Virus record (IMG/VR): IMGVR_UViG_3300046820_001584
Coordinates: 1-64,000 of that record
DNA length: 64,000 nucleotides
Strand: one strand, 5' to 3'
From: a virus
In this document: in pieces, positions 1 through 64,000 of the stretch
Position numbering within the stretch: position 1 is the first letter of the stretch
Layout of the letters: the number at the start of each line of letters is the position of its first letter
Position numbers and translations under genes: made by a program
The notes under the pieces: generated by a model
What the model saw: only the letters and a program-made list of their open reading frames with translations
Databases searched by the model: none
Told to the model about the DNA's origin: nothing

Positions 1-127
1 GTGGTTCTTCTGCAGGTGGTTCTTCTGCAGGTGGTTCTTCTGCAGGTGGTTCTTCTGCAGGTGGTTCTTCTGCAGGTGGTTCTTCTGCAGGTGGTTCTTC
101 TGCAGGTGGTTCTTCTGCAGGTGGTTC
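1..127. repeat. 15-bp tandem repeat GTGGTTCTTCTGCAG, at least 8 copies, encoding PPAEE on the minus strand
   Basis: Direct reading; identical units with no spacers, truncated by the window edge. Confidence 0.95.
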
Positions 128-1471
128 AGGCTGTGGCTGTGGTGTTGGTTCAGGCTGTGGCTGTGGTGTTGGTTCAGGCTGTGGCTGTGGTGTTGTTTCA
201 GGCTGTGGCTGTGGTGTTGGTTCAGGCTGTGGCTGTGGTGTTGGTTCAGGCTGTGGTAAAACATAAGATTGAATTGCTGCAACAGCAGTACTAACAAAAG
301 TAATAGCTGTATCAGCTAAAGTATTAGCAGTTGTGATCGCTGTTGTAGCCGTTGATTGGAGGGTTGTTAATGTTTGAGTCTCTGTTGTTAGTGTGGTTTG
401 AGCTGATGCAAGCGCTGTCACTGCTACTACTTTCACTTGCGTCTTATCTGTAACCACTGCTTCTGCTACAGGTACGGCAGCAACTGCTGTAACAGCAGCA
501 GCAACTAATGTTGGGTCTTGAGTGGTAGTAACTGTTGAAAATGCTGGTGCTTGTGGGAATGTGAAGTATCCAGTTCCATCGGCACGAATAATTACCCAAC
601 CTAAATTAACCGCTGCTCCTCCACCTCGTTCGTAATACCAAAGAACAAAGTCTTGTTTTTTATCTACAGATACATCAAAGTTTTTACTGTACGGGCTGTA
701 AGAAGTGCCCTGGTCTTTCCAGTTGTTTATTACTAATTCATTATCAATGTACAGCCTTGTGCCATCATCGGCATACGTGTTGTATTTAACTATAGATGCT
801 TCTTCTGGAAGAGTAATCGTTCCCTCAAATTTAACTATCACGTTATCTACTCTGCCTGAGTTAAGTACTTGACCATTGCCCCAATTATGAGAAAGTGAGG
901 CAACTGTAGTTGTTGAAAGAGGGGTTGTTTGAGCAGTAGGCAGTGGGGTAGCCGTGCTTCCGCTATACGCATAAGTTGTTGCTGTAACCCCATTAGTTGT
1001 AGTTGTAACAGTTGAAGACTCAGCAGCAGCCTGTGCTGTTGTTGCAGTTGTTTGAGCGGTAATTAAATCAGCCTGAGCGTTACTTAAGTTTGTAGTTGCT
1101 GTAGCCACTACCGCTGTTGCTGAATCAACGGTAGCAACGGCTTGCGTTACTACTGCTGTTTGAGAGTCAACAGCTGCAACTGCTGTAACCGCTATAGCTG
1201 TTGCGGACTCAGCCGCTGCAATTGCTGTTTGCGCTGCTGTTACTTCTGTAGCTGCTTCGGAAACTGCTTCTGGAGGGGCAATAGAGATTGCAGTAGATAA
1301 AGTTGCGGTTGCAGTTTCTATTTTTTCTTCAACAGTAATAATGGTTGGACTAACTATAACCTGTTCAGATGGCGCTGGTGGTTCATTAGCATTGGCAAAG
1401 TTAGGGCTAAAAAGGAAAAGCCAGCCGATTATAAAAAGGCTGGTTAAAAAGTACTTAATCTTTCTAGTCAA
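1..1471 (-). CDS. Secreted/surface PA14-domain protein with Ala/Thr-rich stalk and Pro-rich repeats (C-terminus runs off the window)
   Basis: Not in the ORF track. Manual translation from TTG at 1471, preceded by AGGAG: MTRKIKYFLTSLFIIGWLFLFSPNFANA-NEPP (signal peptide), then PA14 motifs NWGNGQVLNSGRVDNVIVKFEGTI...YADDGTRLYIDNELVINNWKDQG...WYYERGGGA, then TPQPQPEP and PPAEE repeats. Confidence 0.8.
   Translation of the reverse strand, partial: MTRKIKYFLTSLFIIGWLFLFSPNFANANEPPAPSEQVIVSPTIITVEEKIETATATLSTAISIAPPEAVSEAATEVTAAQTAIAAAESATAIAVTAVAAVDSQTAVVTQAVATVDSATAVVATATTNLSNAQADLITAQTTATTAQAAAESSTVTTTTNGVTATTYAYSGSTATPLPTAQTTPLSTTTVASLSHNWGNGQVLNSGRVDNVIVKFEGTITLPEEASIVKYNTYADDGTRLYIDNELVINNWKDQGTSYSPYSKNFDVSVDKKQDFVLWYYERGGGAAVNLGWVIIRADGTGYFTFPQAPAFSTVTTTQDPTLVAAAVTAVAAVPVAEAVVTDKTQVKVVAVTALASAQTTLTTETQTLTTLQSTATTAITTANTLADTAITFVSTAVAAIQSYVLPQPEPTPQPQPEPTPQPQPETTPQPQPEPTPQPQPEPTPQPQPEPPAEEPPAEEPPAEEPPAEEPPAEEPPAEEPPAEEPPAEEP
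122..257. repeat. 24-bp tandem repeat (TGGTTCAGGCTGTGGCTGTGGTGT), about 5.5 copies, encoding TPQPQPEP on the minus strand
   Basis: Direct reading; one copy carries a single substitution. Confidence 0.9.
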
Positions 1472-1557
1472 CTAAGGATCTCCTAAGTAATGCAATATTT
1501 TTGCTTACTTAGTAATTATAGCAGAATGTTAGTTTTAATAACTACATTATGTAAAAA

Positions 1558-2205
1558 TTAATAACCAATCTCTATTACTTTGCCGTTATAACTTTTATTA
1601 GCATTAGCTATGATTTTAGCTATTTGATCTTTAGTTGCTAACTCATTTATGTCTCCAACATAAGTCTGTTGATGAAAAGCAAAAGAATCGTATATAAGAC
1701 CTGGAGATATAGAAAAAGCAGATTGGTTTGGCTTTAAGCTAAGAGATAAAGACTTTACAAACGCCTGTACTCCAGCCTTTACTGCAGAATAGTGTGCATC
1801 ATGGATAGGCACATTGGCTGCAATAGAAGATATAAAAACAATTTGTCCGTCATCATCTAAAGATTTGGCTGCTTCCATTATTAAAAGATTATATCTAAAA
1901 ACAAATGCGCTATAAAAATTTTCTAGACGCTCATAAGAATATTCTTCGCTAGATGGCCCTAGTGAATTGCCTGGTAAAAAAATTACCTTTGAGTATTTAT
2001 TTGCCTTCATTATTTTTATTAAATTGTTGACTGTGTCTAGATTTTCTAGGTCAAGATAGACCCAAGAATAGGATCCATAAACTTTATGTTTTTGTCTAAA
2101 GGTCATTAGATCTATTTTGTATTGATTAGACTCTAGCTGTTTTACTATTTCCCCTGCTATGCATGAGGTCCCGCCAACAATTAATACCTTTTTTTCATTT
2201 GACAT
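1558..2205 (-). CDS. Short-chain dehydrogenase/reductase (SDR)
   Basis: N-terminal VLIVGGTSCIA Rossmann motif, ISS, catalytic YSAVK (YxxxK), ISPG. Confidence 0.85.
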   Translation of the reverse strand: MSNEKKVLIVGGTSCIAGEIVKQLESNQYKIDLMTFRQKHKVYGSYSWVYLDLENLDTVNNLIKIMKANKYSKVIFLPGNSLGPSSEEYSYERLENFYSAFVFRYNLLIMEAAKSLDDDGQIVFISSIAANVPIHDAHYSAVKAGVQAFVKSLSLSLKPNQSAFSISPGLIYDSFAFHQQTYVGDINELATKDQIAKIIANANKSYNGKVIEIGY

Positions 2206-2235
2206 ACCTACATTATACCATGATACAATAGATAT
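2206..2235. promoter_or_regulatory. Back-to-back divergent extended -10 promoters, both leaderless
   Basis: Minus strand TGG-TATAAT (2220-2212), 6 nt, ATG 2205; plus strand TGA-TACAAT (2221-2229), 6 nt, ATG 2236; no SD on either side. Confidence 0.75.
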
Positions 2236-2823
2236 ATGGAAAAAGTATACCTAGACGAAAATATATTTTATATAAATGACTTTTTATCGGAGCCATCTTT
2301 TAATTCATTTCTAGAAATGTGCGCTGAGTATGATAGTGAATTTATATATAAAGAAGACTTTTTTTTAAATCGTGGGTCTTTTAATATGTACGAACTCGAA
2401 ATGAAAGAATCCCACAAAATTGCATGGGAAGAGCTTACAGAAAAGCTAGAGAGTCTTTTCAACAACGACATACACAGCGTTGGCAAAAGAATGTCTCTCA
2501 CTAAATTTAAAAAATACGATCCAATTGAAAACAATAAAGATTTGTCCTTTGGAAGACATTCAGATGACTATGGGTTTATTAATGAGTCTAGCGGCGTAGA
2601 GTCTAACATAACTGCCATCTTTTTAGGATTAAACTACTACATTAACGATGACTATGAGGGTGGGGAAATATGTTATCCTCAAAAGAATATAAGAATAAAA
2701 CCTAAGCGTAATTCTATCTTATGTCATCCTGGCTCAAAAGAATACGAGCATGAGGTGACACAGATTTTTAACGCTGACAAATACACCTTCCCCTGTTTTG
2801 CAATAAATAATAATCTATTTTGA
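2236..2823 (+). CDS. 2OG-Fe(II) oxygenase, prolyl-4-hydroxylase-like
   Basis: HSD...YINDDYEGGEI...HEV...KYT motifs. Confidence 0.85.
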   Translation: MEKVYLDENIFYINDFLSEPSFNSFLEMCAEYDSEFIYKEDFFLNRGSFNMYELEMKESHKIAWEELTEKLESLFNNDIHSVGKRMSLTKFKKYDPIENNKDLSFGRHSDDYGFINESSGVESNITAIFLGLNYYINDDYEGGEICYPQKNIRIKPKRNSILCHPGSKEYEHEVTQIFNADKYTFPCFAINNNLF

Positions 2824-3462
2824 GTTAGGGTGACTTATTATATCAAATATGCATGTTGACCTTATGGATGAGTTATCTAAAGCATGTATTGTTCCATATG
2901 GCAAGAATAGCATATCGTTTTTTTCTAAAATATATTCTTTAAAGTCTCTACCGACTGTGTCTATCTCAGACTCAAATGGGTCTGTATCCCTTGGCTCATA
3001 AATAAAATACTTTGAGTCACCTATTGCTTGCGTTAAAAGTACATGATGTCTGTCTTTGTGTGGTATAACTTTAGGACTGTTTTCAGCTAAATTGATTGAA
3101 AATTTTACATGAACAGAATAATAGATATCGGCATAAAGTCCTGCATCCTCTAAATCCCTTTTTATTCTTTTAACTTGATCATATTTTTTAGAATCTAGTT
3201 TGTTTTCTGCGTGTAGTAAATCTTGTGTATGAAAGGATACTGGTTGTTTTGAAGGAGTGCTTAGTCTAGAAAGCTTTTTATGCTTACTATTAAACACTTG
3301 AAGACCTTTATTGGATTCTGCAATCTCTTCACCATAAACAGTGTTATATGAAATACTAATTACATTGACCATATCTTCCCAATTAAAATCATAGTCCATA
3401 TATGACTTTATAAATAGTGGAGTTTTTGTGGCTATTGAATCTTTAATATTATCTATTAACAC
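2815..3462 (-). CDS. JmjC/cupin-type 2OG oxygenase
   Basis: PHKD...VLLTQAIG...DMLFLPYGTIH; probable GTG start at 3462 just after the upstream stop (track start 3516). Confidence 0.7.
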   Translation of the reverse strand: MLIDNIKDSIATKTPLFIKSYMDYDFNWEDMVNVISISYNTVYGEEIAESNKGLQVFNSKHKKLSRLSTPSKQPVSFHTQDLLHAENKLDSKKYDQVKRIKRDLEDAGLYADIYYSVHVKFSINLAENSPKVIPHKDRHHVLLTQAIGDSKYFIYEPRDTDPFESEIDTVGRDFKEYILEKNDMLFLPYGTIHALDNSSIRSTCIFDIISHPNSK

Positions 3463-3463
3463 C

Positions 3464-3652
3464 TTAGCTCCTGTTATCCGTTTTATAAAAACCATTGCCT
3501 TTAAACTGTATACCAAATGGACTAAAGTGTCTTACCATTTGTGCTTCACATTCTTCACACTGGTACCCTGGATCATCTTCAGAGATGGAACGTGTAACAG
3601 CGAGTAATGCGTGTGATTCGTCTAATTTACACTTGTACTCATATACTGGCAT
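3464..3652 (-). CDS. FmdB-family zinc-ribbon protein
   Basis: MPVYEYKC...CEEC...FKGNGFYKTD signature. Confidence 0.85.
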   Translation of the reverse strand: MPVYEYKCKLDESHALLAVTRSISEDDPGYQCEECEAQMVRHFSPFGIQFKGNGFYKTDNRS

Positions 3653-3855
3653 TATTTTCTACCCCATTGAATATAGTTCCATCCACGCTCATGTGCATAG
3701 TATAGAATAAAGTTAATTGTATTTGTCAATACCGTGACTTTTAGCGCAGCAATCTCTTCACCAGTGATCCAAAAAGCAGACACAAAAGTAGTTATTAGTG
3801 CAACTACTCTCCATGTCAATGACTTAATTAGTGATCTTGATTTAGAAACTATCAC
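3652..3855 (-). CDS. DUF2061-like small membrane protein
   Basis: RSLIKSLTWR...YYAHERGW..I.WG signature; likely GTG start at 3855 with GTGA overlap (track start 3927). Confidence 0.75.
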   Translation of the reverse strand: MIVSKSRSLIKSLTWRVVALITTFVSAFWITGEEIAALKVTVLTNTINFILYYAHERGWNYIQWGRK

Positions 3856-4136
3856 GAAAGGATCTCTGGTCCTGGCCCAGTTTGAATTGATGCCCTTGTT
3901 CCGTGCCAATAAATTCTTCCATCGCAAGCCATATTCATTTTCTGATCATCGTCTACAACGCTTGACTCACCATATGTATACCCATGGATTTCAATGTGGC
4001 TGGCAAACATTTCTTCTCCATCAACTATAATTCTCCACTTTAGTGGACCACCATTATTTTTGGTATTATATCTAATCTGAAAATGTTGGTTTGGTTTAAA
4101 GAACCAAGACTTAAATTTATCCAGCATATCTGTCAT
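3852..4136 (-). CDS. Hypothetical protein
   Basis: ORF overlaps both neighbours in the operon. Confidence 0.6.
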   Translation of the reverse strand: MTDMLDKFKSWFFKPNQHFQIRYNTKNNGGPLKWRIIVDGEEMFASHIEIHGYTYGESSVVDDDQKMNMACDGRIYWHGTRASIQTGPGPEILS

Positions 4137-4308
4137 CCGTTCTTTTAAGTGTTTTTCTTATTATAGAAGACGCTGTTGTTTTAAATGCAAATGGCAAAAA
4201 TGCATGAACTAAACATGCAATAGCAGCCTTTAGCAAAGAAAACACTATAAGCATGGCCTCATACAGGTGAGTAAAGTAATTTTCTTTCATGCTTTTGAGA
4301 TGGCTCAT
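4117..4308 (-). CDS. Small membrane protein, DUF6356-like
   Basis: HL....ENYFTHL..A...LVHAFLPFAF..TAS pattern. Confidence 0.6.
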   Translation of the reverse strand: MSHLKSMKENYFTHLYEAMLIVFSLLKAAIACLVHAFLPFAFKTTASSIIRKTLKRTDDRYAG

Positions 4309-5066
4309 ATACCCATCTCCTTACGCTTTTGCGTAGCAGAAATAGCATGAATGTCTGCCCCCAAGTCTACTTGTTCAATCTTATATCCAACATCTCTGCC
4401 ATATACAATGTTGGTAATGTTAGGTAGTCTTAGTACTAATGCACCGTCCATAAATTCATCTTTAGCAATATATTCTTTAACCTGATCAAACGTCAATGGA
4501 TCCTTCTCGCTAGTCTTATAAGTGTTTCTGACTCCAAGAAGCACCTGCTTTGTTCTACTCCCCGCCTTTTGATAAAGAGCATGGTGTCCTTCATGCCATG
4601 GTTGGTATCGACCAAGCATTAATGTAGTAGGTGCTGACCAATCATGCAGATTAAAGTATTGAATAATTACTGTAGCTTTTTGGTCTTGATCTAGCTTATG
4701 ATCTTCAAATGTTGCATCAAATTCTGTAGGACGCTCAAACATTTTGTTTGTGTCTTCAAATCGGCTCTCTTCAATTGTATCCATAAAAATTAAAATGTCT
4801 GGCTTACCAAATGCTGCACGTGTAAGTTCGGTTGGGCACACAAAGTCAACAATGACTGGCGCTACACCTTGCTTAGAAATTAGACGTGCCATCTCGCCCA
4901 TTCGTCTTGATTGCTCTAGTCTGTCATCTGGAGTAAATCCTAAATCAGAGTTTACCGTAGCTCTTACTTCATCAGCATTAAGATGTATTGCATTAATACG
5001 CTCTTTTAATGCTTTTGCTAGTTCTGTCTTTCCTGAGCCTGGTAGCCCAATAATCTGAATAATCAT
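4305..5066 (-). CDS. Adenylylsulfate-kinase-like P-loop kinase fused to a HIGH-family nucleotidyltransferase
   Basis: GLPGSGKT, LNADEVR, DLGFT..DR (CysC-like); C-terminal MLGRYQPWHEGH and ISAT; AAGGAG SD. Confidence 0.8.
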   Translation of the reverse strand: MIIQIIGLPGSGKTELAKALKERINAIHLNADEVRATVNSDLGFTPDDRLEQSRRMGEMARLISKQGVAPVIVDFVCPTELTRAAFGKPDILIFMDTIEESRFEDTNKMFERPTEFDATFEDHKLDQDQKATVIIQYFNLHDWSAPTTLMLGRYQPWHEGHHALYQKAGSRTKQVLLGVRNTYKTSEKDPLTFDQVKEYIAKDEFMDGALVLRLPNITNIVYGRDVGYKIEQVDLGADIHAISATQKRKEMGI

Positions 5067-5082
5067 AATACTCCTTAGTTAG

Positions 5083-5154
5083 TGAGCCTTTTAAACACAT
5101 GCCCAGGTGCAAACTGTACGCTTCCTACATATCCCGATGTCCACCGACGTACAG
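5083..5154 (-). other. Putative structured RNA (hairpin plus H-type pseudoknot) in the 5' leader
   Basis: CTGTACG/CGTACAG stem (5114-5120 with 5148-5154); GCAC/GUGU and UGGGC/GCUCA pseudoknot pairings at 5083-5110. Confidence 0.4.
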
Positions 5155-5162
5155 AATGTTAT

Positions 5163-5570
5163 TTATTTTTTAGACTTTGATCTTGCTTTAGCAAGTGCTT
5201 CAAAATCCTTTACTTTTGTATCGCCAAGGTATCCCCAAGCATATCCGTCATCAATCATCTTCTGATTTAACGAAACGGGTGAGTTGTCTAAAAATACCCA
5301 CCCTAAAATTCTTCCATACTTTTCAGAACTATCCATTTTTTCAGTTTTGATTACAACTGTTTTTGCAGAATCAATCTGAGTTTTTACGTAAGCTTTTGCC
5401 TCAAGGCCAAGAGCCTTTTCTGCTTTGTCTGTTGTTCTACTTTCTGGAGTGTCTATTCCAGAAAGTCTTACTCTAGAACTAAAACATATATCAAAGCCTA
5501 GGTCAATGTCAACATCTATGGTGTCTCCATCAACTACTTTAGTTACTTTTTTAACATAGTATTCAAACAT
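5163..5570 (-). CDS. Thermonuclease (SNase-like) family nuclease
   Basis: VVDGDT, RVRLSGIDTPE, KYGRILG motifs. Confidence 0.9.
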   Translation of the reverse strand: MFEYYVKKVTKVVDGDTIDVDIDLGFDICFSSRVRLSGIDTPESRTTDKAEKALGLEAKAYVKTQIDSAKTVVIKTEKMDSSEKYGRILGWVFLDNSPVSLNQKMIDDGYAWGYLGDTKVKDFEALAKARSKSKK

Positions 5571-6613
5571 TATATCCTACTTCCTGATTCTTTTAGAGAT
5601 TGTGGCGAGACCTCTATGTATTGCAAATTATTTTGAAGCTCTTTAATATTCTCTGCGCCAGAATAAGTAAATGCACTTTTGGTATTGTTTAATATATTCC
5701 ATAGTCCTTCAAAAGCTGGCCCTCTGGATTCAATCTTTCCAGCAACGCCTTCAAAATTAAATATAGGATTTTTTACATCAGATATTCCTTCTTCTCTAGC
5801 AGCAAACTCTCTTGACCCCAAACCTATTAATGAATACTCACCGTTTTCTGATGTGCATTCATCATGTCCAGCTAACATATAGCCAAGCATTACGGCGCTT
5901 GCTCCAGCTCCTAAAGCCTTTACTATGTCCCCAGATGTTTTAATGCCACCATCTGCAATGATGCCATTGACCTCGTCATCTTTTACCATTTCATAGATGT
6001 TCATTATAGAAGAAAGAGTTGGTGCACCAAAGCCAGTCATTATTCGGGTAGTGCATGCTGCACCTCCTCCAATTCCAACTCTCACTGAGTCACATCCAGC
6101 ATCCATAAGCATTTTGTATGCGCCATAGGAAGATACGTTTCCGCACATAATATGTGTTGATCTAGGAACAATTTTTCTTAAATGAGATATTGCATCAGCA
6201 ACTAATTTTAGGTGGCCATTAGCAACATCCAGTAATATTATCTTGATATTACTTTTTATGATTTTATTAATAGCCTCTTCATTATAAACATCTTTTACTT
6301 TTATTGTAACAGCAACTCTTTTTGGATTAACCTCTAAAGACTTTTTAATTTTTAAATCTAGTAAGTCAGTTCTAACCGTTGTTCCTATACACCCAGAAGT
6401 TACTAAAATGGAAAGCATTTCTCTTGAAGAAATTGACTCCATTGGAGCAGAAATTATTGGAGACTCAAATTCTATAATTGCTTCTGGGTTATTAGGATTA
6501 CCTATTTTGGTTGTTAGATCTATATGAGATCTACTCAACAACGGAGAAGAGTCATTGGGCAACAGCAAGATATCGTCAAAGCATAGCCCATTGACAGAAG
6601 TATTCTTTTTAAT
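5570..6613 (-). CDS. IMPDH/GMP reductase family protein without CBS domains; probable non-canonical start
   Basis: SAPM, DVANGH, GNV, GIGGGAACTTR (catalytic Cys), ADGGI, AVMLG, EG; the family motif GLCFDDILLLP begins upstream of the track start (6568). Confidence 0.8.
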   Translation of the reverse strand: MKKNTSVNGLCFDDILLLPNDSSPLLSRSHIDLTTKIGNPNNPEAIIEFESPIISAPMESISSREMLSILVTSGCIGTTVRTDLLDLKIKKSLEVNPKRVAVTIKVKDVYNEEAINKIIKSNIKIILLDVANGHLKLVADAISHLRKIVPRSTHIMCGNVSSYGAYKMLMDAGCDSVRVGIGGGAACTTRIMTGFGAPTLSSIMNIYEMVKDDEVNGIIADGGIKTSGDIVKALGAGASAVMLGYMLAGHDECTSENGEYSLIGLGSREFAAREEGISDVKNPIFNFEGVAGKIESRGPAFEGLWNILNNTKSAFTYSGAENIKELQNNLQYIEVSPQSLKESGSRI

Positions 6614-6617
6614 TTTA

Positions 6618-7211
6618 TTACTTCTTTTTTACTGTTGTTGGCTTTGCTGCGGCCTTCTTGACCACTGGCTTTTCTACCTTTGGCTTAACTGCTTGTCCAA
6701 ATTTTGGTCGTCCAAATCCTACAATGCCTACAATCTGGCTTTTACGAAGCTTTGATCCATTCTTCTTCTTGTATGCACGATTCTTAAGACAGCATTCTCC
6801 GCCATTTCTCTGATCGCCTTTCTTATCTGAAGATGTATTTCCTTCTACAACATCTACTGTGCCATCTGTATTAACACCAACAACAATTCCTACGTGAGAA
6901 ATTCTGTCTACTCCGTCTGATGGGAAATCAAAATAAGCAATATCTCCGACTTCTGGTGTTGCTACTTCCGCCATCTGCCATGTTCCTGCCTTAATAAATG
7001 CTTGTGCTCCTGCTGGTGTATATACTGTATTAGGAACTTTTACTCCTGCTTGATCTGCACACCACATAACAAATGATCCGCACCATGGTTGAAAGTTTGA
7101 CTTTGTAAACTTACCATACTTTGTTTCATTATCTTTCGGTCCTTCAATAGTTCCAACTTCTGCTAGCGCTACCTCTACTAGTCTTGCTGCTGATCCCTGT
7201 ACTGCTGCCAT
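6618..7211 (-). CDS. CHAP-domain peptidoglycan hydrolase (endolysin candidate)
   Basis: PWCGSFV...GDIAYFD...SHVGIV...EGNT; Lys-rich tail; AAGGAG SD. Confidence 0.85.
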   Translation of the reverse strand: MAAVQGSAARLVEVALAEVGTIEGPKDNETKYGKFTKSNFQPWCGSFVMWCADQAGVKVPNTVYTPAGAQAFIKAGTWQMAEVATPEVGDIAYFDFPSDGVDRISHVGIVVGVNTDGTVDVVEGNTSSDKKGDQRNGGECCLKNRAYKKKNGSKLRKSQIVGIVGFGRPKFGQAVKPKVEKPVVKKAAAKPTTVKKK

Positions 7212-7277
7212 TTTATTCTCCTTTTGGTATATCTATTTCTATCATTATAGCATTTATGGTATTAAAAAAACATGCTG

Positions 7278-7350
7278 TGCCGTCGGCAGGAATCGAACCT
7301 GCGACCTACTGCTTAGAAGGCAGTTGCTCTATCCCCTGAGCTACGAAGGC
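7278..7350 (-). tRNA. tRNA-Arg(UCU)
   Basis: GCCTTCGTAGCTCAGGGGATAGAGCAACTGCC-TTCTAA-GCAGTAGGTCGCAGGTTCGATTCCTGCCGACGGCA; cloverleaf with one U4-C69 mismatch; CCA not encoded. Confidence 0.9.
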
Positions 7351-7355
7351 TTTAT

Positions 7356-7955
7356 TTAAATAGCTGGTATTTTAAGCTCGGTAGAAAGAAAGTTAGAATA
7401 TGAATATCTGTATCCACGCAAAATTTTATTTACTCCGTGGATACAGTTTTCTTCTGCGCTGTGTATAACCATGTCACCTGGGTTTGGAGAATATGTTATA
7501 CCTTGGTTAGAATAGTAAAGCTCTCCTCCTTCTTCAACGCTGTTAAAATAGACAACTAATCCATATTTTGTATCCTGTACTATTTGGTAAGGCTCTCCAT
7601 CTTTTAATAATAAACTTAGTTTTCTTTTTTCAATAAAATCATGATTATCTGAATGCTGTCCCCAGCTATCTCCCTCACGCATAACATTTATAGATGTATT
7701 TGGGTGCAGAGAAAATGAAGACCCAATCAGAGACTTGGCTTTATCTAAAACGTTTTGCAGATCATCAAGTGGCACTGACACTCTATTCTCAAAAGGTGTG
7801 CCGACTAGGTCTGGCTGAAATAACGAGTTGTCTTTTACTTTATTAAAAACTTGAACTAAACTATTAATTTCTTCTTCTTTTAAAAAGTTTTTGTATACAT
7901 ATATGTCAGAGCCTATTTTATCAAAACCCTTTTCTATAAAATATTGATCATTCAT
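7356..7955 (-). CDS. 2OG-Fe(II) oxygenase, prolyl-4-hydroxylase-like
   Basis: HSD...YFN..EEGGELYY...HGV...RYS; GGAGG SD. Confidence 0.85.
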   Translation of the reverse strand: MNDQYFIEKGFDKIGSDIYVYKNFLKEEEINSLVQVFNKVKDNSLFQPDLVGTPFENRVSVPLDDLQNVLDKAKSLIGSSFSLHPNTSINVMREGDSWGQHSDNHDFIEKRKLSLLLKDGEPYQIVQDTKYGLVVYFNSVEEGGELYYSNQGITYSPNPGDMVIHSAEENCIHGVNKILRGYRYSYSNFLSTELKIPAI

Positions 7956-7974
7956 TTTTGCCTCCTATTGTCCG

Positions 7975-8048
7975 TGTGCCAAGTAGGACTTGAACCTACG
8001 ATTACCGAATTATGAGTTCGGGGCTTTAACCAACTAAGCTATTGGCAC
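7975..8048 (-). tRNA. tRNA with CAU anticodon, probably Ile2 (lysidine type) rather than Met
   Basis: GTGCCAA/TTGGCAC acceptor stem, CCGAA-CTCATAA-TTCGG anticodon arm, GTTCAAGTC T-loop; paired 1-72 and no GGG/CCC anticodon stem, so not an initiator; Ile2 versus elongator Met is inference. Confidence 0.85.
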
Positions 8049-8068
8049 CTTAGCTTAATTGTACTATA

Positions 8069-8305
8069 TTACTCTGGGCTGTCAATAGTAGATTCTACTA
8101 TTTGCTGAACATATTCTGAAAAATGTTTTCTTACGCTTCCAGCTGGCCTTGTTCCAAATGACTTCCATATTCTGGTATATTCAATTACATTATAGTATGT
8201 AGTTGGGCATAAGATTAAATCATTATATAATTTCATTGTAGTTGGTAGCGGAACGTGTTTTGTACAACACTTACATTGTTTTGCTAGCTCTTGGTACTCG
8301 CTCAT
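8069..8305 (-). CDS. Hypothetical Cys-containing protein
   Basis: ORF coupled to the terL stop (ATGA overlap); CKCC...LCP. Confidence 0.6.
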   Translation of the reverse strand: MSEYQELAKQCKCCTKHVPLPTTMKLYNDLILCPTTYYNVIEYTRIWKSFGTRPAGSVRKHFSEYVQQIVESTIDSPE

Positions 8306-10104
8306 ATTATCTCCATATTTTCTATTGATCTTGCTAAGCTTTCGGGCATTCTTGGTGCCCTAATCATATTGTATACATTTTCCACTTCGCCATCACTTAC
8401 TGAAAAATCATTATCGTAGCTCATAGACTCATAGTCATGAATTTTTATTTCTTCATCTCTACGCATTCTAGTTCTGCTAATTGAATTATATACCGCTCCG
8501 CATACAGCATCTGCCAAGTCTTTTGAGCCTTTTCTTGGGTGATCCACTTTGTCTCTCATAATTCTTAGCTGAAGAAGTTCGTCTATTAGCAAAGGTATGT
8601 GTGGACCAGAAAGTCTTTCCTCTAAAACAACCATAGCCATATCGTCATAATGCTTTTTGGCGACAGACAGAATCTCTGTATTGATGCCATATTGTTTTAG
8701 TTGTTGCATCATATCATGAGAGTTCCATCTGTCAAAAGTACACATTTTAATATTAAAGCCTCTAGTTCTTAGAGCAAGAATATAATCTTTTACTTCAGAA
8801 AAATCTACAGATTTATCTGGTGTTGGTGTCCAAAATCTAACTGCGTCAATTTCTACAATGGGTGCTGGCTGAGAATATGTATCTGTAACTTTTACCTCTA
8901 CCCATTTATTAACATGACCCATTGCTACGGCACAGTGATCATGCTTTTGAGCTAAATCTACGTGAATAAAATAATCTTTGTCTGGCTCTGGTTTAAACCA
9001 TTCTTCTAGCCTTCCAAAATTATCTACTGCTAAATGAGCTTTATTAAAAGCCTTTTCAATTTTTTCTCTAGATTTAAAGAATGCGTCGACTGCATCAGAA
9101 GGCATGCATGCGAATCTTCCTAGTGCGTCTACTGAATTTTTATGAAATGCAACTGTAAAGTCCGTTATCTTTTTAGTTGGGTTTACTTCCCAGGTTGGTC
9201 TCTTTAATGCAAATACACGTGGGTATACATAAGATACTATGTGGTCTTCTTCCCAAGAAACTTCAAATTCATTTCCTTCTGTATTATCTGGAAGGTCTTG
9301 ATCAAGCTTTAATTTTTCTGTCCTAATTACAGTTTCTTTTTCTGCTATAACTGATTCATAAAACTTCTGTATTGGATCATTTTTGAAGCGTGGGAAAGAT
9401 AGTAGAATGACTTTACCTACATCTGGGAAACGTGAATCAACTGAAGCTCTATACATATCGTAAATAGCATCAGCGGTCTTAGCTTGGTCGTGGCCGCTTG
9501 TATTTTCAGTTGCAAATCCTGAGATTTCATCTAGGATAACAACTAATACGTTATAGCCTTCCCATGCTTCTCTTTCAGAGTGACCAGAATGAACGGTAAT
9601 AGACTTATCAAATTTAATTTCTGATGCTTTGTCAGTGTATTTACCAGCAAACCAAGGTGAGACTTCGATTCTCATCTTAAATCCCTTAAAGAAAACATTG
9701 TTTGCCTGTTGAGCATTTATAGCTATATTAAGTATGTCAATAGCATCTCTTGGAGGCTTGCCGTAATAAGCTGCTGGATCTTTAAGACACAATAGCAAAT
9801 AAACTATGTAGGCCACAGCAATTGTTGAAGAGTAATCTTTTCCAGATCCTTTTCCTAATTGTGCTATTACTTCAACACAAGTTTGCTTGAACATCTTTTG
9901 CCCAAGATCTTCCCCGTAAAGTTTTATAAGAGTAGACTCTTTATATATTTGAGAGCTTCTTGCAATAAGTGTATATTGATTTTCAGATAGTGGAGGCAGA
10001 CCAAGATAGTCTGGGCTGGTTACAAAAGTTTGTAGATCTACTGGACGCTCTTCAAATTCGTCGCCATCTAATATCTCTATAAAATCTGAAAAATCAATAG
10101 ACAT
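8302..10104 (-). CDS. terL: Terminase large subunit
   Basis: GKGSGKD Walker A, VVILDE Walker B, RNase H-like C-domain HVDLA...FDRWNS...DHP..GSKDLADA. Confidence 0.9.
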   Translation of the reverse strand: MSIDFSDFIEILDGDEFEERPVDLQTFVTSPDYLGLPPLSENQYTLIARSSQIYKESTLIKLYGEDLGQKMFKQTCVEVIAQLGKGSGKDYSSTIAVAYIVYLLLCLKDPAAYYGKPPRDAIDILNIAINAQQANNVFFKGFKMRIEVSPWFAGKYTDKASEIKFDKSITVHSGHSEREAWEGYNVLVVILDEISGFATENTSGHDQAKTADAIYDMYRASVDSRFPDVGKVILLSFPRFKNDPIQKFYESVIAEKETVIRTEKLKLDQDLPDNTEGNEFEVSWEEDHIVSYVYPRVFALKRPTWEVNPTKKITDFTVAFHKNSVDALGRFACMPSDAVDAFFKSREKIEKAFNKAHLAVDNFGRLEEWFKPEPDKDYFIHVDLAQKHDHCAVAMGHVNKWVEVKVTDTYSQPAPIVEIDAVRFWTPTPDKSVDFSEVKDYILALRTRGFNIKMCTFDRWNSHDMMQQLKQYGINTEILSVAKKHYDDMAMVVLEERLSGPHIPLLIDELLQLRIMRDKVDHPRKGSKDLADAVCGAVYNSISRTRMRRDEEIKIHDYESMSYDNDFSVSDGEVENVYNMIRAPRMPESLARSIENMEII

Positions 10105-10635
10105 TTAAGCCTCTTGAGCAATAACGATAGGCTCTACTATACCAGTAATCTGAGATAGCCTTTTGGCAACCTCTATTTTACAGTGGTTACAGCTAGAGGT
10201 TACTTCTTTTAATATACTAACTAGCATCTCTTGCTTTCTTTCGTTTTCCAATATCTGCGATGCTATCTCATTATTTTCTAGTACTCCTACTGCCTGCAAC
10301 ATAGCAATTCTTTTTGACTCTATATCTGCAATTAACTTTAATGTACCAGATTTTACATTGAGTTGACCTTGTGTATCGGCATCTTCTACTGTCTTCCAAG
10401 CCTCTTTGATTAATATGTCGTAGTGTTGATCTGCTCCCATTAAGGCTTCTCTGGCACGATCTCTTACGTTAGTATCATTATGTACAACGGCCTTCCACTC
10501 ATCAATATACTCAAGTACATCTTTTCTAGTCAGTCCAGTTATTGTAGCAATTTGAGTAGCTGAGTTGCCTTTTAGTAACTCTGAAACAACCTTATTCATT
10601 TTGTCAAAGTGGATGGATGGCTCTATTTCTGTCAT
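10105..10635 (-). CDS. HTH/coiled-coil DNA-binding protein, terminase small subunit candidate
   Basis: N-terminal HTH (GNSATQIATITGLTRKDV), helical body, directly upstream of terL. Confidence 0.55.
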   Translation of the reverse strand: MTEIEPSIHFDKMNKVVSELLKGNSATQIATITGLTRKDVLEYIDEWKAVVHNDTNVRDRAREALMGADQHYDILIKEAWKTVEDADTQGQLNVKSGTLKLIADIESKRIAMLQAVGVLENNEIASQILENERKQEMLVSILKEVTSSCNHCKIEVAKRLSQITGIVEPIVIAQEA

Positions 10636-10641
10636 TAAATA

Positions 10642-10670
10642 ATTATACTTCTAGTCAACTAAAATGTCAA
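10642..10670 (-). promoter_or_regulatory. Consensus sigma-70/sigA promoter giving a leaderless transcript of the terminase operon
   Basis: TTGACA-17 nt-TATAAT, then 6 nt to ATG 10635. Confidence 0.8.
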
Positions 10671-10817
10671 TTAGCGCTTGACTTTTATGCCAAATTTATC
10701 TATGTATCTCTGTATGGTCATTGCCGAAACACCACATTCTTTTGATATCTCAACTATATTCTTTTTTTGAATAATATATCTATTGTAAAGCCAGCCCTTA
10801 TCCTGATAAAGTTTCAT
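10671..10817 (-). CDS. Small HTH protein (48 aa)
   Basis: Manual translation MKLYQDKGWLYNRYIIQKKNIVEISKECGVSAMTIQRYIDKFGIKVKR; ATGA overlap with the upstream gene. Confidence 0.75.
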   Translation of the reverse strand: MKLYQDKGWLYNRYIIQKKNIVEISKECGVSAMTIQRYIDKFGIKVKR

Positions 10818-11380
10818 CGCTGTGTTAATACCTTGTTAGCATAATGTGCAATACCAAAGCTATCTGCAACATCAAAATCCACCACATTTAAATTATACTT
10901 TTTGTTAAAATAGTCAGCAGTCCTTTGCTTCCTCATATTACGTAATTGGTTTTTATACCAAGAATCTGCGTATCCTGGGTTAGCCAGCCTTATTCCAGCC
11001 TTTTCATCTTTTGTTGGGTTCTTATTACCAACGTATGCCTGCCATGCGGAAGGACTAATGGTTATCACTTTAGCCCCAGTAGACATTAGCTCAGCAATAA
11101 CAACACCGTAAACATAAGATAATTTTATTACAGCATCAGGAGATCTAACAAGCACTGCTCCTTCAACCGCAATATAATCTGCTTTTAATTCTTCTAGCAT
11201 TACGCTCATCTTAATCTTTGCATCGTATATTTTTTCATAAATATCGTTACCAGATAAATTAATTTTGCCCCACTTTAATGGTACGTCATTTTCCATAAGG
11301 CAAAAGGCTATTGAATTTGTAGACGCATCGATCCCCAGAACTTTAGATGCTTTTGTTTTTACTAAGCTAGCCAATGTCAT
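10814..11380 (-). CDS. ruvC: RuvC-like Holliday junction resolvase
   Basis: VLGIDAS, IAVE, DVADSFGIA acidic motifs. Confidence 0.75.
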   Translation of the reverse strand: MTLASLVKTKASKVLGIDASTNSIAFCLMENDVPLKWGKINLSGNDIYEKIYDAKIKMSVMLEELKADYIAVEGAVLVRSPDAVIKLSYVYGVVIAELMSTGAKVITISPSAWQAYVGNKNPTKDEKAGIRLANPGYADSWYKNQLRNMRKQRTADYFNKKYNLNVVDFDVADSFGIAHYANKVLTQR

Positions 11381-11645
11381 CTAGTATACCCATTAACTGA
11401 TTTTTATCTTTTATGTGCTTAGACTTTATGCATTTAGCACATACAGTCTCTGAGTTATACCTACTTAAAAAGCTATTGCATGTCTTGCATTTTCTTGGAG
11501 CGCCATTTTTGATTGCTTTTTTTTCATAATACTTTTCCATTATTCTTTTATTTGTTGCAACACGGCAACATTCATCAGAACAATACTTTTGATTGTGAGT
11601 CTTGGCCTCAAATATTTGTCCGCATTTAATGTTTAGGCAGACCAT
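11367..11645 (-). CDS. Cys-rich zinc-binding hypothetical protein
   Basis: C..KC...QKYCSDEC...CKTC...CAKC. Confidence 0.65.
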   Translation of the reverse strand: MVCLNIKCGQIFEAKTHNQKYCSDECCRVATNKRIMEKYYEKKAIKNGAPRKCKTCNSFLSRYNSETVCAKCIKSKHIKDKNQLMGILDDIG

Positions 11646-12433
11646 TACTTGGACACCTTCATTAAATCAATTTCAACGGTACCAGGATTAGATCCTTTGG
11701 CCCAACATTCTTTTTTAACAGGGCAGTAGGTGCAAGGTAGCTTGTACTTTGTAGCATTTTCTGGACGTTTAGGCAGGTCTCCTTCTTTAAAGTTATCCCA
11801 GACTTTTCTCATCCATTCAAAAGCATTTTCAATTATTTCTTTATTTTTATCATTCATTGAAATTGGAATGATTAATATTTCTTGAGTATTTTTATTTTCA
11901 TATAAGAAAAAGCCTTCTTTAGCATTCTTTAACTTCATATATGTAAGCAGCTGTAGCATGTGATTAGGTGAAGACTTCATCTCTGCTTGTCTAGTATCCC
12001 AAACTTCTTGCTTAGCCGTCTTAATTTCTCCAATTACGGTCTCGCCATCATACTCCATGATCAAGTCTATGAAGCCACGAATTGGTGGGTACTCATTAAT
12101 AATCTCTTCTTCTTCCGCCTTCCACTCAGGCATAGTTTTAATAAGGTTCTGCAATCTTTCATGAGCCTGTGTGCCCTGAGCCATATTGGCAACGGCAACT
12201 GCATCGTTATCATCAATGAATACTGCGCCAGTAAATGCCATATACCAATATCTTGGACATGTTCCGTGGCCATACCCAAGTGAACTGGGACTAAATGATT
12301 TCTTTGTAGTGTCTCCATCTGGACGCTTAGTGTTTCTGTAAGATTCGTCTAGTAGCTGTGCAAACTTTTCTGGGTCAAAGAAATTACCAGTATGCTTTTT
12401 AAACTTAAGGTTCTTTACAATATCTCTAGCCAT
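11645..12433 (-). CDS. Cas4-like PD-(D/E)XK exonuclease
   Basis: CPR...GT..HE...GFID...GEIKT...QLLTY...CTYCPVKKEC (1+3 Cys Fe-S pattern). Confidence 0.8.
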   Translation of the reverse strand: MARDIVKNLKFKKHTGNFFDPEKFAQLLDESYRNTKRPDGDTTKKSFSPSSLGYGHGTCPRYWYMAFTGAVFIDDNDAVAVANMAQGTQAHERLQNLIKTMPEWKAEEEEIINEYPPIRGFIDLIMEYDGETVIGEIKTAKQEVWDTRQAEMKSSPNHMLQLLTYMKLKNAKEGFFLYENKNTQEILIIPISMNDKNKEIIENAFEWMRKVWDNFKEGDLPKRPENATKYKLPCTYCPVKKECWAKGSNPGTVEIDLMKVSK

Positions 12434-12510
12434 TATTTAATGTCCTTCCAGAATGCTATAAGCAAAATTAATACTGGACCAAAGATAATTGAAGCCTGTA
12501 TCCAACTCAT
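12433..12510 (-). CDS. 25-aa membrane peptide
   Basis: Manual translation MSWIQASIIFGPVLILLIAFWKDIK; overlaps both neighbours (ATGA and TAATG). Confidence 0.6.
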   Translation of the reverse strand: MSWIQASIIFGPVLILLIAFWKDIK

Positions 12511-12845
12511 GAGTTATACCTAACGACATACTTAAGTGCATCTACAAGTTTGTCTATGGACTCCTTTACTGAATAATAAATATTTTTCTTGTTGTTATTG
12601 GCTGTGCCAGCCTTATCTTTAGCAATCGTAGAGTATACAGAAGCAAGTACGGCAAACTTAGTTGACATTGCCTGCAACTCCATAATAAGATAAGGTGCTT
12701 TTGCAGAAGGCACGTCAGGGTTCATAAGAAGCTTGACAACTATAGACAGAGCTTTATCTAAATGTTCATCCTGCATAAATTCATGAAGGTCATTAAACTC
12801 TGTGATATCGCTAATAAGTTCTAGTGTGTTCTTATCATCTGCCAT
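12507..12845 (-). CDS. Hypothetical helical protein
   Basis: ORF in a tightly packed operon. Confidence 0.65.
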   Translation of the reverse strand: MADDKNTLELISDITEFNDLHEFMQDEHLDKALSIVVKLLMNPDVPSAKAPYLIMELQAMSTKFAVLASVYSTIAKDKAGTANNNKKNIYYSVKESIDKLVDALKYVVRYNS

Positions 12846-12951
12846 CTTTAATCCTCTTATCTATCTTGTCAACAAAAAGCCCAAGGCCGTATCCCAGGGA
12901 CAAACCAATCAAAAATGCAATAGAAGATACTACTAAGTAATCTTCAATCAT
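12835..12951 (-). CDS. 38-aa single-pass membrane peptide
   Basis: Manual translation MIEDYLVVSSIAFLIGLSLGYGLGLFVDKIDKRIKDGR; overlaps both neighbours. Confidence 0.6.
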   Translation of the reverse strand: MIEDYLVVSSIAFLIGLSLGYGLGLFVDKIDKRIKDGR

Positions 12952-13892
12952 TTATTATCTTCCCATACCTCTACTGTTTTGGGGAAAAATGGAATTCCAT
13001 TCCCGTGCTGTCTTTCATAAACAGAAACTCCTGGCAAGTAAACATCCTTTTGATATAACCCTAAAAGGTCTTCAGTCTCTCTAATGAGATCTTGCATTAC
13101 GTCCCACTGCTCTTTGCCAAACTTTTCTTGTCCTTCTTTATATCTATCTGATCCTGAATGTTGCCACAATAAAAAGTTTCTTATAAGATATTTATCTGTG
13201 CCATAAACTTTTTGAGCAGCATGAAAAAATGGTTTTGAAGAAGGGAATACTATAAGGTCTCCTTGCTTTGGCTTATAGGTTACAATACTGCTATCAAACT
13301 CATTTAAAAATGATATCTCTCCGCCTTCATAATCATCATTTAAATACACTGTCCCAGTTATAATTGATTTTGGACCAGCGGCATCCTTTGAGTTAAAGGC
13401 GTCTAAGTGATACCCAATTGCAAGCTCAAGACCTCTGCCGACAGTATGATCATGCTTTAATATTTCTACTGCGCCCTTAATCCAATAGTCTTTATCTGAC
13501 TCATTAGGAATTGCATCAAATCCTGACCAGTCAGTTACAAACTCTCCAAATACATACTTCCAGTCTTCATAAAAAGACCTGTTTGGGTTAATATGCTTTT
13601 CAATAATTTCTGGCTTAGCCCAATCTTCTATATAATCTTTATATGCAGCTATTAAGTTATTATATATATATTGTTGCAAACCTAGTTGATGTTTTTCTAT
13701 TTCTGATAAAGTGCCACCTCTGCTTGGCTCTAATCTTGTTCTTAATCCTAGTTCATACCATGGCTCCCACTCTTGAAGAATACTTGATGTATTTGAGTCC
13801 TTTAGCATTTGTAATATTTCTGGTGCGTTATCAAAAACACCACGATACAAAACTACAAACGGCATGATTGTTGTTTTATTGTACTGAGTCAT
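12948..13892 (-). CDS. 2OG-Fe(II) oxygenase, prolyl-4-hydroxylase-like
   Basis: HLD...YLNDDYEGGEI...FPS..PFFH...KYL. Confidence 0.85.
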   Translation of the reverse strand: MTQYNKTTIMPFVVLYRGVFDNAPEILQMLKDSNTSSILQEWEPWYELGLRTRLEPSRGGTLSEIEKHQLGLQQYIYNNLIAAYKDYIEDWAKPEIIEKHINPNRSFYEDWKYVFGEFVTDWSGFDAIPNESDKDYWIKGAVEILKHDHTVGRGLELAIGYHLDAFNSKDAAGPKSIITGTVYLNDDYEGGEISFLNEFDSSIVTYKPKQGDLIVFPSSKPFFHAAQKVYGTDKYLIRNFLLWQHSGSDRYKEGQEKFGKEQWDVMQDLIRETEDLLGLYQKDVYLPGVSVYERQHGNGIPFFPKTVEVWEDNK

Positions 13893-14190
13893 AATTTTCC
13901 TCCCAAAACTTTATTAGTTCCTCTAACACTGACCATTCTATTATACCAAGCCTTACCTTTGAATCTGTACCTATTATTATCTTTAGAAGAGGATGCATGT
14001 CCCTATTTACCTTAAATGTGTCTGTGCATATTTTTGCCCAGACTTCTTTGTTTAAAGTAAACGATTTTGAAGCTTCCTTATAGTCTACCAAAAATTTATT
14101 CCACTGAGCATCACCTTTTTGATAGTCTCCGCGTCCTGAATTTTTTTGTGCTTTGGCACCGTCTCTTTTTATTTCTGATCTTTCAGACAT
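13876..14190 (-). CDS. PD-(D/E)XK/Hjc-like small endonuclease
   Basis: E......A..QKNSGRG...KGDA....FLVDYKE; start adjusted to MSERSE at 14190. Confidence 0.6.
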   Translation of the reverse strand: MSERSEIKRDGAKAQKNSGRGDYQKGDAQWNKFLVDYKEASKSFTLNKEVWAKICTDTFKVNRDMHPLLKIIIGTDSKVRLGIIEWSVLEELIKFWEENYDSVQ

Positions 14191-14375
14191 TACTGCACCT
14201 GAAATGAATTTTTGTGTCCAGAAGAACAATCCCAAGACATTTTAAGATTAGCTGTATCCCAAAAAGCACCAACTACGTCTTCATCGCATTCAGCACATGG
14301 CCTTAAGCCATCAACATATTCTAGAGATGCGTCAACAGCAATATCTTTTTTTAAAAATTCATTAAGATCTGGCAT
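14190..14375 (-). CDS. Small zinc-ribbon hypothetical protein
   Basis: CAEC...WDCSSGH. Confidence 0.6.
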   Translation of the reverse strand: MPDLNEFLKKDIAVDASLEYVDGLRPCAECDEDVVGAFWDTANLKMSWDCSSGHKNSFQVQ

Positions 14376-15363
14376 TGATTTCACCTATTAGAGATGCAGC
14401 AACTTCTGGGTTATCCCTAAGATATGCAACTGCTTTTGCTCTACCCTGGAATCGCTCTCCATTAATTGTATACCACGCTCCGCCTTTTTCAATTAGCCCA
14501 TACATCTCAGCAACATCTAGAGATTCTCCTACTTTATCTACCCCTATATGTTCTCCCTGGTAGTAGAAATCGTATTGTCCTGAAAGATTAGGGGGGCCGA
14601 GCTTGTTGTAATCAATAATCCAATTGACTGGCCTGCCAACTCTTTGTTCAATGATCTTGTCACCGACTGCAACACCCGCTTTAATAGCATTAGCTTCAGC
14701 CTCCGAAGACCATAGCTTAATGACTGTGGAAGAGAAGAACTTAACTGCCATTCCTCCTGTCGGAATGTGGGAGGCATGCATAGATCCAAATTGATTTCTT
14801 TGCTGTGAGATGAGAACCAGTAGTGTATTTTTGTTTGCATAATTTAACATCTTGACTGCATGAGTCATATCCTTTGCTTCTGCTCCGATTTGCTTGGTAT
14901 CTTGCAAATCTTTCATTTCGTTTCCATCTTTTTCAAAATATATACCAGGTAGCAAAGCTGAGATTGAGTCAACAACAATTACATCAACTCCAGCCTCCAT
15001 TAACTTTACTCCAACATCAACCATATCGTTAACTGTTTTAGCCTGTGAATAAATAAGAGAAGATGAATCTACTCCAAGCTGTTCTGCCCAACTTTGATCG
15101 TAAGATGATTCGGCATCAATCCAAGCGCATGTCTTTCCTTCTTGTTGAGCTAAGGCTATCATTTGTAAACAGAAAGAAGATTTGCCAGCAGATTTATTAC
15201 CCCAAACTAAAACTTGTCTGCCGTATCCAAGCCCACCCTTTAAAGCAACATTTAGTCCTATGCTTGGAGTAAGCTGTTTTGAAACTTCAACATTTTGTGC
15301 AGACTGAACTCTAGCACGTGTCTTGGGATCTAGTTTAGAAAGTATTGTGTCTATTGATATCAT
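14362..15363 (-). CDS. recA: RecA-like recombinase
   Basis: GNKSAGKS Walker A, WIDAE, VVDSI, TGG.AVKFFSS, GAWY...RFQGR. Confidence 0.92.
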   Translation of the reverse strand: MISIDTILSKLDPKTRARVQSAQNVEVSKQLTPSIGLNVALKGGLGYGRQVLVWGNKSAGKSSFCLQMIALAQQEGKTCAWIDAESSYDQSWAEQLGVDSSSLIYSQAKTVNDMVDVGVKLMEAGVDVIVVDSISALLPGIYFEKDGNEMKDLQDTKQIGAEAKDMTHAVKMLNYANKNTLLVLISQQRNQFGSMHASHIPTGGMAVKFFSSTVIKLWSSEAEANAIKAGVAVGDKIIEQRVGRPVNWIIDYNKLGPPNLSGQYDFYYQGEHIGVDKVGESLDVAEMYGLIEKGGAWYTINGERFQGRAKAVAYLRDNPEVAASLIGEINARS

Positions 15364-15740
15364 TAGTGTTTGTATATAGGGCTATCATGATCAATATCCC
15401 CAACCTTTGTTTGATTTCTAGCACAGATATAAGCAACAAGATCTGCTGGGTGATCATTATCCATAAGGTATCGCAACTCAAATCCCATTTCGTCTGTATC
15501 TGGATTATATGTAACAGCCATTACTGATCCATGTCTATACATAAAATCATTTGGCCAGATTTGCTCTATCTCAATCAATTCCATTAGATTTTTTCTAGGA
15601 ACATTTAGCTTACCATAATGCTCTAATATTGCAGTTAGTGCGTTTGTTCCAGCCAACTGATCAGAAATTTTTTCATTTATTTCAGCATCTTCTTGCGATA
15701 TCCAATAACCGCCCTCATACACTACATCGTGATCTTTCAT
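15363..15740 (-). CDS. Hypothetical protein
   Basis: ORF with upstream TGG-TATACT extended -10. Confidence 0.6.
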   Translation of the reverse strand: MKDHDVVYEGGYWISQEDAEINEKISDQLAGTNALTAILEHYGKLNVPRKNLMELIEIEQIWPNDFMYRHGSVMAVTYNPDTDEMGFELRYLMDNDHPADLVAYICARNQTKVGDIDHDSPIYKH

Positions 15741-15806
15741 TTTTGCTCTTTTCTCTTATATGTAATAGTATACCATTTAAAATAACGGCTGTGAAGCCTA
15801 TTTAAA

Positions 15807-16004
15807 TTAATCTTTTTGCTTTAGTTTAAAGCTAAATGTTTGATCAGATTCATTATAATCTACCTGTAACTCTTTATCCTCATTGGTTGCATTTAAAAAA
15901 CTTGAAACTGGCAGCGAAATTTCTCCAAGATTTTCAATTGCAGCAACAAGAATTTTAGCAATATTTAACTGTGCATATACATCTTCAATTTTTACATCGC
16001 TCAT
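15807..16004 (-). CDS. Hypothetical protein
   Basis: ORF coupled to the dnaE stop. Confidence 0.6.
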   Translation of the reverse strand: MSDVKIEDVYAQLNIAKILVAAIENLGEISLPVSSFLNATNEDKELQVDYNESDQTFSFKLKQKD

Positions 16005-19000
16005 TTTATTTCCTTTACATTCATAGTTCCATCATCTAGTTTTGATAGAACAACCTTACACTTCATTCCCTCACGCATTTTTGCAAGAGTCATCTTATAC
16101 ATAGTTGGGAAAGCGATGGCTCTAGTTAACTCTTTATTTCTATTTGACAATACTATGTGGCTCATAGTCTTTCCAGCTTTTGTTACATATGGAGTAAAGT
16201 TTACCACAATATACTCGTCTTCTTCAAGGTCGTACTCTTTGCGATATAGGTAGTCAACAAACATATCATTTGATGAAGGATCTATATCTGAAACCTTTAT
16301 GTATCTTGCAATTCTATTGTCTCCAACAAGAATGAAGTACATTTGGCCAACTTCAATTTGTGTTTGTTCATTATGGAAAAGTCCAATTGATCCAGTCTCA
16401 TCTACAATTTCTACTCTTGCCCAGCCAGTTCCACGTTTAATTCCTTTTACCATTCCAAACATAACAAAAGAGCCTAGGTCATCAAACTCTTCAATTGGCC
16501 TAGCTTGAGCTTTAACTCTTGGTGGAATACCCTCTAGGTTAAATGTTGGTATTCCTAGATACTCATAGTAATTATCTTTTTCATTTCCGCTTCTAGGATT
16601 ATCTTTAAATGCTGCTGCGCCAATTGCATTGAGTGAACTGATTGCTCTGCTATTTATACCACTTCCTTTGGCTGAAGCAATAGATATGAAGTGATCATAG
16701 TTAGTGTATGGTCTGCTATCAATAATCTTATTAGCAATGTTGTCGGATATAAATTTAACTTCAGATAGCCCAAAACGAATAGCATTTTCCTGAAGTGAAA
16801 AGTCTAGTCCTGACTCATTAATATGAGGAAGTAATACCTTTAGTCCTAATCTCTTAGACTCAATTAAGTATTCCGTTCTAGCATCTTTATCGTTTTCATT
16901 TTTAAGAATTGAAAACATAAACTCAAGTGGATAATAAAACTTAAGCCAAGCAGTATAATAACTAAGCATAGAGTAAGCAACAGCATGGGAGCGGTTAAAA
17001 GAATAACCAGCATGCGCTTCAAAATCGTGCCATAACGCCTCTGCTTTTTTCTTAGTAATGTGCTCTGAAGCCCCAGCAACAAACCTATCTTTGAACTGGT
17101 CAAATTCTTTCGCATCTTTTTTCTTTCCAATAATCTTGCGGACCTTATCAGCCTCTGCCCAAGTCATACCGCCCAAATGTACGCATGCTTGCATAACTTG
17201 CTCTTGATATATAATAACACCATAAGTATTCTCGGTAAAAGGCTTCATGATTGTGTGCATATAGTCTACAGCCTCATTGCCATGCTTACGCTTAATGTAT
17301 GCAGCACCAACTGTATTCATAGCTCCTGGTCTTACAAGTGCATTAGATGCAACTAGATCCTCAAACTTATCTGTTCCCATCTTGATAAGTAGGTTGGTGT
17401 ACGGTGTTGCTTCAGCCTGGAATACTCCTTTAGTAAATCCTTCGCTAAGCATTTTATAAACCTCTGGGTCATCAAGCGTTAGGTCAGAAAGTATAATGTC
17501 TTTACCAGTTCTAGATTTAATTGATTTAAGGGTATCAGAAATCACAGATAAGGTCTTAAGTCCTAGTGCATCTAGTTTAATAAGACCTATATCTGCAACC
17601 GTATCCATATCGTATGCGACGACAGGAATTCTTCCTGATACTTTGTCTTGTGCATCTTCTCTTGATTCAACTGGAGCAAACTTTCTTAGGTCGTCCTTTG
17701 CTACAACAACTCCTGCAGCATGAACTCCAACAGATCTAATTCTTCCACGAAGCCTGTCTGCAAGCCACACAACTTCGGGGTACTTAGCTCTAAACTCTTT
17801 TGTATTTGGAGAAGAAATAAAATCTTCAAACGTGTCAATGGATTTCATTGCACGATTAACTTCTTGAAGCGGAACCATAAAAATTCTTGCTGCATCACGA
17901 ATTACACCCTTATCTTTAAAATAAGTGTAGGTGGAAATAGATGCTACGTGTTTAAACTTTTTCTTTAAATATTCTTTTACTTCTTTACGTCGTCGATCTT
18001 CAAAGTCCGTGTCAATATCTGGGAAGTCATTGCGCTCTGGATTAATAAATCTAAAAAACAAAAGGTTATATTTAATTGGATCAACATCTGTTATTCCTAA
18101 TGAGTAACATACAAGTGAGCCTGCTGCAGAACCACGACCAGGACCAACACGGATATCATTAGTTTTAGCCCAATCAATCATATCTGCAATTACTAAAAAG
18201 TAAGAAGCAAAACTTTTAGATGCAATTACTGAAAGCTCTTCTTCAACTCTATCAATATAAGCTTTATCCCCTGCAAAACCAAGTTTATCTAAGCCAGCAT
18301 ACGCCATCTCACGAAGCTTATCATCTGCATCTGTTTTTGGAACTGGAAGAAGGTCCAGACCTTGATGAAAATCGTATTCTTCAATTTTGTTTTGAATCTC
18401 CATTGTATTCTCATATATGTCTGTACGAGTAATACCAGCAGCATTAAAGTCTGCCTCAATCTCTGATCTAGATTGAATAAATAAATTGTAATCTTGAAAA
18501 GAAATTCTACGGTCTGGGTAAAGGTAGTTAAATCTTTCCATCATGTCTTTAATATTTCGTGACATTTCAAAGTCTGAATCTTTATCAATCTTAGGCGATG
18601 TTGATAGAATGAGAAGTGCTTCCTCTAAAACCCTATCTTCTTCTTTTGCAAAGTGAGCATCACCTGTTGCTACCGCTTTAATTTTAAGCTTATCTGCTAA
18701 TTCTAAAAGGGCAGAGTTGATCTCCACAGGGTTATGTGATTGCACTTCCACATAAAAATCTTGTCCGAAAGTTTTCTTAAACCCTTTGAGAAGAAGCTCA
18801 GCCTCTTCCATGTTACCTTTATCGATAGCCTTACTAATGAGTCCATTAAGACATCCGCTGAGAACGATAATACCTTCGCTATAATCATTTAAAACCTCTC
18901 TGTCAATACGTGGCTTGTGATAAAAGCCTTCGTTCCAAGCAAGCTCTTGTAGAATATTTATATTCTCCAACCCCTTTTTATTTTTCGCTAGCAAAATAAT

Positions 19001-19270
19001 ATGGTTATACGCTTGAATCGACTTATCTGTTTTAGAAGATCTATCAAACCTATCGGTTGGAGAAATGTACGCCTCAACACCAAGAATTGGCTTAATGCCA
19101 ATTTCCTTTGCGGCAATCTGCATATCTCTGTGTGACGAGAGAGTACCATGGTCTGTGATTGCAATCGCAGTTTGTCCAGCATCTAACGCTGCTTGACATA
19201 ATTCTTTAGGTGAATTTAGTCCATCCATTAATGAATAGTATGAATGAACATGTAGGTGTGTAAAGCTCAT
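16001..19270 (-). CDS. dnaE: DNA polymerase III alpha subunit (family C)
   Basis: HLHVHSYYS PHP domain, GPGRGSAAGS, PDIDTD, KLDALGL, YSFNRSHA; start adjusted to MSFTHL. Confidence 0.95.
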   Translation of the reverse strand: MSFTHLHVHSYYSLMDGLNSPKELCQAALDAGQTAIAITDHGTLSSHRDMQIAAKEIGIKPILGVEAYISPTDRFDRSSKTDKSIQAYNHIILLAKNKKGLENINILQELAWNEGFYHKPRIDREVLNDYSEGIIVLSGCLNGLISKAIDKGNMEEAELLLKGFKKTFGQDFYVEVQSHNPVEINSALLELADKLKIKAVATGDAHFAKEEDRVLEEALLILSTSPKIDKDSDFEMSRNIKDMMERFNYLYPDRRISFQDYNLFIQSRSEIEADFNAAGITRTDIYENTMEIQNKIEEYDFHQGLDLLPVPKTDADDKLREMAYAGLDKLGFAGDKAYIDRVEEELSVIASKSFASYFLVIADMIDWAKTNDIRVGPGRGSAAGSLVCYSLGITDVDPIKYNLLFFRFINPERNDFPDIDTDFEDRRRKEVKEYLKKKFKHVASISTYTYFKDKGVIRDAARIFMVPLQEVNRAMKSIDTFEDFISSPNTKEFRAKYPEVVWLADRLRGRIRSVGVHAAGVVVAKDDLRKFAPVESREDAQDKVSGRIPVVAYDMDTVADIGLIKLDALGLKTLSVISDTLKSIKSRTGKDIILSDLTLDDPEVYKMLSEGFTKGVFQAEATPYTNLLIKMGTDKFEDLVASNALVRPGAMNTVGAAYIKRKHGNEAVDYMHTIMKPFTENTYGVIIYQEQVMQACVHLGGMTWAEADKVRKIIGKKKDAKEFDQFKDRFVAGASEHITKKKAEALWHDFEAHAGYSFNRSHAVAYSMLSYYTAWLKFYYPLEFMFSILKNENDKDARTEYLIESKRLGLKVLLPHINESGLDFSLQENAIRFGLSEVKFISDNIANKIIDSRPYTNYDHFISIASAKGSGINSRAISSLNAIGAAAFKDNPRSGNEKDNYYEYLGIPTFNLEGIPPRVKAQARPIEEFDDLGSFVMFGMVKGIKRGTGWARVEIVDETGSIGLFHNEQTQIEVGQMYFILVGDNRIARYIKVSDIDPSSNDMFVDYLYRKEYDLEEDEYIVVNFTPYVTKAGKTMSHIVLSNRNKELTRAIAFPTMYKMTLAKMREGMKCKVVLSKLDDGTMNVKEIK

Positions 19271-19476
19271 TAGTATCCGCCCATGCATTCGTTTCGTGTA
19301 TGATAAAGTCTAATCTTTGTCATAGTCTTTTTATTTGGAGCGTATAAATCTTCTCCACAACACGCTGCCTTCAGGTGCCATTCTTTTGCAAAGAAATCAT
19401 ATAGCATGCCTTTATAGTCTCTATACTTATTTGCTACAAAAGTATCAAACGGGTCTGGTATTTCGTATGAGATCAT
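19270..19476 (-). CDS. Hypothetical protein
   Basis: ORF starts 6 nt after TAGAAT and is coupled to the dnaE start. Confidence 0.65.
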   Translation of the reverse strand: MISYEIPDPFDTFVANKYRDYKGMLYDFFAKEWHLKAACCGEDLYAPNKKTMTKIRLYHTRNECMGGY

Positions 19477-19482
19477 TATGTT

Positions 19483-19511
19483 ATTCTACTAAATAAAGCA
19501 GGGGCAGTCAA
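19483..19511 (-). promoter_or_regulatory. Promoter for the dnaE operon, leaderless
   Basis: TTGACT-17 nt-TAGAAT, then 6 nt to ATG 19476. Confidence 0.65.
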
Positions 19512-19527
19512 TAGACTGCCCCTTGCA
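19498..19527 (-). terminator. Intrinsic terminator after the SSB gene
   Basis: GGGGCAGTC/GACTGCCCC stem followed by a T-rich run on the minus strand. Confidence 0.7.
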
Positions 19528-19535
19528 ATAAATAT

Positions 19536-20213
19536 TTACCAGACTAAATTACTGTCTGACTCTGAGGCAGCAGATGCTTCTTGGCTTCCGCCTTCTCCAT
19601 TGAAGAATGCTTCTTGTTCGGTGTAAGGCAGATCACGAATAGCAGTTGTCTCTAAGTCATACAGCTCAAGTGCTGATGAATCAAATGGTGCTTCATCTTT
19701 AGCTAAAGGAATGATTGTATAGCTTGTATCTGTCTTTGTGCCAGTGCGCTTAATGCGCCACATTAGATTACTAATTGAACCCATTTCTCCAGCATACTCA
19801 ATAAGAGTTGGTGTGATTGTTTTACCGCTTGAACCTTGAGAAAGAATTGCTACATACGGCTCTTCTTTACCATCATCAATAAGTACGTTCATGTAAAGTC
19901 GTGAACGACCCTTCCATCCCGCTTTATAATCCTTGCGATGTTGTTCGCAACCGTAGCACTTGCCTTGATCTTCCATTGAACATAGTGCCTTGCGCTTGTA
20001 GTCTTTAGGGTTAGTGTGCTCGACGGCAATAAAACCCAAACCATTTTTTTCGTTGTACATCGGTGAGTCTGGATCTAGTTCCTGCAAGAAGCGAACCTTT
20101 ACGCTTTCTGCATCCTCTAGCTTTGCCCAACGTGCTTTTGTTCCGTCACCTTCACTGTATGAAGGCTTGTCCATTACTTGATTTAAACCTTTTAGGCCTT
20201 TAACGATACCCAT
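19536..20213 (-). CDS. Single-stranded DNA-binding protein, gp32-like
   Basis: KVRFL, H...C...CYGC zinc site, KRTGTKTDTSY, acidic C-tail; position in the replication module. Confidence 0.7.
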   Translation of the reverse strand: MGIVKGLKGLNQVMDKPSYSEGDGTKARWAKLEDAESVKVRFLQELDPDSPMYNEKNGLGFIAVEHTNPKDYKRKALCSMEDQGKCYGCEQHRKDYKAGWKGRSRLYMNVLIDDGKEEPYVAILSQGSSGKTITPTLIEYAGEMGSISNLMWRIKRTGTKTDTSYTIIPLAKDEAPFDSSALELYDLETTAIRDLPYTEQEAFFNGEGGSQEASAASESDSNLVW

Positions 20214-20267
20214 TGTATCTCCTTATTGTATAGTTGATGGTGTAAATCCATCTGTTGTTTTAGTATA

Positions 20268-21263
20268 TCATATCCATGAGCGATATTCAATATCTGATAC
20301 GGATTTTTTTATGCATGCTTTTATTTCTTCTTCCGTTAAATCACCAGCATCCTTAGCCTTATTTGGGTATATCTCACGATATCCAAAAGAAGCCCAAGAA
20401 ATATCTTTATTTCGCAATTTGCTAGAAATAGATTTTCCTAGCTCTCTACCAGCCTCATCAGCATCAGTCATTATTATTATCTTGTTAAAGTGTCTATTTA
20501 ATAAAGACTGTTGCTCATTAGATAAAAATCCACCTAGTGTTGCAACAACATTTGGGAAACCAGCCTGATGAATCCTTATTGCATCAAAATTAGATTCGCA
20601 AACTATGACCTGGTCTCCAATCTTTTTTGCCCTATGTATATTAAATAAAGTTTTGCTTTTTGGCAAACTAGTGCTATTTTTAAAAGTCTTTCCTTCGATA
20701 GATCTTCCAACTATTCCAATTGGAATTCCGTCTGGACTATGTACGGGAGTAACAACCATATTCATGGCTGGTGAATACCCAAGACTAAAATGTTTCATAG
20801 ACTCTACATTAATTCCTCTTGATTGAAGATACGTTCTAGCGTTACTGTTGCCAGCAAGGTCTGCGTGTAGTCTATCTAAAGTATCTTGTGAAAACTCTTC
20901 AAATGTTGGCTTCTCTTCAAGCATCTCTTCCATGATCTCGTCAAAGTTATTTAAGGCTTCTGTTTCTTTGGCTGCGATTAATCGTAAAGACTGAAAATCA
21001 TTTTTGTGCATAGTACGTTTAATTAAATCTATTAGTGTTCCAGTTTCTCCACATGCAGGATTAAAGCATATAAATGCTCCAGATGTTTGGCTTACGCTAA
21101 AGCTAGATGTATGTCTATTAGAATGAAATGGACAGTAGCATAGAAAGTCGTTGCCTGTCTCACCAACAATATTCAATCCAATTTCTTTTAGGACTGACTT
21201 AATGTGGCTTGGGGCATATTCCTTGGTATCAATTTGTTTTGAGTTGTACCCTCTAATTGCCAT
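20268..21263 (-). CDS. dnaG: DNA primase
   Basis: CPFH...C...C zinc finger, TOPRIM VCESNFDA...DADEAG, KDAGD; start adjusted to MAIRG. Confidence 0.9.
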   Translation of the reverse strand: MAIRGYNSKQIDTKEYAPSHIKSVLKEIGLNIVGETGNDFLCYCPFHSNRHTSSFSVSQTSGAFICFNPACGETGTLIDLIKRTMHKNDFQSLRLIAAKETEALNNFDEIMEEMLEEKPTFEEFSQDTLDRLHADLAGNSNARTYLQSRGINVESMKHFSLGYSPAMNMVVTPVHSPDGIPIGIVGRSIEGKTFKNSTSLPKSKTLFNIHRAKKIGDQVIVCESNFDAIRIHQAGFPNVVATLGGFLSNEQQSLLNRHFNKIIIMTDADEAGRELGKSISSKLRNKDISWASFGYREIYPNKAKDAGDLTEEEIKACIKKSVSDIEYRSWI

Positions 21264-21490
21264 GCCTTCTTCTTTCCTACGTATATACCATGGAGGGTCA
21301 TTAAGAACTTCCATGTTTCACCATTAAACTCTATTGAAAATGCTGGGTCTATATCTAATACTCTTACATACCCTTTGCCACGCATATCTTGGATCAAAAG
21401 GTTTTCATATTGAGGCCTTAGACTTATAAGCTGAGAGTTGTCATAAAACTGTACCTCAATTTGAAATCTTTTAATTCTTTTGTGCGTCAT
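21188..21490 (-). CDS. Hypothetical protein
   Basis: ORF between helicase and primase; start adjusted to MTHKR. Confidence 0.6.
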   Translation of the reverse strand: MTHKRIKRFQIEVQFYDNSQLISLRPQYENLLIQDMRGKGYVRVLDIDPAFSIEFNGETWKFLMTLHGIYVGKKKAWQLEGTTQNKLIPRNMPQATLSQS

Positions 21491-22718
21491 CTGCAAATGG
21501 ATTTTCGTAAATTTCTTTAACAATACCTCTATTGATATCCCAATCTAAGAATACACCGAAGTCATGTCCGTGTCTATTCTTTCTAGAAACAATTTCAATC
21601 ATGTCTGTGCCTTTATACTTATGGATAGCCATAGCCATATCAGCATCGTACTCAATTGCCTTTGACCAAGCAACCTGGCTCATCATTGGTGGATTATCTT
21701 GATCAGTGATATCATCTGCAGTCGCAGCTGTAATATCAATAATAGGAATATTATTTCTAACTGCCAAGTTTTTAAACTCACGAGAAATATTCATGTTGCG
21801 TTCTGTTGGCGCCTTTGAATTATTATTGTCTGTAAACAGCTGATGATAATCAAGAATAACAATATCGGGCTTGTGCTGATCTATCTTGGCCTGAATAGCA
21901 TTTGGAGTTACATTGCCAGAGCCTTCATTTGACACCAAGATAAACTTATTCTTGTCCGCAAACTTCTTTCCCGACCAAGTTCTGAAATCATCAATATTGA
22001 TATCACCCTTTGCAAAATCGCTAGCCTTAAATAGACCAGATCCCAGCATAGTATAAATTCTGTCACGCATATTCTCTGGAGTCATTTCAAGTGAAACAAT
22101 CATAGGCTTAAATCCCTGCTCCCAAGCCTTACAGGCTAGATATGATGTAAACCATGTCTTACCACGTCCTGGCCAGCCAATAGCCACTATAAGGTGCCCT
22201 GGAGCCATTCCAGTAGGGTATGCAAGGTCGATGGACTGGAAACCAGTCTTAATGCCTGGGGAGCCACCCATCTCGGCTGTACGGACCTTCAGAGCCTCTA
22301 AATGCTTAATAGCGTTATCTGCATCAGTTACGTCTAGGTCACGGACATTATTAGTATATTTATTTAAACTAGATAGTTGAGACTGAAGCTCACCGATCAC
22401 CCTTGAAGCGGCATCTTCTTTTAGCATTGAGCCACCACGAATTAAAATACTCTTTAGTCTGCTAGACAAGAATTCATTTTTTAAATTATCTAAGTAATAT
22501 GCCGTTTCAGCATTTGCATTTAGATCTGGCTCAAAGTCTTTAAACTTTTCCTGGAGAATTCCAACCTCTGGTATAGCCTTAAACTTATTATAATATGATT
22601 TTAAACCTTCCCAAACATCTCCGTGAGAAGTAAACAGTTCATCTACATTTTCAGCCATAACAGTACTTATGTCTTTGTTTTTGCAGATAGCAGAAATTAA
22701 TGTTGCTTCTGTATTCAT
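21471..22718 (-). CDS. dnaB: DnaB-like replicative helicase
   Basis: GWPGRGKT, SLEM, ILDYHQL, IEYDAD, KNRHG. Confidence 0.92.
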   Translation of the reverse strand: MNTEATLISAICKNKDISTVMAENVDELFTSHGDVWEGLKSYYNKFKAIPEVGILQEKFKDFEPDLNANAETAYYLDNLKNEFLSSRLKSILIRGGSMLKEDAASRVIGELQSQLSSLNKYTNNVRDLDVTDADNAIKHLEALKVRTAEMGGSPGIKTGFQSIDLAYPTGMAPGHLIVAIGWPGRGKTWFTSYLACKAWEQGFKPMIVSLEMTPENMRDRIYTMLGSGLFKASDFAKGDINIDDFRTWSGKKFADKNKFILVSNEGSGNVTPNAIQAKIDQHKPDIVILDYHQLFTDNNNSKAPTERNMNISREFKNLAVRNNIPIIDITAATADDITDQDNPPMMSQVAWSKAIEYDADMAMAIHKYKGTDMIEIVSRKNRHGHDFGVFLDWDINRGIVKEIYENPFADDAQKN

Positions 22719-23035
22719 AGTCCGCCTTCTTCCACCATCTTCTTAGTAGCCTCTCGAAGTAAGCGGCGTGTCTCAAAATCTTTCTGTAATTCTATTCTAG
22801 CATTATCCATCTTGTCAAAGTTGTAATAGAAAAATTGGAGTGGGTGTCCAGCCTTTTCTAATGTAAAATAGTAATGAAGCAGATCATTAGCTTTTTCAAA
22901 GCCAACGCTGTCAATTACATCCTGCATAGCCCACTTTTCTCTAAATTTATTTATAGTGGCAACCTTGCCATATTTATCCTTGTACAGATTTTGATAGGCT
23001 GTCATAAGAATATAGGGCTCTCTATTATTTGCCAC
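22715..23035 (-). CDS. Hypothetical protein
   Basis: ORF coupled to the helicase start. Confidence 0.6.
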   Translation of the reverse strand: MANNREPYILMTAYQNLYKDKYGKVATINKFREKWAMQDVIDSVGFEKANDLLHYYFTLEKAGHPLQFFYYNFDKMDNARIELQKDFETRRLLREATKKMVEEGGL

Positions 23036-23228
23036 TCTTGAGTTCTTCCTCTACCTCGCTTGTTTTTTGAATTAGTTTATTCTCTACAAACGCATACACT
23101 CTTTCGGTAGCAGAGTCAACAGTCTCGCCAGAACGCACATCATCTTCTACTCCAACATTAATTCTAATGCTTTCATAGTTGCCAAGGTTTCTGGTAAAAG
23201 AAAGGTCTACCTTTACTCTTGTTGTCAT
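23025..23228 (-). CDS. Hypothetical phage protein
   Basis: TRNLGNYESIRI motif. Confidence 0.65.
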   Translation of the reverse strand: MTTRVKVDLSFTRNLGNYESIRINVGVEDDVRSGETVDSATERVYAFVENKLIQKTSEVEEELKSGK

Positions 23229-23338
23229 TTGTGCTCCGCCTTCTTATGTCTAGTTAATGTATCGTTAGCGAATATACCCCAACGAACCTCAATATCTCTT
23301 TTGCAAATATCGCAAGTAACGACTCTACCCTTTTCCAT
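23225..23338 (-). CDS. 37-aa C2H2-type zinc-finger microprotein
   Basis: Manual translation MEKGRVVTCDICKRDIEVRWGIFANDTLTRHKKAEHK; ATGA overlap downstream. Confidence 0.6.
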   Translation of the reverse strand: MEKGRVVTCDICKRDIEVRWGIFANDTLTRHKKAEHK

Positions 23339-23456
23339 CTTTTGCCTTCTTAACTATTACTGGGCCGTTCTTAGAGCTCCAAGATTTCTCTTCTTCTTCT
23401 CTTCTACGTTTTTTAGCAGCACCTGACTCAAGCTTATAAATAGCGTTATAACTCAT
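23325..23456 (-). CDS. 43-aa charged hypothetical protein
   Basis: Manual translation MSYNAIYKLESGAAKKRRREEEEKSWSSKNGPVIVKKAKDGKG; ATGA overlap upstream. Confidence 0.55.
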   Translation of the reverse strand: MSYNAIYKLESGAAKKRRREEEEKSWSSKNGPVIVKKAKDGKG

Positions 23457-23929
23457 TGATCTGCCTTCCATACTGGAACAAAACCGCTGTCTGTCTTAGT
23501 ATACAATATAAAGCTGTGTTTGAGAAGAGCTAGTAATTCGGCTTTAGATGGTACGTTTTTAGAGTGACCTGATTCTAATATATATTCATGCAAGTCTAAT
23601 ATATCTTTTTCGCTAAACATATATTTATACCATCTATCTTCTGAAATATTCCCTATGGGATATATCTTTTGAGGAGACTTAATCTTTCCTTCTAGTATAT
23701 AATCCTGTACTGTAACCCTATGCTTATTAAGCATAGATGCTACCTGTGCAATACTATATGCGTTTCCCATATTCTTTTTTACCTCTGAGTATGGATACAG
23801 CATTCTTTTTTTATCTATATAAGACCAGGCAATTAATTGATCTTTAGCTCTAGATGAACTAATTATCTTATGAATTTTACCATTTAAGAAAAAATACTTT
23901 ATATCTTTCTTTAACTTTTTGTTATTCAT
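23453..23929 (-). CDS. MerR/excisionase-like HTH DNA-binding protein
   Basis: YSIAQVASMLNKHRVTVQDYILEGKI...FSEKDI. Confidence 0.7.
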   Translation of the reverse strand: MNNKKLKKDIKYFFLNGKIHKIISSSRAKDQLIAWSYIDKKRMLYPYSEVKKNMGNAYSIAQVASMLNKHRVTVQDYILEGKIKSPQKIYPIGNISEDRWYKYMFSEKDILDLHEYILESGHSKNVPSKAELLALLKHSFILYTKTDSGFVPVWKADQ

Positions 23930-23944
23930 TTGCCCGCCAAACTT

Positions 23945-24526
23945 TTAATTAATCTTTATTTTGTTAATGAAATCAATATTTTTACTGTCTTCTTCAGATA
24001 GCAATGAGAAGTGGTTTAAGAATGTAATTCTTGAACCTGATGTAACAGTACGAACTCCGTGTGTTAAAAGGTGTCCAGGAAACAAAACTGCGTCTCCTAA
24101 CTCTACCTTTAGATCTACTCCTAGTTCTTCAAAATACAGCTCTCCGCCTTCACAGTCGGAAAGATATAGATTACATACAAGAGAATCTCCGTAGGTAAAG
24201 TCATGCTCTCTGCCAGAATTATAGTGGTCTTTGTGTGGCTCAAGACGTGCATCTTTATGCATTATTGTTCCATATGACCTAGTTAAAACAATTGATCTTC
24301 CCTCTGGCACATAATTTTCCATAAAGTATTGCTCGGCATATTTAATTAGATCAGATACTTTATTTTCTGGGTCTACTTTAGAGTAGTCTAAAGGTATACC
24401 CTGGAAATAGGAGAATGGGTGCTCTTCAGTTAAATTATTGTTATTGACATTGTCAATCATTTGCTGAGCATACTCTTTAGTAATTACGTTTTTAATTACT
24501 TTATAGTTAGGGTTTTCAGTATTCAT
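23945..24526 (-). CDS. 2OG-Fe(II) oxygenase
   Basis: HKD...YLSDCEGGELYF...HGV...GSRIT. Confidence 0.85.
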   Translation of the reverse strand: MNTENPNYKVIKNVITKEYAQQMIDNVNNNNLTEEHPFSYFQGIPLDYSKVDPENKVSDLIKYAEQYFMENYVPEGRSIVLTRSYGTIMHKDARLEPHKDHYNSGREHDFTYGDSLVCNLYLSDCEGGELYFEELGVDLKVELGDAVLFPGHLLTHGVRTVTSGSRITFLNHFSLLSEEDSKNIDFINKIKIN

Positions 24527-24544
24527 ATTACATTAATCCTTTCA

Positions 24545-24730
24545 CTATGACATTCCGTATTTCCTAGAATGATCTTCCTCTAATTTTTCCAGCCACTTAC
24601 CCATACTGTTTGTATGTTTGTTCATCATCCAGCGTTTACCACACATAATGCAAAACAGCTCCATGTGCATTTTTTGGGAGAATACTCTATCTACAAATAC
24701 TCTGCCACCGCACTTGTTACATTTTATCAT
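24545..24730 (-). CDS. Zinc-ribbon protein
   Basis: CNKCGG...CIMCGKR; start adjusted to 24730. Confidence 0.65.
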   Translation of the reverse strand: MIKCNKCGGRVFVDRVFSQKMHMELFCIMCGKRWMMNKHTNSMGKWLEKLEEDHSRKYGMS

Positions 24731-25527
24731 ACTTGAAAAAACTTTCCGTCCACCACACAAGAGTAATCTGGTGACACGTGGATCATCTGAATGTGTGGAT
24801 AGTCATTAACGATATGTGCAACAGCAAATCCCTTTTGCCAATCATGATGCTGTGTATACTTCATACCTGGACCCTTTTCATCACACATGTGGCCAATCTC
24901 GTATCCACGAAGAGTTTCTCCAGCGCCGTTGTTTCTAAGTTCATAGGTAACCATATGAGAAGCAATTCTATGCGAGTGACCACGAATTAAAGAAACCTGC
25001 ATATCTTCCATATCTTTTCTAGCAGATCCTGTTGCTGCAATTGAAAGACCGTGATGAACGTGAATGTCTCCAAAACGTCGCTTAGGAAGCTCATCATAAT
25101 AAATATATTCATAGCCAAGGGAGTCTAATGACCATAGCGCTTCTGGGGTTACTTCGTTAATGTAGTCTGGAAGCTTAGCATCTACATAGTTAAAGATACG
25201 AATATCATGATTGCCTAAAGCAGAAAATAGCTGTGCGTTAGGAAGCATCTCTCTAGTTTTTGCATAAAAATCTCTTGCACCCTTTGCCTCATGACGCATC
25301 ATTGGAACAATTAAGTCACGGCTATCATTCTTATGCAGTTGCATAAATTCAGCAGAACGGCCTTCTGTATATTTGCTATAACATGCTTGGTCGTCTGTAT
25401 CACCAAGGTAGTCCACAACATCTGGCTTAAACCACTTCATGACCTTGAACCATAGCTCAATCATCTTGTCATCCTGATATGGGAACTGCTGATCTGATGA
25501 GAGCATCCACTTTAAATCGTTTGTCAT
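24727..25527 (-). CDS. Calcineurin-like metallophosphoesterase
   Basis: SDQQ, GDTDD, GNHD, HHG, GHSHR motifs. Confidence 0.85.
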   Translation of the reverse strand: MTNDLKWMLSSDQQFPYQDDKMIELWFKVMKWFKPDVVDYLGDTDDQACYSKYTEGRSAEFMQLHKNDSRDLIVPMMRHEAKGARDFYAKTREMLPNAQLFSALGNHDIRIFNYVDAKLPDYINEVTPEALWSLDSLGYEYIYYDELPKRRFGDIHVHHGLSIAATGSARKDMEDMQVSLIRGHSHRIASHMVTYELRNNGAGETLRGYEIGHMCDEKGPGMKYTQHHDWQKGFAVAHIVNDYPHIQMIHVSPDYSCVVDGKFFQV

Positions 25528-25543
25528 ATTTACCTTAATGTTA

Positions 25544-25609
25544 ATAGGCCATGAATATTCATGGCCTATAGTCTAAATCAAATTGTAGCATAGTGCTACA
25601 GAATGTCAA
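25544..25609 (-). promoter_or_regulatory. Promoter with two dyads at the structural/replication module junction
   Basis: TTGACA-16 nt-TACAAT with TG extension (25609-25582); TGTAGCA-tag-TGCTACA dyad at 25584-25600; perfect 26-bp palindrome at 25544-25569. Confidence 0.7.
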
Positions 25610-25619
25610 TACCTAATTG

Positions 25620-26039
25620 CTAACTACAAGCAATCCACTGAACCCAAATTTCGCCTTCTTTAGTTGCTCCAAGTGACATCATTCTTACTGTGAACCCATT
25701 AACACTTGATTCTGTAACAATAGGCTGATATTTTTGAGTATTGAAGTTTGTACCACTTGTCTGCCAAATTGTGCAAATTACGTTTGGTCTTGCTGTAAAT
25801 ATCTTAGTGAAAGGAATAGCCTTGAATCCAGTGCCATCTTTTTTACATGGCACCTTAATTCTTCCAGACTCAATTATTGTTTGAGAGCTTGGCTTATCTT
25901 CTGTTCCACCACCGCTGCCTCCATTAATACTGTTTGACAAACTATTAATAATATTAATATTAGAAACAATATTAGATAGTAACTCTGAGGTTATTGGATC
26001 TCCTGGGTTAACAGGCATTGGTTGTAATTGTTCTGCCAT
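25620..26039 (-). CDS. Small tail-associated protein with an H-type-lectin-like C-terminal domain
   Basis: IPFTKIFTARPNV...NGFTV...VQWIA pattern; last gene of the tail module. Confidence 0.55.
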   Translation of the reverse strand: MAEQLQPMPVNPGDPITSELLSNIVSNINIINSLSNSINGGSGGGTEDKPSSQTIIESGRIKVPCKKDGTGFKAIPFTKIFTARPNVICTIWQTSGTNFNTQKYQPIVTESSVNGFTVRMMSLGATKEGEIWVQWIACS

Positions 26040-26041
26040 AG

Positions 26042-26191
26042 CTACTTCTCCTCTGGCTCCGCAGAATTTTGTGGTTGCTGAAGCTGTGTAATTTCTGCAC
26101 GAAGTATTGCAACATGCGTCTCATATTGTGAGACAATCTCTCCAATACGTTGCTGTAGTGCTGTTACAACTAGTTCTAATTTATTATCCAT
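26042..26191 (-). CDS. 49-aa coiled-coil protein
   Basis: Manual translation MDNKLELVVTALQQRIGEIVSQYETHVAILRAEITQLQQ...; AAGGA SD. Confidence 0.65.
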   Translation of the reverse strand: MDNKLELVVTALQQRIGEIVSQYETHVAILRAEITQLQQPQNSAEPEEK

Positions 26192-26224
26192 TATATTCCT
26201 TTTCTATTCATAACAAGGATACCA

Positions 26225-28840
26225 TTATCCTTCAAGGGCGTCAAGTCTAGTATTGATGACATCAATCTTCTCTGATAATTCTTGAATAGCTAGTATCAGG
26301 GCTGTGGTCATTCTATCATAAGCTAAACCTTCTGTTTCCCCTAAAGCATTATAATTCACAAAGTCTTTTAATTTATCTATTTGTTCTACATCTTCAGCAA
26401 TCAAACCAGTTATTATTGGTCTAACTGTTTCATATCCTGGGGTTTCGTCAATGTCTGTTTCTTGAAGTTTATATGAAAATTTAACTGGCTTTAATAGTTT
26501 AATTGCATCTAAGTATCCAGTGCTTTCTATTTCAGAAATGTTTTCTTTGTATCTTAGACTAGAAGAAGCAACTCTTATGTACCCTTGTGAATCTTGCACT
26601 AATCCAGTTCCCGATCCAGTTCCTAGCGTATTTGCATAAATTCTTCCAGTTTGAAGGAATACTGAATACGGCTGCTGAGCTGTAACGTTTGTTATAGTAT
26701 CGCTTCCGCCGTGCCCCATAAAAACTCTACCGCTACTTCTTACGTCATTCCATCTAAAACCTGGTAGCCCCAAATCACAGTTTGGAGAACCTGGCATATA
26801 TGGATACCAATGTGTTGTGACGCCACCAGTTGCACTAGACTCAATTCCAATTGCATTTATAACTAAAGAATCTATTCCAGCCTTATTTCCTTTTGTATCC
26901 AAGAAATAGCTTGTGTTAAGTGCTCCAGCTGTTAATCTGTGACCGTTTAGTGTGCCGACTGTAATTTTGGAGGCTGAAATTTCAAATGCAGATATAAAGT
27001 TTGAAACAACAGCGTCGGCAGAAATTGTTCCTGTTCTTATTAATCCGCCTTCGATAGTTGTTGTATTAGTACTATTATTTATTTTAGCTATTATAGCTTC
27101 TTTGTTAAAATCGCTTTTTGCTACAGAAGCTAATACTGCTGCATTCTGAGCAGCTTGAGCTTTTGTTGTTGCATCTCCTGCTGCTGCATTAATTGCTGCT
27201 GTCTGCGCCGCATTGGCCTTAGTAGTGGCATCTGCGGCTGCAGATGATAGTATGCCATTTACAGAATCTGAAGTAGCATATCCAGCAAATACAGCACCAG
27301 TTGCATACAAAGTTCCATCTGCTGCGACTCTAAATTTTGCATTTGCGTCTGGTGTATTATTACCAGCCCACATAAGAAAGCCACCAGAAGATTTTAAATA
27401 AACGCTCTGGGCTGCAGTGGACCCTACCTGTATTTGTCCTGTGCTGTCTAAGATAATATTGTTTTTAGATAATGTTGTACCGCTTAAGTTCCAGCCACCA
27501 ATTGATCCAGCATTGGCTGTTATAGTTCCTGTTGCTGCTGCAATTGTTACAGAGTTAACGCCGTTAGCAACTTTTAATCCTGTTGAGTTTAACGCAAATC
27601 CATTTCCAGTTAGGTTGCCAGTAGTAGCATCAATTGTTCCATTATAAATTGATGCGCCAGAAGTAGACATAAATATGTTACCGCTAAAGTTTCCGCCTTT
27701 TGCATTTATATCTCCATCTATTGTTAGCTTAGTACCATTCCATAAAAGGTAGTTTGAGGTAGCGCCGCCAACTTTTAATGAAGCTGATTGATTGGAATCT
27801 ATATACCAATAGTTATTTGGATTAAATAGCAAGCCTCGTTTGCCAGTCTCGATTCCATATCCAAACTTAAATGCAGTTGAATCGGCATCTGTAGGATTTG
27901 CTTTTGCTCTAAAGAACCCAGCAACATCAACGGTTCCAGCAATATATGGAGTTCCAGTAATAGTTATGTTATTGCCAGCAACATATTGAGTTGATGTATT
28001 ATTATATTCATCATATGTTGCAACTGCAAACTCATAAGTTAAACCAACACCAAGACCTAAAAGGTGATACGAAGTTCCTGTTCCAGGAGAGTCAACATAT
28101 GAATATGCTGTTTCTGGTGTTGCAACTTGTCTCCACCGAATTCTATATCCTCTTATACCGTTTCCAGTTACTGGCGACCAACGTATTGTTGCATGTCCAT
28201 TAAATCCAATTATCCCGTCTAGATCCAAAGACCCTTCGGTAGTAACAGAACCAACATTTCCTGGGCCAGTTGTATCTACAACAATTGGGTCTTTTGCATT
28301 AAACTTTGCAGAAAAAACGCTTTTCTTTCTATAGTCTTGGTCTCTGGTATCTACACGAATCCACCTATCTGCAGTATTAGAGGCTAATATTGTTGCTGAA
28401 TTGCCATTGCCATTCCAAACTAAATACTCTTCTCCAGTAAATGCTCCAGTTAAACTTTCATATATTTGTATGTCTATAAGCCATTTGTTTGCAGGTAAAG
28501 CTTTATCTATTAGGTCCCATTTAACGCCGTAAGAAAGCAAGCCTGGTGTTACAACAAGATTAGTAACTGGCTGAGTTAAATCTGGTGTTTGTAGAGTAAC
28601 TATAAAGTTTGGAGATCTTGGGCCAGTAATTGGAGCAGATGGATTATCTGGATTTTCATAAATGTATGCAAATGAGAACTTGTATACTCCGTTCTGAACA
28701 ACATTTAGTCCTGATCGTTGAACAATAAACGCATCTGATGTCTGTGTATTTGCTACTGCTGCTGCATCTGTTGTGTTAGCCTGTAAATCTGCTGGTCTAA
28801 GATTTAGAAATCTATCTATTGCGTCGTTATAACCTGCCAT
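26225..28840 (-). CDS. Central tail fibre/tip protein with FN3 domain(s) and C-terminal S74 chaperone
   Basis: W.P...IRGYRIRWR...YEFAVATYD (FN3); SSLRYKENI...GLIAEDV...AIQEL (intramolecular chaperone). Confidence 0.8.
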   Translation of the reverse strand: MAGYNDAIDRFLNLRPADLQANTTDAAAVANTQTSDAFIVQRSGLNVVQNGVYKFSFAYIYENPDNPSAPITGPRSPNFIVTLQTPDLTQPVTNLVVTPGLLSYGVKWDLIDKALPANKWLIDIQIYESLTGAFTGEEYLVWNGNGNSATILASNTADRWIRVDTRDQDYRKKSVFSAKFNAKDPIVVDTTGPGNVGSVTTEGSLDLDGIIGFNGHATIRWSPVTGNGIRGYRIRWRQVATPETAYSYVDSPGTGTSYHLLGLGVGLTYEFAVATYDEYNNTSTQYVAGNNITITGTPYIAGTVDVAGFFRAKANPTDADSTAFKFGYGIETGKRGLLFNPNNYWYIDSNQSASLKVGGATSNYLLWNGTKLTIDGDINAKGGNFSGNIFMSTSGASIYNGTIDATTGNLTGNGFALNSTGLKVANGVNSVTIAAATGTITANAGSIGGWNLSGTTLSKNNIILDSTGQIQVGSTAAQSVYLKSSGGFLMWAGNNTPDANAKFRVAADGTLYATGAVFAGYATSDSVNGILSSAAADATTKANAAQTAAINAAAGDATTKAQAAQNAAVLASVAKSDFNKEAIIAKINNSTNTTTIEGGLIRTGTISADAVVSNFISAFEISASKITVGTLNGHRLTAGALNTSYFLDTKGNKAGIDSLVINAIGIESSATGGVTTHWYPYMPGSPNCDLGLPGFRWNDVRSSGRVFMGHGGSDTITNVTAQQPYSVFLQTGRIYANTLGTGSGTGLVQDSQGYIRVASSSLRYKENISEIESTGYLDAIKLLKPVKFSYKLQETDIDETPGYETVRPIITGLIAEDVEQIDKLKDFVNYNALGETEGLAYDRMTTALILAIQELSEKIDVINTRLDALEG

Positions 28841-29730
28841 TATAAAAACCCTAAATTAATTTTATATTCTATGTCCATCTCTACACCAAGCTTTTTTACA
28901 ATTGGGCTGGTTAAAATAGATCTGCTTATTAGTCCGTATTGACTATTATATCTATCGTCATCGTTTATTCTTAACCCATCAAGTAATACATTAGTAGCTC
29001 CAGAAGATTTTGCTTTGGCTCCAACTTCTATTGTTGTAATTGCAGAAAAGTCTGTTGCCCCTGCAGAAGAAAATGTTGAATTGAATAGGCTAGACATCTT
29101 GGCTGGTAATGAAATTTTTTGCCCAACTGATGAGTATCCAGGAAATCTTATTTCTTTATAGTTAGTTGGAGAGCTATAGAACCTAACGTAAACATAGTCT
29201 AGGTTTAAATCTGTTTGATAAAAAGCAATGGTCATAGAATCATCTACACCATAACCAGATAAATTAAAAACTGTATCTAGGCTGTATGATTTCGATTGTC
29301 CCGCAGTTGCTGTAATAGAAAAATATGAGGACCCTATTCTTGGAGTTGGCGTAGATACTGTTGGTGGCTGGTTGCCACTTGAGTCCTTCCATTGTGTAGA
29401 GTCTTCAAAAGAAGATATGTACTGTGATGAATAGTCAGTGCTTCCAGAAGAAGTTGTTGGGAAAATTCCAATTTCTGATATTATTCCTTCAACATCCGTT
29501 GGAAGTGTTGTTTTATAAACAACAGAGTATGTAGTCACACCAGTTGCCGTATTTGTTTGAATGTCGGAGCTTCCCAAGAAAACTCCTGATCTATAAAACT
29601 CAAATTGTAGATCTGAATCATTGAGTGTTGGAGCCTGGGAACCTATTCCGATTGCAATATCTTTTTGATTAAAGTTAAGGCCATTGGCCAGATAAGATGT
29701 TATAAACCTTTTTCCAAATTTTGTTATCAT
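28840..29730 (-). CDS. Minor tail/baseplate protein
   Basis: MITKFGKRFI...IAIGIG...LQFEFYR...ISEIGIF motif; location in the tail module. Confidence 0.65.
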   Translation of the reverse strand: MITKFGKRFITSYLANGLNFNQKDIAIGIGSQAPTLNDSDLQFEFYRSGVFLGSSDIQTNTATGVTTYSVVYKTTLPTDVEGIISEIGIFPTTSSGSTDYSSQYISSFEDSTQWKDSSGNQPPTVSTPTPRIGSSYFSITATAGQSKSYSLDTVFNLSGYGVDDSMTIAFYQTDLNLDYVYVRFYSSPTNYKEIRFPGYSSVGQKISLPAKMSSLFNSTFSSAGATDFSAITTIEVGAKAKSSGATNVLLDGLRINDDDRYNSQYGLISRSILTSPIVKKLGVEMDIEYKINLGFL

Positions 29731-30134
29731 ATGATTACTGCTCCTTTTACAACATCTCCAACACTATTTTTAATTTCGAACTTAACCCTTAACATTCTAT
29801 TATTGTTTGAGTCATAATATATTTCTGGATCTGTAATGACTTGTCCAGAAGAATATCTTTTGCCAGTAGTACCAATTAAAACGATGTCTTCTAGGTTTGG
29901 TGCGTCTAAGGAACTACCTGTATCCCCATCTTCTCCTGTGCCGTCTCCTGGATCTGTTTCTCCATCATCTGGAGTTGTGGCAACATACGTTTTGTCGACC
30001 TGATTTGTATATAGATTAACAACATCGTATTGATCTGTTTTAAGTACTCCAATTAAAGGTGAGTCAACTGGTAGCTGGACTTTAACTCCTCCAGCAACTT
30101 GCGACTTGCCTATTTTTGGTTTCTTTGTAGCCAT
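29727..30134 (-). CDS. Hypothetical virion protein
   Basis: Tail module; leaderless TGG-TAGAAT promoter at 30141-30149. Confidence 0.55.
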   Translation of the reverse strand: MATKKPKIGKSQVAGGVKVQLPVDSPLIGVLKTDQYDVVNLYTNQVDKTYVATTPDDGETDPGDGTGEDGDTGSSLDAPNLEDIVLIGTTGKRYSSGQVITDPEIYYDSNNNRMLRVKFEIKNSVGDVVKGAVII

Positions 30135-30154
30135 ATTAAGATTCTACCATTTCA

Positions 30155-33100
30155 TTAAACATAAATCGACCTACATGTAATTTTTGTTGAAGGCGACTGA
30201 CTATAGCCCTGCTCAATATCTAAAATAATATATTTACCCGCAGTTTTGCCAGTATCCTCAGTAGAGTAGATCATATTATTTGGATAAGATATCTCAACGA
30301 CATCCCCAGTTTCCAATATTGGGTTAGGGAAAATATCTAGCTGTATTACTGTTTGCTGCTTAGACCATTGTGTTCGCATCCACTTGGAAAGCTCTTTTGC
30401 CTCAGATTCTTTTTGAATCCACATAGATTCAAATGCTACTTGTTCATCATTTTTAGTTGCAGATAGGTCTGGGTCAAGATACTCAAATGGGTCTAGTGGT
30501 GCTACTGTTTCTCCAACAACAATAAAACTCTTTTCCCCTCCGTCTGCTAAATCAACAAATGCTCCTGTGTTATTTAGAATATATGCGTCTATGCCAAACG
30601 AGTTTGCATCATATCCAAGGAGTGTTACATTTGGGTTTAATATTATTTGAGGGTACTTTACAAACCCTGGTCTAGTTGCGTACTTAGTTGATATTTTTTT
30701 AATCTCTCTTGCAACTGGCCCAAATTCCTTTACCCATGGGCTAGACAATGTAGATGCTTCTCCGCTGGCAATAAAATCACCAAATACGTTTTTTAGAGCT
30801 GTAGAAGAACCAACATATGACCCATAGTTATCGTAAGAAGAAGAACCAGCAAAGTCTTCTTTCTTTAATGAAGCTGCATATGCATAGTCAAACGCTGACT
30901 CGCCTTGTATGCCAATCAGTGCAATTTTATTTTCAATAGCTATGGGTGCAGAATCTGTTGCGGTGATTACTGTATTGTTAAATTTAATTTTAAATATTAG
31001 TTTACCAGAAGTTGCCTTAGAAACTCTTACATCTATTCTGTAGAACTCTCCACCAGAAACTCCAGTAATTGATGTGTCTTCTGTTTTTTGGCTATCAGAA
31101 ACAATTGTCTCTACTCCATTAACAAGTTTAAATAATTGAACATCTCTATAATTTAATCCTTTATTAGCAACGTTTTGAGAAGTTCCAACTTTTAAAATAT
31201 ATCCATTAAGATTATTTGCGGAAAGGCCTATACCCAAACCTGCAGATACATATTGTTCTCCAGTAACTCTTCCATTGCCATTTTTTGCAAGCTTGAAGAA
31301 TAGCGCTGTTCCTACTGAAAAGTATGTCTCAGAAGCAAAATTAAATGTAGGTGATATTGAAGCACAGTAATATTCTTTTGTTGAAGGAGGTGAAACAATA
31401 GTAAGTAGGGATCTAGAAATTGATTTTCCTGAACCATCTGTTTGCCTTAATGAGAATACCGATTCGTCATTAACATTTGTTTTTGCGGCTAAATTTAATT
31501 TACTACCTCTCCACTCTCCCTTTAAAGAATCTATTTCCACTGTGTGTTCATCACCTACTCCTACACCCTTACCAGTAGCGTTAAAAGAGTTTCTTTCTTT
31601 GATTCTGTATCTAAGTGTAGGCTTAAATGAATTTATTTTACTTTCACCTAAGTACTTAGCAATATCTGAATCAGATGTTATCCACTTGTATAAAACAGGT
31701 TTTCCTGCAACAGGAACTAATGGCTCGTAGCCAAATTCTATTGCATCATATTCAATTATTTCATTGTTAATTAAAAAGTAACCAGTTTTATTATAAAAAG
31801 ATGTGTCTGCTAAATCACTGTAAACGCTTATGGGAGACAAAGATACCACGCCCTTTGGTGCGTCTGTTTCAGCAGTAGCTGCTGCTGGGAGTGTAGTTTG
31901 TAGTGCTGCTGCACCAATTGCAGCTGGTGGAGAAACGTAAAGGTTATCTGATGAACCCTGGTAGTTTGTACTAATAATTGGAGTGTATATTACTTTTACT
32001 GCTTTAACAGAAGGAACTGTTTCTTTAGTTAAAGATATAATGTTTGGTATGTTTGTTCCTTTGGTTTCACTTCTAAATTTAAAACTAGTTCCTCTTGTCT
32101 TATCAAACAGATAGTCTCTTGGATAGAATTGCAAAGTGTCATTATTATCAAATGTTGCTATCATTTGTGTATCTTTACATAACTCTTGAATATGTTGCCA
32201 TACTGTTTTTGTATCTTCTGTGTACCAATATAGTGGTACTATAGTGGCTGAATCTACTTTGTTTGGATCCGCTTTCCCATATGTATTAAAGTTATATCCC
32301 GTAAAACCTACACTATCTAATAGTCTTCTTATAATTGCTTGCGATGGTGCGTTTTGAATTACAATATCTGGAGCCAATATTTCTTGTAAAAACTTTGCCC
32401 CATCTAATCCCTGTATGTCAATGTCTCCAAATTCGGACAAGGTAAAGGAGTCTATATAAAATACACCCTGCGGAATAACATCGTCTCCTATTTTATTAAA
32501 TGGAGTCACCTTTACATTTTTATATAGATTAATATTGTCTTTGTTAAACGGCATTGTTTTATCGTATTCAATTCCTTTTTTATCATATCCTTCAAGTGAA
32601 AGTGATAGTGCATTTGAAGTAACAGATCCTACTGGAACAATACCAGATGAGTCATCGGATGAAGTTTTTGAAACCTGAAAAGAAACTATTCTATTTGATA
32701 CATCTTGTATATACCGTGCTCCAACCTCTATTACTCCAAGGTACGAATCGGCAACGCTGATTGTGCTTACAGATACAATAACTTTTTTAACGTTAACTGG
32801 TGCAGATGGTGTTGTAAATTTTGTTGTTGACCATGCAGATCCACTCCAATATAATTGAAATACTCCATTATCTGGAACTACACCATTTGTAGATATAGTG
32901 GATTCAACACCAGCATGGTCTTGTATTTTAATAGACCAGTTGGCTGGCTTAGAGTAGGATGTTTCAAATTTAACTAACACTGTATTTGCTACAGCTGTTT
33001 TAGATGCTGGATACTCTACAGTAAAACTAAAATTATCTAAAATTGTTCCCCCAGACTTAGGAGAAACCCAGAATTTATATTGATTCTTTGGGCTAGAAAA

Positions 33101-33424
33101 ATAAGTTCTTACTGGAAGATCTGATGAAACATTGTATTTAGGTATGTTATTGACAACGTTTTGATTTAATATAAAATAATTAATTCCGCCTTTTGAAGGT
33201 CTTCTTGGATCTATTATACTTGTTAAAGGAAATAGTTTTTTAAATGGCTGATATGTCTTACCAGTAATTGGATCTGTTTGAGTTGCTGTTTCAGCTGGTG
33301 TAGCTGTTACTTTTGCATCTAAAATTAAATCGTTCATATTATATTCTAGCCAGCATCCGCCCGACATTGAATATGATGGAGATGTATTTAGTTTATCTAG
33401 AGTTGCTTGGCTTACTGATTGCAT
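30155..33424 (-). CDS. Large minor tail protein (hub/Tal-like)
   Basis: Second gene after the TMP; C-terminal NP.LETGDVV motif; start adjusted to MQSVS. Confidence 0.7.
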   Translation of the reverse strand: MQSVSQATLDKLNTSPSYSMSGGCWLEYNMNDLILDAKVTATPAETATQTDPITGKTYQPFKKLFPLTSIIDPRRPSKGGINYFILNQNVVNNIPKYNVSSDLPVRTYFSSPKNQYKFWVSPKSGGTILDNFSFTVEYPASKTAVANTVLVKFETSYSKPANWSIKIQDHAGVESTISTNGVVPDNGVFQLYWSGSAWSTTKFTTPSAPVNVKKVIVSVSTISVADSYLGVIEVGARYIQDVSNRIVSFQVSKTSSDDSSGIVPVGSVTSNALSLSLEGYDKKGIEYDKTMPFNKDNINLYKNVKVTPFNKIGDDVIPQGVFYIDSFTLSEFGDIDIQGLDGAKFLQEILAPDIVIQNAPSQAIIRRLLDSVGFTGYNFNTYGKADPNKVDSATIVPLYWYTEDTKTVWQHIQELCKDTQMIATFDNNDTLQFYPRDYLFDKTRGTSFKFRSETKGTNIPNIISLTKETVPSVKAVKVIYTPIISTNYQGSSDNLYVSPPAAIGAAALQTTLPAAATAETDAPKGVVSLSPISVYSDLADTSFYNKTGYFLINNEIIEYDAIEFGYEPLVPVAGKPVLYKWITSDSDIAKYLGESKINSFKPTLRYRIKERNSFNATGKGVGVGDEHTVEIDSLKGEWRGSKLNLAAKTNVNDESVFSLRQTDGSGKSISRSLLTIVSPPSTKEYYCASISPTFNFASETYFSVGTALFFKLAKNGNGRVTGEQYVSAGLGIGLSANNLNGYILKVGTSQNVANKGLNYRDVQLFKLVNGVETIVSDSQKTEDTSITGVSGGEFYRIDVRVSKATSGKLIFKIKFNNTVITATDSAPIAIENKIALIGIQGESAFDYAYAASLKKEDFAGSSSYDNYGSYVGSSTALKNVFGDFIASGEASTLSSPWVKEFGPVAREIKKISTKYATRPGFVKYPQIILNPNVTLLGYDANSFGIDAYILNNTGAFVDLADGGEKSFIVVGETVAPLDPFEYLDPDLSATKNDEQVAFESMWIQKESEAKELSKWMRTQWSKQQTVIQLDIFPNPILETGDVVEISYPNNMIYSTEDTGKTAGKYIILDIEQGYSQSPSTKITCRSIYV

Positions 33425-33873
33425 TATACTTCTTCCAGTGCAATAGTTACATCCCAAAATGCTTGTGCTGTATCCGCCGCTTTTTCCTTTACATTTCTTT
33501 TAATTAAATTAAATGAGCATGAGGTAAAGCTTGCTACAAAATCTTCGGTCCTAGTTGTGTTGTATGCTATTCTGGCATTAAATGTTCCTTGTCCTTTAGC
33601 GCTTAAATAGAATGTCTTTATATCTTCTGCGCCCCAGCCGCCGTCTACGGTCATTGTGGAGTATGACGGAACCATGCTCCAAGAGGTGGACACGTTCTTC
33701 TTATCGGCTATAAACAGCTTTCTAAGGCTTCCATTGGCCATTCTAGCAGTTTGCTCAAAGCGCTGGGTATCTATCGATATAGGAGATCTATTATGTTCAG
33801 TTAGTTTTTGCCATGCGCCAGCGGAATCTTGTATAAACAAGGCTGATCCTACTGGTAAAATTAAAGCTGGCAT
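33424..33873 (-). CDS. Distal tail protein (Dit-like)
   Basis: Immediately after the TMP; RMANGSLR...SWS...LEEV pattern. Confidence 0.65.
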   Translation of the reverse strand: MPALILPVGSALFIQDSAGAWQKLTEHNRSPISIDTQRFEQTARMANGSLRKLFIADKKNVSTSWSMVPSYSTMTVDGGWGAEDIKTFYLSAKGQGTFNARIAYNTTRTEDFVASFTSCSFNLIKRNVKEKAADTAQAFWDVTIALEEV

Positions 33874-36800
33874 TATATATTCTTCCCCTGTCCAACCATT
33901 TTAACATTAATCTTAGCCTTTTGTCCAATAACTATTTCAGCCTTCTTAACAATCATATTTGATAGTGCTTCGACATCCATTCCTTCTGAAGCATAAATAT
34001 TTTGATTAACAACATATGAATTGCCTGAAGCAGATCCATCCTTTAAACTATACTGAGCTTTATTAAAATTATATCTTGGAGATGCGGCAGCCAATGTATT
34101 CATAACATCGTTTGGCATAATGTTGGCACGGTTTTTTAAGTGAACAAATTCTGGTCCATTTTCTCCAACAAGGAACATTCCCTTGCCACCCATAACACCT
34201 GTTGCTGCTTTTTTAGGCTTTGGTGCATGCCATATCGGAGTTCCTCCAGTACTATTCATTCCATACTTTTGTCCCCCGAATAGGAATGTCTCTCCTACTT
34301 GAAGATCCAATCTCTTTCTAATAGCATCACGAGCTTCTGCGTTTAAGACTTGAACCTTTTTACCATCAAAAGTTTTATCTTCCATCTGACTAGCATAATT
34401 ACCAGTTACTTTAATGTCTTTTCTAAGAGCTGCGCTACCAGGAGTCTTGCCCTTTACGGCATCTACAACATCCTTAAGAGTTGCTCCACCCTTAATGCTA
34501 TTTGCCAGTGCGTCGTTGACTGGTGATCCCGCTCCTGATTTTGCTAAGATCGCTAATGCGTTTGCTTGTGGTGTAACTGGAACCTTTTTAGTTACTAGAG
34601 TGCCACCTTCGTAAGCTTTTGTTTCAGTATATCTTGCCATTTTTTGGCCAGTAGCAGCTTCAACTGCAGCTACTAATCCAGATGCAGCTTCTTTGTTTGC
34701 CTTAACATATTCTTCTACTGATTGACCTGCTGCAGCTGCATTTCCATAAAGCGCAGTCATTGAATTATTAACCTTGTCTATTGCTGCTTTCTGTTCATCA
34801 TACTTACCACGGACCTTATCTAAGCTTTCTCCAGCTAGTGCAGCACTATCTGCAAGCTTCTGCTGCTTGTTGCCCATAGCTTCAATAGCAGCCTTAAGTG
34901 GTGCATTTGCTGCTTCGTTTGCTTTGTCAATTGCTTTAGTTTGAGATTCTGTTTGCTGTGTAGTGGTTAATGTTTCTAAATCAAGTCTGAGCTCTTGAGC
35001 TTTTTGAGTGTCTCCAGTAGCTGAAGCGTTTTGCATTTCAAGTCTAGTTTTTTCAATTTGTCTTCCGAGATCTGCATCAGCCTGTGCTGCAGTCAAAGCT
35101 TTCTTTCTTGCATCTGCAAGTTTATTATTAGCTTCAATTTGCTTGTTTAATCCAGAAATCTTTTCTCTATCGGATATCTGCTGAGAAACTGTTTGTCCCT
35201 TTAGTGCCTTAGTATAAGATTTAATCTGATCTTCTAGTTTGCCAAGAGCAGAATACTGCTTGCTTAACATTCCGTCTTTACTTGAATTTGTTGCTACTAC
35301 AGCTGTTGCTATGGCATTAAATGAATCAGAAATTAATTGTGTTTGAGCAGCATTTAATTGAGAAAGGTCTCCAGTAAAGCCCTTTGCCTGCAATCTAATT
35401 TTTTGCCATACGCTGACAACTGTATCTGACCCATTAATCATTTTCTTTACTTCTGGATTTGTCTTTGCCATTTCATCAATGGTGCCTTGAGTAATTACTG
35501 TTCCAGCTTCCTTTGATTTATTGATCTGGTCAATCATTATCTTTTCAGCTTCTGCAAAACTTAGAGACTTAGTCTTTCCAGTTAAATCTTTTGCTACTAA
35601 TCTTTCTCTTTTTGCAATTAAATCATTAATTCCAGTCTCAGTTGCCATCAATGCTGTATTTAATGAGGCAGCCTTTTCTTTATTACCCTGGTCTTTAGTA
35701 TCTTTGCCAAAGCTTGTTACTGCAGAAACTGCAGCAGATTGTGGATCGGTAATTGCTTTGAAGTCTACGTTACCCATTGTTGCAGTAATTGCTTGATCTT
35801 TCTTATTTGAAAGCTGAAGCATTGTATAAACCTTTTTAGTTGCATCTTCAGCAGACATACCAGCAGCTATAAGCTGCTCTTTAATTCTTCTAACTGCATC
35901 TGGAACCTTAGTTGAAGGCTGACGGTCTAATGCATCAATCTGTTCTTTAAATGTTTCCTTAACTTCAACCTTTAGCTTTTTGTATTCTGCAATTGTCATC
36001 TGGAATGGAGTTCCGCCATCCTTCATGCTTTCATAAACTAATCTATTTGCATCTGCTAAATCTTTTGAATTTTGAATAGTATCTTTAATCTTTGATCCAA
36101 AGTCTGTGAATCTTAAGTTAGCTTTTTTGGCTGCTTCGGCAGTCATACCAAATGTAGATACGTTAAGTTCTTGTCCCTTTTTATAGTGTTGCCACATTTT
36201 GTATCCAGCATATCCAGCTGCTGTAACTGCTGCAAGCGGAGCAACTAATCCAGCAGCCGCTGCTGCTGTGGCTCCAAAGCCAGCTGAAGCTAATCCTGCT
36301 GTTGCTGCGCTAGCTGCGGCTCTTGTAGCAATCTTTCCTCCAATACCCTTCATGATAGATTGTCCACCCATCATTCCAGCCATGCTTCCCATCATTGCAC
36401 CAGTTTCACCGCCAAGCTTTCCTCCAACTGCTCCACCAACGGCCATTCCGCCCATCATTCCAACTGTGCTTCCGACTGCTCCTTGACCAAATGTTGCTGG
36501 ATTTATTAAGCCTTTATTCTTCATGTATTGCATTGGATGCAACATGTTAGAAGTTGTATATCTTGCATTGGCAGCAAAGTTTTGACGTAGTGTTGCACCA
36601 CCATAAGCTCCTGGAGCAACTGGTGGAGGAGAAGCAGCAAAACCTTTGAGATAAGATCCAGCTGCTTTTATTTGAGTACCGACTGCTTTAGCTGTTGTAG
36701 AAATTTGTGAACCTATGTACTTTATTCCAGTTACTAGTGGATTTAGCGCTGATTTAATTTGTCCTGGCAGCATTCTTGCGCCCACTACAAGTTGGTCACC

Positions 36801-39800
36801 AGAATACTTAATAACCCTTCCAGTTGTAAGCGCATCTTTCTTAACACTTGTTCCAAAGGCGAATAAGGCCATCTCTATTTGTTTTGACGCAGATAGTAGG
36901 GCTGCTTGTGTTTTATTTAAAGCTGCATGACCTAATGTGAGTCCAGGCATATATGGCAAAGAACCTTGTACCCCGTATGTGTTTGTTCTAACACCGCCAT
37001 TGCCAACTACTGTTGTTTTTGATCCAGTCAATGGGCCAGGCTTACGCTCTGGTGCTTCTACTGGCGCAGGAACATATGCCGCTGCACGTTCTGCCTTAGC
37101 TCTTTCTTGTGCTGCACGAGCCGCAGGATTTCCCTTACGACCATAATAATCTTTGCTACGACGAATGATTCCACCAGCTTCAAAACCTGGTATTATCTTT
37201 CCGCTTTCAGAAGGACTAAATATTTCTGGGCCTTTTTCTCCAACAATATAATTTTGTCCTGGAGATACTGGACCGCCCATTTCTCTTTTGCCATCAATAC
37301 CGAATATTGTTTTCTTAAGTTCTGCAGTAATAGGGGTATCTTTTTTTGAATCCCAGTTTAGATATTTCTTTCTAAGAATGTCTTTATCAATTGGAGATAG
37401 CTGTCTTATAAGATTTCTATCACTAAACAAATCGCTAGCTGCCGATCTAATAACTGAATCTAATGATGCTGGCTCAAGTGCATTCTTTAAAGAGCCCTTT
37501 GCATCTTTAACATAACCGTAAGGCTTTTCTTTTGCTAAAGCTGCAGCAAATTTATCATAAAGTAGTTTTTGTGTATTTTTTCTTAATCCAGAATTTGCAA
37601 ACAATTTGTTTGCCATTTCGATTGAAAGTGAATTAACTCCCCAAGGGGCTGACTCATACATGCTTGGCTTAGGGGCACCAGTAGGACCAAATCCAGCACC
37701 TATTCTTCTCATGGCTAATCCCTTTAGCACATTGCCAATTGATCCACCTCCGTTAAATCCGTTAAGAGGTGTTTTAAATGAATTGTCAGAAAGAGATACT
37801 GCGTGTCCTCTTTGTCTAATTCTTAGTTCTGCTTCTTCCTTTAGCTTTTGAAGTGCGGCTGGGGTAAGAGCCTTTGATTGTGAAACCTTAACTGCAGAAT
37901 GTATTCCATGGAATTCTTCCCAGTTTACTCTTCTTCCATCTTCAAGTCTCTTGATCATTGCTGCATATACAGCAGACTCTTCTGTGTTTAATTTACCAAG
38001 GGACTTGGCTACTGTTTCTTTAAGTCTAGGTAATACATCATCTATCTCATCTATCATAGCCTTATGATATTGTTTTGGAGTCATTCCCTTTGGAATAGCC
38101 AATGTAGATTCAGCAAAGAATCTTCTTGCTCCGCCCTTTACTCCTAGCAGATTAATATTTGCTTGGTCTTTCATTGAAATCATATTTTCTTCATATGATC
38201 TCTTACCAGAAGCTGTCTTAAATACACCAGCAGTACCTACGTCATTTAATGTGCTTCCATAAAGGTTATCTGGGCTTAAATCTTTATCACCTCTTAGATT
38301 AGCTGCAACTAACTGCTTGAAATAATCTTTCTTTGTAAATTCTCCAGATGCTTTTGCAAATGCTTCATCATAAGGAGACTCTAGAACTAATAGTTTTCTT
38401 CTACCTGCTGGATCGGTAGGATCAATCATTGTTCTAATTTCTTGCTTAGGGGCATTTAGTCCATGTGCCTCTCTAGCAATAATAGTAGCCCTTTGTTCTG
38501 CAAGTGCTGCGGTTTCATCCATTACTGGTTTAACAAATACTCTTGTGCCATCTGCTTTTTCATATAAACCGCCAATACCTGGAACTGGGAAACTTCTTCC
38601 TGTTGATGGAGAAATTAACTTACCAAAATCTGTTACAGGCATTCCTGCAAATCTACTGGTTTGTACTCCAGAATTAATTTCTTCCATGGTAAGTCTAGCT
38701 TTTCTTTGTAGTTCTACATCTTTAAATCTTTTTGGTATCCCAAGGAACAATGGTCTGCCATATGAGCGCTTGCCCTTTGTAACAGTACCACCAATCATTC
38801 CGCCAGCATTTTTTCTTTCTACTACATTTCTTTTTAAAAGCTTTAATTTAGCTGCAGATCCTCCTGCAGCAACAATGCTTGAATCAATAAATGGAATAAA
38901 TGAATCGAAAGTTATATCTCCCTTCTCATCTCCAATTTTCTTTGACTCTTTGCCCTTTAATGATGCAGCAATTTTTGCATCAATTTCTCTTTCAGTATCT
39001 GCCCACTTTGATCTGTGAACTCCTGAACGTTGCATTATAGTATCGTATTTGCCAGTACGAGACATATTTCTTTCTAAGAAATTTTTAGCAATTAGTGTAC
39101 CGTGGTTTGCTTGCAGATTAGATCTTGAATCATAATCAACTGTGTACTTGCTAACAAATCTTCTGCCATTTCTTACTGATGCTCTGGTTAAATGTGTAGC
39201 ATGAGTTACTCTTTCAAGATCCAAGGCTGGTAGCTTATTTTTTGCTAACAGTTTATCCAATGCTCCGCCACGCTCTAAATGGCCTGGCTCAATTGTAAAT
39301 GTATCTCTTGCAAATCCCTTGTCCATTCCGCCTCTTCCAGTTCGTATAGAACCAGAAAAATCTTCTAGCAGGCTGGCTGCTCTTCTTCTTTCTCCAGCAG
39401 GCAAAGACCTTATGTAGTCATTAAGTACTGCCCTTGTTGTTGCTCCTCTAGCTAGCCAAGATCTAGATCCGTAGCCTCCTACGTACTGTGCATCTCTTTC
39501 TCTTACGGCTGCTCTTTGTAAATTTCTTTTTTCAGCTAGTAAAACTAACTGCTTTCTATATGCTGTTCTATTTGATGTAAATAGTCCTCTTATTATTGCG
39601 GCAGATGGAGGAACTAATCCATAGCTAGATCTAGAAAGCGTAATATTTCCACCAGCCATATTTGCCTGAAGAGGAGTTCCATTATTTGCAGCATCTACTG
39701 CTCTAAATAATTCTGGATTATTTTGTATGCCTGGGCCAAATACTGTTTCTTGTGGAGTAAGCAATGCTGTTATATTGCTGCCAGATTTTTTATGTGTTGA

Positions 39801-42677
39801 AGGTGCGGCTGCAACAAGTGCTGCGTTTCTTGGATCTAGCGAAGCTTCTTGATTTAATACATATCCGCCAATTGGTACTGATCCCATTCTGTCATCATAT
39901 GTAATTGATGCTGGACCAGTAACCCGTGTTTTATTTGAACCAAATTCTTCAATTTTACCGCCCTCATTAAATCTAGGCTTTGTTGTTTGTATGCTGTATC
40001 CAGCACCTGAAGTTCTAACGCCAAGACCACGTGCAATAGAATCTACAAGCTTGGAAGTTTCTGATTTATGGAAAAGTTCTTTCATGTTTGACTTTCCAGC
40101 TGCGCTTACAACTGGCTGAGTTGTTAATGGCACTGTAGTCAAACTAATAGTTCTTGCTTGAGCTGCTGCAACACCTTGTGCTGTTTGAACCATCATTGCT
40201 TCTACTTGTGCGTTTAATGCAAATATTTTAGCTCTTGCTGCTTCGACTGTAATCTTACCAGCTTGTAGCTGCTTAACAATTAAAGCGGTTTCGTCTGCTG
40301 CCAAAGAAGTTATCTTTGTCATTTGTGGAAGTAATGCTTGGTATGAATCTGCTAATGACGCAGTTACTGTTCCTGTAGCAGCAACTTCAGTTTTAAGTAA
40401 TGCTAATTCTGCCTTTGACTGCATAGCAATTGCTGCTGTCATAGAATGCCACTTTGCTGCTTCTGCTGCAACTATACCATTAGAGACTCCATTTACTGAA
40501 GTAACTCCAGGAATTCTTGGAAGATCGTCATTCATATATGTCTGTGGTGAATTTGAAAGTCTTAGGTTTACTGGCTTAGGGCCAGGCACTGTAGAGAATA
40601 TTGTTTCACTTGCTCTTTGTTCTGCAGTTTTTGATCCAGTTGGAATAACATGAGACATGTCTCTTGAATAAGGTCTACCTACAAGAGGGTTATTTTTATC
40701 TACAATTCTTCCTCCACCTCGTGTAACTGGATTTCCAGCCACGGTAGACATACTATTGTTTGTTGCAATAGTAGAAGACATAGCGCTTTGCTTTAGTTTG
40801 TCAAATGAGGCTGCTAAGGTTAAGACTGCATCTGAAAATGTTGCAGCTGCTTTTGTATCGCTGTAAAATGCTTGTTCTACAGTTTTAGCAGCTGACTCTG
40901 CTGCAATTAGTTCTGGTGTTAAAAGCTTAAATCCTGTTCCACCCTTGCCAATATTTTTAAGTGCAAATATTCCTTTAATTATGTATCCAAAGAAGTTGGC
41001 AAGAACACCAGTTAACATAATGATTGGCCCAGCAATTGCTGTAAGGCTTCCAATAAATCCTAGAACTGCCTTAATCGGTCCAGGAAGGTTTCCTATAAAC
41101 TTTACAATTCCATCAATTGCATTTAATACAAATGTTCCTACCTTTAAGAACTGTTCTCCAATTACTGCGAGGTCTGCCTTTACAGCTTCGAGTGCTCTTC
41201 TATATTTACCAGAAGCAGACTCTGTCATTGCTGTTAATTCTCGCTCAGATATACTAGCCAAATCTTGTGTGCTAGCTTTCATTAAGTCTAGGACCTGAAG
41301 TGTTTGGCTTCCTTCTTTTCCTAGGTTTTCAAATAATGCATTGATTCTTGCAAACTGGAACTTGCCAAATAGCTGTTCAATTGCTCTTGCTCTTTGTAGT
41401 GGTTGTAACGCATCTAACGAATCTTTAAGTGCCATAACTGTTCCAGTTAAGTTCCCAGCGTTTTTATCTACTATGCCAGCTAGATCAATACCAAATCCCA
41501 TAAATTGTTCTTTAGCAACCTTAGTAGGATTAATAATAGATGCAAGTGCTGACTTAAGAGCATTTGCACCTTCTGATGCATTGATTCCACCTTCACGCAT
41601 TGCAGTTAAATAAAGTGCAAGATCTTGTACATCTCCGCCTAGAGCCTTTACTACTGGACCAGCTTTAGGAATCGCTTCAACTAAATCTGCAAGGCTTGTT
41701 GATGTTTGGTTTTCAACTGCGTTAAGGAAGTCAATTGATTCAGCCAACTGCTGTGTATTTTGACCAAAAGCTGTTTGGATAGAAAGTGTAGCTTTCATTG
41801 CTTCTTGTCTATCAACTTCTCCAAGAACTGCAAGTCTTGTAGTTTGTCTAGTAGAGTCTAGTAACTCAACTCCTTGCTTTCCAGTTGCTGCAATATCAGC
41901 CGCTAGTGCAATTGTTTCATTAAAGTTTGCACCTAATCCTGATGCTAATTCTCTTGATAATGCTGTAACATCTTTTCTAACTTGTAATAAATCTGCTGAT
42001 GATGTTGCTGTTAATCCGCCATAAACCTTTGTAAGTCTTACAAGCTCTTCGTCTGCTTGTCTAAATGCTTTTGCTGCAGCCATTCCAAATGCTGCCAATG
42101 GTACAGTAAGTCCTACAGTAAGCTGTCTACCTGCCCACTGAGTATTCTTACCCCAGTTAATAAGTTGATTAGATCCATCCATCATCACCTTGTTCATGAT
42201 AGATAGTTCTTGTCTTAATAATGCTGATTTATTTTTTGTTGCATCTAGACCAGACTGAACCATAACATTGTATTGCATTAATCCTTGAGCATTTTTACCA
42301 AGTGGTTGAACTATGGCATTTTCAAGCATTACTTGTTGCTTAGCTAATTCTTTAACTAGTGTGCTAGTTTTTTGTGTATGACCCTGCCATGTTCTAAAAT
42401 ATTGGCCAAGCTTCATTCTACCGCTATCTAGATTTTGTCCAAACTTAGATACGTCTGATGTTAATGTTACAAAGTGTCTAGAGAACTGGCCAGTGGAGCG
42501 CATGGTTTCGTCAAACTGACGATTCATGACTCCAACCTGGCTAGTTAAATTTTTATTTAAACCAATTGTTGTAGCTTGAAGTTTTAGAAGTTGAGAGGTC
42601 ACCGCTTGTAACTGCGCTGTTAGGCCACTAAAATTAGCCGTCGCAGTTATGTTGGTAACTATATTTTGATCTGCCAA
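33873..42677 (-). CDS. Tape measure protein (2934 aa) with inserted domains
   Basis: TP901-type core (NWGKNTQWAGRQL...LNAVENQT...ANALKS), Ala/Gly-rich helices, VGE.GPE motifs, follows the tail chaperones. Confidence 0.92.
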   Translation of the reverse strand: MADQNIVTNITATANFSGLTAQLQAVTSQLLKLQATTIGLNKNLTSQVGVMNRQFDETMRSTGQFSRHFVTLTSDVSKFGQNLDSGRMKLGQYFRTWQGHTQKTSTLVKELAKQQVMLENAIVQPLGKNAQGLMQYNVMVQSGLDATKNKSALLRQELSIMNKVMMDGSNQLINWGKNTQWAGRQLTVGLTVPLAAFGMAAAKAFRQADEELVRLTKVYGGLTATSSADLLQVRKDVTALSRELASGLGANFNETIALAADIAATGKQGVELLDSTRQTTRLAVLGEVDRQEAMKATLSIQTAFGQNTQQLAESIDFLNAVENQTSTSLADLVEAIPKAGPVVKALGGDVQDLALYLTAMREGGINASEGANALKSALASIINPTKVAKEQFMGFGIDLAGIVDKNAGNLTGTVMALKDSLDALQPLQRARAIEQLFGKFQFARINALFENLGKEGSQTLQVLDLMKASTQDLASISERELTAMTESASGKYRRALEAVKADLAVIGEQFLKVGTFVLNAIDGIVKFIGNLPGPIKAVLGFIGSLTAIAGPIIMLTGVLANFFGYIIKGIFALKNIGKGGTGFKLLTPELIAAESAAKTVEQAFYSDTKAAATFSDAVLTLAASFDKLKQSAMSSTIATNNSMSTVAGNPVTRGGGRIVDKNNPLVGRPYSRDMSHVIPTGSKTAEQRASETIFSTVPGPKPVNLRLSNSPQTYMNDDLPRIPGVTSVNGVSNGIVAAEAAKWHSMTAAIAMQSKAELALLKTEVAATGTVTASLADSYQALLPQMTKITSLAADETALIVKQLQAGKITVEAARAKIFALNAQVEAMMVQTAQGVAAAQARTISLTTVPLTTQPVVSAAGKSNMKELFHKSETSKLVDSIARGLGVRTSGAGYSIQTTKPRFNEGGKIEEFGSNKTRVTGPASITYDDRMGSVPIGGYVLNQEASLDPRNAALVAAAPSTHKKSGSNITALLTPQETVFGPGIQNNPELFRAVDAANNGTPLQANMAGGNITLSRSSYGLVPPSAAIIRGLFTSNRTAYRKQLVLLAEKRNLQRAAVRERDAQYVGGYGSRSWLARGATTRAVLNDYIRSLPAGERRRAASLLEDFSGSIRTGRGGMDKGFARDTFTIEPGHLERGGALDKLLAKNKLPALDLERVTHATHLTRASVRNGRRFVSKYTVDYDSRSNLQANHGTLIAKNFLERNMSRTGKYDTIMQRSGVHRSKWADTEREIDAKIAASLKGKESKKIGDEKGDITFDSFIPFIDSSIVAAGGSAAKLKLLKRNVVERKNAGGMIGGTVTKGKRSYGRPLFLGIPKRFKDVELQRKARLTMEEINSGVQTSRFAGMPVTDFGKLISPSTGRSFPVPGIGGLYEKADGTRVFVKPVMDETAALAEQRATIIAREAHGLNAPKQEIRTMIDPTDPAGRRKLLVLESPYDEAFAKASGEFTKKDYFKQLVAANLRGDKDLSPDNLYGSTLNDVGTAGVFKTASGKRSYEENMISMKDQANINLLGVKGGARRFFAESTLAIPKGMTPKQYHKAMIDEIDDVLPRLKETVAKSLGKLNTEESAVYAAMIKRLEDGRRVNWEEFHGIHSAVKVSQSKALTPAALQKLKEEAELRIRQRGHAVSLSDNSFKTPLNGFNGGGSIGNVLKGLAMRRIGAGFGPTGAPKPSMYESAPWGVNSLSIEMANKLFANSGLRKNTQKLLYDKFAAALAKEKPYGYVKDAKGSLKNALEPASLDSVIRSAASDLFSDRNLIRQLSPIDKDILRKKYLNWDSKKDTPITAELKKTIFGIDGKREMGGPVSPGQNYIVGEKGPEIFSPSESGKIIPGFEAGGIIRRSKDYYGRKGNPAARAAQERAKAERAAAYVPAPVEAPERKPGPLTGSKTTVVGNGGVRTNTYGVQGSLPYMPGLTLGHAALNKTQAALLSASKQIEMALFAFGTSVKKDALTTGRVIKYSGDQLVVGARMLPGQIKSALNPLVTGIKYIGSQISTTAKAVGTQIKAAGSYLKGFAASPPPVAPGAYGGATLRQNFAANARYTTSNMLHPMQYMKNKGLINPATFGQGAVGSTVGMMGGMAVGGAVGGKLGGETGAMMGSMAGMMGGQSIMKGIGGKIATRAAASAATAGLASAGFGATAAAAAGLVAPLAAVTAAGYAGYKMWQHYKKGQELNVSTFGMTAEAAKKANLRFTDFGSKIKDTIQNSKDLADANRLVYESMKDGGTPFQMTIAEYKKLKVEVKETFKEQIDALDRQPSTKVPDAVRRIKEQLIAAGMSAEDATKKVYTMLQLSNKKDQAITATMGNVDFKAITDPQSAAVSAVTSFGKDTKDQGNKEKAASLNTALMATETGINDLIAKRERLVAKDLTGKTKSLSFAEAEKIMIDQINKSKEAGTVITQGTIDEMAKTNPEVKKMINGSDTVVSVWQKIRLQAKGFTGDLSQLNAAQTQLISDSFNAIATAVVATNSSKDGMLSKQYSALGKLEDQIKSYTKALKGQTVSQQISDREKISGLNKQIEANNKLADARKKALTAAQADADLGRQIEKTRLEMQNASATGDTQKAQELRLDLETLTTTQQTESQTKAIDKANEAANAPLKAAIEAMGNKQQKLADSAALAGESLDKVRGKYDEQKAAIDKVNNSMTALYGNAAAAGQSVEEYVKANKEAASGLVAAVEAATGQKMARYTETKAYEGGTLVTKKVPVTPQANALAILAKSGAGSPVNDALANSIKGGATLKDVVDAVKGKTPGSAALRKDIKVTGNYASQMEDKTFDGKKVQVLNAEARDAIRKRLDLQVGETFLFGGQKYGMNSTGGTPIWHAPKPKKAATGVMGGKGMFLVGENGPEFVHLKNRANIMPNDVMNTLAAASPRYNFNKAQYSLKDGSASGNSYVVNQNIYASEGMDVEALSNMIVKKAEIVIGQKAKINVKMVGQGKNI

Positions 42678-42681
42678 CTAC

Positions 42682-43047
42682 CTACTCCTTTTGGTATCCA
42701 AGTCCTGCTCCGATACCGAACCCTGCTTCTGAAGCAAACTGACCTTGTAGTGAAACAACATCTGATGCATCTGCAGATATTCCAAGAGCTCTTCTTCTTA
42801 CATCTTCAAAGCTACTTGTTTCTTCTTGTTCTCCACCATCAAGCTCTATGCCTTGAATGGAGGCCAGAAACTTTCTTTTTTCTGATTCAGACTTTTGCAT
42901 TGATTTAAAAGTTTGAATCAACTCTGGCATTGAAAGACTGTCTTCCAATTCCTCATAATTCTTATAGTTGCCTATTAAGAATACTTCTCCTTCTAGTGCA
43001 GCTAGATCTAGTTCTGACCAGCTAGAACCGCTGCTGCTAGCAAATTT
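42682..43047 (-). CDS. Tail assembly chaperone, -1 frameshift extension (gpGT-like)
   Basis: The -1 frame is open from the A-AAT-TTG heptamer (43047-43041) through WSELDLAALEGEVFL into the track ORF 42682..42948. Confidence 0.75.
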   Translation of the reverse strand, partial: KFASSSGSSWSELDLAALEGEVFLIGNYKNYEELEDSLSMPELIQTFKSMQKSESEKRKFLASIQGIELDGGEQEETSSFEDVRRRALGISADASDVVSLQGQFASEAGFGIGAGLGYQKE

Positions 43048-43340
43048 GGATCATCCATCTTGATGCCACCGCAAATTTCAAGAATGCGATTGATTGTTGG
43101 AACATCAAGGGTGTCTTCAAATGCGTCTCTATCTTTTACCAAATCTGGCAGTTGCTTTTCTAATGCTACTGCACAAGCGTCGATAAGAATGGTTAGTGTC
43201 TCGTCTTCTGTAGTTACTTCTGCTGTCTTTGCGATAGCCGCCATAAACTTTCTAAGCTCTTTAATTGTTAAAGGCTTTAGCTTTACGGTTGCACCATTTT
43301 GCAGTTGAATCTCTTCTACATCATATACTGTTGTTGCCAA
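43008..43340 (-). CDS. Tail assembly chaperone (gpG-like)
   Basis: Between the major tail protein and the TMP; LKPLTIKELRKFM; GGAGG SD. Confidence 0.8.
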   Translation of the reverse strand: MATTVYDVEEIQLQNGATVKLKPLTIKELRKFMAAIAKTAEVTTEDETLTILIDACAVALEKQLPDLVKDRDAFEDTLDVPTINRILEICGGIKMDDPNLLAAAVLAGQN

Positions 43341-43403
43341 TTTAAATCCTCCTAGGATCTCGTCTTAATTATTGTATCATATCAGAATTACCAATACAAT
43401 GTT

Positions 43404-43433
43404 AAAACCCCCCTAATTTCTTAGGGGGGTTTT
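43404..43433 (-). terminator. Intrinsic terminator after the major tail protein gene
   Basis: AAAACCCCCCTAA-tttc-TTAGGGGGGTTTT perfect stem. Confidence 0.8.
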
Positions 43434-43452
43434 ATTAATTAATAAAAATTAA

Positions 43453-44190
43453 TTATGCTGAGTGTGATGAGATGACACGGTCAATAATTAGTCCGTATTC
43501 CTGACCTGACTTAGCGCCGTCTGGAAGCAAACGGAATGTTACTGGGAATGTTGATGCTGCGTTACGAGCCAAAGAGAACTGTGACTGTTGTACAGAAAGA
43601 ACACGACGTGCATAATATACACGCTCAGTAATCAAACCAAGTGTACCGTCAGATGCTGCTGAACCACCTTGTGGTGCTGCACCGACTGCAACTAATTGAC
43701 GCTCATTTGGAGCCTGTCCAAGAGCACCAGCTTCTAGTCCAAGTGTACGCTTTGCAGCTGCACCTGTTCCTGAATCTGCGAGAGTTGATGTTCCCTGACC
43801 AAATACAGCAAGAATGTTCTCTAGAGTACCTTCTGCCATTTCTGTAGCGATCATAACTTCCATTGACTCCTTGAAAAGCTTTGCTGTATCAAGAAGCTGA
43901 TCTACTGTTACTGAACCGTATGATGGGTTGTAAGTAATCTGAAGACCGTTGTTTGTGTAACCTACGTTACGGAATTTGTTTGTTGCGTCTGCATTAAGAG
44001 TTTCTGTGTAAGACTTTCCTGCTGTCTTAACTACTGGGGTTCCAGTTGAAGTTTCGTTTTCGAAAGCTACACCAGATACTGAACCAGGCTCCATGTTTTC
44101 TACATATCCTGCTGTTGTGATGTCCTTAGTAGACAAGAAGAGCGGTGAAGCTCCAACAAGAATATTCTTAGCATTGTTATACTTTGCCAT
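43453..44190 (-). CDS. Major tail protein
   Basis: NILVGA...VGYTNNGL...VDQL...EGTLEN...FPVTFRLL; strong GGAGG SD; downstream terminator. Confidence 0.85.
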   Translation of the reverse strand: MAKYNNAKNILVGASPLFLSTKDITTAGYVENMEPGSVSGVAFENETSTGTPVVKTAGKSYTETLNADATNKFRNVGYTNNGLQITYNPSYGSVTVDQLLDTAKLFKESMEVMIATEMAEGTLENILAVFGQGTSTLADSGTGAAAKRTLGLEAGALGQAPNERQLVAVGAAPQGGSAASDGTLGLITERVYYARRVLSVQQSQFSLARNAASTFPVTFRLLPDGAKSGQEYGLIIDRVISSHSA

Positions 44191-44313
44191 GTTGTACTAC
44201 CTCCATTATTAAATAAATATATATATATTGACTTACTGTAAATCTTTAAAGCAAGCTGGCTAGGCTCATTTCCTCTTGGTATAAGTTTATCTTACAATCA
44301 ACTAAAAGGCAAA

Positions 44314-44820
44314 CTAATCGAATCTGCCTCTAGAGGTGACTGTCCTAGAGTATTTGACTTCTAATATAACGTCTGCGGAGAGGAAGCCTGCTAGCTCCTC
44401 TGATGGCTCTGTAGGAGACATGTCTACAATCATTGTATTGTGGAATATTATTTTGTCCGTAGACTTTGACCTATTTAGGTCTTTAGCAGAATCGTCCATT
44501 CTTCTAAATACATCAAGCATCATATTTCTAATAGAGTTTATTTCAGAATAGTCAACTGAGTATATTGTAAATGATAGTTTTTCACAACAGATCATCCAAT
44601 TCTCTTCATAGCTTGTGCCAATTTTGTCATACACTATATGAGTCTTGCCGCTTAAAAATTGATTCATTTCTGGTGCTTGCTGCACGGGGATAATAGGGAT
44701 AATTGTTTCTCCTATGTTATCGCTGTAATATGAATTTGGGTCTAGCATATTATTTACTTGAATTTGTTGCCATAGGTGCTTTCTTATTTCATACATTGCA
44801 TCTATATTATAATCTGTCAT
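44314..44820 (-). CDS. Tail terminator/completion protein (putative)
   Basis: Position directly upstream of the major tail gene; size. Confidence 0.55.
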   Translation of the reverse strand: MTDYNIDAMYEIRKHLWQQIQVNNMLDPNSYYSDNIGETIIPIIPVQQAPEMNQFLSGKTHIVYDKIGTSYEENWMICCEKLSFTIYSVDYSEINSIRNMMLDVFRRMDDSAKDLNRSKSTDKIIFHNTMIVDMSPTEPSEELAGFLSADVILEVKYSRTVTSRGRFD

Positions 44821-45614
44821 TATGCTGCCCCTCCAAATTGCTCAGTCAATGCTGAGTCTGCCTGTAGTCTAATTGTACCTGGACTAAAAGAATAACGCAC
44901 CTTGGCAATAGAGGAAGGAACTCTCATTGCTTTTTCAAATTTAGATCCGAATAGATTTTGAAAGCCAGAGGCTTTTATAGAATTAGATACTAGTGGACCA
45001 CTAAAATATCTGCTATAGGTAAGGTCAAATTGGTTAGTTGAAGCTCTTCCTCCAGGACTTCTTACTGTAACTGATTTACCCTTTGGCATAAAAACTACTT
45101 CTCCGTCAATCTCAAACACTAGTCTTTCTGCTGATTTAGGCCTTATAATAATTGGCATTCCTTTTTCCATTACAGCAGCTTTATTTGCAAAGACATATCG
45201 GCTTTTTTGTTTTCTATTTTTTGTTGGGACCGATGTTCTAGATATCTTAAGGTCATAGTTTATTTTAAATGAAAGACCAAGTGAATCTATCTTATTGAGT
45301 CTAAATAGCCTGTTTGTTGCTTGGCCAGTTTTATTCCATTCGTAAACATGATGTAATGATTTAGGCTTTGTACGTGCTTGAGAATCTATAAATAGCCCAA
45401 AATCTTTATCTATCTGATTAAATACTGTAGTTTTAAAAAGTTTTTGGAATGCTTTATTAGATGTAAGCTTTGCCGCAACATTTGCTTGATAGTATAAGAA
45501 TGCAGATATCTGTGCAACATTACTATCTTTTAAAACTCCAACCGCTGTTGATCCAACCATTAATCTTTCTAGGCCAGAAGCTGCTTGCAATAGTGCTACT
45601 CCGTTAGTCTCCAA
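44820..45614 (-). CDS. Neck/tail completion protein (putative)
   Basis: Position; LHHVYEW and I.PK....LVF motifs. Confidence 0.5.
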   Translation of the reverse strand: METNGVALLQAASGLERLMVGSTAVGVLKDSNVAQISAFLYYQANVAAKLTSNKAFQKLFKTTVFNQIDKDFGLFIDSQARTKPKSLHHVYEWNKTGQATNRLFRLNKIDSLGLSFKINYDLKISRTSVPTKNRKQKSRYVFANKAAVMEKGMPIIIRPKSAERLVFEIDGEVVFMPKGKSVTVRSPGGRASTNQFDLTYSRYFSGPLVSNSIKASGFQNLFGSKFEKAMRVPSSIAKVRYSFSPGTIRLQADSALTEQFGGAA

Positions 45615-46032
45615 TTATCTGATTCTCCGACCTTTTGGCAATTGAGTTATATGCCATAAGTGTTCCAAACGGATCTGTGATTGGTGTTGAGCTTACTATT
45701 TCAAATACTGTTGGTGTATCATTTGGGTAGTTTAATTCAAACCATATTACATTATTTGATGAATCTTTAATGTTAGTTATCTTTTGTCTGTATGTAATTG
45801 GGGTTTGTGTTCTAACTTCTATTGTTTGAGTATTTTCATATTTAGTTGATATAGACCTATTGTCTCCGCTTCTTGCAGTAGATGAATTAGATATCATTCC
45901 TTTTGCAAAGCACGGGATAGTCTTTTGATATATCCAAGACTTTTTGATAGCACCAGTATTTGGGTCCTGGTAATCTTCTTGCAGATATATATCTACTTTC
46001 ATATTGAAAATAGAATCAACTAAATTGTTCAT
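45604..46032 (-). CDS. Head closure/stopper protein (putative)
   Basis: Position and size; beta-rich. Confidence 0.55.
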   Translation of the reverse strand: MNNLVDSIFNMKVDIYLQEDYQDPNTGAIKKSWIYQKTIPCFAKGMISNSSTARSGDNRSISTKYENTQTIEVRTQTPITYRQKITNIKDSSNNVIWFELNYPNDTPTVFEIVSSTPITDPFGTLMAYNSIAKRSENQIIGD

Positions 46033-46033
46033 G

Positions 46034-47014
46034 TTAAATAACTACCATTTTGTTTGTGACATATGGAAGCAATAGCTGATCTGCATAATTATTGCCTGTT
46101 CCACTAAAAGCAGATGTATCGTATTGGAACTGCCAGTCAAATGTCTGTATGCTCTTGATATACTTATTGCGCCACTCTTTATCTTTAGAGAAAAAGTCTT
46201 TCATTAATTCAATACATGCAAGCTCAACTTCATCTGGTACATATTGCCAGCCATATCTCCCAGCTACTCTGTATGTTCCTCCATTTACAAAGATACCTCT
46301 TCCAGTATCATTAATACTTGGGGGGATCATGCCATTTGCATAATATACTACATTGTCTAGAGCATTTGATCTATCAACCTTTAATCCAAATCCACTTTCA
46401 GATACTGAAACTGGCATATTTAAATTATTAATGTTATTAATAGTGTCAACTAGAAGCATGTCATTTAAATAAAGCTCATGCAGCTGATTAATCTTTTGAG
46501 GAAGCGGAAGAACATCTGCTCCAGTAGAATAAACAACGTTTACGTCGTCATACAGATGGAACTGTTGTCCCGTATAGTTTTCAATTAATTTTCTTGCATA
46601 TCTTTCTGCAGCAACTAAATCAGCAAATGTTCTGTAATTTGGGTCAGACTGATCGAAACCAAATCCTAGTGCATCTGCGGCCTGAGTTAAATCGGTATAC
46701 GGAGTAACAACAAAGAGCTTGTGCTCTTTTGTTACTAGTTGTCCTTCAACCCGATATTCCCATACTAACTTCAATGATCTTGGTCTGTTTGTAAGAGACA
46801 ATGGTGGGTATACGCTGTATACTCCAAAATCTGTATCAATCTCTTCTGCCGTTTGAGTATGCAAAACGGTAGATGGAATTATAGATGGAGCAACCGCTGG
46901 GTCTTCAGTTATGTCGTAAAACTTAACAGTTGGTAAAGAGTCCGCCTTGGCTATGCCACCCTTCCAAAAAACTCTTTGCTTTACTGGAGCATTTGTTCCT
47001 ACTATAATTTCCAT
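46034..47014 (-). CDS. Head-tail adaptor with N-terminal Ig-like extension
   Basis: ARKLIENYTGQQF...GW..VPDEVELAC...LLLPY motifs. Confidence 0.7.
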   Translation of the reverse strand: MEIIVGTNAPVKQRVFWKGGIAKADSLPTVKFYDITEDPAVAPSIIPSTVLHTQTAEEIDTDFGVYSVYPPLSLTNRPRSLKLVWEYRVEGQLVTKEHKLFVVTPYTDLTQAADALGFGFDQSDPNYRTFADLVAAERYARKLIENYTGQQFHLYDDVNVVYSTGADVLPLPQKINQLHELYLNDMLLVDTINNINNLNMPVSVSESGFGLKVDRSNALDNVVYYANGMIPPSINDTGRGIFVNGGTYRVAGRYGWQYVPDEVELACIELMKDFFSKDKEWRNKYIKSIQTFDWQFQYDTSAFSGTGNNYADQLLLPYVTNKMVVI

Positions 47015-47029
47015 TTTGTGTGGTTAAGA

Positions 47030-47425
47030 TTAGCCGTAATAATCCTGTACTTCTTTTGGTGTGGCTAAACGAAACCCCTCCTCTATATCAAAAATTGCTT
47101 GAGCAGAGTCTTTATGCATTGCTACAAATGGGTGGTCCTGTGTGAACGTATGTCCCAAGATATCATACCTAAAGTTTGCTCTTGTCATTCTAACTAGCAC
47201 AGTATCTTCTGTACGCTCTGCCTTTGGATCAAATACTGGGAGGATTTCAATTTCCTCTTTTGCATCTTCTACATCCTTTAGTGTCTTAGCATACACTTCG
47301 TATGTGACACCTTCTTCTGCTAGTGCTGCAATTATGTCCTGCTTGTTCTTAAGTCCTTCTGTTTCAACTGCAAAATCTTCTGCAATTGCTTTTAGCTCTC
47401 CGACCTTTAATGTGTCAAAAGACAT
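47030..47425 (-). CDS. Rho-N/HeH-like domain protein
   Basis: LKVGELKAIAEDF......KQDIIAAL; FRLATPKEVQDYY; AAGGAG SD. Confidence 0.6.
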   Translation of the reverse strand: MSFDTLKVGELKAIAEDFAVETEGLKNKQDIIAALAEEGVTYEVYAKTLKDVEDAKEEIEILPVFDPKAERTEDTVLVRMTRANFRYDILGHTFTQDHPFVAMHKDSAQAIFDIEEGFRLATPKEVQDYYG

Positions 47426-47476
47426 TTATTACTCCTTTTTCTAGGTAAAACCATTATAGCATTGTATAATTAAAAT

Positions 47477-47508
47477 GAAAAGCCCCCAAAATTAATTGGG
47501 GGCTTTTC
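47477..47508 (-). terminator. Intrinsic terminator after the major capsid gene
   Basis: GAAAAGCCCCCAA/TTGGGGGCTTTTC stem. Confidence 0.8.
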
Positions 47509-47524
47509 TGAGATTAATTCCTAA

Positions 47525-48574
47525 TTAGGAAGCAACCTTAACGTTCTTTACAACTACCCAAGCGTCTGCTTGCTCAATTTGAACACCAACACGAGTATAC
47601 ATTGTGTACTCGATTGAGTCCTTACGTGGCCAGAAGAAGCGGTAAACTGTTACGTCACGCTTTACACCAATTACCACGTTGTTAGGGAATGTCAAGTGGA
47701 CATCTCCGTGTGATCCTGATGGGCTTGCGTATGAACCAGTCTGTGTCTCTGGAAGAAGTGGAACTTCAACGATTGGAATACCAAATGCGTATGGAGCTAC
47801 ATATCCTGCTGGACCACCTAGAACAGGAACATCACCACGAATAATGCCAGAGGCAATATCTTGTGGAGTAACGTTCTGGATGTTCTGTGAGTTTGAGTAC
47901 AAGTAATCTTGGATCAAGTTTGATCCTGCAAGGAAGCGAAGGTCTGTACGACGCTGCTTATACTTACGTGGAAGAGCCTTAAGAGCTGAGTTGAATACAG
48001 CACGAGAAATTCCCGCACCTGCTGCATCGACTACACGACCAGAGGTCTTAGCCTTCTTGACTACACCGTCGAATGACTTGTATAGTGCATCGCTTGAAAG
48101 TGCTGTATCACCGTTAAGAATAACATCTTCGATGTCATTTCCTGCCTGTGTTGCCATCAAACGTGCAATGTGATCTTCAAGATCAGCACCTTCAATGTTG
48201 TCTTCTAGAGACTCAGTTGAAAGTTCCCAATCCATGCGAAGCTTCTTTGTTGTTAGAGAGATCTTTGAGAAAGTTACAGCTGAGTTAACACCTGTATTGT
48301 CTCCTTCGGATGCAAGCTTAACAAGCTTTTCTCCTACTGACATACGATCAATCTCTGTTGTGTCTGACTTCATTCGAACTGTACGTGCGACTTTTCCAAT
48401 TACGGTTGAATCGAACATATAGTCTAGGAAGCGAGCTGATTGTTCTGGATTTAGAAGACCACCGTTGCCGTTTTCAGACGCTGTGTGTACTCCTGCTCCA
48501 CCTGTTGTTGATGCAAAACCAGCGGTGGCTGTTGTGCCTGCTGCAATTGCTTTTTCTAATGTTTCATTGCTCAT
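47525..48574 (-). CDS. Major capsid protein (HK97 fold)
   Basis: GGLLNPEQ...LEDNIEG...GNDIED..LNGD...GIPIVEVP; position after the protease; terminator. Confidence 0.9.
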   Translation of the reverse strand: MSNETLEKAIAAGTTATAGFASTTGGAGVHTASENGNGGLLNPEQSARFLDYMFDSTVIGKVARTVRMKSDTTEIDRMSVGEKLVKLASEGDNTGVNSAVTFSKISLTTKKLRMDWELSTESLEDNIEGADLEDHIARLMATQAGNDIEDVILNGDTALSSDALYKSFDGVVKKAKTSGRVVDAAGAGISRAVFNSALKALPRKYKQRRTDLRFLAGSNLIQDYLYSNSQNIQNVTPQDIASGIIRGDVPVLGGPAGYVAPYAFGIPIVEVPLLPETQTGSYASPSGSHGDVHLTFPNNVVIGVKRDVTVYRFFWPRKDSIEYTMYTRVGVQIEQADAWVVVKNVKVAS

Positions 48575-48590
48575 TATAATTTCACCTACC

Positions 48591-49940
48591 CTAGTTAAAT
48601 ATTTCGTTTACGGAACCGAGGAAAGAACCGTTCCATTTTGATTTGTTTACTGCTGGTACCGCAGACCCGCCAAGGTCTGAGGACTTCTTAATTGCTGTAT
48701 CGCCTTCTACGGCATCTACACGCTTTTGAACACCATCAATGGTGCCCTTTATTTCTGTTACAGCTGCACTTAGTGCGCTGTGCTTTTCTGCTAACTCTGT
48801 AATTTGAGCATTTACGCTCTTGCTAAAAGTCTCTACAGTTTCTTTAATTTCTGAAACCTGTACTGCATTTGCCTCTGTAGCCTTGCTAAGAGTATCTGCA
48901 AAGAATCCCTTTAGGTCTACTAACATTTTTGCAAAATCAGGCTCTTCGTTTTCTACTGCAGTTTCTGCTTGAGGAGCTTCAACCGACTTAAAGACATCTA
49001 CAGAAGCAGAGTCTGCATCTTCCACTGAGTTATCAGCGTTTGGTGCATCTTCGACAGCAAGAGCATCAGATGCTACTACGGTCTCTTCAACGATTTCTGT
49101 TTCTGCAGTTACTACTGCTGAATCTTCAGCTATTGCGTTTAGTTTTTCCACTTCATTACCTCCTTGTACGTTTACCTGTTTTGCTATTGTTTGTGTTTCA
49201 GGCAACGGAACTCTTGACTTCTTGAATGAAGCAAGAATCTTATCTATCTCTTTTGATTTGTTTATGTCTGAGCTTTCAACCCAGCCAATTAGCGTAGCTT
49301 CTTTTCCAGTGACTGGAGAAGAGTATGTCTTGTCTGTTGAGATAAAAACAGAATCGCTTTCTTCACAATAAAAAATATTTTCTGTAACTACATCTGCTGC
49401 CATGCCCTTAAATATAAGCTGGCCGTTCATCTTTTCAATTGAAATAATATTGCACATTTCGTTTGCTGGTGAATCAACAATTGAAAGTTCAATTAAATCA
49501 TAATCCTTAATAAATCTTACAGTCTCTCCTGTTGCCTTATTCATTTCGTTGTCTGACTCTTTAATCTTTCCGCCGATTGAAAAACCTGAAAGTGTTCCGT
49601 CTAAAACTTTTTCCCAAGTATCTTGTGCGCCTTTTGAAATGTATGATGTTACATAAACGCCATTATAAAATTGCTTTGACTTTTGATCGTAGTATGTTTC
49701 TGGCTTAAAAGAAACTACTTTACCTACAGCTAAAGGCTGATGCATCTCTCTAAGATTTCCTCTAAAGTTATCAAATGCTTTCATGCTTGCTTCTGCTGTT
49801 ACAACATCACCTGTTTGATCTACATTATCAAGTGTAGCAAACCCAGATACAGTTCTATTTTCCCTGTTCACCTTTGTAAACGGGACAGCTAAATGAATGT
49901 TTTGGCCGTCGGTGGACCACTGGGCTTTTTCAATGTTCAT
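48591..49940 (-). CDS. Prohead protease fused to an acidic scaffold
   Basis: REMHQ, GFSIGG, ELSIVDSPAN; Glu/Ala-rich coiled-coil C-half. Confidence 0.88.
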   Translation of the reverse strand: MNIEKAQWSTDGQNIHLAVPFTKVNRENRTVSGFATLDNVDQTGDVVTAEASMKAFDNFRGNLREMHQPLAVGKVVSFKPETYYDQKSKQFYNGVYVTSYISKGAQDTWEKVLDGTLSGFSIGGKIKESDNEMNKATGETVRFIKDYDLIELSIVDSPANEMCNIISIEKMNGQLIFKGMAADVVTENIFYCEESDSVFISTDKTYSSPVTGKEATLIGWVESSDINKSKEIDKILASFKKSRVPLPETQTIAKQVNVQGGNEVEKLNAIAEDSAVVTAETEIVEETVVASDALAVEDAPNADNSVEDADSASVDVFKSVEAPQAETAVENEEPDFAKMLVDLKGFFADTLSKATEANAVQVSEIKETVETFSKSVNAQITELAEKHSALSAAVTEIKGTIDGVQKRVDAVEGDTAIKKSSDLGGSAVPAVNKSKWNGSFLGSVNEIFN

Positions 49941-49993
49941 ATGCTTAATTTTATACTTGTCTATCTAAAAATGCAAATAGCAGTTGATTAGGT

Positions 49994-51577
49994 TTAGTCA
50001 ACCTTTTTGCCATCTCCTTTTGCATTTCTGCCTTCCCCGACTTTATCGGAAGAAGCGGCAGATCTGGCAGAATCTCTAGCCCTAGTTTTTCCAGCAGTTG
50101 CTTTTTGATCGGCAGCTTGCTGTGGCTTTAATTCAACCATTTCATCTCCGCCATCTACAGGAATCATTCCCTTTCTGATTCTAACTTCATTTGGGGTAAT
50201 TACCTGCATTCTTAAATATCTTTCGTCTATTTGTGACTGGGTATCTTCATCAGTCAAAGTTAGCTCTTCGAATTTAATTTTTAATGCATCTGTCTTTTCT
50301 TCAATTATTGAATTAATTCTTTTTTCAAGTCTCATCTGAGCTGGACGACAAACCTGCTCTTTGAATGTTTTGTCTGCGTCTCTAGCATTTGCAAGAGATA
50401 CGCCTTCTGGAACACCAATTTTATTAATTGGAACTCTATGTGCTAATAAGATTTCATCTCTATTAGACTGTCTATAAATATTAAATGATGACTCTTGAGC
50501 ACCAGCTTCAACTGGCTCCATTTTAAACTCAACTTTATTATCTTGAGTGTCGGCTGGTAGAGGGATATATAGTGATCTGTGGTTCTTTCCTTTTAATCCA
50601 ACCTGGAAAAACTCAAGCAATTTTCTTTCTGACTCTGGAGAAAGCTTTGCTCCCTTAACTGTAATAATATATCTTGGGACCGCCTTATTCTCAAAGTAGT
50701 CTAGGTTATATCTACCAGCAAATTCATTTCCAGCAAGTGACATCTGGGCTGCTACAATATCTGGAATGCCATAGTAATTATTCATCGGAGTATACTTCTT
50801 TAAATGAATAATTTCATTTGGACGATCTTCCATATCTCCAATTGGGTTTACTGTTTCTGTATCTCCAAAGTTTCTAAAGAATACCGCCTTGCCGTAAAGC
50901 AATTGCATAAATCCATCTCTAAGTCTTCTTACACGCATTGTCTTAGCTGGTATGTGACCAATATATCCAATGTCTCCGCCTGTAGTTCTACCAATTTCAA
51001 GGTAACCGTTACCAGTTGCCTCCAGATCCGTATAAACCTTTATCAAGGTTTCAGTAAATGTATCCTCATCGTTTGTTGCGTCTAGCCAATCTTGAAGATC
51101 TTGCTTTAACTTATTTAATTTTCTACGAGCTCTGTCTAGCTGCTTGTCATCTGTTATTGCATCAATAGCATCATTTGTTTTTCTGGTTTCCATAAAAGAA
51201 TACCCAAGGCCAACAATGTTTGCAACCTTAGCATTAATAGCTGCGTAGTTGTATGTTGAAACTTCATATATTTGAGATAGGTATTCTAGATTATATACTG
51301 GTTGTACAAGATCAAACATTGCATATCCAGTGACTGCTGATTGCAATAGGTTCTGCTGTGTTCCTGCTCCGTCTTTACCAGTAAATGATTTTGCAAAATC
51401 TCTATTTACTTTTCTTTTAAAATTTGTTCCTAGACCTCTTACTTTTTTAAGGTCATCAATACCGATGGCAAATGGGTCTACGTGTTCTTTTTCTTTCTTA
51501 AATGAGAATAGGTCTGAGCTATTTTTAACAGATACTTCGTATGTATCTTCTGGTCCGTCTTCTAAAAATTGTGTCAT
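49994..51577 (-). CDS. Portal protein
   Basis: TGNGYLE, EIIH, YYGIP, YFENKAVP, AHRVP, ITPNEVR motifs. Confidence 0.9.
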   Translation of the reverse strand: MTQFLEDGPEDTYEVSVKNSSDLFSFKKEKEHVDPFAIGIDDLKKVRGLGTNFKRKVNRDFAKSFTGKDGAGTQQNLLQSAVTGYAMFDLVQPVYNLEYLSQIYEVSTYNYAAINAKVANIVGLGYSFMETRKTNDAIDAITDDKQLDRARRKLNKLKQDLQDWLDATNDEDTFTETLIKVYTDLEATGNGYLEIGRTTGGDIGYIGHIPAKTMRVRRLRDGFMQLLYGKAVFFRNFGDTETVNPIGDMEDRPNEIIHLKKYTPMNNYYGIPDIVAAQMSLAGNEFAGRYNLDYFENKAVPRYIITVKGAKLSPESERKLLEFFQVGLKGKNHRSLYIPLPADTQDNKVEFKMEPVEAGAQESSFNIYRQSNRDEILLAHRVPINKIGVPEGVSLANARDADKTFKEQVCRPAQMRLEKRINSIIEEKTDALKIKFEELTLTDEDTQSQIDERYLRMQVITPNEVRIRKGMIPVDGGDEMVELKPQQAADQKATAGKTRARDSARSAASSDKVGEGRNAKGDGKKVD

Positions 51578-51912
51578 TGAACTGCTCCCCCTCTTAACAT
51601 TGAGTCTTTATACACACCAATATCTAAAGGATCTGGTGTTAGTCCCCATTTAAGTCTTTCGTTCTGATGTTCAAATTCTTCATCATCAATTTTTCTTCTA
51701 CCAGAAAGAAATTTAGGCTGGCCTTCGCTAATTCCATAATGTCTAACTGCATCTGCAAGTGCGGCAATTTTAGATCTATTGCCCTTTGTGGATGTTATAG
51801 AAAGAAAATTTCCATCGTCATCGCCGATCCATCGGCCATCTGGCATTTCCCATACGTATATGCCTAGGCGTGTTTCTTCAATGATTTGACTTTTTTGATT
51901 TAAGATGTCCAT
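51574..51912 (-). CDS. Hypothetical protein upstream of portal
   Basis: GIYVWEMPDG....DDDGNFLSI; coupled to the portal start. Confidence 0.65.
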   Translation of the reverse strand: MDILNQKSQIIEETRLGIYVWEMPDGRWIGDDDGNFLSITSTKGNRSKIAALADAVRHYGISEGQPKFLSGRRKIDDEEFEHQNERLKWGLTPDPLDIGVYKDSMLRGGAVQ

Positions 51913-51993
51913 ATGTTAAACAGTTTACCATTATTTCTAACAAAAGTCCATCTTCTGTCCTAGCCCATGACAATATTTTAAATATATTGTAGC

Positions 51994-53799
51994 CTAGTTG
52001 TCAAAAGATCTAACAAAATACGCCGTATTGTCCTGACCAGTAGCACTTTCTTGAAAAGTTACGCCTGGGTCTTGGACAGATATTGAGTTGTCTGAACAAT
52101 ATAACTTGTAGTTTTTTAATGCTTCTGAGGCTGTAAATGCTTGTTGGTAGAAAGCAATGTTGCTGTAAACATTTGATCCGCCATAATTGAGTTCATCTTG
52201 ACTTTGATTAATTTTAATCCCTGTTGCTGCGGCATTTAAAACCACAATAACATGGTGAGCTACACCGCCTAATAAAAATTGGGATACGTTTGTTGAAGAA
52301 GTCCTATTAACTCCATTTACGTATATTGCACTAATTCCAGTTTTAGATATAGATCCATTAGCCGCCCAGCTTAATTGGGCAGAAGTAGAAGAAAACAAAA
52401 CATTTTTACCAGGCTCTGGAGTAAAAAACATCTCTACTGTTCTTGGCTGTATTGCTAGATCAACAGAGAATCCGTGTCCTGAGTACATAGAAAGCCCATT
52501 ATATTTATTTTGCATTCTTACTGGATAATTATAATATCCCAAAGAGAAGTCGTAGTCTGAGTATATTTTGCCGCCAGCATTATCAGAATAAAAATCTTTA
52601 TTAGAATATAGGTCTATCTCTAGTCTATCAAAATAAGGCAAGTCAAAAGAGGAGTCTTCAGTAGACATTGTAATTCTTATGTCTAGTATGGGGCCAGATA
52701 AATTTTCATTTTTATTAAAGTACGGTAAGGGAGAATTGTTTTTACAAGGCTTCCATTGTTCTCCAGGAACTTTAACCTCTACCAAAATATTTTCTACATC
52801 TTGTCCGTAAGATATTCTAGATGAAACAATACTTTCTGGATTTGGCACATAAAGCCTATCTTCAAATACAAAAGTTTTTTCTTCTGGTAACTGTGTCTGT
52901 GCAAATTCTATTCTTTGATACACTGGATTATAGTAAGCATCACCTGAAACTATTTTGTCTAAAGAATTTGCTCCAGGATATCTAAAAGATACTGCTGGCT
53001 TTATAAATACAGAGTTTAGTGAAAAAAACGTACCTTCTTGTGAATAAACAATTTGTGAGTATTTAGTTTCTTTGTATCCAGCTGCATAATGATTTAGTAT
53101 TTTTGAATCATCTAGCTCGTATTTATAGATTGCCGCTGAATCTACTAAAAATCTTTTCCCTATGTTTGCTGGGCCTATTTTTAAACTAATGTCTTCGTTT
53201 ATAAACTTAAAGCCATCTGAAATAAGTTTTTCAGAAGCTAAGACTCCATCTACATAAAGGGCTAATCTATTTTTAGAAAATACTCCAACTAAATGCATTA
53301 CTTTGTTTCTAGATACTTTGTGCCATACTGTTTTCTGATCAGTGCATTTAAATATTACATTTTCATTTTTGTAAAATAGACCTATTTTGTTTAGAGAGTC
53401 TCCAAGTATCATATATTCATTTAAGTCAGAAGAGTCTGGCTTAAACCATATTTCAAATGAAAATGGGCTGTCTGGATTTTTAGATGTGGCAACTCCAAGT
53501 GCCTTTAGAGATAGATCTACATTGTCATTAATTTCAGTTCCTCTAACTCCCGCTCCAACTATTGGAAGCACTTCCATGTCAGAAGAATCTAGTGCATATC
53601 CTTCCATTGCATTTCCAGAATAATCTATTATTGGAAGCCCAGATATAGCTGCATATGAAACGCCATTATCTCTTAGATCTGCATAGGTTGCATATAATGT
53701 AGTTAAATTGCTGTAAACGCCAGCTTCTCCAGAACGAACTTCATCTAGCAAAAAAAATGCAAGTGGGTTATCTTTTAAGACAGTGTATTTATATGACAT
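51994..53799 (-). CDS. LamG/ConA-like lectin-domain virion protein
   Basis: VLKDNPLAFFLLDE, FSFEIWFKP, HLVGVF...LYVDG, AIY..L...I..HY. Confidence 0.75.
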   Translation of the reverse strand: MSYKYTVLKDNPLAFFLLDEVRSGEAGVYSNLTTLYATYADLRDNGVSYAAISGLPIIDYSGNAMEGYALDSSDMEVLPIVGAGVRGTEINDNVDLSLKALGVATSKNPDSPFSFEIWFKPDSSDLNEYMILGDSLNKIGLFYKNENVIFKCTDQKTVWHKVSRNKVMHLVGVFSKNRLALYVDGVLASEKLISDGFKFINEDISLKIGPANIGKRFLVDSAAIYKYELDDSKILNHYAAGYKETKYSQIVYSQEGTFFSLNSVFIKPAVSFRYPGANSLDKIVSGDAYYNPVYQRIEFAQTQLPEEKTFVFEDRLYVPNPESIVSSRISYGQDVENILVEVKVPGEQWKPCKNNSPLPYFNKNENLSGPILDIRITMSTEDSSFDLPYFDRLEIDLYSNKDFYSDNAGGKIYSDYDFSLGYYNYPVRMQNKYNGLSMYSGHGFSVDLAIQPRTVEMFFTPEPGKNVLFSSTSAQLSWAANGSISKTGISAIYVNGVNRTSSTNVSQFLLGGVAHHVIVVLNAAATGIKINQSQDELNYGGSNVYSNIAFYQQAFTASEALKNYKLYCSDNSISVQDPGVTFQESATGQDNTAYFVRSFDN

Positions 53800-53802
53800 G
53801 TC

Positions 53803-54915
53803 TTACTTCTCTTCTAGTGCTTTAACTCTCGCTGTAAGCTCTTGTACTGCTTTAATTAATGGAGCAATAAATTGGTCATATCTAAGTCCCTGCATAGAGT
53901 CTTCTTCTGACATATCCATTTTTACCCAGCCTGCAAAATCTGCAACTCCAGACTCATCTAAAACTGTTTTTACTTCTTGTGCAATAAGTCCATAGTGGGT
54001 TCTTGATCCAGGAATTGAAACAATATCTCCGTCTACTATTTCTTTTCCGCCTTCAATAAACTTATAGCTTACTGGATTTAGATTATTAATAAAATTAAGG
54101 CCTAGTTGAGATGATGTAATGTCAGTCTTTAGTCTTTGATCTGATGTATTAATAGTTCCAGTGTTTGAGTATATTGTTTTCCAAAATCTATTTGAGCTAA
54201 CTCCATTAGGAACGTCTGTTGGCTGACCAAGATTATAAAGGTTGTTTGCAATTGGATACCAGTTAGAGTTTACGCCAAATCCTGCTGAGGTTGGTATATT
54301 TAAACTTATTGTTGTTGGCACTGGATCTATAGTTGCGCTTGATCCAGGAATTCCTTGTGGTCCCGTGGCACCCGTGGCACCCGTGGCACCTCTTGGAATT
54401 GTAAATGCAAAAACGGCATTTGCAGACGTGCCAGTGTTGGTTACAGAAGCGCTTGTTCCAGCTGCACCTGTTGTAGTAGTTCCAATAGCTAGAGTGGTTG
54501 GACCCTGCGGGCCAGCGGGCCCTTGCGGACCCTGTGGACCTTGTGGTAAAACTAGATTTAATGTTTGCGATGGGCTGGTGCCAGTTATTGTTGCATTAGC
54601 TGAAGCTCCGCCAACAACGGTACCTATATTTAAAACATTAGAAGGGCCAGGCCCACCAATAATTCCATCAATACCTCTAGGCAATGTTAAGTTTAATATA
54701 GCATTAGAAGATGTTCCAACATTTGTAACTGCTGCTGGAGTACTTGCGCTAACGGTGGTTACTGTACCTATTGCTAAGGTGCCTGAAGGGCCCTGTGGGC
54801 CTGGATTAGCAGCAATGAAGGTTGCAATGTCAGCACCAAGGTTTCCAAGGTCTCTAGGGACGTCTGGGGTGTCTGTATAGTCTGGAAATCTCCAGCCGTT
54901 TACTCCTGTGCTCAT
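53803..54915 (-). CDS. Collagen-repeat tail fibre with S74 chaperone domain
   Basis: Short Gly-X-Y tracts (GPQGPQGPAGPQGP, GATGATGATGPQG) between L.IGTV..G..A domains; TSDQRLKTDI...GLIAQEV...AVQEL. Confidence 0.8.
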   Translation of the reverse strand: MSTGVNGWRFPDYTDTPDVPRDLGNLGADIATFIAANPGPQGPSGTLAIGTVTTVSASTPAAVTNVGTSSNAILNLTLPRGIDGIIGGPGPSNVLNIGTVVGGASANATITGTSPSQTLNLVLPQGPQGPQGPAGPQGPTTLAIGTTTTGAAGTSASVTNTGTSANAVFAFTIPRGATGATGATGPQGIPGSSATIDPVPTTISLNIPTSAGFGVNSNWYPIANNLYNLGQPTDVPNGVSSNRFWKTIYSNTGTINTSDQRLKTDITSSQLGLNFINNLNPVSYKFIEGGKEIVDGDIVSIPGSRTHYGLIAQEVKTVLDESGVADFAGWVKMDMSEEDSMQGLRYDQFIAPLIKAVQELTARVKALEEK

Positions 54916-54935
54916 TTTTTTATTATACCACCGAT

Positions 54936-55586
54936 CTACTTAATATATACGTGTGCTGGGCTCATATATCTGGTGCCAGAAATAATTGGCTTTACTTCAT
55001 GAATATATGGCTCCTGCGAAGGAAACATTATCATGCTTCCAGCCTTTGGCTTAACGGTAACATTGTGATTTGGAAAGCTAATTTCTCCGCCTTCGTAGTC
55101 GTCGTTTATATATGCTACCAAAGAAAATGCTAGATCTGCATTACCATCTTGTCCGTCAAAATGTGGACCCATAGACTGTCCTTCATTCCAAGCCTTAATA
55201 GTGGTGTTATCTAAATTTAAATTATATTTACTTTTATCTAGCTTGTGTCCTTCTAGGTATCTATCGGTACACATTTCAAATGCCATTAGAAAGCTATTTG
55301 CTATATACAAAGTTTTTTTATCTACCACATCTGATCCAGTAGATTCTTTTAACTTAGACTTATTAATATTTTTCGTTTTCCCGTAAATTAATTCTTTGTC
55401 GTCGCTTGCTGTCCAATTTTCCCATTTAGATATTCTAGAATAAGACTGTGGCTCTTCATCAATTTTGTCAATAAATACTTTTAGCTCTTCTGGAAAACTT
55501 AATGCATTTTCCCAGTACCAAATTTGTGGTCCAAGAACCTTAAGGTCAAACATTATAAATTGTTTAAACTCAATATTGTTTTGCAT
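54936..55586 (-). CDS. 2OG-Fe(II) oxygenase, prolyl-4-hydroxylase-like
   Basis: HFD...YINDDYEGGEI...HEV...RY. Confidence 0.88.
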   Translation of the reverse strand: MQNNIEFKQFIMFDLKVLGPQIWYWENALSFPEELKVFIDKIDEEPQSYSRISKWENWTASDDKELIYGKTKNINKSKLKESTGSDVVDKKTLYIANSFLMAFEMCTDRYLEGHKLDKSKYNLNLDNTTIKAWNEGQSMGPHFDGQDGNADLAFSLVAYINDDYEGGEISFPNHNVTVKPKAGSMIMFPSQEPYIHEVKPIISGTRYMSPAHVYIK

Positions 55587-56335
55587 TATTCTACTTCCTT
55601 GGCTGGATATTTTTCTCCAGTTGCAGTAATACGTAGTCCTTGATTACGAATTTCTTCCCATTCGACAGCTTCTGTTTTTTGATATGCTCTTACTTCAGCA
55701 AGCTCAGCTGCCCAAGCGTCTCTTACTTCTTGTGGATAGTCTGATTCTTCTCTGTCATCCCAAAAAGATCCAAGGGTATATCTAATTGCTTTCTTTACGG
55801 TTGTAACTTCATGAGTATTTTCAAATCCACCCGCAAATGTAGCCATGCTTCCAGTCTTTGGAATAATTGTTAATCCGTGCTTAAAATTTAAAACTCCGTC
55901 TTCAAAGTCATCATTTAAGTAAATAAATGTTGCGTATCTGCTTCTTGTAAATGCACCAGAGTTTCCGTCATTGTCTGTGTTATCTGAATGCATATTTGCA
56001 AATGCGCCAGGTGCCCATCTCTGAGAGTGCCAACTAATTTGTGACATTTGCTCAGGATTTTTACCAGCCATATCGGCTGTTGCGTCAATTACTCTTTGTC
56101 TTAGTACTTGAAAAAAATCTCCTGGCAATCCGCAAGCAATTGTATCTGGATCATTGACTTCTGGCATACCAGATGAATATGATTCATAGAAAGAAATAGG
56201 CATCCACTTCAATTCTTCTTTTTGCATTTTTATGTCTAGGACTTTAATAATTGCAGCGCACTCTTCTGGAGTCAAGAAATTGTCATATACAACTATATCT
56301 GATTTATGTCTTGTTACAACCATGTCTCTTTCCAT
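55586..56335 (-). CDS. 2OG-Fe(II) oxygenase, prolyl-4-hydroxylase-like
   Basis: NFLTPEEC, HSD...YLNDDFEDG...HEV...RYT. Confidence 0.88.
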   Translation of the reverse strand: MERDMVVTRHKSDIVVYDNFLTPEECAAIIKVLDIKMQKEELKWMPISFYESYSSGMPEVNDPDTIACGLPGDFFQVLRQRVIDATADMAGKNPEQMSQISWHSQRWAPGAFANMHSDNTDNDGNSGAFTRSRYATFIYLNDDFEDGVLNFKHGLTIIPKTGSMATFAGGFENTHEVTTVKKAIRYTLGSFWDDREESDYPQEVRDAWAAELAEVRAYQKTEAVEWEEIRNQGLRITATGEKYPAKEVE

Positions 56336-57150
56336 TATTCATTTTCTCCCTTTATATTAGCAAGATCATCGTAAAGTGTTGGTACACCATTTTCCAAATA
56401 TCTCATGTTTCTTGGATCTTCGTATTTAATTCTTTCCGCTTCCATTTGAGCCCATTTATATGCACCATAAGTTTTTTGATTATTTAGCCATTCTTTTGTT
56501 CCATCGAACGGTGTCATAACAAAGTTTCTTACAAAAAACTTTTCGTTATTTTCAATAGTTTTAACTCCGTGGTAGTATGGCTCTGTAGATGGAAATACTA
56601 AAATATCTCCAGAAACTGGCTTATGATTAATAAGCTTGCCGTCTACAAAAAATTCAATATCTCCTCCATCATAATCGTCATTTATATACATAGTACATGT
56701 TATTGAAAACTTGTCTCCAGGCATATCTTTTTGAGACGTTATGTGGTCTGTATGATACTGCATTGTCATTTTATTATCTAGAGTGTTAATTTGTGGATTA
56801 TACTTTGAATAAGAGCATCCGCTAAATCTCCAGCCTTCTGGCAAATCAATATTGTGTCTTTCTACGTAGTCCATTAAAACTGCATGATAGGCAGCCTCAA
56901 CTTCTTCTACAAAATTCTTTTCTTTAATAAACATTTCATCTGACTGCTGATCATCAGATATCTCCATTGGATTCTTTTTTTGTGTATAAGTGCCAAAGTG
57001 TGCCCATGGATCCCATGTCTTTAAAAAATGCTTGCCCTCTGAAGTTTTTTCAGACTCTTTCATTACTTCGTACATTTTTTGTGGATCAGTAAGAACATCT
57101 CTGTAAACTTCTACATTTGGATAAATCTCTATATAGTTTAATTTGCTCAT
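56335..57150 (-). CDS. 2OG-Fe(II) oxygenase, prolyl-4-hydroxylase-like
   Basis: HTD...YINDDYDGGDI...HGV...KFF. Confidence 0.88.
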   Translation of the reverse strand: MSKLNYIEIYPNVEVYRDVLTDPQKMYEVMKESEKTSEGKHFLKTWDPWAHFGTYTQKKNPMEISDDQQSDEMFIKEKNFVEEVEAAYHAVLMDYVERHNIDLPEGWRFSGCSYSKYNPQINTLDNKMTMQYHTDHITSQKDMPGDKFSITCTMYINDDYDGGDIEFFVDGKLINHKPVSGDILVFPSTEPYYHGVKTIENNEKFFVRNFVMTPFDGTKEWLNNQKTYGAYKWAQMEAERIKYEDPRNMRYLENGVPTLYDDLANIKGENE

Positions 57151-57821
57151 GGTTGTCTTTCTCCTGTATGCTTAGATATCGTCCAAAAGAATGGAGATGT
57201 AAATCGATTGCCAGATTTTACTGGTCTTACCCCGTGAGTATAATACATGTCTCCTGGGAAAAAATATGCTGCTCCTGCAACTGGCTGAAATTCAATTCCA
57301 TGTTGTGGGAAATAAAGCTCTCCACCTTCATAGTCATCGTTAAAATAAAAAAGTCCTGCTAAATCGTACCAAGGGAAATCATTTGGTCTGCCTTTTTCTG
57401 GGCCAGAATGAAATTCTTTATCTGCATGAGGTTCTTGTCTTGCGCCAATTGGCCATTTAACAATTGCTGGACCAGTTTCTTTTGCATCAACGTCAAAAAA
57501 TTTATCTACTTCGATCTTTAGTCTGTCAATCATGCTGTAAATAAGTTCTAATATTGTTGGGTCTGAAGCCCGTAAAGAATTTATAGTGCATACTCTGTCT
57601 TCCCAAACTTTATGGTCATACAGCACAAGCCCGTCTTCGTCAACGTGTGTTTCTGTCACATCCCAAATTTTATTAGAAAGGGCAAAATCCATTAATCTTT
57701 TTCTTTCTTCTAATGAAAGAAAGTCTTTAATTTCTACAATGTTATCTATGGAATTGCCAAAAAATCCAGAGGGTGTAATAGATACTGGTCTGTTGTCATG
57801 CCATTCGTTTTGAGGTTTCAT
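57147..57821 (-). CDS. 2OG-Fe(II) oxygenase, prolyl-4-hydroxylase-like
   Basis: HAD...YFNDDYEGGELYF...HGV...RFT. Confidence 0.88.
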   Translation of the reverse strand: MKPQNEWHDNRPVSITPSGFFGNSIDNIVEIKDFLSLEERKRLMDFALSNKIWDVTETHVDEDGLVLYDHKVWEDRVCTINSLRASDPTILELIYSMIDRLKIEVDKFFDVDAKETGPAIVKWPIGARQEPHADKEFHSGPEKGRPNDFPWYDLAGLFYFNDDYEGGELYFPQHGIEFQPVAGAAYFFPGDMYYTHGVRPVKSGNRFTSPFFWTISKHTGERQP

Positions 57822-57872
57822 TTTATCTTCTTCCCTTGGTAATTAATTTTACCATATTGTCGTTTATAATCT

Positions 57873-58583
57873 TTATTCTTCTTTATTCTTTTGGTTTACG
57901 CTTAGTCTTAATGCTTTTACCTGATGCTTGCCGATGGCATTTTTTAAATGATCTACCGCATCTCTGTAGAAATTAGACCATACTCCAGACCTATTTAAAT
58001 CGTAAATTATCTCAGAATATTTGTCTGAATCAAACTGGCTAGCTGGCATAGTAGACATTGGCTCAAAATTTATTTCTGACCCTTGAAGTGAGGCTAAGTC
58101 AATTGGCAAGATGGCTATAATTGGAGTTCCAGCCTTTATTGTTAAAATTTCATTTGGCTTAGTAATCATCCAGGCTACTGGAAGCTCACCTCTAAAAAAA
58201 GAAGTACTAATTAAAGTTGTAAATGGCACAGCGCCATCAAAAAAGAAATTTGGAACTGGCATAGAAAGAAGACTTAAGTTTTCTTCTGTTTTAAACATAA
58301 GCCCAGTATTAAAGCTTATAGTGCCATTTGCTCTTCCTGAATATGCATACTTTTCGCCAGATAAAATTTTAACATGATCTGGACTTGCATCGCTTACTCC
58401 ATCCCAAATAAAGCTTATGTCTTCTGGGAATGATATAGCCCATCCAAGCTGGTTTGTTAATCCCACTGGAAAACATTTATATGCATGTGCTTCCCAGGTG
58501 TCGTCCATCCATTTTCTTTTTATGGAAAGAGGTTCGACTATTCCGTATCCGTCTCTTATTTCCCAAGCCTTTATATTATGCAT
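57873..58583 (-). CDS. DUF6065-like protein
   Basis: RKWMD.....HAYKCFPV...NQLGW signature; GTPI..ILP C-terminal motif. Confidence 0.7.
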   Translation of the reverse strand: MHNIKAWEIRDGYGIVEPLSIKRKWMDDTWEAHAYKCFPVGLTNQLGWAISFPEDISFIWDGVSDASPDHVKILSGEKYAYSGRANGTISFNTGLMFKTEENLSLLSMPVPNFFFDGAVPFTTLISTSFFRGELPVAWMITKPNEILTIKAGTPIIAILPIDLASLQGSEINFEPMSTMPASQFDSDKYSEIIYDLNRSGVWSNFYRDAVDHLKNAIGKHQVKALRLSVNQKNKEE

Positions 58584-59289
58584 ATGGGTTTTTGCCAGTT
58601 TTGGCGTCTTCCTCTACCCACTTAGATCTCATTTCCATAAACTCTTGTCTGTGTTGATGATCGTTATAATCTAGCATTGTAACAATTGAAAATTTCATTC
58701 CAGATTTTACTGGCATTGCTCTATGAGAGAATAAATATGTTGATGGGAATATGTATAGGTCTCCAGCTTGTGGCTTAATGTCAAGACCTATCTTTGGAAA
58801 ATATAAATTCCCGCCTTCATAATCATCGTTAACGTAAGCTACAAGGGAGACGGTGGCGCTGTAAGAAAATCCATGATCTGCGTGTTCTTGAAAGTGTTGA
58901 CCTTCCCCATAACGAATACAGTTCATAACTTCCCAGTAATTCATTTTTACGTTGTGTTTCGAACAATAATCTTCTACTGCTGGATTTTGAGACTTTTTTA
59001 GGTCTTGCCATAAACTAGAAACTAATTTTTCTGTTTCTGTTCTTGGGTTTGGAATGTCTCCAACTTTAATGTCTTCACAATCTCTATAGTCTGGTCTTTT
59101 TTCGCTGTATCCAACAAAACCAAATGTCCATAAAAATCTAGAGTCGTTGTCTTTAATTGCCGACTCACCAATTTCATTAAGTCTTTCAATAACATTTAAC
59201 TCTTTTTTAATTGCATTTCTATAAACCCAAACTCCTGGGAAAAGCTCTTCTTTTGAAGAAAATTTATATTTATCATTAATGTTATTCAT
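58576..59289 (-). CDS. 2OG-Fe(II) oxygenase, prolyl-4-hydroxylase-like
   Basis: RYGEGQHF..HAD...YVNDDYEGG...FPS....SHRA.PV..G.KFS. Confidence 0.88.
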   Translation of the reverse strand: MNNINDKYKFSSKEELFPGVWVYRNAIKKELNVIERLNEIGESAIKDNDSRFLWTFGFVGYSEKRPDYRDCEDIKVGDIPNPRTETEKLVSSLWQDLKKSQNPAVEDYCSKHNVKMNYWEVMNCIRYGEGQHFQEHADHGFSYSATVSLVAYVNDDYEGGNLYFPKIGLDIKPQAGDLYIFPSTYLFSHRAMPVKSGMKFSIVTMLDYNDHQHRQEFMEMRSKWVEEDAKTGKNPYA

Positions 59290-59296
59290 AATATTT

Positions 59297-59326
59297 ATTA
59301 TAGCATTTAAAAATTCATATTGTCAA
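59297..59326 (-). promoter_or_regulatory. Promoter for the hydroxylase cluster, leaderless
   Basis: TTGACA-18 nt-TATAAT with TG extension, then 7 nt to ATG 59289. Confidence 0.7.
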
Positions 59327-59332
59327 TAAGAA

Positions 59333-59356
59333 AGGGAGCAGATTGACTGCTCCCTC
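59333..59356 (-). terminator. Probable terminator after the FN3-Hint gene
   Basis: AGGGAGCAG/CTGCTCCCT stem followed by TTCTTATT on the minus strand. Confidence 0.65.
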
Positions 59357-59375
59357 TCTTATTTTACGCTTATTT

Positions 59376-60716
59376 CTAGTTTCTAATTATGAACGATTGT
59401 CCTAGAACTAGAACGTCTGGGTCAGTGAAGAATCTATATACTATAGAGGCATCTTCTACTGTATCAATTGACTCTACTGCTAAGTACTTAATATCTTCGT
59501 CAGATCTATAAACTATCTGATCTCCAATTTGCATATCCGCTGGGGTTACAAATTTATAAGTATTTCCTCTAAGTGCTAGAATTTCTTCTTGCAACGAGAA
59601 TCTTGCAGTGGCATCATTATTAACCATGAATGTCTTGTTTTGCAATGTGGCTTGTATTGAGAATATCTTTGACTCAATTACCTTTGAATTACCAAGATGT
59701 GTATCTTCCCATGTTGCTGGGTCGTACTCACCTTCATTTGGCAACTTATCAAATGATAAGCTTATTAGAATATCTCCAATTTTTATATCTTTAGCCATCT
59801 TGTAGCCTGTAGATGTAAGTATTAAAGTGTCTTCATTTATGCAACCAAATCTTGGCGGTGCAAAGAAGCCAGGTGGGAAGAACGGTGGCGCAAAGAAGTT
59901 AGGTGGGAAGAACGGTGGGAAGAATGGTGGGAAGAACGGTGGGAAGAACGGTGGCGCAAAGAAGTTAGGTGGGAAGAACGGTGGCGCAAAGAAGCCAGGT
60001 GGGAAGAACGGTGGCGCAAAGAATGCGGGTGGGAAGAACGGTGGCGCAAAGAAGCCAGGTGGGAAGAACGGTGGCGCAAAGAAGCCAGGTGGGAAGAACG
60101 GTGGGAAGAACGGTGCCTGAGTTGTAATAGTTGCTGTATTAGCTGAGGCTGCTGAACGTCCATTAGCATTGTCTGCATAAACATTGTAATACTGTGATGT
60201 ATTAGCGGCGTCATCAATTGTTGTAGATAACCCTGTTACATTGTCTCTGCTTGTTCCATCATTACCAGCTACAAAATACTTGGTGATTGCTTTTCCACCA
60301 TTTGCTGGAGCTGCCCATGAAATTGTATTCTGGTTAACGCCTGGAGTTGCTGATGGGCTTGTTGGAGCACTTGGAACTGTTGTTGCTGTAACAGCAGAAG
60401 CTGCTACTGCATTTGAATTGCTATCAAGGAAGCCATCATAAGATGATACTGAGAAAGTATAAGATGTTCCTCCTGATAATCCAGTTATTGTAGCGGTATT
60501 TGTGCCAAATGCAACTGTAGCTTTTACTGTTGCGCCGTCATATACCTTGTAACCAGTTGGCGTATTACCATCAACTGGTGCTGTCCAAGATACTGTTACA
60601 GCACCGTCATTAAATGCTCTGTTGGTACCAATATCAGATGCCGTGACACCTGTTACTGGATTTGGTCCAATAAAGTTATCTTGGGCGGAAGATTTTCTAC
60701 CTATATTTTTTGACAT
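59376..60716 (-). CDS. Protein with two FN3 domains, a Pro/Phe repeat tract and a C-terminal Hint (intein-like) domain
   Basis: VSWTAP..G..PTGYKV and ISWAAP.NGG..IT.Y (FN3); (FFAPPFFPPx)n; G-CINEDTLILTSTGYKMAKDIKIGD...IGDQI...VYRF...IIRN-stop (Hint). Confidence 0.8.
   Translation of the reverse strand: MSKNIGRKSSAQDNFIGPNPVTGVTASDIGTNRAFNDGAVTVSWTAPVDGNTPTGYKVYDGATVKATVAFGTNTATITGLSGGTSYTFSVSSYDGFLDSNSNAVAASAVTATTVPSAPTSPSATPGVNQNTISWAAPANGGKAITKYFVAGNDGTSRDNVTGLSTTIDDAANTSQYYNVYADNANGRSAASANTATITTQAPFFPPFFPPGFFAPPFFPPGFFAPPFFPPAFFAPPFFPPGFFAPPFFPPNFFAPPFFPPFFPPFFPPFFPPNFFAPPFFPPGFFAPPRFGCINEDTLILTSTGYKMAKDIKIGDILISLSFDKLPNEGEYDPATWEDTHLGNSKVIESKIFSIQATLQNKTFMVNNDATARFSLQEEILALRGNTYKFVTPADMQIGDQIVYRSDEDIKYLAVESIDTVEDASIVYRFFTDPDVLVLGQSFIIRN
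59853..60117 (-). repeat. 30-bp/12-bp coding repeats encoding FFAPPFFPP(G/A/N) and FFPP
   Basis: Units of GGTGGGAAGAACGGTGGCGCAAAGAAGNNN on the plus strand, mixed with GGTGGGAAGAAC. Confidence 0.92.
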
Positions 60717-60736
60717 TTTATTCTCCTATTTCCCAA

Positions 60737-63217
60737 TTACGCTTTCAAGTCTCCAGCTAACAACCAAGTTGTTGCTGCGACTTTTGTGGCTGTCACTGAT
60801 GAGTTTGTTGTTCTAAGTGTTGCACCTGGTGTTGCAAGAATTGTAACTCCAGATCCAGTTATGTTAGCACCAGTACCTGATGACTGGTAGAAGTTAATTG
60901 AAGAACCAATTGCATACTTAGCATTTCCTGTTGCTTCAAAGCTTACGTTTACTGCTCCTGATAGAGGGACCAATGAGTCTCTTACTGCGGCATCTGTTCC
61001 AAGTGCATCTAATGTTGAGTTAGATGAAACAGCTGTTGCTATTGTTGTAAGTGATGGTACACCAGCCCGTGTTTGAACCTTATCTGTAAATGCTACTCCA
61101 GCTGCTGCAACTGTTACTGTTCCAGTAAATGTTGGGCTAGCGATTGGTGCCTTTGCTGCAAGTCCAGTTGTAACTGTTGAAGCAAAGTTTGCGTCATCAC
61201 CGAGTGCTGCTGCAAGTTCGTCAAGGGTATTGAGTGCTGCTGGGGCTGATGCAATTACTGCATTTACCTGAGCTGTTGCATCTGCAATAGCCTCTGACTT
61301 AGCAGTTGCAATTGCTGAAGCCTGTGCTGTAGATACTGGCTTAGCTGAGTCTGCTGTATTATTAACATTTGCAAGTCCTACTGAAGACTTTGTAAGTGCT
61401 GCTACCGCAGTTGAAACCTTTGTATCTGCTGCTGTTCCAGCTGCAGTAATAGCTTCTGACTTAGCAGTTGCTACATTTGCTGTAGTTGCTAGAAGTGAAG
61501 TATCTGCAATGCCGTGAATGTTTGTTGTATCTGATTCGTGATTTGAAAGTGCTGTAGCTGCTGAACCAAATTGTGACTGCACAGAAGATGAAATTCCATC
61601 AAGATAACCTAGTTCTGTTGAGCTAAGATTTCCAATTGATGTTGTGCTTGGTAGCACTACTGTTCCTGTAAATGTTGGACCATCTAATGGGGCAAGGGCT
61701 GTTAGTGAAGCTCCTAGTCCGTCAATTTTACTTTGAGCAATTGCTGCGGTAGGGCTAATGTCTGCGTTTACAATTGTTTCATTTGTAATTTTATCAGATG
61801 TAATTGCTCCATTTATAATGTTTACTGTATTTATTGAGTTAGCTGCAACCTTTGCAGCAGTTACTGATGAGTCAGCAATCTTTGCAGTGCTAACTGCGCT
61901 GTCGGCAATCTTTCCATTTGATACTGATAAAGCTGCAATTTTGGCTTCAGTTACAGCATTTGTTGCAATCTTAGATGAAGTTACAGCATCTTCTGCAATC
62001 TTCTCTGTAGTGACTGCAAGTCCACCAATTTCATTTGTTCCAACAGAATCATCAGAAAGATGAGACTGGGAAATTGAATTAGCTGCAATCTTTTCTGCAG
62101 TAACTGCATTGAGTGCAATTTTAGCTGTAGTGACTGCATTTGGAGCAATCTCAGACTCTCCAACTGCATTGTCTGAAATCTTAGCGGCTGTAATTGAGTT
62201 GTCTGCAATCTTGGCTGCTGTTACTGCATTTTCTGCAAGATTTGCTGCAACAATTGATCCGTTTGGCAAAACTATTGTTCCAGTTAATGTTGGGTTATTT
62301 AGAACAGATTCTGTTGACTCTAATCTTCCAACTGCTATGGCATCTAATGATCCCTGTGTAAAATCAACTGTGGTTGTAGGCTCTGTTGTAACTCCCTTAA
62401 ATAACTTCCACTTGTCTTCTGAAGCATCACGCACAAATCCAGTGTGATTAAATGTTCCAGTGTTATGACCAGCAACAAAACCTAAGTCAAGCATTCCCGA
62501 CTGGTTTGCTTTTGCCATAAGAAGCATTGTGTCTTCAATCGCAAAGTTTTCGGTGTTAATTGTTGTCATTGTTCCATTGACTGCAAGATTACCGCTAATT
62601 GTAACATCCTTAGCAAATAAGTCTCCAGTTGTTGAAATGTCTGTAGTAAGAGAGCCTAGTGGCAACTCTGACTGTAAAATTTTAGTATTTGAATCTAACG
62701 AAGCAACTCCGCCTGCAGTTCCTCTATCTCCTGTTTCTAGGTATCCTGATAGTGAGCTGTTTAATCCGCTTACTGCAGTGTCAGTGTAATCTTCTGCAGC
62801 AGATATTGCTGCAGCCTGTGCTGCATTTGCTTTAGTAGTTGCATCTGACGCAGCTGCTGCGATTGCTTCTGATTTAGCATTTGCTGCTTTAGTGTTTGCT
62901 TCTGATGTAGCAAATGTTTTTGTTGAAACTACATCTGTGTCTACAGTTATAGTAATTGTATTTGCACCATCGTTATAAGTCTTTGTTAAACCTGCGCCCA
63001 TTGTTAAGGCTGTGTTAATTGCATCTTGGGAAATTTCACCAATTGCTACATCTGAGTTGTTGGCATATGCTAGGGCTGTCCATGTAGCTGTTCCATTACC
63101 AAACTTAAATAAATTAGTGTTTGTTTCAACACCCATTTCACCTGCAGCTAATACTGGATTTGCTGTGGTCCATTCAGAGGCTGTACCTCTTCTTACTTGA
63201 ATTCTTACTGTTGACAT
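60737..63217 (-). CDS. Long fibre/virion protein with Mtd-N-like N-terminus and decapeptide repeats
   Basis: RIQVRRGTASEW...NPVLAAGEMG.ET; many (AVTxxKIAxN) decapeptides; APAALNTLDELAAALGDDANF; ends WLLAGDL. Confidence 0.75.
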   Translation of the reverse strand: MSTVRIQVRRGTASEWTTANPVLAAGEMGVETNTNLFKFGNGTATWTALAYANNSDVAIGEISQDAINTALTMGAGLTKTYNDGANTITITVDTDVVSTKTFATSEANTKAANAKSEAIAAAASDATTKANAAQAAAISAAEDYTDTAVSGLNSSLSGYLETGDRGTAGGVASLDSNTKILQSELPLGSLTTDISTTGDLFAKDVTISGNLAVNGTMTTINTENFAIEDTMLLMAKANQSGMLDLGFVAGHNTGTFNHTGFVRDASEDKWKLFKGVTTEPTTTVDFTQGSLDAIAVGRLESTESVLNNPTLTGTIVLPNGSIVAANLAENAVTAAKIADNSITAAKISDNAVGESEIAPNAVTTAKIALNAVTAEKIAANSISQSHLSDDSVGTNEIGGLAVTTEKIAEDAVTSSKIATNAVTEAKIAALSVSNGKIADSAVSTAKIADSSVTAAKVAANSINTVNIINGAITSDKITNETIVNADISPTAAIAQSKIDGLGASLTALAPLDGPTFTGTVVLPSTTSIGNLSSTELGYLDGISSSVQSQFGSAATALSNHESDTTNIHGIADTSLLATTANVATAKSEAITAAGTAADTKVSTAVAALTKSSVGLANVNNTADSAKPVSTAQASAIATAKSEAIADATAQVNAVIASAPAALNTLDELAAALGDDANFASTVTTGLAAKAPIASPTFTGTVTVAAAGVAFTDKVQTRAGVPSLTTIATAVSSNSTLDALGTDAAVRDSLVPLSGAVNVSFEATGNAKYAIGSSINFYQSSGTGANITGSGVTILATPGATLRTTNSSVTATKVAATTWLLAGDLKA

Positions 63218-63278
63218 TATGCCACCCCTTTAATTTGATATATTGAAATTATAGCATCTAAACTCTTACAATTAAACA

Positions 63279-63641
63279 TCATGCTACTAATGCTCCTGAA
63301 TCGAAAGTCATTCCAAATTCAGTAGTTGAAGGATCTCCTCCAGAAACATATTTACTTGTTCCTGATGGGGTTACTCCATTTGCCTGAATAATATATGTTG
63401 GTTGACCATTATAATCAATTGCTAGACCTACATCCATAAATGAGAGCATAGTGTTCTCATTTGGAATTTCTGAGTACAAAGCTATAGGCTGCCAAGTTCC
63501 ATCAATTTGGACTTGTAGCCTATTTGTTGCTGTATCAAAAGATATCGGGGCTGTTCCTAATACAATACTAGAATCAAACGTTGCCGTTCCAGCTACGTTT
63601 AACCCATTCTTTACTCTAAAGTTCTTATTTACTGTTGCCAT
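63279..63641 (-). CDS. Small virion structural protein (putative)
   Basis: MATVNKNFRVKNGL N-terminal motif; fibre region. Confidence 0.6.
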   Translation of the reverse strand: MATVNKNFRVKNGLNVAGTATFDSSIVLGTAPISFDTATNRLQVQIDGTWQPIALYSEIPNENTMLSFMDVGLAIDYNGQPTYIIQANGVTPSGTSKYVSGGDPSTTEFGMTFDSGALVA

Positions 63642-63672
63642 TTAAGTTCACATATCCCCTAATTGTTTGTTG

Positions 63673-63697
63673 TGGGGGATTTTTAAGGAATCCCCCA
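63673..63697. other. Intergenic hairpin without a U-tract
   Basis: TGGGGGATT/AATCCCCCA stem between two structural genes. Confidence 0.5.
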
Positions 63698-63711
63698 AAA
63701 CCTTTATTTAA

Positions 63712-64000
63712 TTATTTAATTAATGTTCCAGATACTTTAACTGTTGAGTTATTTACTGGTGTAACCTTTACAAGGACATTTGCACCAGATACTTCTGCTG
63801 TAATTGTTCCTCTTGATCCATTAGTTCCGACAATTGCATATTCTGTAATTGCTACGTTATCTGATGCATCTAGTGTTAGTAGTATTTCTGATATTTCATT
63901 GTGTGTTGCATTGTCAATCTTAACAAGAAGCTTGGCTGAACGATAATCTGCCTTTGCCCACTGATAAGCTGTTCCTGCAACAGCTGCTGTTCCATTTGAA
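63712..64000 (-). CDS. C-terminal part of a virion structural protein (start outside the window)
   Basis: Manual translation ...WAKADYRSAKLLVKID...EISEILL...ITEYAIVGTNG...VKVSGTLIK-stop. Confidence 0.7.
   Translation of the reverse strand, partial: SNGTAAVAGTAYQWAKADYRSAKLLVKIDNATHNEISEILLTLDASDNVAITEYAIVGTNGSRGTITAEVSGANVLVKVTPVNNSTVKVSGTLIK

Follow-up and report, generated by a model that had tools for sequence, protein, structure and literature searches.

The module lies within an 85.7-kb phage genome, and we analysed positions 1–64,000 of the corresponding IMG/VR record, IMGVR_UViG_3300046820_001584 (a stretch of 64,000 nucleotides, hereafter the window, whose coordinates are used throughout). 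All open reading frames of the block are on the minus strand and run from the FN3-repeat-Hint protein through ox1, DUF6065 and ox2–ox5 to a collagen-like fibre with a Peptidase_S74 domain. An ORF check recovered every one of them, in agreement with the gene order and coordinates of the original prediction, whose description of the locus stood for the genes and their places and failed on a second FN3 domain and a second Pro-rich protein. An 826-aa tail-fibre-like gene sits upstream of the module and a 601-aa LamG-type gene closes the block, with the portal beyond. The block is kept in hundreds of uncultured phage contigs and represents the fibre region of an abundant lineage of uncultured freshwater siphoviruses; all relatives used below belong to this one broad phage lineage.

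Features of the module and its two flanking genes, in the direction of transcription
Feature	Position	Strand	Evidence
Tail-fibre-like protein, 826 aa (context)	60737..63217	-	Pfam Mtd_N 5e-14; PHROG tail fibre families; syntenic in relatives
Candidate appendage protein, 446 aa: conserved N-terminus, FN3, Phe/Pro repeat, Hint	59376..60716	-	ORF; architecture alignment A1
FN3 domain, residues 36-95	60432..60611	-	Pfam fn3 8e-12, 45.6 bits
Phe/Pro tandem repeat, residues 201-291, units FFPP and FFAPPFFPPx	59844..60116	-	Composition; DNA tandem repeat
Hint (bacterial intein-like) domain, C-terminal, Cys292 to Asn446, no C-extein	59379..59843	-	Family profile A2 vs PDB; invariant Cys
GC-rich hairpin and T-rich run, putative terminator of the fibre/repeat gene	59333..59355	-	Sequence
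Promoter TTGACA-18-(TG)TATAAT	59297..59326	-	12/12 consensus match
ox1, 2OG-Fe(II) oxygenase, P4H-like	58576..59289	-	PF13640 51.8 bits
DUF6065 protein, dUTPase-like fold (model)	57873..58583	-	PF19541 7e-29, 101.4 bits (cut-off 26.6)
ox2, 2OG-Fe(II) oxygenase	57147..57821	-	PF13640 32 bits; profile A6: B. anthracis P4H 4e-6, P3H1 1e-5; catalytic residues conserved
ox3, 2OG-Fe(II) oxygenase	56335..57150	-	PF13640 34.6 bits; profile A7: P3H1 1e-3 (weak); catalytic residues conserved
ox4, 2OG-Fe(II) oxygenase, nearest prolyl 3-hydroxylase	55586..56335	-	PF13640 32.1 bits; profile A8: P3H1 1e-10, B. anthracis P4H 1e-6; catalytic residues conserved
ox5, 2OG-Fe(II) oxygenase	54936..55586	-	PF13640 46.1 bits
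Fibre, 370 aa, short Gly-X-Y runs and C-terminal S74 intramolecular chaperone	53803..54915	-	Peptidase_S74 2e-14
LamG-type structural protein, 601 aa (context)	51994..53799	-	Laminin_G_3 6.6e-12; syntenic

The first gene of the module encodes a 446-aa protein, a candidate virion-appendage protein and candidate substrate of the oxygenases, for which a search that scored 8000 candidates gave at least 520 homologues (E ≤ 0.001). Two FN3 domains in succession had been proposed; the first is recognised by Pfam, but residues 105–205, assigned to the second, gave no Pfam match at E ≤ 1. The stretch of about 90 residues said to consist almost only of Pro, Phe, Ala, Gly and Asn was recovered as 91 residues with 37 P, 37 F, 9 A, 5 G, 2 N and, outside those types, a single R. 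It is very hydrophobic. At the DNA level, positions 59,938–60,104 form a tandem array of period 30 with 5.6 copies and 94% matches, and a period of 12 was also found.

The spacer between this gene and the enzymes contains the terminator-like hairpin and the separate promoter that had been predicted there. Among the relatives' spacers, 19 of 23 fold at ≤ −20 kcal/mol (a count made without a shuffle control). The promoter of the window ends 7 nt ahead of the ox1 ATG, giving a near-leaderless start; among the spacers of 61 distinct relatives only five contain its strict consensus, but a TAnAAT-like −10 near the start recurs.

The C-terminal Hint domain, predicted from the window copy, is real at the family level on profile evidence, although that copy searched alone gave no Pfam or PDB sequence match. 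The best PDB match of a profile built from 24 family members (A2) was 2lwy, a BIL domain (E 1.5e-10), followed by several inteins at ≤ 1e-4, and Pfam searches of the same members returned Intein_splicing for 13, Hint_2 for seven and PT-HINT for six. Cys292, the first residue of the domain, is invariant in the 18 whole proteins of alignment A1 and in the 24 domains of A2. Block B of the Hint superfamily reads Thr-x-x-His; the window copy has Ser-x-x-Glu, and across the aligned members the Ser is near-invariant and the His, counted by eye, is found in 4/24, its place being taken mostly by Gln or Glu. At the C-terminus the window copy reads Arg-Asn-stop where His-Asn would be looked for; by eye, approximately 10 of the 24 have His-Asn near the end and the rest terminate in Ile-Ala, Ile-Ser or similar. 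With its block-B Glu and terminal Arg-Asn, the window Hint may therefore have a low rate of cleavage. The domain always occupies the extreme C-terminus, with 0 to a few residues beyond it. Credited in the original proposal with releasing or ligating the repeat, it proved dispensable, being present in 63 of the 127 Pro-rich forms, while the other 64 stop directly after the repeat. Relatives also carry additional Hint-terminated ORFs, and in 25 of 27 distinct ones (six of the 27 being the main gene in truncated form, at the start of a locus) a Pro/aromatic repeat runs right up to the Hint Cys. An oxygenase gene follows within 1.5 kb in 8/21 cases.

The five predicted P4H-like enzymes were all recognised, with scores of 32–52 bits against a cut-off of 27 bits for 2OG-FeII_Oxy_3 (PF13640). 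The HxD...H triad and the 2OG-binding R/K are present in all five and near-invariant in the 73–154 orthologues per group, the triad of ox5 being less strictly conserved than that of the other groups; in ox1, H136, D138 and H189 occur in 154/154 sequences and K199 in 153/154. The best real PDB matches of the five profiles include collagen-type prolyl or lysyl hydroxylases. For ox1 (profile A4) the matches were B. anthracis P4H (5e-7), LH3 and the P4H of Chlorella virus PBCV-1 (3e-3), and for ox5 (profile A9) a PKHD-type hydroxylase (2e-8), B. anthracis P4H (1e-6) and again PBCV-1 P4H (3e-6; PDB entry 5c5t in both). The paralogues are mutually only about 24–27% identical and each has conserved orthologues, which implies non-redundant roles. 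Judged by their conserved residues, ox1–ox5 look like catalytically intact, anciently diverged P4H/P3H-type hydroxylases. Five is the right number for the block but not for the genome, which encodes approximately 12 oxygenase-like genes, some seven of them elsewhere in the 85.7 kb.

The gene between ox1 and ox2 belongs to DUF6065, as had been claimed. In a VIA search, its AF2 model (pLDDT 83) matched EIAV dUTPase best (Z 10.4, rmsd 4.5, 119 aligned), the 13 chains at Z ≥ 8 (ranks 1–13, Z 10.4–8.4) were all dUTPases or a dUTPase-related herpesvirus protein, and dCTP deaminases appeared at Z 6.6–5.4; Foldseek gave an E of 6e-4 and a TM to target of 0.5–0.7. Identity in the structural alignments was 9–18%, and profile A3 retrieved no dUTPase from the PDB at E ≤ 1. 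As modelled, DUF6065 shares the fold of the dUTPase/dCTP deaminase superfamily. An assignment of the protein as an oxygenase was ruled out by this dUTPase-like fold of the model.

Co-occurrence of repeat genes and enzyme clusters across phage genomes, put forward with the original prediction as a check, was positive and specific, in that the type of repeat predicts the type of cassette in 130/130 distinct loci with sufficient flank. Among distinct relatives with at least 2.5 kb of downstream flank, a Pro-rich (FFxPP-type) repeat was followed by ox1 and DUF6065 in 110/110 loci, whereas a Pro-poor (FTPFG/FSVFG-type) repeat was followed by them in 0/20 and by family F0, in 2–4 copies, in 19/20. 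The converse test, anchored on DUF6065, found a PP-type repeat gene no more than 2 kb away in 42/42 loci whose upstream flank reached 2.5 kb or more. F0 has no Pfam match; its model (pLDDT 81) gave 3bvc and 2rg4 as top matches (TM 0.61–0.66), then prolyl hydroxylases, and on this model it is an unannotated family with a 2OG-oxygenase fold. Two loci (L347 and L348) contain some PP dipeptides (20% Pro) yet carry the F0 cassette. Repeat/cassette switches came to 4 and 5 changes on the FN3 tree and to 3 on a marker of the phage backbone next to the portal; independent switches total 3–5, with three on well-supported branches and five on the best tree. All three independent pairs point in the same direction (sign test, p = 0.25).

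That the enzyme type changes with the repeat type points to the repeat as the target of chemical modification by these enzymes. We put at roughly 55% the probability that the cassette hydroxylates the repeat and that the Hint domain removes itself, the support for this mechanism being genomic association throughout. Late in infection the oxygenases would hydroxylate prolines of the repeat, with the paralogues perhaps each responsible for its own positions or ring carbon (4-Hyp, 3-Hyp) and DUF6065 assisting them without catalysis of its own. Through a thioester at Cys292 the Hint domain would cleave itself off, so that the mature protein finishes with the repeat, just as the orthologues without a Hint do, and the modified hydrophobic tail might serve appendage assembly or adhesion. 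The interpretation originally offered is partly supported, with regard to the hydroxylase-type enzymes, the Hint domain and their co-occurrence, and was not borne out for the collagen fibre, for an indispensable Hint or for a RiPP-like product.

Repeat and cassette are adjacent, and co-transfer of one DNA block could therefore give the same pattern without any functional tie. The oxygenases would then serve general auxiliary functions or host takeover, with host proteins, small molecules or nucleic acids as substrates; their genes would occupy a variable hot spot flanked by fibre genes, and the match of types would reflect co-inheritance or co-transfer. We regard this as the strongest competitor but on balance unlikely. 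No recombinant of repeat and cassette was seen among the 130 distinct loci, despite a conserved spacer that offers a crossover site and a Hint-coding segment, lying between repeat and cassette, for which we count 15 or more gains or losses, none of which broke the pairing. The pairing also holds in both deep backbone clades, and within one genome other repeat-Hint genes have the same type of repeat, the three FG-type cases among the additional Hint ORFs agreeing with their genome's type. This competing reading is favoured, on the other side, by the small number of independent switches, by the scatter of oxygenase-like genes over the whole genome, by the cassette having its own promoter behind a terminator and by the PKHD/PiuC-type hydroxylase among the ox5 matches. 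Multi-copy 2OG oxygenases without an assigned target are common in other aquatic phages; cyanomyoviruses, too, have numerous genes of the 2OG-Fe(II) oxygenase superfamily, for which PMC3037559 proposes DNA repair or 2OG modulation and not protein modification.

It is improbable that the enzymes hydroxylate the collagen-like fibre or other fibres instead of the Phe/Pro repeat. The fibre does adjoin the cassette, and the best PDB relatives of the enzymes are collagen-modifying; however, its 15 Gly-X-Y triplets fall into only three runs (of 4, 5 and 6). The enzyme block does not lie between two Pro-rich proteins, as had been stated, because the fibre has 7.8% Pro (29/370), these short Gly-X-Y runs and no more than two Pro-Gly sites. 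Of the 59 relatives with a whole cassette, 31 have the fibre and 28 lack it, with at least nine gains or losses; it is an optional neighbour and no component of the unit to which it had been assigned. We give very little credence to the further proposal of a RiPP-like product, in which the repeat would be a precursor with many cores for small modified peptides (of the PPFF-type cyclic kind) and the Hint thioester would aid their release. The units presumably resemble PPFF-containing cyclic peptides, and ligation driven by the thioester is conceivable in principle. However, the units, whose number varies from about 3 to more than 30, are contiguous without spacers or cleavage/recognition sites, the protein begins with a conserved structural module (FN3) and is encoded in a fibre region, every second orthologue lacks the Hint, and the ten neighbours include no Pfam protease, peptidase, cyclase or exporter apart from the fibre's own S74 chaperone.

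Hydroxylation of the repeat with self-removal of the Hint domain, the reading we prefer, can be set beside several known systems. The T4-like cyanophages, in the cited sections of PMC3037559, are likewise aquatic phages with many 2OG-Fe(II) oxygenase genes, whereas in the present genome co-variation links the largest cluster to the gene of a candidate substrate. BIL domains of A and B type are described in the portion of PMC7765530 used here as Hint domains outside an intein context, in variable regions of non-conserved proteins. The phage domains resemble them in their N-terminal Cys nucleophile, some members ending in His-Asn (A-type-like) and others not (B-type-like), but they occur in putative virion proteins, at the extreme C-terminus behind a Pro/aromatic repeat, and most of them lack the block-B His. 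The same portion of PMC7765530 describes the Hog-Hint of Hedgehog proteins, a C-terminal Hint that removes itself via a thioester and whose N-terminal part can pass to a nucleophile; unlike it, the phage Hint has no sterol-recognition region. The Peptidase_S74 chaperone of fibres and spikes likewise sits at the C-terminal end of phage fibre proteins and removes itself, but its fold and chemistry are unrelated to those of Hint. A viral prolyl hydroxylase paired with a Pro-rich viral protein is already known in kind: the prolyl 4-hydroxylase of Chlorella virus PBCV-1 acts on Pro-rich repeats of the same virus. Both systems combine a P4H-type 2OG oxygenase with tandem Pro-containing repeats in one virus, but the present one, known from its genes, is that of a bacteriophage, with at least five diverged paralogues and DUF6065 in one operon and, as the adjacent and co-varying substrate candidate, aromatic FFxPP repeats that are often capped by a Hint domain.

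Relatives of the 446-aa repeat protein were fetched from viral contigs using three repeat-protein queries (74, 57 and 80 loci) and a fourth query (nine loci), and a metagenome scan contributed 56 more loci. ORFs were called and then labelled by phmmer and by HMMs made from the window genes; loci whose flank was shorter than 2.5 kb, rows sharing identical last 150 residues of the repeat protein, and seven loci without an FN3-plus-repeat ORF (L128, L131, L138, L150, L173, L174 and L176) were excluded. The original prediction expected repeat genes to co-occur with the enzyme cassette, which comprises five P4H/P3H-like 2OG-Fe(II) oxygenases (ox1 to ox5) and DUF6065, and this was borne out: ox1 and DUF6065 were present downstream of the repeat in all 110 distinct loci with Pro-rich repeats (at least 25% Pro; FFxPP, YFPFFPP and similar), compared with none of the 20 distinct loci with Pro-poor repeats (FTPFG and FSVFG types; 3–20% Pro). 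Nineteen of the Pro-poor loci carried a different gene family of predicted oxygenase fold, F0, which in 14/110 Pro-rich loci was also present as a single copy separating the repeat gene from ox1. In L034, the sole Pro-poor locus lacking F0, a weak DUF6065-like gene takes its place, a gene of the Asp/Asn hydroxylase family was found in one Pro-poor locus, and two borderline loci (L347 and L348) contain three PP dipeptides yet carry the F0 set. In the reverse direction, a PP-type repeat gene lay within 2 kb in 42/42 DUF6065 loci with enough upstream DNA, all of them close relatives (at least 55% identity). Overall, the searches gave at least 584 DUF6065 matches and at least 520 clusters of the repeat protein.

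Repeat type switches four times in 110 rows, and five times in 131 rows, on the tree of the FN3 region, and three times in 67 rows on the tree of a small portal-adjacent protein, where both types are found in both deep backbone clades. The cassette switched with the repeat every time, in 3/3 independent pairs on well-supported branches and in five on the best tree. Adjacent DNA can travel together, and joint switching is therefore suggestive rather than proof; a sign test over the three pairs gave p = 0.25, and three pairs cannot give significance. The main rival explanation is that the enzymes are unrelated auxiliary oxygenases co-inherited with the repeat gene. However, on the same tree the Hint segment, which lies between repeat and cassette, underwent at least 15 state changes and the S74 fibre (present in 31/59 relatives) at least nine, yet no mixed repeat/cassette pairing was seen among the analysed loci, which argues against mere linkage. 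We regard the rival as less likely than modification of the repeat, though a serious alternative. The conserved unit is an appendage aromatic/Pro repeat with its matching oxygenase set, to which the Hint domain and the collagen-like fibre are accessory. As the most economical mechanism we propose, with a probability of roughly 55% on the sequence evidence, that the cassette oxygenases would hydroxylate the repeat and that the Hint domain would then remove itself.

All five enzymes passed the 2OG-FeII_Oxy_3 cut-off in Pfam, and the best real PDB matches of their orthologue profiles were mainly collagen-type enzymes: Bacillus anthracis P4H for ox1; B. anthracis P4H and P3H1 for ox2, following two top rows (designed chlorophyll proteins) without a significant stretch; P3H1 for ox3 (a weak match) and for ox4 (1e-10); and a PKHD-type hydroxylase, then the B. 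anthracis and chlorella-virus P4Hs, for ox5. The iron triad and the basic 2OG-binding residue are near-invariant across 73–154 distinct orthologues per group. The paralogues are identical to one another at only about a quarter of residues, but distant relatives possess a separate orthologue of each, always in the same order. RNA-library run X24 contains contig fragments almost identical to ox4 (387 nt, 4 differences) and ox3 (290 nt, 6 differences); such contigs are not proof of transcription, and the uncovered parts carry no meaning.

The identity of DUF6065 was confirmed by Pfam, and a profile search gave no sequence-level match in the PDB. Its structural model (pLDDT 83) has a dUTPase-like fold, with thirteen dUTPase-type chains scoring Z 10.4–8.4 and a Foldseek E-value of 6e-4; on this modelled fold, the reading of DUF6065 as a sixth oxygenase was rejected. 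The family profile retrieved 2312 proteins, and all of the 120 matches listed were close relatives; the search of cellular genomes yielded a single 2.6 kb contig, which provides no context outside phages. F0 proteins are 220–240 aa long, contain conserved His-rich motifs and are encoded in 2–4 tandem copies immediately after FG-type repeat genes. They had no Pfam match, and kinship with the ox or DUF families, sought by hhalign, was set aside for want of any signal (probability at most 1.1%). The F0 model (pLDDT 81) exhibits a 2OG-oxygenase fold whose top matches were two uncharacterised proteins from marine bacteria, with prolyl hydroxylases next; F0 is placed among the oxygenases by this predicted fold only. 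We also noted two loci (L352 and L353) with three to four F0 genes and nearly proline-free repeats (FFSVFx units, 3% Pro); thus, if F0 acts on the repeat, proline cannot be the target there.

In the repeat protein itself, residues 201–291 derive from a tandem array in the DNA and consist of 37 Pro, 37 Phe, 9 Ala, 5 Gly, 2 Asn and 1 Arg. A 97-aa antisense ORF ("GGKNGG") over this array was rejected as a gene and attributed to repeat composition. Two successive FN3 domains had been proposed upstream; Pfam recovered one (residues 36–95), whereas residues 105–205 had no match and the second was not upheld. The Hint region forms the last 155 residues, beginning with Cys and ending with Asn at the stop codon. 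On its own it had no match in Pfam or the PDB; a profile of the 24-domain Hint family matched a solved bacterial intein-like domain in the PDB (1.5e-10), followed by several inteins, and members matched the Pfam families Intein_splicing (13/24), Hint_2 (7/24) and PT-HINT (6/24). The first Cys is invariant in the alignments, and the window's domain carries Glu in place of the block-B His and terminates in Arg-Asn, with His and His-Asn found in other members. These features agree with a published account of BIL domains, in which they occur in variable proteins, autocleave at the N- or C-terminus and fall into two types, A bearing His-Asn and B lacking it (PMC7765530).

The Hint domain is carried by 63/127 repeat proteins of the Pro-rich type and 20/29 of the Pro-poor type, and those lacking it end just past the repeat. 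A further 27 distinct Hint-terminated ORFs were identified in relatives, six of them main-gene copies truncated where a locus begins and the remainder including fibre-like proteins of 745–1146 aa. In 25/27 a Pro/aromatic tandem repeat immediately precedes the Hint Cys, often across a junction rich in Lys and Gly, and the additional Hint-linked repeats of FG-type genomes are likewise FG-type (3/3). An oxygenase gene lies no more than 1.5 kb downstream of 8/21 additional ORFs.

The 86-nt spacer between the repeat gene and ox1 contains an 8–9 bp GC hairpin with a T-rich tail, then a perfect −35/−10 pair with extended TG, the −10 element ending 7 nt upstream of the ox1 ATG. The cassette looks like a transcription unit of its own because hairpin and promoter separate it from the repeat gene, and the caveat to this effect in the original prediction stands. 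Spacers were at least 65 nt long in all 84 distinct relatives, and folding energies were −20 kcal/mol or lower in 19/23 (values without a shuffle control). A strict sigma-70 consensus promoter was rejected as a conserved feature (5/61 distinct spacers); what recurs is a hairpin with a −10-like element, formally counted in terms of folding energy only. The distance from −10 to ATG leaves no room for a ribosome-binding site, thus suggesting that ox1 mRNA may be leaderless. Leaderless mRNAs are common in Actinobacteria, and such a start fits the likeness of the capsid protein to those of large Streptomyces phages (56–60% identity). A WhiB gene was sought as a host marker and none was found.

The source record (85.7 kb, approximately 80% complete, the window being its first 64 kb) encodes in the window a siphovirus gene set of portal, protease, capsid protein, tape measure, large DNA polymerase, RecA-like protein and terminase. 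Every gene of the module is on the minus strand, transcribed in the order 826-aa Mtd_N fibre, repeat protein, ox1, DUF6065, ox2, ox3, ox4, ox5, 370-aa Peptidase_S74 fibre, 601-aa LamG-type protein, 112-aa protein and portal. Two runs of one sample labelled freshwater metagenome (X1 and X2), possibly the sample of origin, contain 0.92–0.93 of the words; runs with a small word share were excluded from the habitat assessment. Against a phage collection, blastn of the region returned a 54-nt match only, tblastn of the repeat protein one weak match (a tail protein that contains an intein domain), and tblastn of DUF6065 no match; the module has no cultured relative there. Seven more oxygenase-like genes lie outside the cluster, bringing the genome to approximately 12. 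Elsewhere in the genome, truly Pro-rich coding sequence is confined to a linker of PEPTPQPQ type (11 Pro in 20 residues), which could be a further hydroxylase target.

Coordinates of the module and of other features in the window, source record and related loci
Feature	Positions	Strand	Remark
Repeat protein	59376–60716	−	446 aa
"GGKNGG" ORF	59827–60120	+	97 aa
Spacer region without room for a ribosome-binding site	59290–59330		
ox1	58576–59289	−	
DUF6065	57873–58583	−	
ox1 to ox5	54936–59289	−	
Collagen-like fibre	53803–54915	−	
Tape measure protein	33873–42677	−	Very long, 2934 aa
ORF with PEPTPQPQ linker	2–1471	−	490 aa, runs off window
Extra oxygenase-like genes, window	12948–13892; 7356–7955; 2236–2823 (+); 23948–24532		
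Extra oxygenase-like genes, genome coordinates	76625–77488; 77475–78041; 79193–79954		
F0	L024:3049–5056; L163:12504–13819		Also L290 and other Pro-poor loci
B12-dependent ribonucleotide reductase	L024:5129–7213		In structural region of one backbone clade, between oxygenases and 1200-aa protein; same site in other FG-type loci; also L076, L080

Ever since cyanophages were first sequenced, the many 2OG-Fe(II) oxygenase genes of aquatic phages have lacked known targets, and one such cluster is now tied to a concrete adjacent candidate substrate. If the link is true, it provides a functional context for F0 and DUF6065, and the repeat-Hint module would represent a new role of self-cleaving Hint domains in virus assembly and a possible protein-engineering part. 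Multi-copy oxygenases are known in cyanomyoviruses, without an assigned target (PMC3037559). A more far-reaching scheme, which we regard as improbable, is a dedicated multi-enzyme hydroxylation of the phage's own virion appendages through swappable repeat and oxygenase modules (FFxPP with P4H-like enzymes and DUF6065; FG-type with F0), yielding sticky modified aromatic tails that the Hint thioester would ligate covalently to a virion protein or host envelope component, akin to Hedgehog-type transfer but in a virus; were it true, a first class of substrates would be known for the multi-copy 2OG oxygenases found in aquatic phages. In the literature searched, we found no account of hydroxylation in phage virion proteins or of a repeat-Hint module, and no paper on the DUF6065 family. 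The closest known parallel is the P4H of a chlorella virus together with the Pro-rich repeats of the same virus. Should the link hold, phage virion proteins can undergo enzymatic hydroxylation, as do collagen and plant cell-wall proteins.
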